Positions 1 to 20,913 of a DNA stretch of 20,913 nt are shown here, one piece after another. Location of the stretch: IMG/VR virus record IMGVR_UViG_3300032053_000007; one strand, 5' to 3'. The stretch is from a virus (lineage: Duplodnaviria > Heunggongvirae > Uroviricota > Caudoviricetes). The position numbers and the translations under genes were made by a program. A model generated the notes under the pieces. That model did not search any database, was not told the origin of the DNA, and was given only the letters and a program-made list of their open reading frames with translations. Every line of letters starts with the position of its first letter. Positions within the stretch are counted from its first letter, which is position 1.

Positions 1-1
1 T

Positions 2-3000
2 TGGGGAAATGAAGAAGTACGAAAAACAGTAACCGATTCAATAGACGTTCAAATAGCTTCAAGAAAAGTTGCTCGTTGGCTTGCAAACTGGACATATAGA
101 CGATTTAACCAAATAAACCCAGCAACGGGCGCGGGAACTGACTATCAAAAAAGAATGGTTGCTAAATACGATGATAATTGGGAAAATATTAGATTTGCTA
201 CGGAAGGTGTGGCAATAAGTCCACCCGATGGGACAGAATTCATATCTGGGCAAACAGCAACATATTGGGATGGTGGTTATCTTCATGTCTGGTACGGCGC
301 AAGTGATGATGGATTATCCGATACAGACAAAATCTACTATACGTATTCTAAACCACCATTTACGACTTGGACTATACCTGTTTGTGTAATAGATAGAACT
401 GGAAGCGGAGAGGGAATTCGTGACCCAACAAGTTATATTTCTGGAACAGTAATCTATCTCTTCACTCAAGGCTATACTACTTCTGGTGGTTTAACACATC
501 CAATACGGGTGTATAAAATCAACACAACAGACGACTTTGCTAATAGTGGCAATTACACCCATGTTGGTATTGCTGTTGACATTGGTGTAGATGGCGAATA
601 TGATGAAATAATGGTTGCTTCCCCGTGCATCATGAAAAGTGGTGCAACATACTACATGATGTATGAAGCCTTAGATGATGATGGAGTTTACTCAATTGGC
701 AGAGCAACATCAGCAGATTTAGAGACATGGGCTAAAGATGGTCAACTTGATGATTCTATCGGAAACCCAATTGCTAATCCAGATGGTAATACTAATGACA
801 TTGTTCCATGTGCCTTTCATAGTTCAACCCAATTATATGTTCATATAGGTGGTACAAAACTTAGGCTTAGAGGGGTTATTGGTGATTTTGTCAATAACTC
901 TGTTGCTCTAGAAGCATACAATCTCGACCCACAAATAGACGGTTACTGGAATCATAATGCCTTAAGCGAAACTGCTATCGATGCAAATGGATTCCGTAAT
1001 AAAACAGTTTATCTTCTTGGGGCATGGTCAACGGCAACTTATTATTTGAGAGTTTATATCGACTATGATTGTTTCTTATGTAATACAAATTGTCAGACTG
1101 ATTTTGATGACATTCGTTTCACAACTGGCGATGGTCAGACTCTTTTGGATTACTGTCTTGAACAAAAAACCAATAGTGATTATGCAATCTTCTGGGTTGA
1201 AATTCCAGACAGTTTGGAATCAGACGCTTTCAATATGTATGTTTACTATGGGAATAGTTCCGCCACATCTTTGAGTGACCCAGCGGTATCATCGCTTTGG
1301 AATTTGGGCGATAATTTCAACGATAATTCCAGAGATGCAAAATGGACTCTTGGAGAATATCATTCTTTGGAAGGTGGGTTAGGTGCAATAGATGAAGTTA
1401 ATAATCAATTAGAAGTTACTGCTCTCAAAGCTGGTGACGAAGCATGGTATGTCTCAACAGATGTTGTTGATGCTTCTGGTTGTGTTATTAGACTTAGAAC
1501 TACTAACGCCCAGAATTTGGGTCAAATGGGACTTTGGATAATTCCAACACAATACACCAATGTTGACCTTTGGACTCAACTTGATTGGTATCGTGTTCTT
1601 ATTTATGGTGACGGAAATATCTATATTCAAAGTAAAGACTCTGGAACACTTTATAGTGCGTCATTTTTGGCAACAACAGATGTTGTCATCATAAAGATTG
1701 TCGGTGGACATATTTATTTCTATGAACAAGATAAAGATTACCCGTGGCTAGTTTATCTCAGAGCGGACGAAGCATACACTCTTGCAGATACAGATGTCTA
1801 TGTCTATCTTGAAGGAAAATGCGATAATGGTGCAAAACTTGGTCCAGAAATTCATGATGACTTCTTTTCACGAAAAATGATTGCAACCGAGCCAGCACAA
1901 GGAGCATGGGAAGAAGAAGAAACAGAAAATTCCCATTCAATTGATGTTATATTCAAGATGGTAGCAATACCTGTAACCACTTCAATAGATACAGTTTTCA
2001 AGAAATTAGGGATAACCAAGACAGATTCTATAGACGTGTTGTTTGGTAAGTTAGGTCTAACAGAAACTTATTCTATAGATGTTATTCTAAAATCAGGTAT
2101 TACTACAAAGTATATAACTTACGATATTGATACTTTACTAGCAAAACAAGGGTTAACCAAAACAGATTCAATAGATGCTCTCTTTAAAAAGTTAGGAGTA
2201 ACTAAGACAAATTCTATAGATGTTATATTCAAGAGACTCATTCTTATAAAGACTTATTCCACAGATATTCTTTTCAAGAAAGGGGGTATAGTAAAAATAG
2301 ACAGTATAGACGTTTTATTCAAGAAGATAGGGATTACTAAAGCATATCCAATAGACGTTGAGATAGCTTCGAGATTAATAAGTACAGACTCTATAGATAT
2401 TCTTTTCAAGATAACTGGAATTACAAAAATAGATAGTATAGATATTTTGTTTAAAAAATTGGCTATTCCGATAACTGATTCTATAGACGTGATGTTAAAG
2501 AAGTTAAAAGTAACAAAAACAGATTCAATAGACGTATTGCTACAAAAGAGCGGAATTATCAAAACTGATTCTATAGATATTCTTTTCAAGAAGTTGGAGA
2601 TAACTTCAATTTATCCTATAGATATTGAAATAGCTTCAAGATTAATTTCTATAGATTCTATAGACACTCTATTTGAAAAGACGGGGGTTGTTATTACAGA
2701 CTCAATAGATACTCTGTTCAAAAAGATTGGCGTTGTTGTTACAGATTCGATAGACGTTCTATTTGAGGCATCAGGAATAACTAAGACCAACTCGATTGAT
2801 GTGTTGTTCAAGAAACTCGGATTAACTACAACAGACTCAATAGATACATTGCTCAAAATATTAGGGGTAATAATTCCTTACGATATAGACGTTCTTACTG
2901 CATTACGATTTACAAGCACAGATGATATAGACGTGCTCTTTAAGAAGTTAGACATAACTAAAATCGATTCGGTAGATACACTTTTTAAGAAACTTGGAAT

Positions 3001-5857
3001 CACAAATGCAAAACAGATAGATGTTATACTTTCAAAATATTCCGCAACTATAACTGACCAGATAGATGTTTTACTCCAAAAACAGGGTTTGACGGTTGTA
3101 GATTCAATTGATGTATTGTTTAAGAAATTAGGAGTTACTAAGACTAATCTGATAGATGTTCAAACAGCTTTGAGACAAACTACTACAGATTCTATAGATG
3201 CACTTCTTCAAAAGTTAGGACTGACAAGAACCGATGATATGGATATTCTACTCAAAAGATTAAGTATTATCGTGAATCAAAATTGGATGTGGAAAAAAGG
3301 TTTAACTATAAATTATGCAAGTAACGCTGGAACAAACTATCCCGTGTGTATAAAAGTTTACTATGGAAATGGAACAGACGGCACAGAATCCTTTGGAAAT
3401 GAAACGAGAGCCAAAGTCTATTTAAATGGAGAATGTAGAACCGATTTTGGAGATGTTAGATTTAAGAGCGAGGACGGAAAAACTGACTTAGATTATTGGT
3501 TAGCAGAAAAAGTGAATGGAAATTATGCGTTATTTTGGGTAGAAGTCAAAGAAGATTTGAGTACAGTTAATCGTACAATTTATATCTGGTATGGAAATCC
3601 AAATGTTACGACCACTAGCAATGGCTTCAATACATTCTCATGGTTCGATGATTTTGAAACATTAAAAACTGGGAGTGGAGATAAACTATGGACTGTAAAT
3701 GGTGTAGTGGTATTAGATACAAGTTATGTTTACGAAAAAATAAAAGGAATAGAATGTGGGCAAGAAGTATCAAGCTATAACGGGTATCTTGACAACCGCT
3801 TTGCACAAAACCAAACTATGGGGAAAACGGCAATTATGTTCTATGACCGTATGGAAGCGTTGGCAGAAGAAGGATGGCTAGTTTGGGATAATAATACTAC
3901 TGCACGTTATGTAGGTGTGGGCGAATTTCAAAGCGCGACTAAATATGTTTATAATAATGGTACGGGATGGTTAACTTCAACAGTTAACCGTACAGTAGGA
4001 TGGCATCTGCTTGAAATAGAACATACTAATTTGACATACTTTTATATAGACGGGGTTCAACTGGCAAATACTGGTGTTAAATTAACTAACGCTATGAGAA
4101 CTATGATTGGGGCTGTTCTAGCAACCACACGTAAAAAAATGTACTTTGATGCTTTTTGGCATCGTAAATGTGTTCGTCCAGAACCAGCGTTTGGTTCATG
4201 GACTTCTAAATCACGAGTAGAAGGTTCTTATGATATAGACGTTTTGTTAAAACGATTGAATATTTCTACCATTAGATTTGACCATCATGGAAGTGGAAAA
4301 TGCGCTACTGGTCAAAGCTCTTGGAGTTGGACCCATATTATTGGGGGGGATGCAAACTTAGTTGTAATTGCTGTAACCAGAACGGGTCAAAATATAGTTT
4401 CGGTAAAAGTAGGTGGACAAAATGCAACATATCTTACACGATTTACTGACCAATATGGCAATGTTTATCTGGAATTCTGGTACAAATATTCTCCGTTAGT
4501 TGGTACACAAACAATTACAGTTACATTAGGTGGGACTGGAAACTCAATCCAATATAAGGGCGCAAGTTGTTCATATGCTAATACGGTAATATCTGGAACA
4601 CCAGATTATCATATGGCTTATGGTAGTGGTCCGTGGACTCCTGCAACTGAAACTAATACTATTACGCTTCCAAAAGGAAAAGAAGAACTATTTGAAGCTA
4701 TATGTCTTTACGGTCCTGAAGTGCCTGTTACACAGCAATGGCTGACGGGTCAAACGGCACGGGATTCTATTACGGAATCTGGTGCAAGTTGTATTCAACT
4801 CTTCACCGCTGATAAATTAGCTGGTGCATCAGGAAATTATATGGAACAAGGAAGAACAGTTGATAGCGGTAAAATGATTTTATGGCTATATGGGATACTT
4901 GGACTTAGACCAAAATATTCTTATGACATAGATGTTCTCTTTAAAAAATTAGGGTTAACCAAAACCGATTCAATAGACACTCTTCTTCGAAAATTGGGAA
5001 TAATGATTCCTTATGATATTGATGTTGTGCTCAAGAAATTAAGTGTAATTAAAACATATCTTGCAGATTTGATAATGAAGAAACTTGGTATAGAAATTCC
5101 ATATTATTTGGATGTTCTGTTCAAGAGAAATGAAATTGCAAATGGTTATCTCATTGACGCTTTCCTTTCGTCACTCAAAATAAATAAAGAATATTTAGTG
5201 GATTCTTTGATTGAGAAACTTGGCATAACCCAAAATACTGGTATAGATGTTTTGCTGGTAAAACTTGAAAAGGTAAAAATCGGCGGCGGTCATCCAGAGG
5301 AAATAGATAGAAGAATTTCAGAAGGAATAGTAAAGTATATCGAACGTAACTTCAACTTCAAAGTAATTGCTCTTAAAGTAGTTTCCATACGCCATCAACA
5401 GAAAATTCCAACAAAAGAATTGCAAATAGCTCAAAAAGTCGAATCAAAGAAACCTGTTTCAGAATTAAAGGTAATAGGAAAGTCATCTCACTCTAATAGA
5501 ACTGCTGAACTGGATGTGGCAAAATCATATTCACAATCTACTTCTCTAAACGAACTAGCAATAGCAAAAGAATGTTCACAATCTACTTCTTTAACCGAAT
5601 TAGCAGTAGCAAAAGAACAATCTTACTCAATCACTCTAGTAGAATTACAACTTTCTAAAGAACAAATAGTTGGATTTGGAATTGACCCATTAAACATCTT
5701 ATCAGAAAGAGGAATGACTTTTACCTCTGCTGGACTAGATATAGTTTCAAATAATACATTCTCATTTTTCATAGAACCTCTATCGACCAGAAAGAAGAAG
5801 ATGACCAAACGGGAACTTATGGACCTCTTGGATAAGTTAGACGAATTGGATGAATAA
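2..5857 (+). CDS. Giant modular, probably virion/surface fibre or adhesin protein (5'-truncated): DUF2341-type modules, GH-like beta-propeller, beta-sandwich domains, 15-aa repeat stalks
   Basis: Frame +2 is open from base 2 (WGNEEVRKTVTDSIDVQIASRKVARWLANWTYRR...), so the ATG at 155 in the ORF track is internal. DUF2341-like cores: DFDDIRFTTGDGQTLLDYCLE...AIFWVEIP...YVYYGN (~1097-1260) and DFGDVRFKSEDGKTDLDYWLAE...ALFWVEV...YIWYGNP (~3443-3600). Propeller-like blades at ~200-1060. Repeat blocks at 1934-3277, 4922-5281 and ~5417-5776. The virion/adhesin role is inferred from architecture. Confidence 0.8.
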   Translation, partial: WGNEEVRKTVTDSIDVQIASRKVARWLANWTYRRFNQINPATGAGTDYQKRMVAKYDDNWENIRFATEGVAISPPDGTEFISGQTATYWDGGYLHVWYGASDDGLSDTDKIYYTYSKPPFTTWTIPVCVIDRTGSGEGIRDPTSYISGTVIYLFTQGYTTSGGLTHPIRVYKINTTDDFANSGNYTHVGIAVDIGVDGEYDEIMVASPCIMKSGATYYMMYEALDDDGVYSIGRATSADLETWAKDGQLDDSIGNPIANPDGNTNDIVPCAFHSSTQLYVHIGGTKLRLRGVIGDFVNNSVALEAYNLDPQIDGYWNHNALSETAIDANGFRNKTVYLLGAWSTATYYLRVYIDYDCFLCNTNCQTDFDDIRFTTGDGQTLLDYCLEQKTNSDYAIFWVEIPDSLESDAFNMYVYYGNSSATSLSDPAVSSLWNLGDNFNDNSRDAKWTLGEYHSLEGGLGAIDEVNNQLEVTALKAGDEAWYVSTDVVDASGCVIRLRTTNAQNLGQMGLWIIPTQYTNVDLWTQLDWYRVLIYGDGNIYIQSKDSGTLYSASFLATTDVVIIKIVGGHIYFYEQDKDYPWLVYLRADEAYTLADTDVYVYLEGKCDNGAKLGPEIHDDFFSRKMIATEPAQGAWEEEETENSHSIDVIFKMVAIPVTTSIDTVFKKLGITKTDSIDVLFGKLGLTETYSIDVILKSGITTKYITYDIDTLLAKQGLTKTDSIDALFKKLGVTKTNSIDVIFKRLILIKTYSTDILFKKGGIVKIDSIDVLFKKIGITKAYPIDVEIASRLISTDSIDILFKITGITKIDSIDILFKKLAIPITDSIDVMLKKLKVTKTDSIDVLLQKSGIIKTDSIDILFKKLEITSIYPIDIEIASRLISIDSIDTLFEKTGVVITDSIDTLFKKIGVVVTDSIDVLFEASGITKTNSIDVLFKKLGLTTTDSIDTLLKILGVIIPYDIDVLTALRFTSTDDIDVLFKKLDITKIDSVDTLFKKLGITNAKQIDVILSKYSATITDQIDVLLQKQGLTVVDSIDVLFKKLGVTKTNLIDVQTALRQTTTDSIDALLQKLGLTRTDDMDILLKRLSIIVNQNWMWKKGLTINYASNAGTNYPVCIKVYYGNGTDGTESFGNETRAKVYLNGECRTDFGDVRFKSEDGKTDLDYWLAEKVNGNYALFWVEVKEDLSTVNRTIYIWYGNPNVTTTSNGFNTFSWFDDFETLKTGSGDKLWTVNGVVVLDTSYVYEKIKGIECGQEVSSYNGYLDNRFAQNQTMGKTAIMFYDRMEALAEEGWLVWDNNTTARYVGVGEFQSATKYVYNNGTGWLTSTVNRTVGWHLLEIEHTNLTYFYIDGVQLANTGVKLTNAMRTMIGAVLATTRKKMYFDAFWHRKCVRPEPAFGSWTSKSRVEGSYDIDVLLKRLNISTIRFDHHGSGKCATGQSSWSWTHIIGGDANLVVIAVTRTGQNIVSVKVGGQNATYLTRFTDQYGNVYLEFWYKYSPLVGTQTITVTLGGTGNSIQYKGASCSYANTVISGTPDYHMAYGSGPWTPATETNTITLPKGKEELFEAICLYGPEVPVTQQWLTGQTARDSITESGASCIQLFTADKLAGASGNYMEQGRTVDSGKMILWLYGILGLRPKYSYDIDVLFKKLGLTKTDSIDTLLRKLGIMIPYDIDVVLKKLSVIKTYLADLIMKKLGIEIPYYLDVLFKRNEIANGYLIDAFLSSLKINKEYLVDSLIEKLGITQNTGIDVLLVKLEKVKIGGGHPEEIDRRISEGIVKYIERNFNFKVIALKVVSIRHQQKIPTKELQIAQKVESKKPVSELKVIGKSSHSNRTAELDVAKSYSQSTSLNELAIAKECSQSTSLTELAVAKEQSYSITLVELQLSKEQIVGFGIDPLNILSERGMTFTSAGLDIVSNNTFSFFIEPLSTRKKKMTKRELMDLLDKLDELDE
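1934..3277 (+). repeat. Coding tandem repeat: 30 units of ~15 aa (45 nt), consensus DSIDVLFKKLGITKT, degenerate at DNA level
   Basis: Counted from the translation: 25 units of 15 aa, four of 14 aa and one of 17 aa (448 aa). Confidence 0.95.
4922..5281 (+). repeat. Second block of the same 15-aa repeat family (8 units, progressively degenerate)
   Basis: YDIDVLFKKLGLTKT / DSIDTLLRKLGIMIP / YDIDVVLKKLSVIKT ... TGIDVLLVKLEKVKI, ending at GGGHP. A single further unit (YDIDVLLKRLNIST) lies near 4229-4270. Confidence 0.9.
5417..5776 (+). repeat. Distinct 15-aa repeat family near the C-terminus (six clear ELx(I/V)xK units plus two degenerate ones)
   Basis: ELQIAQKVESKKPVS / ELKVIGKSSHSNRTA / ELDVAKSYSQSTSLN / ELAIAKECSQSTSLT / ELAVAKEQSYSITLV / ELQLSKEQ... 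Bases 5531-5575 and 5576-5620 are near-identical. Confidence 0.8.
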
Positions 5858-5858
5858 A

Positions 5859-5874
5859 TTAATCAACTGATTAA
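5859..5874. promoter_or_regulatory. 16-bp interrupted palindrome TTAATCA-AC-TGATTAA, candidate operator just upstream of the mcm promoter
   Basis: Perfect 7-bp inverted arms with a 2-nt centre, ending 5 nt before the BRE-like CCATAA at 5880. Function is inferred. Confidence 0.4.
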
Positions 5875-5879
5875 GCATA

Positions 5880-5895
5880 CCATAAGGTTTATAAG
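5880..5895 (+). promoter_or_regulatory. Archaeal BRE-TATA promoter of mcm (CCATAA-GG-TTTATAAG)
   Basis: Matches the motif seen at four other intergenic sites. TATA octamer starts 43 nt before ATG 5931. Confidence 0.65.
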
Positions 5896-5930
5896 GTAGT
5901 AAGACAATATTCTCTGTAAGTGAAGATAGA

Positions 5931-7928
5931 ATGCCATCTAATACATTGGAAAGGAAAAATCTGGCTGGTGCAATAACCCTATTTCTTAAAGACCCAAAAG
6001 GAAAGAAATATATCGATGATTATGTAGCTGGAACAACCGATACAATCATTGTGAACATTGATGAGTTGGCTGTATTTCAAAAAGCAACGGCTGATGAGTT
6101 GATTAGAACAGCATTGAGTTATGGAATGGCGGCTCTTGAAGATGCTGTAGATAGTGAGGTTGTTTATATCGGTTTGAAAACGATTGACAAAACTCATATA
6201 AGCATAACTGGAACTTTTCCACTAAGTTTGATTCATGAAATTGGAGCGGATGATATTGGTCACATTGTTAAAATTCATGGTCTTGTAAATAAAACTGCTA
6301 AGATTCTTCCAATGTATATAGAAGCTGTTTTTAAATGTGTTATGTGCGGGGCAGAATCTCAATCAATTGTGCAAGGAAATCCGTGGACACTTACTAAACC
6401 ATTTCCTAAGTGTGAAGGTTGTGATGACAGAACAACTTGGGAACCTGTGCCACAATTAAGCACATTAGAAGACAGTCAAGAGTTTACTATTCAAGAGGCA
6501 TATGATGATATATCTAGTTCAAAAATTCCAAGACCTATACGATGTATCACATTCAAAAATCATCTTCTAAATTTTGTAAATTGTGGAGATGACATAGAAG
6601 CTATTTGTGTAGTAAATGCTATGTCGGCTTCACAGAAATTTGTCAAAACAAAGTTCAATGTAATCTATTTAGAAGTTCTCTCTGTCAATAAAAGACGTAA
6701 AGACCCAGACGCAATGGTGTTCACATTAGAAGAGGAACTTCAATTAAAGGAAATAGCTAAAGACCCAGAAGTTTATATGAAGATGATTAATTCTCTTGCT
6801 CCTTCGCTCTATGGTCATGAGAATGAGAAGGAAGCTGTATTATTGGCTATTTTTGGTTCCCCAGAGGAAATTCGAGAAGATATAACTATACGTGGGAATA
6901 TTCACATTCTTATGGTTGGCGACCCCGCTACTGCCAAAAGCCAATTGCTTCGTGCGGCTGTAGAGTTGTCGCCCAGAGGAATGTATGCAATGGGTAGAGG
7001 GACAACTGCGGCTGGATTAACTGCGGCACTTCACAAAGATAATGATAGTGGAGAATGGGAAATCTCCGCTGGTGTTTTGGTTCTGGCAGACGAAGGTGTA
7101 GCCGCAATAGATGAAATCGATAAGATGCGTGAAGAGGATAGAGTAAATATTCACGAAGCGATGGAACAACAAACAGTCTCAATTGACAAAGCTGGTTATC
7201 ATGTTCAGTTGAAAGCTAGGACATCATTGATTGCGGCGGCAAATCCAAGTTTAGGAAGATATGACCAATATAAATCGGTGTTTGAAAATCTTCCAAAGTT
7301 TCCGCCAAGCCTATTCAGTAGGTTCGACTTAATTTTTAAAGTGCTTGATATTCCAAACGAACAGATGGATAGAGAAGTTGTGGACCACATCATAGAAAAT
7401 GCCGATAGAAAATCTCCAATAGACAGAAAACTTTTGAGAAAATATATTGCATACTCTAAGAAACTTAAACCCAAACTTTCTAAAGAAGCGGCTGAATCTT
7501 TGAAGAACTATTTTGTTGCTGTAAGGAAAACTTACACAACTGACCAGAAAACCTTCCCCTTTTCATATAGACAATTTGAGGCTTTGAAGCGGTTGACACT
7601 TGCGCGGGCAAGGTCTCTTCTTAAACTTGAAGCTGATGCATCTGATGTAGAATGTGTTAAACGATTGTTCGATGTATTCCTTAAAGACACCGTTGGCAAT
7701 GATGTAACCCAACTCGAAACTGGTCAATCTACATCCTCAATGGACATTCAAAAGATTATGATGGAAGCATTCAAAAGCCACGATATGACAAAGAATGACC
7801 TCAGAAACTTGATGAAATGTGAAGATAATGACAAATTTGAGAAAGCATTCGTAAAACTACAAGGAGAAAACTACATTATGTTGAAGGGTATGGCTCTTAA
7901 CAACCAAGAAGTGTATGGAATACCGTAA
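5931..7928 (+). CDS. mcm: Archaeal-type MCM replicative helicase (665 aa, no intein)
   Basis: Zn finger CVMC...CEGC, Walker A GDPATAKS, GRGTTAAGLTAA, Walker B IDEIDKM, AMEQQTVSIDKAG, AAANP, arginine finger SRFD, sensor-2-like RQFEAL, short C-terminal winged-helix-like tail. Confidence 0.97.
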   Translation: MPSNTLERKNLAGAITLFLKDPKGKKYIDDYVAGTTDTIIVNIDELAVFQKATADELIRTALSYGMAALEDAVDSEVVYIGLKTIDKTHISITGTFPLSLIHEIGADDIGHIVKIHGLVNKTAKILPMYIEAVFKCVMCGAESQSIVQGNPWTLTKPFPKCEGCDDRTTWEPVPQLSTLEDSQEFTIQEAYDDISSSKIPRPIRCITFKNHLLNFVNCGDDIEAICVVNAMSASQKFVKTKFNVIYLEVLSVNKRRKDPDAMVFTLEEELQLKEIAKDPEVYMKMINSLAPSLYGHENEKEAVLLAIFGSPEEIREDITIRGNIHILMVGDPATAKSQLLRAAVELSPRGMYAMGRGTTAAGLTAALHKDNDSGEWEISAGVLVLADEGVAAIDEIDKMREEDRVNIHEAMEQQTVSIDKAGYHVQLKARTSLIAAANPSLGRYDQYKSVFENLPKFPPSLFSRFDLIFKVLDIPNEQMDREVVDHIIENADRKSPIDRKLLRKYIAYSKKLKPKLSKEAAESLKNYFVAVRKTYTTDQKTFPFSYRQFEALKRLTLARARSLLKLEADASDVECVKRLFDVFLKDTVGNDVTQLETGQSTSSMDIQKIMMEAFKSHDMTKNDLRNLMKCEDNDKFEKAFVKLQGENYIMLKGMALNNQEVYGIP

Positions 7929-7938
7929 CCTTTAAATA
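7923..7938 (+). promoter_or_regulatory. BRE-TATA promoter of lon, overlapping the mcm stop codon (CCGTAA-CC-TTTAAATA)
   Basis: TATA starts 41 nt before ATG 7972. AGGTG RBS at 7962-7966. Confidence 0.75.
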
Positions 7939-7971
7939 GTTCGTTGCCTCTATTTCTTATAAGGTGTGTTC

Positions 7972-10254
7972 ATGCCTAAGAAAATAATGGATAGGTTAAA
8001 GGAATTTTTTGGTAAATCAGACGAAAGTTGGGATTGGGAGAACTTCCAATCAACTGAGAACTATCCAGTTTCACCTAATCTCATCGATTGGATTATCGGA
8101 CAAGAACATGCCATAACTGAATGCAAACTTTGTATTGATGAATGGGTAAACAAACTAGGTTGGTTGAACGAAAAGAAATGGTGGAAACCATTCGAGATAG
8201 TTGAGAAGCCAAAAAGGGAATTAGCTATAAAGTTTCGTGGTCACAAGATTCATCTGTTCAATTATGGAAAGAAGGAACTCGTCTTCAACCCTAAGCCTTT
8301 ACCGAAAGAAATGTTGCCCTCTGGACCTTTTCTGCTCATGTTAGGAGATGCTGGAACAGGTAAGAGTCTTTTGGGTCGCGCTATGCAGAGTTATATGACA
8401 GACCTTTATCAAAAGAAAGGGATAAAACTATACGATACATGCTCATGGTATAACAAGACTTTGCCTTGTCAACCTAGAATTTCAATTCACCCATCACCAG
8501 AAGGAACAAAGATAATCAAGAAAGCCGCTAAAATGGAAGCTAAGAAGGGCAGATTTGTAAAGTGGGGATTTAAAGCTATAATATTGCTTATGATGAGCAT
8601 AGGGATATTCATTCTAGGCTACATAGGAATTTCTGGACTTACCGATTGGTATTACAACGTAATTTGGACTATGTGGGGAGAGACAGTTCAAGAATTTTTC
8701 CACGGCAATTTCTTACAATATATGGTTCAAGGTTGCATAATGTCGAATATCCAACTTGTGATTTCTGGAATAATGGCATTGTCTATGGGTGGAATGCTTT
8801 ATATCTTTTCAAGATTTATGGGCGGAATGATAGGCGGAAATAAGAAAGGAGTAGGTGGGGCAGAAGCTACTCAAGCACCAAAATTGCTGATTGATAATTC
8901 AAGTGGAATTGCCCCCTTCATTGATGCTACAGGACACAGAAGCGCACAACTCTTCGGTTCAATAGCTTGGGACCCCTATCAGACAGGAGATTTGGGAACG
9001 CCCGAACACCAGAGAGTAACCGCTGGCGATGTTCACAGAGCACACTTAGGAATTCTCTACATAGACGAAATTAAGAATTTAATTGGCGATGAAGCTATAA
9101 CTTTGTTGACTGTTCTGGAAGATGGACAACTGCCAGTTGCTATGAGAGGCTCACTAAATGGCGGTGACACAGCGGCAATGGCTGTAGCAACAGAACCAAT
9201 TCCATGTATGAATTTCTTGATAGCCGCTGGAAATTTGGATAGTTTGCCACACATTCATTATGCTCTGTTAGACCGCATTCATGGCTACGGTAAAATGGTC
9301 TATATGTCGAACGATATGCCAAACATACCAGAGAATCGCCGAAAATATGTTCAATTTATTTCTCAAGAAGTCAAACGTTTTCATCTATTGCCTCTCAGTA
9401 GGGACGCTTGCATAGCGGTGATTGAGGAAGCAATTAGGAAAAGTGGAAAGAACAATACTATAACGTGTAAGTTTAGACCTATGATTGGCACGATAAAAAC
9501 TGCAAGTGTTCTGGCTCAGAATGAGGGGCTAAAGATAGTTGAAAGAAAACACGTTAATGATGCCTTAAATGAACATTGTAAGTCAATTGCTTTACAAGTT
9601 ATGGAGAAACAGATTGAAAACCATATTATATATAATACATTAATTGACCCAACAGAAGAACCAAAAGTAGGACAAATCCACGGTCTAGCTGTAAGCACAA
9701 TTAATGTAGAAGGAACAGATATGGTAGGTTCGGTTTTGACAATTCGAGCATCATGTTTGCAAAAAACTGGTCTAAAATCTCTTGGATACTTTACCGTTAC
9801 GGGCGTTGCAACAAAAGATTCATCTTATGTTCAACATTCAATAGCAAAAGTTCGGCATGTTATCCTTCAACTATATGGTATTGATGTGGAACAAGAATGC
9901 TATACACATGTTGACTTCGCTCAGGAACATGGCGTTGAAGGTCCTAGTGCTGGAATAACGATGACTCTGGCTCTAGCTTCGGTATTGCTTCAAAAGAAGA
10001 TACGACAGGATGTAGCGGTCACGGGCGAAATAAACATAGCAAATGGTGATTTGAAAGCGGGCGAATCTGGAATAGAAGTTACTTCTATTGGCGGCGCACA
10101 CGAGAAAATTTTAGCGGCTCAGAGAATGGGATTTAAGAAGGTTTGTATTCCTCAAAGAAACTATGAGAAAAACATTAATCCATCTGACTATACATTGAAA
10201 GTAGTTGGGTGTAAAACCATACAAGACTATATACGGGAGTGCTTTGAACCGTAA
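7972..10254 (+). CDS. lonB: Membrane-anchored ATP-dependent Lon protease (archaeal LonB architecture)
   Basis: LIDWIIGQEHA, Walker A GDAGTGKS (8344-8367), two hydrophobic segments (~8554-8640, ~8746-8835) inside the AAA+ domain, AGDVHRAHLGILYIDEI (Walker B), ALLDRI. Ser-Lys dyad in GPSAG (Ser 9946) and GGAHEK (Lys 10105). ATG 7972 is preferred over GTG 7966 because of the AGGTG RBS spacing. Confidence 0.95.
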   Translation: MPKKIMDRLKEFFGKSDESWDWENFQSTENYPVSPNLIDWIIGQEHAITECKLCIDEWVNKLGWLNEKKWWKPFEIVEKPKRELAIKFRGHKIHLFNYGKKELVFNPKPLPKEMLPSGPFLLMLGDAGTGKSLLGRAMQSYMTDLYQKKGIKLYDTCSWYNKTLPCQPRISIHPSPEGTKIIKKAAKMEAKKGRFVKWGFKAIILLMMSIGIFILGYIGISGLTDWYYNVIWTMWGETVQEFFHGNFLQYMVQGCIMSNIQLVISGIMALSMGGMLYIFSRFMGGMIGGNKKGVGGAEATQAPKLLIDNSSGIAPFIDATGHRSAQLFGSIAWDPYQTGDLGTPEHQRVTAGDVHRAHLGILYIDEIKNLIGDEAITLLTVLEDGQLPVAMRGSLNGGDTAAMAVATEPIPCMNFLIAAGNLDSLPHIHYALLDRIHGYGKMVYMSNDMPNIPENRRKYVQFISQEVKRFHLLPLSRDACIAVIEEAIRKSGKNNTITCKFRPMIGTIKTASVLAQNEGLKIVERKHVNDALNEHCKSIALQVMEKQIENHIIYNTLIDPTEEPKVGQIHGLAVSTINVEGTDMVGSVLTIRASCLQKTGLKSLGYFTVTGVATKDSSYVQHSIAKVRHVILQLYGIDVEQECYTHVDFAQEHGVEGPSAGITMTLALASVLLQKKIRQDVAVTGEINIANGDLKAGESGIEVTSIGGAHEKILAAQRMGFKKVCIPQRNYEKNINPSDYTLKVVGCKTIQDYIRECFEP

Positions 10255-10264
10255 CATTTAAATA
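10249..10264 (+). promoter_or_regulatory. BRE-TATA promoter of the glycan cluster, overlapping the lon stop codon (CCGTAA-CA-TTTAAATA)
   Basis: TATA starts 41 nt before ATG 10298. Confidence 0.75.
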
Positions 10265-10297
10265 CTTACTCACCTATATTCTTTATGATGTGGTATA

Positions 10298-10915
10298 ATG
10301 AAAGTGCTTGTAATAGACGCTCATCCAGATGATGGTGAATCTGCGGCTGGCGGCGCAATTGTAAGGCTTGTTCAAGAGGGTCATATGGTTACAGAAGTTT
10401 ATTTTGCACCATGTATGGAAGACCCGAAAAACAAAGGTCACATTCAGGACCACGAAGCCGTATGTAAAGCACTTGGAATATCAGAAATAATTTCGTTTCA
10501 ATATGCCCGCGATAGACTAGAGGAACACAAGCAAGATATAAGAAATCAACTCTGGGTTATCAGAGAAAAAATAATGCCCGATTTGGTGCTTTGTCCAACT
10601 GTTCATGATTTTCATCAGGACCACGTAACAATTGCGGAATGTTGTGTTACAATTTTTAGAGATACTTCAACGATTCTAGCCTACGAAGTTTTGCGAAGTT
10701 CAACACCAGATTTCAAACCAAACTATTTCATAATTCTTACAGAAGAGGATGTTAAAAGAAAGTTGGATGCATTAGACCTATATGTTGCACAGAAGAAAGC
10801 TAGACCTTATGCTACAAGTAGAGTAAAATATGAGTCTCATAATAGAATGCGTGGGGTTCAAGCAAAAACAGATTATGCAGAAGCCTTTGAACTTGTATGG
10901 GGTAGAATGAATTGA
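10298..10915 (+). CDS. PIG-L/LmbE-family N-acetyl-sugar deacetylase
   Basis: N-terminal VLVIDAHPDDGE(S)AAGG metal-binding motif and downstream DFHQDH motif; 205 aa. Confidence 0.9.
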   Translation: MKVLVIDAHPDDGESAAGGAIVRLVQEGHMVTEVYFAPCMEDPKNKGHIQDHEAVCKALGISEIISFQYARDRLEEHKQDIRNQLWVIREKIMPDLVLCPTVHDFHQDHVTIAECCVTIFRDTSTILAYEVLRSSTPDFKPNYFIILTEEDVKRKLDALDLYVAQKKARPYATSRVKYESHNRMRGVQAKTDYAEAFELVWGRMN

Positions 10916-11646
10916 CAGTAGTTCTAATAACGGGTGGAACTCAGGGTATAGGAAAAGCAACTGCTATGGCGTTCGCAAGACAGCAAGCAACTGTGATTCT
11001 TAACTATCATTCGAACGATTTAGAAGCGCAGAAAGCAGTAAATGAGATTTATGCCGCAACAAAGATTCATGTAGAAGTAATCAAGGCTGATGTCACAGAC
11101 GAAGCCCAAGTTACCCAAATGATTAATCAAGTTATTAAGTGGTTTGGGCAGATAGATATTCTCATAAATAATGTTGGAATCTTTAAGGATTCAGTCATTT
11201 GGAAAATGCCTAAAGAGGCTTGGGACTCAGTTGTGGACACAAATCTTACAAGTGCATTCCTGTGTACGAAATATGTTATTCCATATATGCGCGAAAAAAG
11301 GTTTGGGAGAATCATAAACATTTCATCAGTTGTCGGACAAACAGGTGCATTTGGCACAAGCAATTATGCGGCTTCAAAAGCTGGATTAATAGGATTCACA
11401 AAGGCAATAGCCAGAGAAGTTGCGCTTTTTGGTATAACAGTAAATTGTGTTGCACTTGGCTATATTGATATTGGAATGGGTCTAAGAATACCTGAAGAAA
11501 TTCATGAAAAAATCAGAACACAGATTCCGATGCAACGTTTCGGTACGGTAGAAGAAGTTGTTTCAACCATAACATTTATAAGTTCGAACAATGCTAGTTA
11601 TATAACAGGACAAGTAATTGCCGTGAACGGTGGATATTATCTATGA
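10912..11646 (+). CDS. Classical SDR, acetoacetyl-CoA / 3-oxoacyl reductase (PhaB/FabG-like)
   Basis: TGGTQGIG cofactor motif, NNVG, NISS, catalytic YAASK, VNCVALGYI. TTG start overlaps the upstream stop (TTGA). Confidence 0.9.
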   Translation: MTVVLITGGTQGIGKATAMAFARQQATVILNYHSNDLEAQKAVNEIYAATKIHVEVIKADVTDEAQVTQMINQVIKWFGQIDILINNVGIFKDSVIWKMPKEAWDSVVDTNLTSAFLCTKYVIPYMREKRFGRIINISSVVGQTGAFGTSNYAASKAGLIGFTKAIAREVALFGITVNCVALGYIDIGMGLRIPEEIHEKIRTQIPMQRFGTVEEVVSTITFISSNNASYITGQVIAVNGGYYL

Positions 11647-12608
11647 TAACGTGCTCTAAGTCAAACATTCATGAAACTGTTAAGATAGGCAATGATGTCA
11701 GGATTGTTTCTGATGACATAACGATTGGCGAAGGTACAGAGATTGGTAATGGTACTACAATCATTGCATATGAGAAACTTGTCATAGGAAAGTTTTGTAA
11801 AATTCGCCCAAATGCACAGTTCAAGGCGCGTTCAATCGAGATAGGAGATTTCTTCTACTCAGATGACCAGCCTCTTCCACTTATAATCGGTGGTGGCGGC
11901 TCAGAAAGACCAACAGCCAGAATCAAAATAGGTAAATGTTGTGTTATGCATGATAGTTTCATAAACGTGTTTATGCCTGTGACGATTGGCGACCACGTTG
12001 GATTGAGTCCAAGTTCCGCGATTTTAACACATGGTTGTTGGCAATCAGTAGTTAAAGGTTACGGAATGAAGATAGGTCCAGTAAAGATAGGTTCAGGCTC
12101 AATAATTGGCTACCGCGCAATAATTTTGCCAAACGTGACAATAGGCGATAATGCAAATGTAGGTGCTGGTGCAGTAGTTACGAAAGACGTTCCAGACGAC
12201 ACGATTGTTGGCGGTGTTCCAGCAAAAGTAATTATGGGTCCACCAAATCACCCGAAGAAACTTACTCAGAAAGAACAAGAAGATATGATTTGGCAAATTA
12301 TGATGCAATACGCCGAATTGCTTAAAGACAAACTTGACGATTTTTCTGTGGAAAGTAGTCCTGAGTTAATCACAATCAAAGGATTCTACAAAGAACCGTT
12401 CGAGATAAGATGCTCAGAATATATGATTGTGATAGAACAGGGAGACAAGTTTATGGCAATAGACGCAATTCATAATAGTTGGTCAGGAGAAGATAGCGAA
12501 ATTTGCGATGACTTGAGAGATTTCTTACGCCATTATGGAATACGAATTCTCTCAAGACATGTAGTTTCAATTAAGTCGAAAATAAGACGAAAATTGGAGA
12601 GTATGTAA
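11643..12608 (+). CDS. Hexapeptide-repeat (left-handed beta-helix) acyltransferase with a ~120-aa C-terminal extension
   Basis: Repeats such as ITIGEGTEIGNGTTI and VTIGDHVGLSP; LTHG; PVKIGSGSIIGYRAIILPNVTIGDNANVGAGAVVTKDVP...VGGVPAK. ATGA overlap with the upstream stop. Confidence 0.9.
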   Translation: MITCSKSNIHETVKIGNDVRIVSDDITIGEGTEIGNGTTIIAYEKLVIGKFCKIRPNAQFKARSIEIGDFFYSDDQPLPLIIGGGGSERPTARIKIGKCCVMHDSFINVFMPVTIGDHVGLSPSSAILTHGCWQSVVKGYGMKIGPVKIGSGSIIGYRAIILPNVTIGDNANVGAGAVVTKDVPDDTIVGGVPAKVIMGPPNHPKKLTQKEQEDMIWQIMMQYAELLKDKLDDFSVESSPELITIKGFYKEPFEIRCSEYMIVIEQGDKFMAIDAIHNSWSGEDSEICDDLRDFLRHYGIRILSRHVVSIKSKIRRKLESM

Positions 12609-14549
12609 ATGGAAGAAACCCAACAAAAATCTGAAACCCCTCAATTCGATAGAGAATGGGAGCGTTTACTTCATAAATTGGACTTCATCCAGAATGAGAC
12701 TGATATTTCAAAGTTTTTGCGCCCTAGAAAACTGGAACTCTCTGAGATAAAACCAATTATGATTATTCGTTCTCCCCGTGACCTTCCAGAAGTTCAGAAA
12801 TGCTTCGACAACCTAAAACAAGTTGACAAACTTTGGATAAAATACTACAATGATGTAGAGGCTCACAAAATTGCCATAGAATGGGTCGCACTTCACCCAG
12901 AGTACACACACATAATTCTCATATCCGATGATGTGTATGTTTCAGAAGACGCACTTAATCTTCTTCTTGATGACATTTGCACATATGACTTTCCAGCAAT
13001 TTCAGGTTGTTCAAATATGTGCGACACCTACAAGACAGGAAGGTTAATGTGTAGTTATTGCGAAAAACAAATAGAACATCCAATAATCAATGTCATTATT
13101 GAACCATTTCCATATTTGGACAAATTTGGCGTAAGAAGTAAGTGTGTCTATCTAGGTAGTATGCCTGAAAACTATGCATTCCTGTCATCCTCTTTTAGAG
13201 AGAAAAATCAGAAGATATTCCAATGTTTCTTTCAAGGACACTCTTTATGCGCTATACGAAGAGACATCTTTGAAAAGCACGGTTGCAAATCCTACATTAT
13301 GCCACACTATGACTCAGACGATTTTGCTTTTGCTGTAGATTTAGCAGAAGATTGTATTCCTCAATTTGCTGACTTGAGAGTTTATATTCCTCATGATGCA
13401 AGATTCCACAAGAATTTATTTGTTGGAGTGAAAGAACCAATTCTTATATTCGAACCGATAGAAGAAAAAAAACAAATAGTAGGTGGTGCTTTGAGCGGAA
13501 TAAAGTGTTTGACATATGTTCCAATTTTGGTTTGTACTCCCTTCAATAATGAAGAGCAATCGATAGACTTATACATCCAAAGTTTACTCAATATTGACTA
13601 TCCAAAAGAAATGATTGATTTAGTCTGGGTCGAAAATGACAGCGTTGACAATACATGGGGAATGCTTCAGAAATACGAGAAGAAAATCAAAAATAAATAC
13701 AACTATCATTCGTTTACACTTGTCAGGCAAGATTACGGATTGAAGAAATTCGGAAAATCTACTGTATCCGACTATATTAATAATAGGGCTGGAAAAAATA
13801 AAGTACAAACTATGACAGATAAAATCGAAAGAGGGAAACGATTATGTAAAGTTTATCATTATTTCTTTGACCAACTGAAACCAGAACACAAGTATATTAT
13901 GTTTCTTTTCGCAGACGTGGTTGTTCCAATACAAACAATCAGGCGGTATCTCGAAGTTTTCAGAGACTATCCTGACGCGGGTTGGGTTGGTGCTGTTCAT
14001 CACAGACGATTCCCACTTCATATGCGTTCAAGACCTGATTCTCCAATTGATGGTTATGGTATTGCTGGTCCTCTGAAAAGAATTGATAGTAAACCATTTG
14101 TCGCTTACGTTGATGATAACTGGATACTTGACAAACAAATGCACGGACAAGTGGTTTTTGAAGTTGGAATGACAGGTCACGTTTGGATGATGAAGCCAGA
14201 AATTTACACAAAAGGTGGAAGAACTGGCATAAACAACGTTGAAATCATTATGCCTTTGATTGAAAAAGTCTGGGAAATGGGATTAAAGGTCTATTGTGCC
14301 AGCGACATTTATCTTCAACATATTTCACTTGATGGAAAAATCTACCGAAGAAATCTTTTTGAAGAACTTGAATGTCACGCTAATCTTCTAAAAGATGAGA
14401 AGAAACAAAGTGAAGAACTAAATCGTATTAAACTTCTAAAAGATGAGAAGAAACAAAGTGAAACACCATGTCCTATTAAACTTCCAGATGATGGGAAGAA
14501 ACAAGGTGAGGTACACAAAAAAGAATCATGTCAAGGACCTCATCCGTAG
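12609..14549 (+). CDS. Two-domain GT-A-fold (GT2-like) glycosyltransferase with a repetitive charged tail
   Basis: Domain 1: YTHIILISDD, LCAIRRDIF, SDDFAFAVDL, ADLRVYIPH. Domain 2: ILVCTPFNNEEQSI...IDYPK...VWVENDSVDNT, YIMFLFADVVV, GLKVYCASDIYLQH. Starts immediately after the upstream stop. Confidence 0.75.
   Translation: MEETQQKSETPQFDREWERLLHKLDFIQNETDISKFLRPRKLELSEIKPIMIIRSPRDLPEVQKCFDNLKQVDKLWIKYYNDVEAHKIAIEWVALHPEYTHIILISDDVYVSEDALNLLLDDICTYDFPAISGCSNMCDTYKTGRLMCSYCEKQIEHPIINVIIEPFPYLDKFGVRSKCVYLGSMPENYAFLSSSFREKNQKIFQCFFQGHSLCAIRRDIFEKHGCKSYIMPHYDSDDFAFAVDLAEDCIPQFADLRVYIPHDARFHKNLFVGVKEPILIFEPIEEKKQIVGGALSGIKCLTYVPILVCTPFNNEEQSIDLYIQSLLNIDYPKEMIDLVWVENDSVDNTWGMLQKYEKKIKNKYNYHSFTLVRQDYGLKKFGKSTVSDYINNRAGKNKVQTMTDKIERGKRLCKVYHYFFDQLKPEHKYIMFLFADVVVPIQTIRRYLEVFRDYPDAGWVGAVHHRRFPLHMRSRPDSPIDGYGIAGPLKRIDSKPFVAYVDDNWILDKQMHGQVVFEVGMTGHVWMMKPEIYTKGGRTGINNVEIIMPLIEKVWEMGLKVYCASDIYLQHISLDGKIYRRNLFEELECHANLLKDEKKQSEELNRIKLLKDEKKQSETPCPIKLPDDGKKQGEVHKKESCQGPHP
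14385..14510 (+). repeat. Three in-frame units at 48-nt period; 30-nt core CTTCTAAAAGATGAGAAGAAACAAAGTGAA
   Basis: Identical cores at 14385-14414 and 14433-14462; third core at 14481-14510 matches 24/30. Encodes LLKDEKKQSE twice and LPDDGKKQGE. Confidence 0.9.
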
Positions 14550-14579
14550 ATGAATATTATAGGTATAAGGTGATAAAAA

Positions 14580-15677
14580 ATGAAAAAAACCTTAACAAGA
14601 AAAGATATAGACATAGCAAAACTAAACTACTATCTGAAAAATATTATGCGACTTCTAAATCCACCAATGGGAATTATTCCACCAGCAATCACGGAATACA
14701 ATACATATGCTCACACAATCAACAAACCAATACCATATAATTCTACCAGCGACTATGCTGGAAAATACATGGATATGATTCGTTTAGCCGTTTTAAGAAG
14801 TCTTAATGAGTGGAATCCAAACCATGAAGTTGATAGAGTAGGAATATTCCTCTCAGGCGGAATAGATTCAGCACTACTCTTGAAATTCACCGCTGACATT
14901 TTAGGACCAGACCACGTTAGAGGCTACAATATGACTTGGGGTGAAGACAAAGACGAAACAGAATACGCTAAAGCCGTCTGCGATGCCACAGGGGTAAAAT
15001 TGATTCAGAGATTTATGCCATATGAAGAAGTTCCAAAACTGATAAAGGAATCTTGTCAACTGATGCGAGCACCTTCATGGTGTCCACAAGTGCTTTTCAT
15101 TGCAAAGGTTCTCGAAGAGGACGGCACAAACAAAGCGTTCATAGGTCTAGGTCTTGATGCAATAACAGGTGGAGAAACAAATCTCTGGGCAGTTCAACAT
15201 GATGTTGTAAAATTCGAAGCAGAAGAAACCAAAACACTTAACTTACAAAGAGATTACATTTGGGGTAATGTCTATCATTGTCACGGTAGAGTTGATTTGA
15301 AAATTCCATATTTGAAACACCCAGACATAGTAGCATGGATGCGTAGTCTTCCAATATGCCACAAAGTTGAGGGACCAATAACAAAATTGCGGATTCGAAA
15401 AGAAATAGAACAGTTCGGCATATTGCCAGCAATTAACAGGGATTATGGTAAGATGGTTGGTACAAAAAGAGGATTCGGTCCTAACTGGGAAACATATTTC
15501 CAGCACGGTTACAGAAAATTTGCACATGAACATGACCCAGCACTCAAAGATTTTAACATGGAACGATTTGAAACATATAAGAAGTGGAAGACAAGTTTCT
15601 GGTATGAATTAACCTACTCTTCGCTATACTTTTTCCTAGAACTATTAGATGAAGGGGCATTCACAGTTGAAGAATGA
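14580..15677 (+). CDS. Asparagine-synthetase-like ATP-dependent amide ligase (synthetase domain only)
   Basis: PP-loop FLSGGIDS (SGGIDS 14853-14870); KIPYL.HP.IVAWMRSLP..HK...TK..IR and KRGF motifs of the Asn_synthase C-terminal domain. No N-terminal Cys/Ntn glutaminase domain. AGGTGA RBS at 14568-14573. Confidence 0.8.
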   Translation: MKKTLTRKDIDIAKLNYYLKNIMRLLNPPMGIIPPAITEYNTYAHTINKPIPYNSTSDYAGKYMDMIRLAVLRSLNEWNPNHEVDRVGIFLSGGIDSALLLKFTADILGPDHVRGYNMTWGEDKDETEYAKAVCDATGVKLIQRFMPYEEVPKLIKESCQLMRAPSWCPQVLFIAKVLEEDGTNKAFIGLGLDAITGGETNLWAVQHDVVKFEAEETKTLNLQRDYIWGNVYHCHGRVDLKIPYLKHPDIVAWMRSLPICHKVEGPITKLRIRKEIEQFGILPAINRDYGKMVGTKRGFGPNWETYFQHGYRKFAHEHDPALKDFNMERFETYKKWKTSFWYELTYSSLYFFLELLDEGAFTVEE

Positions 15678-16746
15678 GTTTGCAAAGATTCCTCTGGCAT
15701 TCGTGATGGGCACTAGACCACAGTATATGAAGGTCATTGCTGTACTTAATCAACTAAAGTACGAAAGTATTATAGTTGATACAGGACAACATTATGACTT
15801 GAACATGTCCCAAATTTTTTTAAGTCAGTTGAAATTTCCACATGTCGTAAATCTCGAAGTTGGCTCAGACACACATGGCGCACAAACAGCAAAAATAATC
15901 GAAGGTACAGAGAAGATTCTGATGAATATGCAACCCGCAATGGTTGTCGTTGTTGGAGATACAAACACAACTATGGGCGCGGCACTTGCGGCAGTTAAAC
16001 TGAAGATTCCAGTTGCTCATATAGAGGCTGGTTGTCGTGCATATGATAGAAATATAATGGAAGAAATAAACAGGGTAGTTGCCGACTCAGTTTCAAGTCT
16101 TTTGTTTACAGCAAGTTTACGCCATTGGACAAATTTGATTACCGAAAGGCAATTTGGAAAGGCTTACAATGTTGGCGACATACTGTTGGACGTTCTCACG
16201 ATGCATTTCTCTAAAATAGAGAAGGTCAAGACTTTGGATAATTTGGGTATTTCATCGCCTTACTATGTTGCCACTATTCATAGAGATTGGAATGTTGATA
16301 ATCCAGCGACATTTAAAGGAATACTTGAAGCATTAAGTAGTAGTCCTATTCCAGTTATTTATCCAATTCATCCGCGCTCAAGAAAAATGCTCAGAGAAAA
16401 CAAACTTGAAAAATATATAGGAAAGAATATTCAGATAATCGACCCCGTTTCCTATTATGACATGATAAACTTAGAACGATTCTCTAATGCAGTAATCACA
16501 GACTCAGGTGGCATTCAAAGAGAAGCGTTCTATCTTCATAAACTTTGCATCGCATTGAAGACCAGTACCCCAGAATGGCAAGAACTTTCTGACTGTAAAG
16601 CGACAATTCTGACTGGAACAAAATATGAGACAATCTCTGAGATTCTGAATAATCTACCGAGTTTCCCGAAAAACGTGAAGCCGCTTTATGGAAATGGAAC
16701 AGCCTCAGAACAAATCGCAAAAATCATAGGTGATTACATTGGATAA
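15649..16746 (+). CDS. wecB: Non-hydrolysing UDP-N-acetylglucosamine-type 2-epimerase (WecB/WbpI family)
   Basis: GTRPQYMK, DTGQHYD, VVGDTNTT, HIEAGCR, EEINR, ATIHR, YPIHPR, TDSGGIQREA, LYGNG.ASEQI. True start could be TTG 15667. Confidence 0.93.
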   Translation: MKGHSQLKNEFAKIPLAFVMGTRPQYMKVIAVLNQLKYESIIVDTGQHYDLNMSQIFLSQLKFPHVVNLEVGSDTHGAQTAKIIEGTEKILMNMQPAMVVVVGDTNTTMGAALAAVKLKIPVAHIEAGCRAYDRNIMEEINRVVADSVSSLLFTASLRHWTNLITERQFGKAYNVGDILLDVLTMHFSKIEKVKTLDNLGISSPYYVATIHRDWNVDNPATFKGILEALSSSPIPVIYPIHPRSRKMLRENKLEKYIGKNIQIIDPVSYYDMINLERFSNAVITDSGGIQREAFYLHKLCIALKTSTPEWQELSDCKATILTGTKYETISEILNNLPSFPKNVKPLYGNGTASEQIAKIIGDYIG

Positions 16747-17593
16747 CATTCTTGTAGTTGGATTAGGCGAAGTTGGTCGTCCAATATTTGAACTGCTTAA
16801 AATGCAGAGGATATGGAAAGTCTTCGGATATGACAGAGACCAAAACAAAACTATTCATGACTTGGATGAAATTCCTAATACTATCTACTCCCTTCATATT
16901 TGTATTTCGTGCTCAGACGCAAAGAAATTCATAAACATAGTCTGCGACTTAGTAAGCGAATTCGAGCCGAAACTTGTGATAATTCATAGTACAGTTCCGC
17001 CTCTAACAACAAGAATGATTTATGAAGAAATTCACCGCGAATGTCCGTACGTAGCGCACTCGCCTGTGCGCGGGGTACACTCCCAGATGCTTGAAGACAT
17101 TAAGACCTACACAAAGTTTGTCGGTGGCGCGACCCCAGAAGGCGGCAAAGAGGCATTTAATCATCTTATTAAGGCGGGGTTTAAATGCGAACTTATGCGT
17201 AATTCAACTAACACGGAATTGGCAAAGTTGTATGAGACAAGTTACGCCGCTACAATGATTGCAATGTTTCAGGAGATGCATAGAATTTCCAAAGAATTTG
17301 GTGTTGATTTCTCTGATATTCTTGACATCTTCATCGATACACATATTCACAGACTCGACAGACCTTTATATCACCCGTCAGTCATCGGTGGACATTGTTT
17401 GATGCCTAACATTGTATTGTTGAACCAGAGTGTAAACAGCGCGCTATTCAGGTGGGTCGAACGGTCAAATGAACTTAGGATAGCTGAGATGGAAGACCCA
17501 GAAATAGCCAAAGAAGTTGCCAAATGCAAGAAGAAATTCGATATAATGCGAAAGTGGTCAATAAAGGTACTAGGGAAAGAGGGGAAAATATGA
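16739..17593 (+). CDS. Short UDP-glucose/GDP-mannose/UDP-ManNAc 6-dehydrogenase family protein (no C-terminal UDP-binding domain)
   Basis: Rossmann VVGLGEVG, IHSTVPP, HSPVRG, TELAKLYET, catalytic GGHCL. TTG 16739 preferred (AGGTGA RBS at 16728-16733); the ORF track starts at GTG 16730. Confidence 0.85.
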   Translation: MDNILVVGLGEVGRPIFELLKMQRIWKVFGYDRDQNKTIHDLDEIPNTIYSLHICISCSDAKKFINIVCDLVSEFEPKLVIIHSTVPPLTTRMIYEEIHRECPYVAHSPVRGVHSQMLEDIKTYTKFVGGATPEGGKEAFNHLIKAGFKCELMRNSTNTELAKLYETSYAATMIAMFQEMHRISKEFGVDFSDILDIFIDTHIHRLDRPLYHPSVIGGHCLMPNIVLLNQSVNSALFRWVERSNELRIAEMEDPEIAKEVAKCKKKFDIMRKWSIKVLGKEGKI

Positions 17594-18768
17594 CAAAAAA
17601 ACTTTGTATTGTGGCATGGTTTGATTGCCGCGATTATTTCCAATGGTTTGTTGCTTTGAATAAATATGCGTCAAAACTCGACATTGTAGTGTCATCAATA
17701 AACGCTTCGCCAGTTCATAGAAAAGTTTATAATGATTTTGTCAATGACCCATATTGGAACCCTTTGAAAGAAGCTGATTATATTTACGCTTATGCAACAA
17801 GACGGTCATCAAGATATGAACCAACTGGTGTTAGTTGGTGGAGTTTACCGATTTTTGCAAAACCGTTTATGAAACCCGAAGCTAAAATGCTCGCTCAATG
17901 GGATGATGAATGGTTATGGTTATTTAATCCTAACGGAAGTTGGTGGGATTTAAAGTTAATGCCAAATCCAGACAATCATGGTGGACCAGAACAGTTCTTC
18001 AAAGATACAAAAATACTTGAAATACCAGATGGAATTATTAAGGTGACAGATAATCCGTTGTTTGAAAAATACACTACAAAACCAATATTCAAAATATTAT
18101 TGCCTCATCTTTTTAGATATGGTGTAAACAGGTATAATGAAAATCATAAAGGAAAAAATCTGGCAATAATGTATCATTCCGCTAGAAGCCATAATGTTCG
18201 TTCTGTTCTTGAAAATGTTATAAGACCTAAAAATTATGCGGTAACAGTATTTAATGGTAGTATCAAACAAGAATTTGTTAATGCTTTTCGTGCGCGAGAA
18301 AAACTTCCAGTTAATAGCGAAGTATATGTACGAATGGAATATGTAGCATATACAGATTTGCTTTGGAGAAATTGTGATGTGGGTCTGGATAATAGCGATG
18401 GTTACGGCGGATGGTCAAGATTTGGTATGGAATGTGCAATAAGTTGTGTACCCTGCGTTGGTTCAAGTAATTCTGTTCATGATATGTTTCCAGAACTTTA
18501 TACAGAGGTAAATGATTTTGCTAAACAGATTGAACTTATTGAGCGGCTTAGAACAGACCCAAAATTCTACCATGAAGTGGTTGTAGCTGGGCGTAAGCGG
18601 CTTTTAGATTTGCTTGATGATGAAAAATTATGTAAGCAGTTTCTTGATTGTTTCGAGAAAGTTGGCACATCAAAAGGCAAAGTTCCGTTACAACATTTCC
18701 AACCAGAAGATACGCGCTACCATCAAGATATACATCAGGCTAGTCCACGTCCACCAAAGTCGAAGTGA
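17590..18768 (+). CDS. Probable GT-B-fold (GT4-like) glycosyltransferase, divergent
   Basis: C-terminal CDVGLDNSDGYGGWSRFGMECAISCVPCVGS...NDFAKQIELIERL...YHEVVVAGRKR resembles the GT4 nucleotide-sugar-binding region. ATG 17590 overlaps the upstream stop (ATGA), so it is preferred over 17524. Confidence 0.55.
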   Translation: MTKKLCIVAWFDCRDYFQWFVALNKYASKLDIVVSSINASPVHRKVYNDFVNDPYWNPLKEADYIYAYATRRSSRYEPTGVSWWSLPIFAKPFMKPEAKMLAQWDDEWLWLFNPNGSWWDLKLMPNPDNHGGPEQFFKDTKILEIPDGIIKVTDNPLFEKYTTKPIFKILLPHLFRYGVNRYNENHKGKNLAIMYHSARSHNVRSVLENVIRPKNYAVTVFNGSIKQEFVNAFRAREKLPVNSEVYVRMEYVAYTDLLWRNCDVGLDNSDGYGGWSRFGMECAISCVPCVGSSNSVHDMFPELYTEVNDFAKQIELIERLRTDPKFYHEVVVAGRKRLLDLLDDEKLCKQFLDCFEKVGTSKGKVPLQHFQPEDTRYHQDIHQASPRPPKSK

Positions 18769-18772
18769 TAAA

Positions 18773-19054
18773 ATGTTAGTCAAAATTGATGAAATTCGTG
18801 ATGACTTTGACTTGTATTATAGTAGATTCAAAGCGGCTAAACGGCGTGTAGAAGAATTAGCTGAAGACATCTCAAAAAATGGTTTGAAAAATCCGATAGA
18901 AATTCATCGAGTAAAAGATTACTATGAAGTTGTAGAAGGTGTTCACAGATTGAGAGCTTGCAAAATGTTAGGCTGGAAGGAAGTGGAATGCATAGTTCGG
19001 AACTACGGACCACATGCAACCCCATTTCCAAGAGATAGATATAAATGCGAATAA
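18773..19054 (+). CDS. Stand-alone ParB/Sulfiredoxin (ParB N-terminal) domain protein, 93 aa
   Basis: VEELAEDISKNGLKNPIEI...YEVVEGVHRLRACKMLGWKEVECIV is the typical ParB/Srx core with the GxxR motif. No HTH follows. ATG 18773 lies 4 nt after the upstream stop. Confidence 0.88.
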   Translation: MLVKIDEIRDDFDLYYSRFKAAKRRVEELAEDISKNGLKNPIEIHRVKDYYEVVEGVHRLRACKMLGWKEVECIVRNYGPHATPFPRDRYKCE

Positions 19055-19614
19055 TTTGTGTGATACCAGTTTACAATTGCGGAGATATGCTACTCGAAAC
19101 GCTAAGAAGTGTGGATGGAAAAGTTGATGAGATTCATTGTTACGATACTTGTTGGCTGATTAACCCGTCAACTTTGCATTCTTCTGACGATACGAAACAA
19201 ATAATAGAAAATTTCTCTAAAACCTCTAAGACGAAAGCAGACTATATTATGTTATCGTCCCCAATGAGTGAACAAAAATGCAGAGATGCTTCTATAGAAA
19301 ATGTGGCAGAAGGAGATTGGGTTTTTGCTATAGATTCTGACGAAGTAGTTATACGATGGGATGATAATGTTCGTTCTATTCTTGAGAACACCATAGAGAA
19401 AGGATTCTTTTGGTATATGGATAGTCATATGTTTCCAGTTTGCCGCCTCTTTAGAAAGGAAAAATGTATGAAATATTTCACTTGTAGAGTTTGTGATTCT
19501 AAAGGCAAGATATTGCAAGCCCTTTACATGATTAACATTAATGTACGTCATGATTTCAACAAACGAAAACGCGAGAAACACGCTTCGGAAACTGCTCAGA
19601 GACCACATCCATAA
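19045..19614 (+). CDS. Small GT2-family glycosyltransferase (189 aa)
   Basis: IICVIPVYNCGDMLLETLRSV...DEIHCYD, DWVFAIDSDE (DxD motif), RLFR. Confidence 0.82.
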   Translation: MRIICVIPVYNCGDMLLETLRSVDGKVDEIHCYDTCWLINPSTLHSSDDTKQIIENFSKTSKTKADYIMLSSPMSEQKCRDASIENVAEGDWVFAIDSDEVVIRWDDNVRSILENTIEKGFFWYMDSHMFPVCRLFRKEKCMKYFTCRVCDSKGKILQALYMININVRHDFNKRKREKHASETAQRPHP

Positions 19615-19624
19615 CCTTTAAATA
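19609..19624 (+). promoter_or_regulatory. BRE-TATA promoter overlapping the GT2 stop codon (CCATAA-CC-TTTAAATA)
   Basis: TATA starts 40 nt before ATG 19657. GGTG RBS at 19647-19650. Confidence 0.75.
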
Positions 19625-19656
19625 CTACTTCTACTTTATCTTTCTTGGTGTTGATT

Positions 19657-20001
19657 ATGTCAGAAGACGATTATTGCCCAGAGGAAGAAGAAGCAAAAGA
19701 GAAAGCTATTGGTCCGAAGTGTGATGTTTGTGGTAAATCAACTGAAAGTTTGTATCCTGTTCTTGTGAAACGTGAACGTAGAGGAATGTATGAGATGGTT
19801 CAAATTTATCTTTGCGCTTTTCATATTTTAGAAAGAATGGAAGAGGATGTCTTGCCCCCACCGCCCGAAGATGGAGAGAAAAGCGAAAACAATATTTGGA
19901 ATGAATTAATGGGTCCAGATGAGGAAGAAGAAGAAGAGGATGAAGATGGCGATGGTGGTTGGTCTGGTGTAATTGACCATATAGGACAAAGTTTTGGTTA
20001 A
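19657..20001 (+). CDS. Hypothetical small Zn-finger-like protein (CxxC...CxxH) with an acidic tail
   Basis: CDVCGK...YLCAFH, then PPPP and DEEEEEEDEDGDGG. It has its own promoter and RBS. Confidence 0.7.
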   Translation: MSEDDYCPEEEEAKEKAIGPKCDVCGKSTESLYPVLVKRERRGMYEMVQIYLCAFHILERMEEDVLPPPPEDGEKSENNIWNELMGPDEEEEEEDEDGDGGWSGVIDHIGQSFG

Positions 20002-20009
20002 ACCATAAA

Positions 20010-20025
20010 CCATAACACTTATATA
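20010..20025 (+). promoter_or_regulatory. BRE-TATA promoter of the serine protease (CCATAA-CA-CTTATATA); CCATAA duplicated at 20003-20008
   Basis: TATA starts 41 nt before ATG 20059. AGGTGA RBS at 20048-20053. Confidence 0.7.
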
Positions 20026-20058
20026 CTTGGGTTGTCTATTACTTTATAGGTGACTATG

Positions 20059-20913
20059 ATGGGAATATCTGCTGAAAAACTAAAAGAAATTCATCGGAAT
20101 ATCCTTTATCCTATTGTTAGAGTTTTGACGGAACATGCCGCTGGAACTGGCGTAGTTATCTACTCGGCTGTAACACCAGAGACTATCGACAAACCAGACG
20201 AAGACAAAGAGTATGAATCATATGTTGTAACTTGCCACCACGTTGTTGAAGAAGCAATCAAGTTCGTCAAAAAGTGGTCTAGCATTTCCAAGAAAGACAT
20301 CACGGTTGAAGCTAACGAACTTGTGCGTGTGGAACTTTTCAAATACGAAAAGTTGAGTCGATGCATAGGTGGCACAACTTTGGATGCCGAAATAGTTGCT
20401 TATGATAAACCACTTGATGTCGCTTTACTCAAGGTAAAATGCTCTGATAAAGTAGAACATGTTGCAAAACTCTTTCCAAGAGAAAAAGGAGATGATATAA
20501 AACTCGGCACATCAATGATAAGCTGTGGTTGTTCGATGGCACATAATCCGTTTTTCACTTTTGGAAGTTTGACAAGCAAAGGCGACCAAATAGAAGCAAA
20601 AGAATACTGGATGACTTCTGCCAACATCATCTTTGGCAACTCAGGCGGTCCAGTTTTTCTGGAAGATACCTATGAATATATAGGAAATACCGCTAGAGTA
20701 GCAAGTGTGCAACTTGGTTTCGGTGTGGACATAATCACTTGGATGGGATTTTTCATACCGATTGATAGTATCTACCGTTTCCTAGAAGAAAACTTTTTCC
20801 AGTTTGTTTACGACAAGACAACCGACAGCAAGAAATGTGCAGAACTTCGTAAGGCGAAAATGGAAGAGGAAGAACGAAAAATGTCCTTCCCCGCACCAAA
20901 AGGCAGTTCTCAT
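20059..20913 (+). CDS. Trypsin-like (S1/HtrA-type) serine protease, 3'-truncated by the window edge
   Basis: Translated by hand; absent from the ORF track because there is no stop in the window. MGISAEKLKEIHRNILYPIVRV...AAGTGVVI...VVTCHHVV (His 20239)...YDKPLDVALLKV (Asp 20416)...IIFGNSGGPVF (Ser 20641)...GFFIPI. Alternative ATG at 20056. Confidence 0.9.
   Translation, partial: MGISAEKLKEIHRNILYPIVRVLTEHAAGTGVVIYSAVTPETIDKPDEDKEYESYVVTCHHVVEEAIKFVKKWSSISKKDITVEANELVRVELFKYEKLSRCIGGTTLDAEIVAYDKPLDVALLKVKCSDKVEHVAKLFPREKGDDIKLGTSMISCGCSMAHNPFFTFGSLTSKGDQIEAKEYWMTSANIIFGNSGGPVFLEDTYEYIGNTARVASVQLGFGVDIITWMGFFIPIDSIYRFLEENFFQFVYDKTTDSKKCAELRKAKMEEEERKMSFPAPKGSSH

Follow-up and report, generated by a model that had tools for sequence, protein, structure and literature searches.

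Operon organisation and flanking genes

The window (the whole stretch of viral DNA analysed, 20,913 nt) contains between positions 10298 and 19614 ten genes that all lie on the + strand and mostly overlap, with nine junctions that measure, in gene order, -4, -4, 0, +30, -29, -17, -4, +4 and -10 nt, where the seventh value (an ATGA overlap) assumes a start at 17590 for the GT-B glycosyltransferase gene and the +4 value a start at 18773 for the ParB gene. Immediately upstream, in the promoter region (10252..10297, + strand), a BRE/TATA-like box, TAACATTTAAATA, is fused to the lonB stop codon and followed by a short leader. Exact copies of the promoter motif TAANMTTTAAATA lie at three + strand positions, 7926, 10252 and 19612, and a search of both strands allowing up to one mismatch returns five matches against 1.2 expected from shuffles, with no + strand match within the operon. 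The 30-nt spacer (14550..14579, +) carries an AGGTGA ribosome-binding site and no match to the shared-class promoter motif; it lies too near the downstream ATG to be a promoter for that gene, and the equivalent junction is 2 nt or an overlap in two related loci (L024 and L040). The ten genes form one transcription unit with one promoter, which belongs to the stereotyped class used by this virus, and the initial annotation, which had placed ten co-oriented genes under one upstream promoter, is borne out by strands, junctions and motif scan. The promoter class is that of mcm and lonB and is not evidently late or structural, and the location is the replication region, both of which count against the action on virion proteins preferred below. 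All ten products are soluble.

On the left the operon is bordered by a LonB-type membrane protease (7966..10254, +) with Lon_C and LonB lid matches and two hydrophobic helices, and on the right by a small acidic Cys-rich, zinc-ribbon-like protein (19645-20001, +) and a trypsin-like protease (Trypsin_2, +), whose gene runs from 20050 and is still open at the window end, 20913. The MCM/Lon side had been correctly described, whereas the "small virus-like genes" reported on the other side are this acidic gene and the protease. Together with MCM, LonB and the trypsin-like protease, a DUF2341 fibre-like giant protein makes up the flanks.

Predicted enzymes of sugar synthesis, tailoring and transfer

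The first gene (10298..10915) encodes a 205-aa PIG-L/LmbE (CE14-type) de-N-acetylase, which scores 56.6 bits with PF02585 (cut-off 28.2) and whose translation shows AHPDD and HQDH motifs. The solved structures nearest to it are those of archaeal diacetylchitobiose deacetylases, an LmbE-related protein and BshB; its orthologue in the syntenic relative G001 is 55% identical. It is followed by a 244-aa FabG/PhaB-like short-chain reductase (10912..11646; adh_short_C2, 217 bits), which scores 278 bits with TIGR01830, 269.3 with PRK12824 (cut-off 269) and 258 with the acetoacetyl-CoA reductase model, matches the FabG-like phrog_3142 and, we infer, supplies a 3-hydroxyacyl thioester. In 7 of the 9 loci having it, the reductase adjoins a hexapeptide acyltransferase (raw locus counts), here a 321-aa left-handed beta-helix enzyme (11643..12608) with a Hexapep match and a conserved C-terminal extension of ~110 aa. 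The latter matches the NeuD/PglB/VioB and maltose O-acetyltransferase models and, in the PDB, maltose/galactoside acetyltransferases (E 1e-16); since its sequence is nearest to O-acetyltransferases, O-acylation is possible. This long acyltransferase strictly co-occurs with PIG-L, both being present in 9 loci and the long form alone in 0 (raw locus counts).

Three further genes encode a synthetase, an epimerase and a dehydrogenase. The synthetase (14580..15677, 365 aa, PF00733) is a stand-alone AsnB-type domain of the amide-forming class of PP-loop ATP pyrophosphatases, without a glutaminase domain and with an invariant SGGxDS motif. Its AF2 model (pLDDT 88.6) yields VIA Z scores of 23.3 for TsnB9, 23.1 for human ASNS, 20.9 for CarA, 19.9 for beta-lactam synthetase and 19.8 for AsnB, after which Z falls to 11, and its family is an isolated one of 16 clusters whose next matches are full-length AsnB proteins at 53 bits. 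Overlapping it by 29 nt, an arrangement kept in L024, is the gene for a 365-aa non-hydrolysing UDP-GlcNAc 2-epimerase (WecB; 15649..16746; PF02350, 274 bits), which passes the curated family cut-off (TIGR00236, 230.2 bits vs 210). The next product (16730..17593) departs from the initial gene list, which otherwise agrees with the domain calls and folds of the ten products: it is a 287-aa short form of the UGDH superfamily, matching PF03721 and PF00984 only, in which a Rossmann domain and a central domain with the catalytic Cys are present and the UDP-binding C-terminal domain is absent. It belongs to a family of 240-295-aa proteins (1575 matches) with invariant GxGxxG, K166, C223 and N227, and its best PDB match is the UDP-ManNAcA dehydrogenase 4r16, over residues 80-249. 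The lack of the UDP-binding domain means that it is not proven to be a WecC; with a score far below the family cut-offs (TIGR03026, 79.6 bits vs 189.8), an Asn where UGDHs carry the catalytic Asp, and occurrence also in some islands without WecB, the uronic-acid step is uncertain. Of the N-acetylmannosaminuronate-type sugar originally proposed, the epimerase half thus stands, while the dehydrogenase fails WecC family membership.

Glycosyltransferase (GT) domains are spread over three genes. The 646-aa double GT (12609..14549; Anp1/GT2 over residues 306-439) consists of a GT-A-like N domain with an SDD motif (about 12729-13478), a GT2/Anp1-like C domain (about 13491-14408) and a low-complexity tail ending in PHP-stop. 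The N domain has no match in Pfam or the PDB at sequence level; among its Atlas neighbours, viral proteins of ~220 aa, some are GT2/Anp1, and it aligns with the GT-A C-half in a profile-profile comparison (hhalign, 78%, E 1.8e-5), so that the three genes do encode four GT domains, as counted early on, with weak support for this one. In relatives the two halves are separate genes or are fused to the GT-B gene. The GT-B protein itself (17590..18768, 392 aa), encoded by the island family's marker gene, has no Pfam and no PHROG match, and its AF2 model (pLDDT 91) adopts a GT-B, GT4-like fold; its 39 homologues are all metagenome-only, and it is fused to GT-A domains in L005, L018, L021 and L032. 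The operon ends with a small GT2-type (GT-A) enzyme (19045..19614, 189 aa; PF00535, 28.5 bits vs 23.3), which has orthologues in L003, L005, L006, L007 and L008 and whose PHP-stop end is fused to the next promoter, at 19612. Between GT-B and small GT2 lies a minimal ParB/Srx-fold domain (18773..19054, 93 aa; PF02195, 37.5 bits) with a GxHR motif and PDB matches to ParB, Noc, Spo0J and sulfiredoxin; it is confined to the window, L003 and L005, where it has this position each time, and is an optional cassette.

The combination of GT4, PIG-L and ligase is the logic of the BshA/BshB, MshA/MshB and GPI-type pathways, and its recurrence here could indicate a low-molecular-weight or lipid glycoconjugate, of bacillithiol/mycothiol type or akin to GPI-type GlcN-lipids, with a soluble or membrane product in place of a protein glycan. 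The top structural match of the GT-B model is indeed BshA (Z 21.7), and BshB1 is the NCBIfam model that the PIG-L enzyme matches best, with BshB also among its PDB matches. PglH (Z 21.3), PimA (20.7) and sucrose-phosphate synthase are tied with BshA within 1 unit, however, the BshB1 match reaches 53 of the 182 bits required, and the 3-6 further transferase domains per island, swapped rapidly, fit an oligosaccharide better than a single-sugar metabolite, which makes this reading quite improbable.

A further use for such transferases would be glycosylation of modified viral bases as protection from host nucleases. The island sits within the replication module (PolB, MCM) and includes a ParB-fold domain, the GT-B fold is common to the T4 alpha- and beta-glucosyltransferases, poly-arabinosyl chains on phage DNA can be started by such enzymes (bioRxiv 10.1101/2025.06.16.659550), and L021 and L032 have a thymidylate-synthase-like gene adjoining the island's WecB. 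Nevertheless, no thymidylate-synthase homologue is present in the window or in loci other than these two, including the complete G001 with its 13-gene island, and the L021 enzyme, read from its translation, has the Asn specificity residue of the dUMP type. The GT-B model is also closer to GT4 enzymes than to the T4 DNA transferases (Z 17.8 and 15.8), and N-acyl exchange, uronic-acid amidation, pyruvylation and 4-6 transferases per island exceed any known DNA sugar; we consider DNA hypermodification very improbable.

The glycan island in related viruses

A glycan island lies at the equivalent site in 37 related loci, after MCM/LonB and before a trypsin-like protease. These loci were fetched via the GT-B gene, so that its universality among them is partly circular; G001 alone was found independently, via MCM, and has GT-B too. 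LonB precedes the island in G001, L003, L005, L007, L014, L017, L024, L028 and L030, the acidic Cys-rich gene and the protease both follow it in L005, L007, L010 and L028, and a trypsin-like protease follows it in G001 and L014. Island size ranges from 4 to 13 genes (13 in G001), contents elsewhere include GT1s, GNAT, 4,6-dehydratases, DegT aminotransferases, RmlD-like enzymes and a pyruvyl transferase, and breakpoints fall at gene borders. In L003 block 12541-17590 is missing, and a pyruvyl-transferase gene stands between PIG-L and the reductase instead. LonB is 92% identical to that of the window in L005 and 83% in L003, whereas the order is reversed for GT-B (56% and 90%, respectively).

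Stable sub-modules are GT-B with PIG-L (adjoining in 8 loci, raw locus counts), PIG-L with the long acyltransferase, reductase with acyltransferase, and double GT with synthetase, WecB and dehydrogenase. The last three genes are together in the window, L009, L024 and L040, and the double GT precedes them in the window, L024 and L040, the three reaching that far. The full eight-gene set occurs in three viruses whose MCM proteins are just 43-45% identical, in three different gene orders. Judged by sequence, the window block is one version of a hypervariable glycan island kept group-wide between lonB (or mcm) and the trypsin-like protease.

The DNA probably comes from a large head-tailed virus that has not been cultivated, infects archaea and has replication genes and promoters of archaeal type. 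The viral or extrachromosomal origin proposed at the outset is supported by the flanks, by G001, a 112-kb IMG/VR record with direct terminal repeats (DTR), called 100% complete and carrying a Terminase_6N match, and by MCM, which matches archaeal viruses only among deposited virus genomes (INPHARED). It is also supported by a scan of about 185,000 species genomes for the GT-B gene, in which the sole positive was a 1.3-Mb archaeal MAG with GT-B on two virus-like contigs; a more sensitive profile search did not find the gene in the 40 nearest relatives of that MAG, so a recent host origin of GT-B looks unlikely. The binning of two related contigs in this MAG, and the occurrence of MCM and LonB as cellular genes too, could suggest that the DNA is not viral but comes from the chromosome of an archaeon with a small genome, as an ordinary glycosylation or S-layer locus. 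Both contigs, however, have the same viral backbone of MCM and then the island, and neither the marker-negative relatives, the terminally repeated relative with its terminase, nor the absence of any housekeeping gene from the window and all 37 loci fits such a locus, which we regard as extremely improbable. Of housekeeping flanks, AglB or flippase genes and near-identical cellular synteny, the features that the initial annotation had set as refuting its reading, none was seen.

Proposed function and relation to known systems

From the gene content, we consider it probable that the operon directs stepwise cytoplasmic synthesis and tailoring of a decorated glycan, most likely on virion proteins, e.g. 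fibres or capsid decoration, with cassettes differing among viruses; the glycan-synthesis reading, already advanced in the initial annotation, fits every domain and the conserved sub-modules. With substrates assigned from family membership and gene linkage, the GT-B enzyme would put HexNAc on an acceptor, the PIG-L enzyme would strip the N-acetyl group from this glycoside, and the long hexapeptide acyltransferase would re-acylate the freed amine with a 3-hydroxyacyl thioester provided by the reductase, e.g. 3-hydroxybutyryl-CoA from mevalonate-pathway acetoacetyl-CoA, in an N-acyl exchange like those of the mycothiol, bacillithiol, GPI and teicoplanin pathways. WecB would produce UDP-ManNAc, the short Cys-dependent dehydrogenase may turn this, or a sugar related to it, into a uronic acid, and the AsnB-type synthetase would adenylate the carboxylate and couple it through an amide to ammonia or an amino acid (cf. 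Methanococcus ManNAcA6Thr). The double GT-A protein and the small GT2 would add these sugars, and gene-border cassette exchange would lead to different glycans in related viruses.

Alternatively, the viral enzymes could feed the host's dolichol-linked pathway, with host flippase and AglB exporting an altered S-layer, pilus or archaellum glycan, which could block superinfection or competing viruses. As initially noted for the window, and now for all related islands, no flippase, polymerase or oligosaccharyltransferase is encoded, and such components would be unneeded if host-supplied. The islands also lack any polytopic membrane protein; a promoter class in common with mcm and lonB would suit an early function, and receptor-masking glycans would also be expected to be hypervariable. 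Known phage seroconversion systems of the Gtr type include membrane proteins, though, which are absent here, and we know of no counterpart of the GT-B, PIG-L and acyltransferase core in described agl pathways. Amino-acid-amidated ManNAcA-type sugars are typical of archaeal N-glycans (PMC2952790), but the nearest precedent for sugar-nucleotide and transferase clusters of similar size decorates virions (PMC10117803). Given also the confinement of GT-B to virus-like contigs in the genome scan, host-surface conversion appears unlikely, though not negligibly so.

Decoration of virion proteins, the reading preferred here, invites comparison with Mimivirus, whose fibril glycans contain pyruvylated GlcNAc; one relative of the present virus has a polysaccharide pyruvyl-transferase gene. 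Megavirinae carry clade-specific clusters of 6-33 glycan genes whose products glycosylate the virion fibrils (Notaro et al. 2022, PMC10117803), and the islands described here are like theirs in joining rare "bacterial" amino-sugar nucleotide pathways with several glycosyltransferases, in not using the host secretory pathway and in varying in content among related viruses (PMC10117803). They differ in belonging to archaeal-type viruses with a terminase-encoding head-tailed relative rather than to Nucleocytoviricota, in genomes of 110-150 kb, in one fixed locus with cassette-wise exchange even at 92% MCM identity, and in a core of a Pfam-less GT-B family, PIG-L, long acyltransferase, short dehydrogenase and stand-alone AsnB-type synthetase, the glycan here being predicted from gene content. 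Among prokaryotic viruses, mycobacteriophages have virion glycosylation operons, and single glycosyltransferases are found in the archaeal viruses STIV (A197), SSV1 and His1 (ORF31). The parallel lies in soluble transferases that would work in the cytoplasm, with capsid or tail proteins as targets; to our knowledge those systems comprise one or a few transferases and lack enzymes for sugar-nucleotide synthesis or tailoring, in contrast to the 4-13 genes here with epimerase, dehydrogenase, deacetylase, acyltransferases and amide synthetase. His1 ORF31 was seen among the fold matches.

Methanococcus N-glycans involve a WecB/WecC route to UDP-ManNAcA and the amino-acid-amidated ManNAcA6Thr, whose threonine-attaching enzyme was not yet identified in a 2010 review (PMC2952790). 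The window shares a WecB above the curated cut-off, a translationally coupled UGDH-type enzyme and a neighbouring amide-forming enzyme that fits a 6-carboxamide or 6-aminoacyl product, but its dehydrogenase, which has no UDP-binding domain, falls short of the WecC models, and AglB and dolichol-linked steps are not encoded. GT4, PIG-L (CE14) and acyl or aminoacyl transfer are likewise combined in mycothiol (MshA/B), bacillithiol (BshA/B), GPI (PIG-A/PIG-L) and teicoplanin N-acyl exchange. Here too a GT-B, a PIG-L de-N-acetylase and then an amine-acylating enzyme are predicted, from genes linked across the virus group, whereas re-acylation is assigned to a left-handed beta-helix transferase that has a reductase partner of its own, and the PIG-L enzyme is far under the BshB model cut-offs. 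Finally, as in bacterial O-antigen and capsule loci and phage hyperplastic regions, sugar-synthesis and transferase cassettes are replaced in serotype-like fashion at a fixed site with conserved flanks, although Wzx, Wzy and an ABC exporter are absent and the locus belongs to a virus. The novelty lies in a fixed-site glycan island, present in 37 loci, whose content is swapped at gene borders, a cassette variation that resembles how giant viruses and bacterial O-antigen loci vary surface sugars.

Organisation of the block and its borders

Coding in the window lies almost wholly on the + strand, and the block at 10298-19614 comprises ten genes whose successive junctions measure -4, -4, 0, +30, -29, -17, -4, +4 and -10 nt, figures that presume coupled starts at 17590 (an ATGA overlap) and at 18773. 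A 13-base motif, TAANMTTTAAATA, which includes the upstream gene's stop codon as well as a TATA-like box, has just three exact copies on the + strand, at 7926, 10252 and 19612; these precede lonB and bracket the block, one ahead of its first gene and one behind its last. When at most one mismatch is tolerated, the two strands together hold five matches, as opposed to 1.2 expected from shuffles. An AGGTGA ribosome-binding site lies in the 30-nt gap at 14550-14579, which is free of the promoter motif. This gap and the placement of the motif therefore indicate that the ten genes form one transcription unit with a promoter of the genome's stereotyped class, which bears out the single upstream promoter proposed in the initial annotation. 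An internal promoter within 14550-14579 was considered and rejected: the motif is absent, the TATA-like run lies too near the ATG, and the gap itself is missing in the related loci L024 and L040.

Several large proteins end in proline followed by the stop codon (…GPHP, …RPHP, …GIP and …FEP; window 14535-14549, 19600-19614, 7920-7928 and 10246-10254), because their last codons belong to the upstream sequence of the next promoter. The family consensus of the 392-aa GT-B glycosyltransferase, the marker gene of the island family, likewise ends in …PHP, and the PHP tail of the 646-aa double glycosyltransferase (double GT), which has no promoter after it, may be the scar of a cassette insertion.

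At the left end of the window, a giant ORF (2-5857, 5'-open, at least 1951 aa) contains two DUF2341 domains and is a candidate fibre or adhesin and a candidate glycan acceptor; shorter DUF2341 homologues are encoded upstream of mcm in L003, L005, L006, L008, L021 and the complete relative G001, accompanied in the latter by a LamG domain. Between this ORF and the block, mcm and lonB vary in length across the group: mcm is about 1 kb longer in L008 (6032-9094) and L028, as is lonB in L028 (L028:3919-6903 and 6925-9999). The window proteins align to these long forms in two pieces, split near residue 333/334 for MCM and at residues 317-321 for LonB, and the additional stretches of about 1 kb are probably inteins in the ATPase sites. 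To the right of the block, a small protein (19645-20001) with its own promoter combines a zinc-ribbon-like core (CxxC…C.FH) with a very acidic tail; its conserved place is the island's right border, in L003, L005, L007, L010, L023 and L028.

Predicted activities of the encoded enzymes

The 392-aa GT-B protein has 39 homologues, all metagenomic and none (0/39) with a Pfam domain, and its sequence matches no Pfam or NCBIfam model. Its AlphaFold model (pLDDT 91, pTM 0.87) adopts a GT-B glycosyltransferase fold, with VIA Z scores of 21.7 to BshA, 21.3 to PglH and 20.7 to PimA over about 310 residues, and of 19-21.7 to more than ten GT4 enzymes over 295-319 residues, so that the score of BshA is tied with those of PglH, PimA and others. 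The fold combines two Rossmann-like domains with a nucleotide-sugar-binding motif on the C-terminal side, and an invariant glutamate, E281, lies inside a 'MECA..P.VG' motif. The modelled structure thus identifies the protein as a predicted GT4-like GT-B glycosyltransferase, whose viral fold neighbours are group-1 transferases from uncultured tailed phages, giant viruses and the archaeal viruses His1 and a betalipothrixvirus. The orthologue in G001 is a 348-aa ORF detected by tblastn; pairwise BLAST finds no similarity between the window transferases and the other G001 transferases (648, 442 and 360 aa).

In the double GT, the C-terminal half is GT2/Anp1-like, and the N-terminal half returns noise only against Pfam and PDB sequences. 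This N-terminal half features an invariant 'DD' past an EYTH motif, and a profile comparison with the GT2/Anp1 C-terminal half aligns the two from the DD motif to the terminal His (hhalign 78%, E 1.8e-5) with no match at the level of single sequences; its neighbours in a language-model atlas are small viral proteins, partly GT2/Anp1-like. It is therefore a probable GT-A domain by profile and motif comparison. The C-terminal tail (window 14370-14530) is of low complexity, includes a direct repeat (LLKDEKKQSE, twice) and is private to the window, similarity to the relatives stopping near residue 600. The last gene of the block encodes a small GT2 of 189 aa.

The PIG-L protein matches PF02585 at 56.6 bits against a cut-off of 28.2, and its translation contains the AHPDD (DAHPDDGE) and HxxH (HQDH) motifs, both of which are retained by the G001 orthologue. 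Among solved structures it comes closest to archaeal diacetylchitobiose deacetylases, an LmbE-related protein and BshB; against the BshB1 equivalog it scores 53.1 bits, below the cut-off of 182.5. The reductase is FabG/PhaB-like (217-278 bits), and the acyltransferase is of the hexapeptide type with a C-terminal extension, closest to maltose/galactoside O-acetyltransferases and the NeuD/PglB/VioB family.

WecB scores 230.2 bits to TIGR00236 over residues 16-360 of 365, above the equivalog cut-off of 210.15, and 274 bits to PF02350, as opposed to only 66.6 bits to the hydrolysing NeuC model (cut-off 235.9); it is a predicted non-hydrolysing UDP-GlcNAc 2-epimerase. The 287-aa dehydrogenase matches PF03721 and PF00984, with a Rossmann GxGxxG motif (VVGLGEVG) at residues 9-16 and, in its GGHCxxPN motif, a cysteine, C223, that is invariant together with K166 among 27 family members. 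The position four residues past this cysteine is an Asn, N227, again invariant in the 27 members, in place of the catalytic Asp264 of UGDHs. The UDP-sugar-binding C-terminal domain (PF03720, about 100-130 aa) is absent, the protein stopping at 287 aa, and the alignments to PDB and NCBIfam entries end at about model position 286-300 of 413-418. The scores also fall below the family cut-offs (TIGR03026, 79.6 against 189.8 bits; NF040825, 49.8 against 750). The 6-dehydrogenase of the initial annotation is thus upheld as regards the Rossmann and central domains and the catalytic Cys, but not as regards the UDP-binding domain, and as the WecC and UGDH cut-offs are both failed the protein is not classed as WecC.

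We considered whether the 392-aa ORF could be the split-off C-terminal domain of the dehydrogenase and ruled this out, as it folds into a complete GT-B enzyme. Short dehydrogenases of this kind are widespread: a family search gives 1575 matches, the best 150 of which are almost all 240-295 aa long, and some members bear a hexapeptide-transferase fusion or an intein. In two of them (P0154 and P0177) an intein with a LAGLIDADG domain sits right after the catalytic-Cys region, at about residue 232-235. An ORF containing LAGLIDADG/intein sequence also occurs downstream of the island on a contig of an archaeal metagenome-assembled genome (MAG; L040:13786-15045).

The synthetase displays an invariant SGGxDS PP-loop, as SGGIDS. 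Its model (pLDDT 88.6) superposes on the synthetase domains of TsnB9, human ASNS, CarA, beta-lactam synthetase and AsnB with VIA Z values of 23.3, 23.1, 20.9, 19.9 and 19.8 over 268-304 aligned residues, compared with at most 11 for other PP-loop enzymes, and Foldseek E values are 1e-9 to 1e-8. No glutaminase (Ntn GATase) domain is present, there being no GATase Pfam match and about 85 residues before the PP-loop. The family is isolated: among 5.8 billion proteins it forms 16 clusters of 341-376 aa, and search scores drop from 349 to 53 bits where ordinary AsnB begins, the nearest AsnB proteins (at most 53 bits) containing PF13522/PF13537. A WbpG/PseA-type amidotransferase forming an acetamidino group was rejected as a candidate, no such type being found among the NCBIfam matches listed and the fold being of the AsnB class; for these same two reasons we prefer carboxylate amidation. 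From its modelled fold, the protein is a stand-alone AsnB-class PP-loop protein, predicted to be amide-forming.

A variable island on a conserved viral backbone

A GT-B profile brought in 34 metagenome loci, which come from peat, wetland and lake sediments; G001 and two MAG contigs raise the number of related loci to 37. Wherever a locus is long enough for the neighbouring genes to be seen, the island comes after mcm or lonB, and wherever the contig extends that far its right end is marked by the small acidic gene and a trypsin-like protease. The smallest island, that of L014, has four genes in 3.8 kb (GT-B, PIG-L, the long acyltransferase and an extended-SDR epimerase/dehydratase), and the largest, that of G001, has 13 in about 10 kb. 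Across the group the contents include group-1 transferases, GNAT and hexapeptide acyltransferases, 4,6-dehydratases, DegT aminotransferases, RmlD-like reductases, a GDSL esterase and polysaccharide pyruvyl transferase. In DNA alignments, the breakpoints coincide with gene borders. The closest relative, L003, whose MCM is 92% identical to that of the window, is collinear with it as far as the PIG-L stop codon; a polysaccharide pyruvyl-transferase gene (L003:7389-8333; PF04230, 60 bits) then stands exactly between PIG-L and the reductase, and the segment corresponding to window 12541-17590 (double GT, synthetase, WecB and dehydrogenase) is missing, and the ManNAc branch with it, collinearity returning exactly at the GT-B start. 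Judged by gene content, L003 would carry a different glycan decoration on a near-identical backbone. In L004, 447 bp are additional between the dehydrogenase and GT-B genes. Backbone and island also disagree in their similarity ranks, LonB standing at 92% for L005 and 83% for L003, whereas GT-B stands at 56% and 90%. Conversely, the window, L024 and L040, whose MCM is only 43-45% identical, all keep the full set of eight genes, each in an order of its own.

Within this variability, recurrent sub-modules can be recognised, counted here raw, with kinship ignored and in loci ascertained through the GT-B gene: the long acyltransferase and PIG-L occur together in nine loci, PIG-L alone in three (two of them cut by contig ends), the long acyltransferase alone in none and neither in 25. 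GT-B adjoins PIG-L in eight loci, and of the nine loci with the reductase, seven have it next to a hexapeptide acyltransferase. The synthetase-WecB-dehydrogenase block is found in the window, L009, L024 and L040, with its 29-nt overlap kept in L024, and is preceded by the double GT in the window, L024 and L040; the L009 contig begins inside the synthetase gene. In L005, L018, L021 and L032, GT-B is fused to one or both GT-A domains. The changing gene order argues for functional coupling within the sub-modules rather than their mere inheritance.

The viral assignment draws on the backbone. Of the single-gene searches of viral contigs, those with WecB or GT-B found no match, and that with MCM gave one IMG/VR relative, G001 (112,412 bp, direct terminal repeats, called 100% complete), in which the gene order is PolB, MCM, LonB, sugar island and trypsin-like protease. 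A 570-aa ORF of this genome matches Terminase_6N above cut-off; Phage_capsid (PF05065) has no match in it, so the label 'head-tailed' rests solely on the terminase. Against 50,697 deposited virus genomes, MCM finds archaeal viruses only, at up to 32% identity, and GT-B finds no match. When about 185,000 prokaryotic species, one genome each, were searched with the GT-B profile, the single match was a 2.1-kb contig of an archaeal MAG (G002, 1.3 Mb); direct search of this MAG revealed a second GT-B copy, borne by an 18.9-kb contig that shows the viral backbone, MCM and then the island. These are two different contigs of the virus group (C188, with L037/L041, and C9, with L040 and a GC content of 31.7%), and the gene is absent in 40 relatives of the MAG, whose 40 nearest genomes measure 0.3-1.3 Mb. 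The presence of the two contigs in the MAG may reflect mis-binning or else hint at a small-genome archaeal host. In the atlas, the short dehydrogenase sits mainly among proteins labelled Bathyarchaeota, and both this and MAG membership are weak leads to the host.

The initial annotation had contrasted a viral element with an ordinary chromosomal locus, recognisable by housekeeping flanks, AglB or flippases and cellular synteny. These signs were looked for and not found, in keeping with a viral origin: none of the loci contains housekeeping genes, and neither the operon nor the related islands have a Pfam match to AglB, a flippase or a dolichol-phosphate-priming transferase. Its observation that flippase and oligosaccharyltransferase are lacking extends to the whole group, since no polytopic membrane protein is encoded in the operon or any related island; each protein has at most one marginal hydrophobic segment, and LonB alone has two helices.

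Proposed pathway, glycan target and relation to known systems

As the products are soluble and no island encodes a polytopic membrane protein, the enzymes must act in the cytoplasm, where their target would be either a cytoplasmic acceptor or lipid-linked intermediates of the host. The known PIG-L enzymes use GlcNAc glycosides as substrates, not UDP-GlcNAc, and the PDB matches of the family fit glycosides; the GT-B/PIG-L/acyltransferase unit thus suggests a sequence of transfer, deacetylation and re-acylation. GT-B would transfer GlcNAc onto the acceptor, PIG-L would remove the N-acetyl group there, and the acyltransferase would re-acylate the freed amine, with the FabG/PhaB-like enzyme supplying a 3-hydroxyacyl donor. 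The WecB/dehydrogenase/synthetase unit would make UDP-ManNAc and convert it to a uronic acid and on to an amide, a branch with archaeal precedent in ManNAcA6Thr and the WecB/WecC pair of Methanococcus (PMC2952790).

We favour virion proteins as the glycan target, because giant-virus clusters decorate fibrils (PMC10117803) and because the DUF2341 fibre-like protein is encoded just upstream; reprogramming of host glycans is a serious alternative. Far less probable is that the island builds its acylated, amidated sugar chains on viral DNA or nucleotide precursors instead of proteins. Such a role would be reflected in the location within the replication module and in the ParB-fold domain (PF02195, model residues 15-81; closest in PDB to ParB, Noc, Spo0J and sulfiredoxin), an optional cassette that three loci possess. 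The 93-aa protein is this N-terminal domain alone, lacking the HTH and dimerisation domains of a ParB partition protein, and there is no parA in the window. DNA glycosylation is nevertheless unlikely because the complete G001 has the island yet no thymidylate-synthase homologue, and the window likewise has no gene of this family, a member of which is the known entry point to sugar-bearing pyrimidines (bioRxiv 10.1101/2025.06.16.659550). Two diverged relatives do carry a compact thymidylate-synthase-like gene directly after the WecB of their island (L021:11433-12173 and L032:16335-17105; PF00303, 38.8 bits). The two copies are 44% identical; in that of L021 the PPC catalytic Cys is retained and the base-specificity residue is Asn (dUMP type), which suggests that this copy probably encodes an ordinary dTMP synthase. 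Modification of viral DNA by this pathway, if true, would be far more elaborate than the DNA hypermodifications known to date, and no archaeal virus would have provided an example before.

With virion proteins as the favoured target, large archaeal viruses would, if this is correct, run their own glycan 'serotyping', in which cassettes are exchanged at one fixed position. This would add a third, independent example to those of the O-antigen loci of bacteria and the fibril glycans of giant viruses, and would also imply strong selection on surface sugars, through virus-host or virus-virus conflict, in anoxic sediments and peat. Three of the families have no studied member, namely the Pfam-invisible GT-B, the AsnB-type amide synthetase and the widespread short UGDH-like dehydrogenase, and these enzymes may help to make rare amidated or N-acylated sugars.

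Known archaeal viruses reportedly have single glycosyltransferases at most, or proteins glycosylated by the host. In the literature searched, no archaeal virus was described as having a multi-gene cluster for the synthesis and tailoring of sugars; a paper on the Bathyarchaeia virome mentions one glycosyltransferase. Virus-encoded glycan clusters as such are already known, those of comparable size and variability so far from fibril-decorating giant viruses (PMC10117803); what is new is the combination of cassette exchange at a fixed site, a Pfam-invisible core GT-B, a stand-alone AsnB-type synthetase and a short dehydrogenase. The island differs from an archaeal agl locus, whose polytopic AglB, flippase and priming transferase are absent from the operon and related islands, and shares with the autonomous clusters of the Megavirinae type a viral genome in which nucleotide-sugar enzymes and transferases are clustered and differ between clades.
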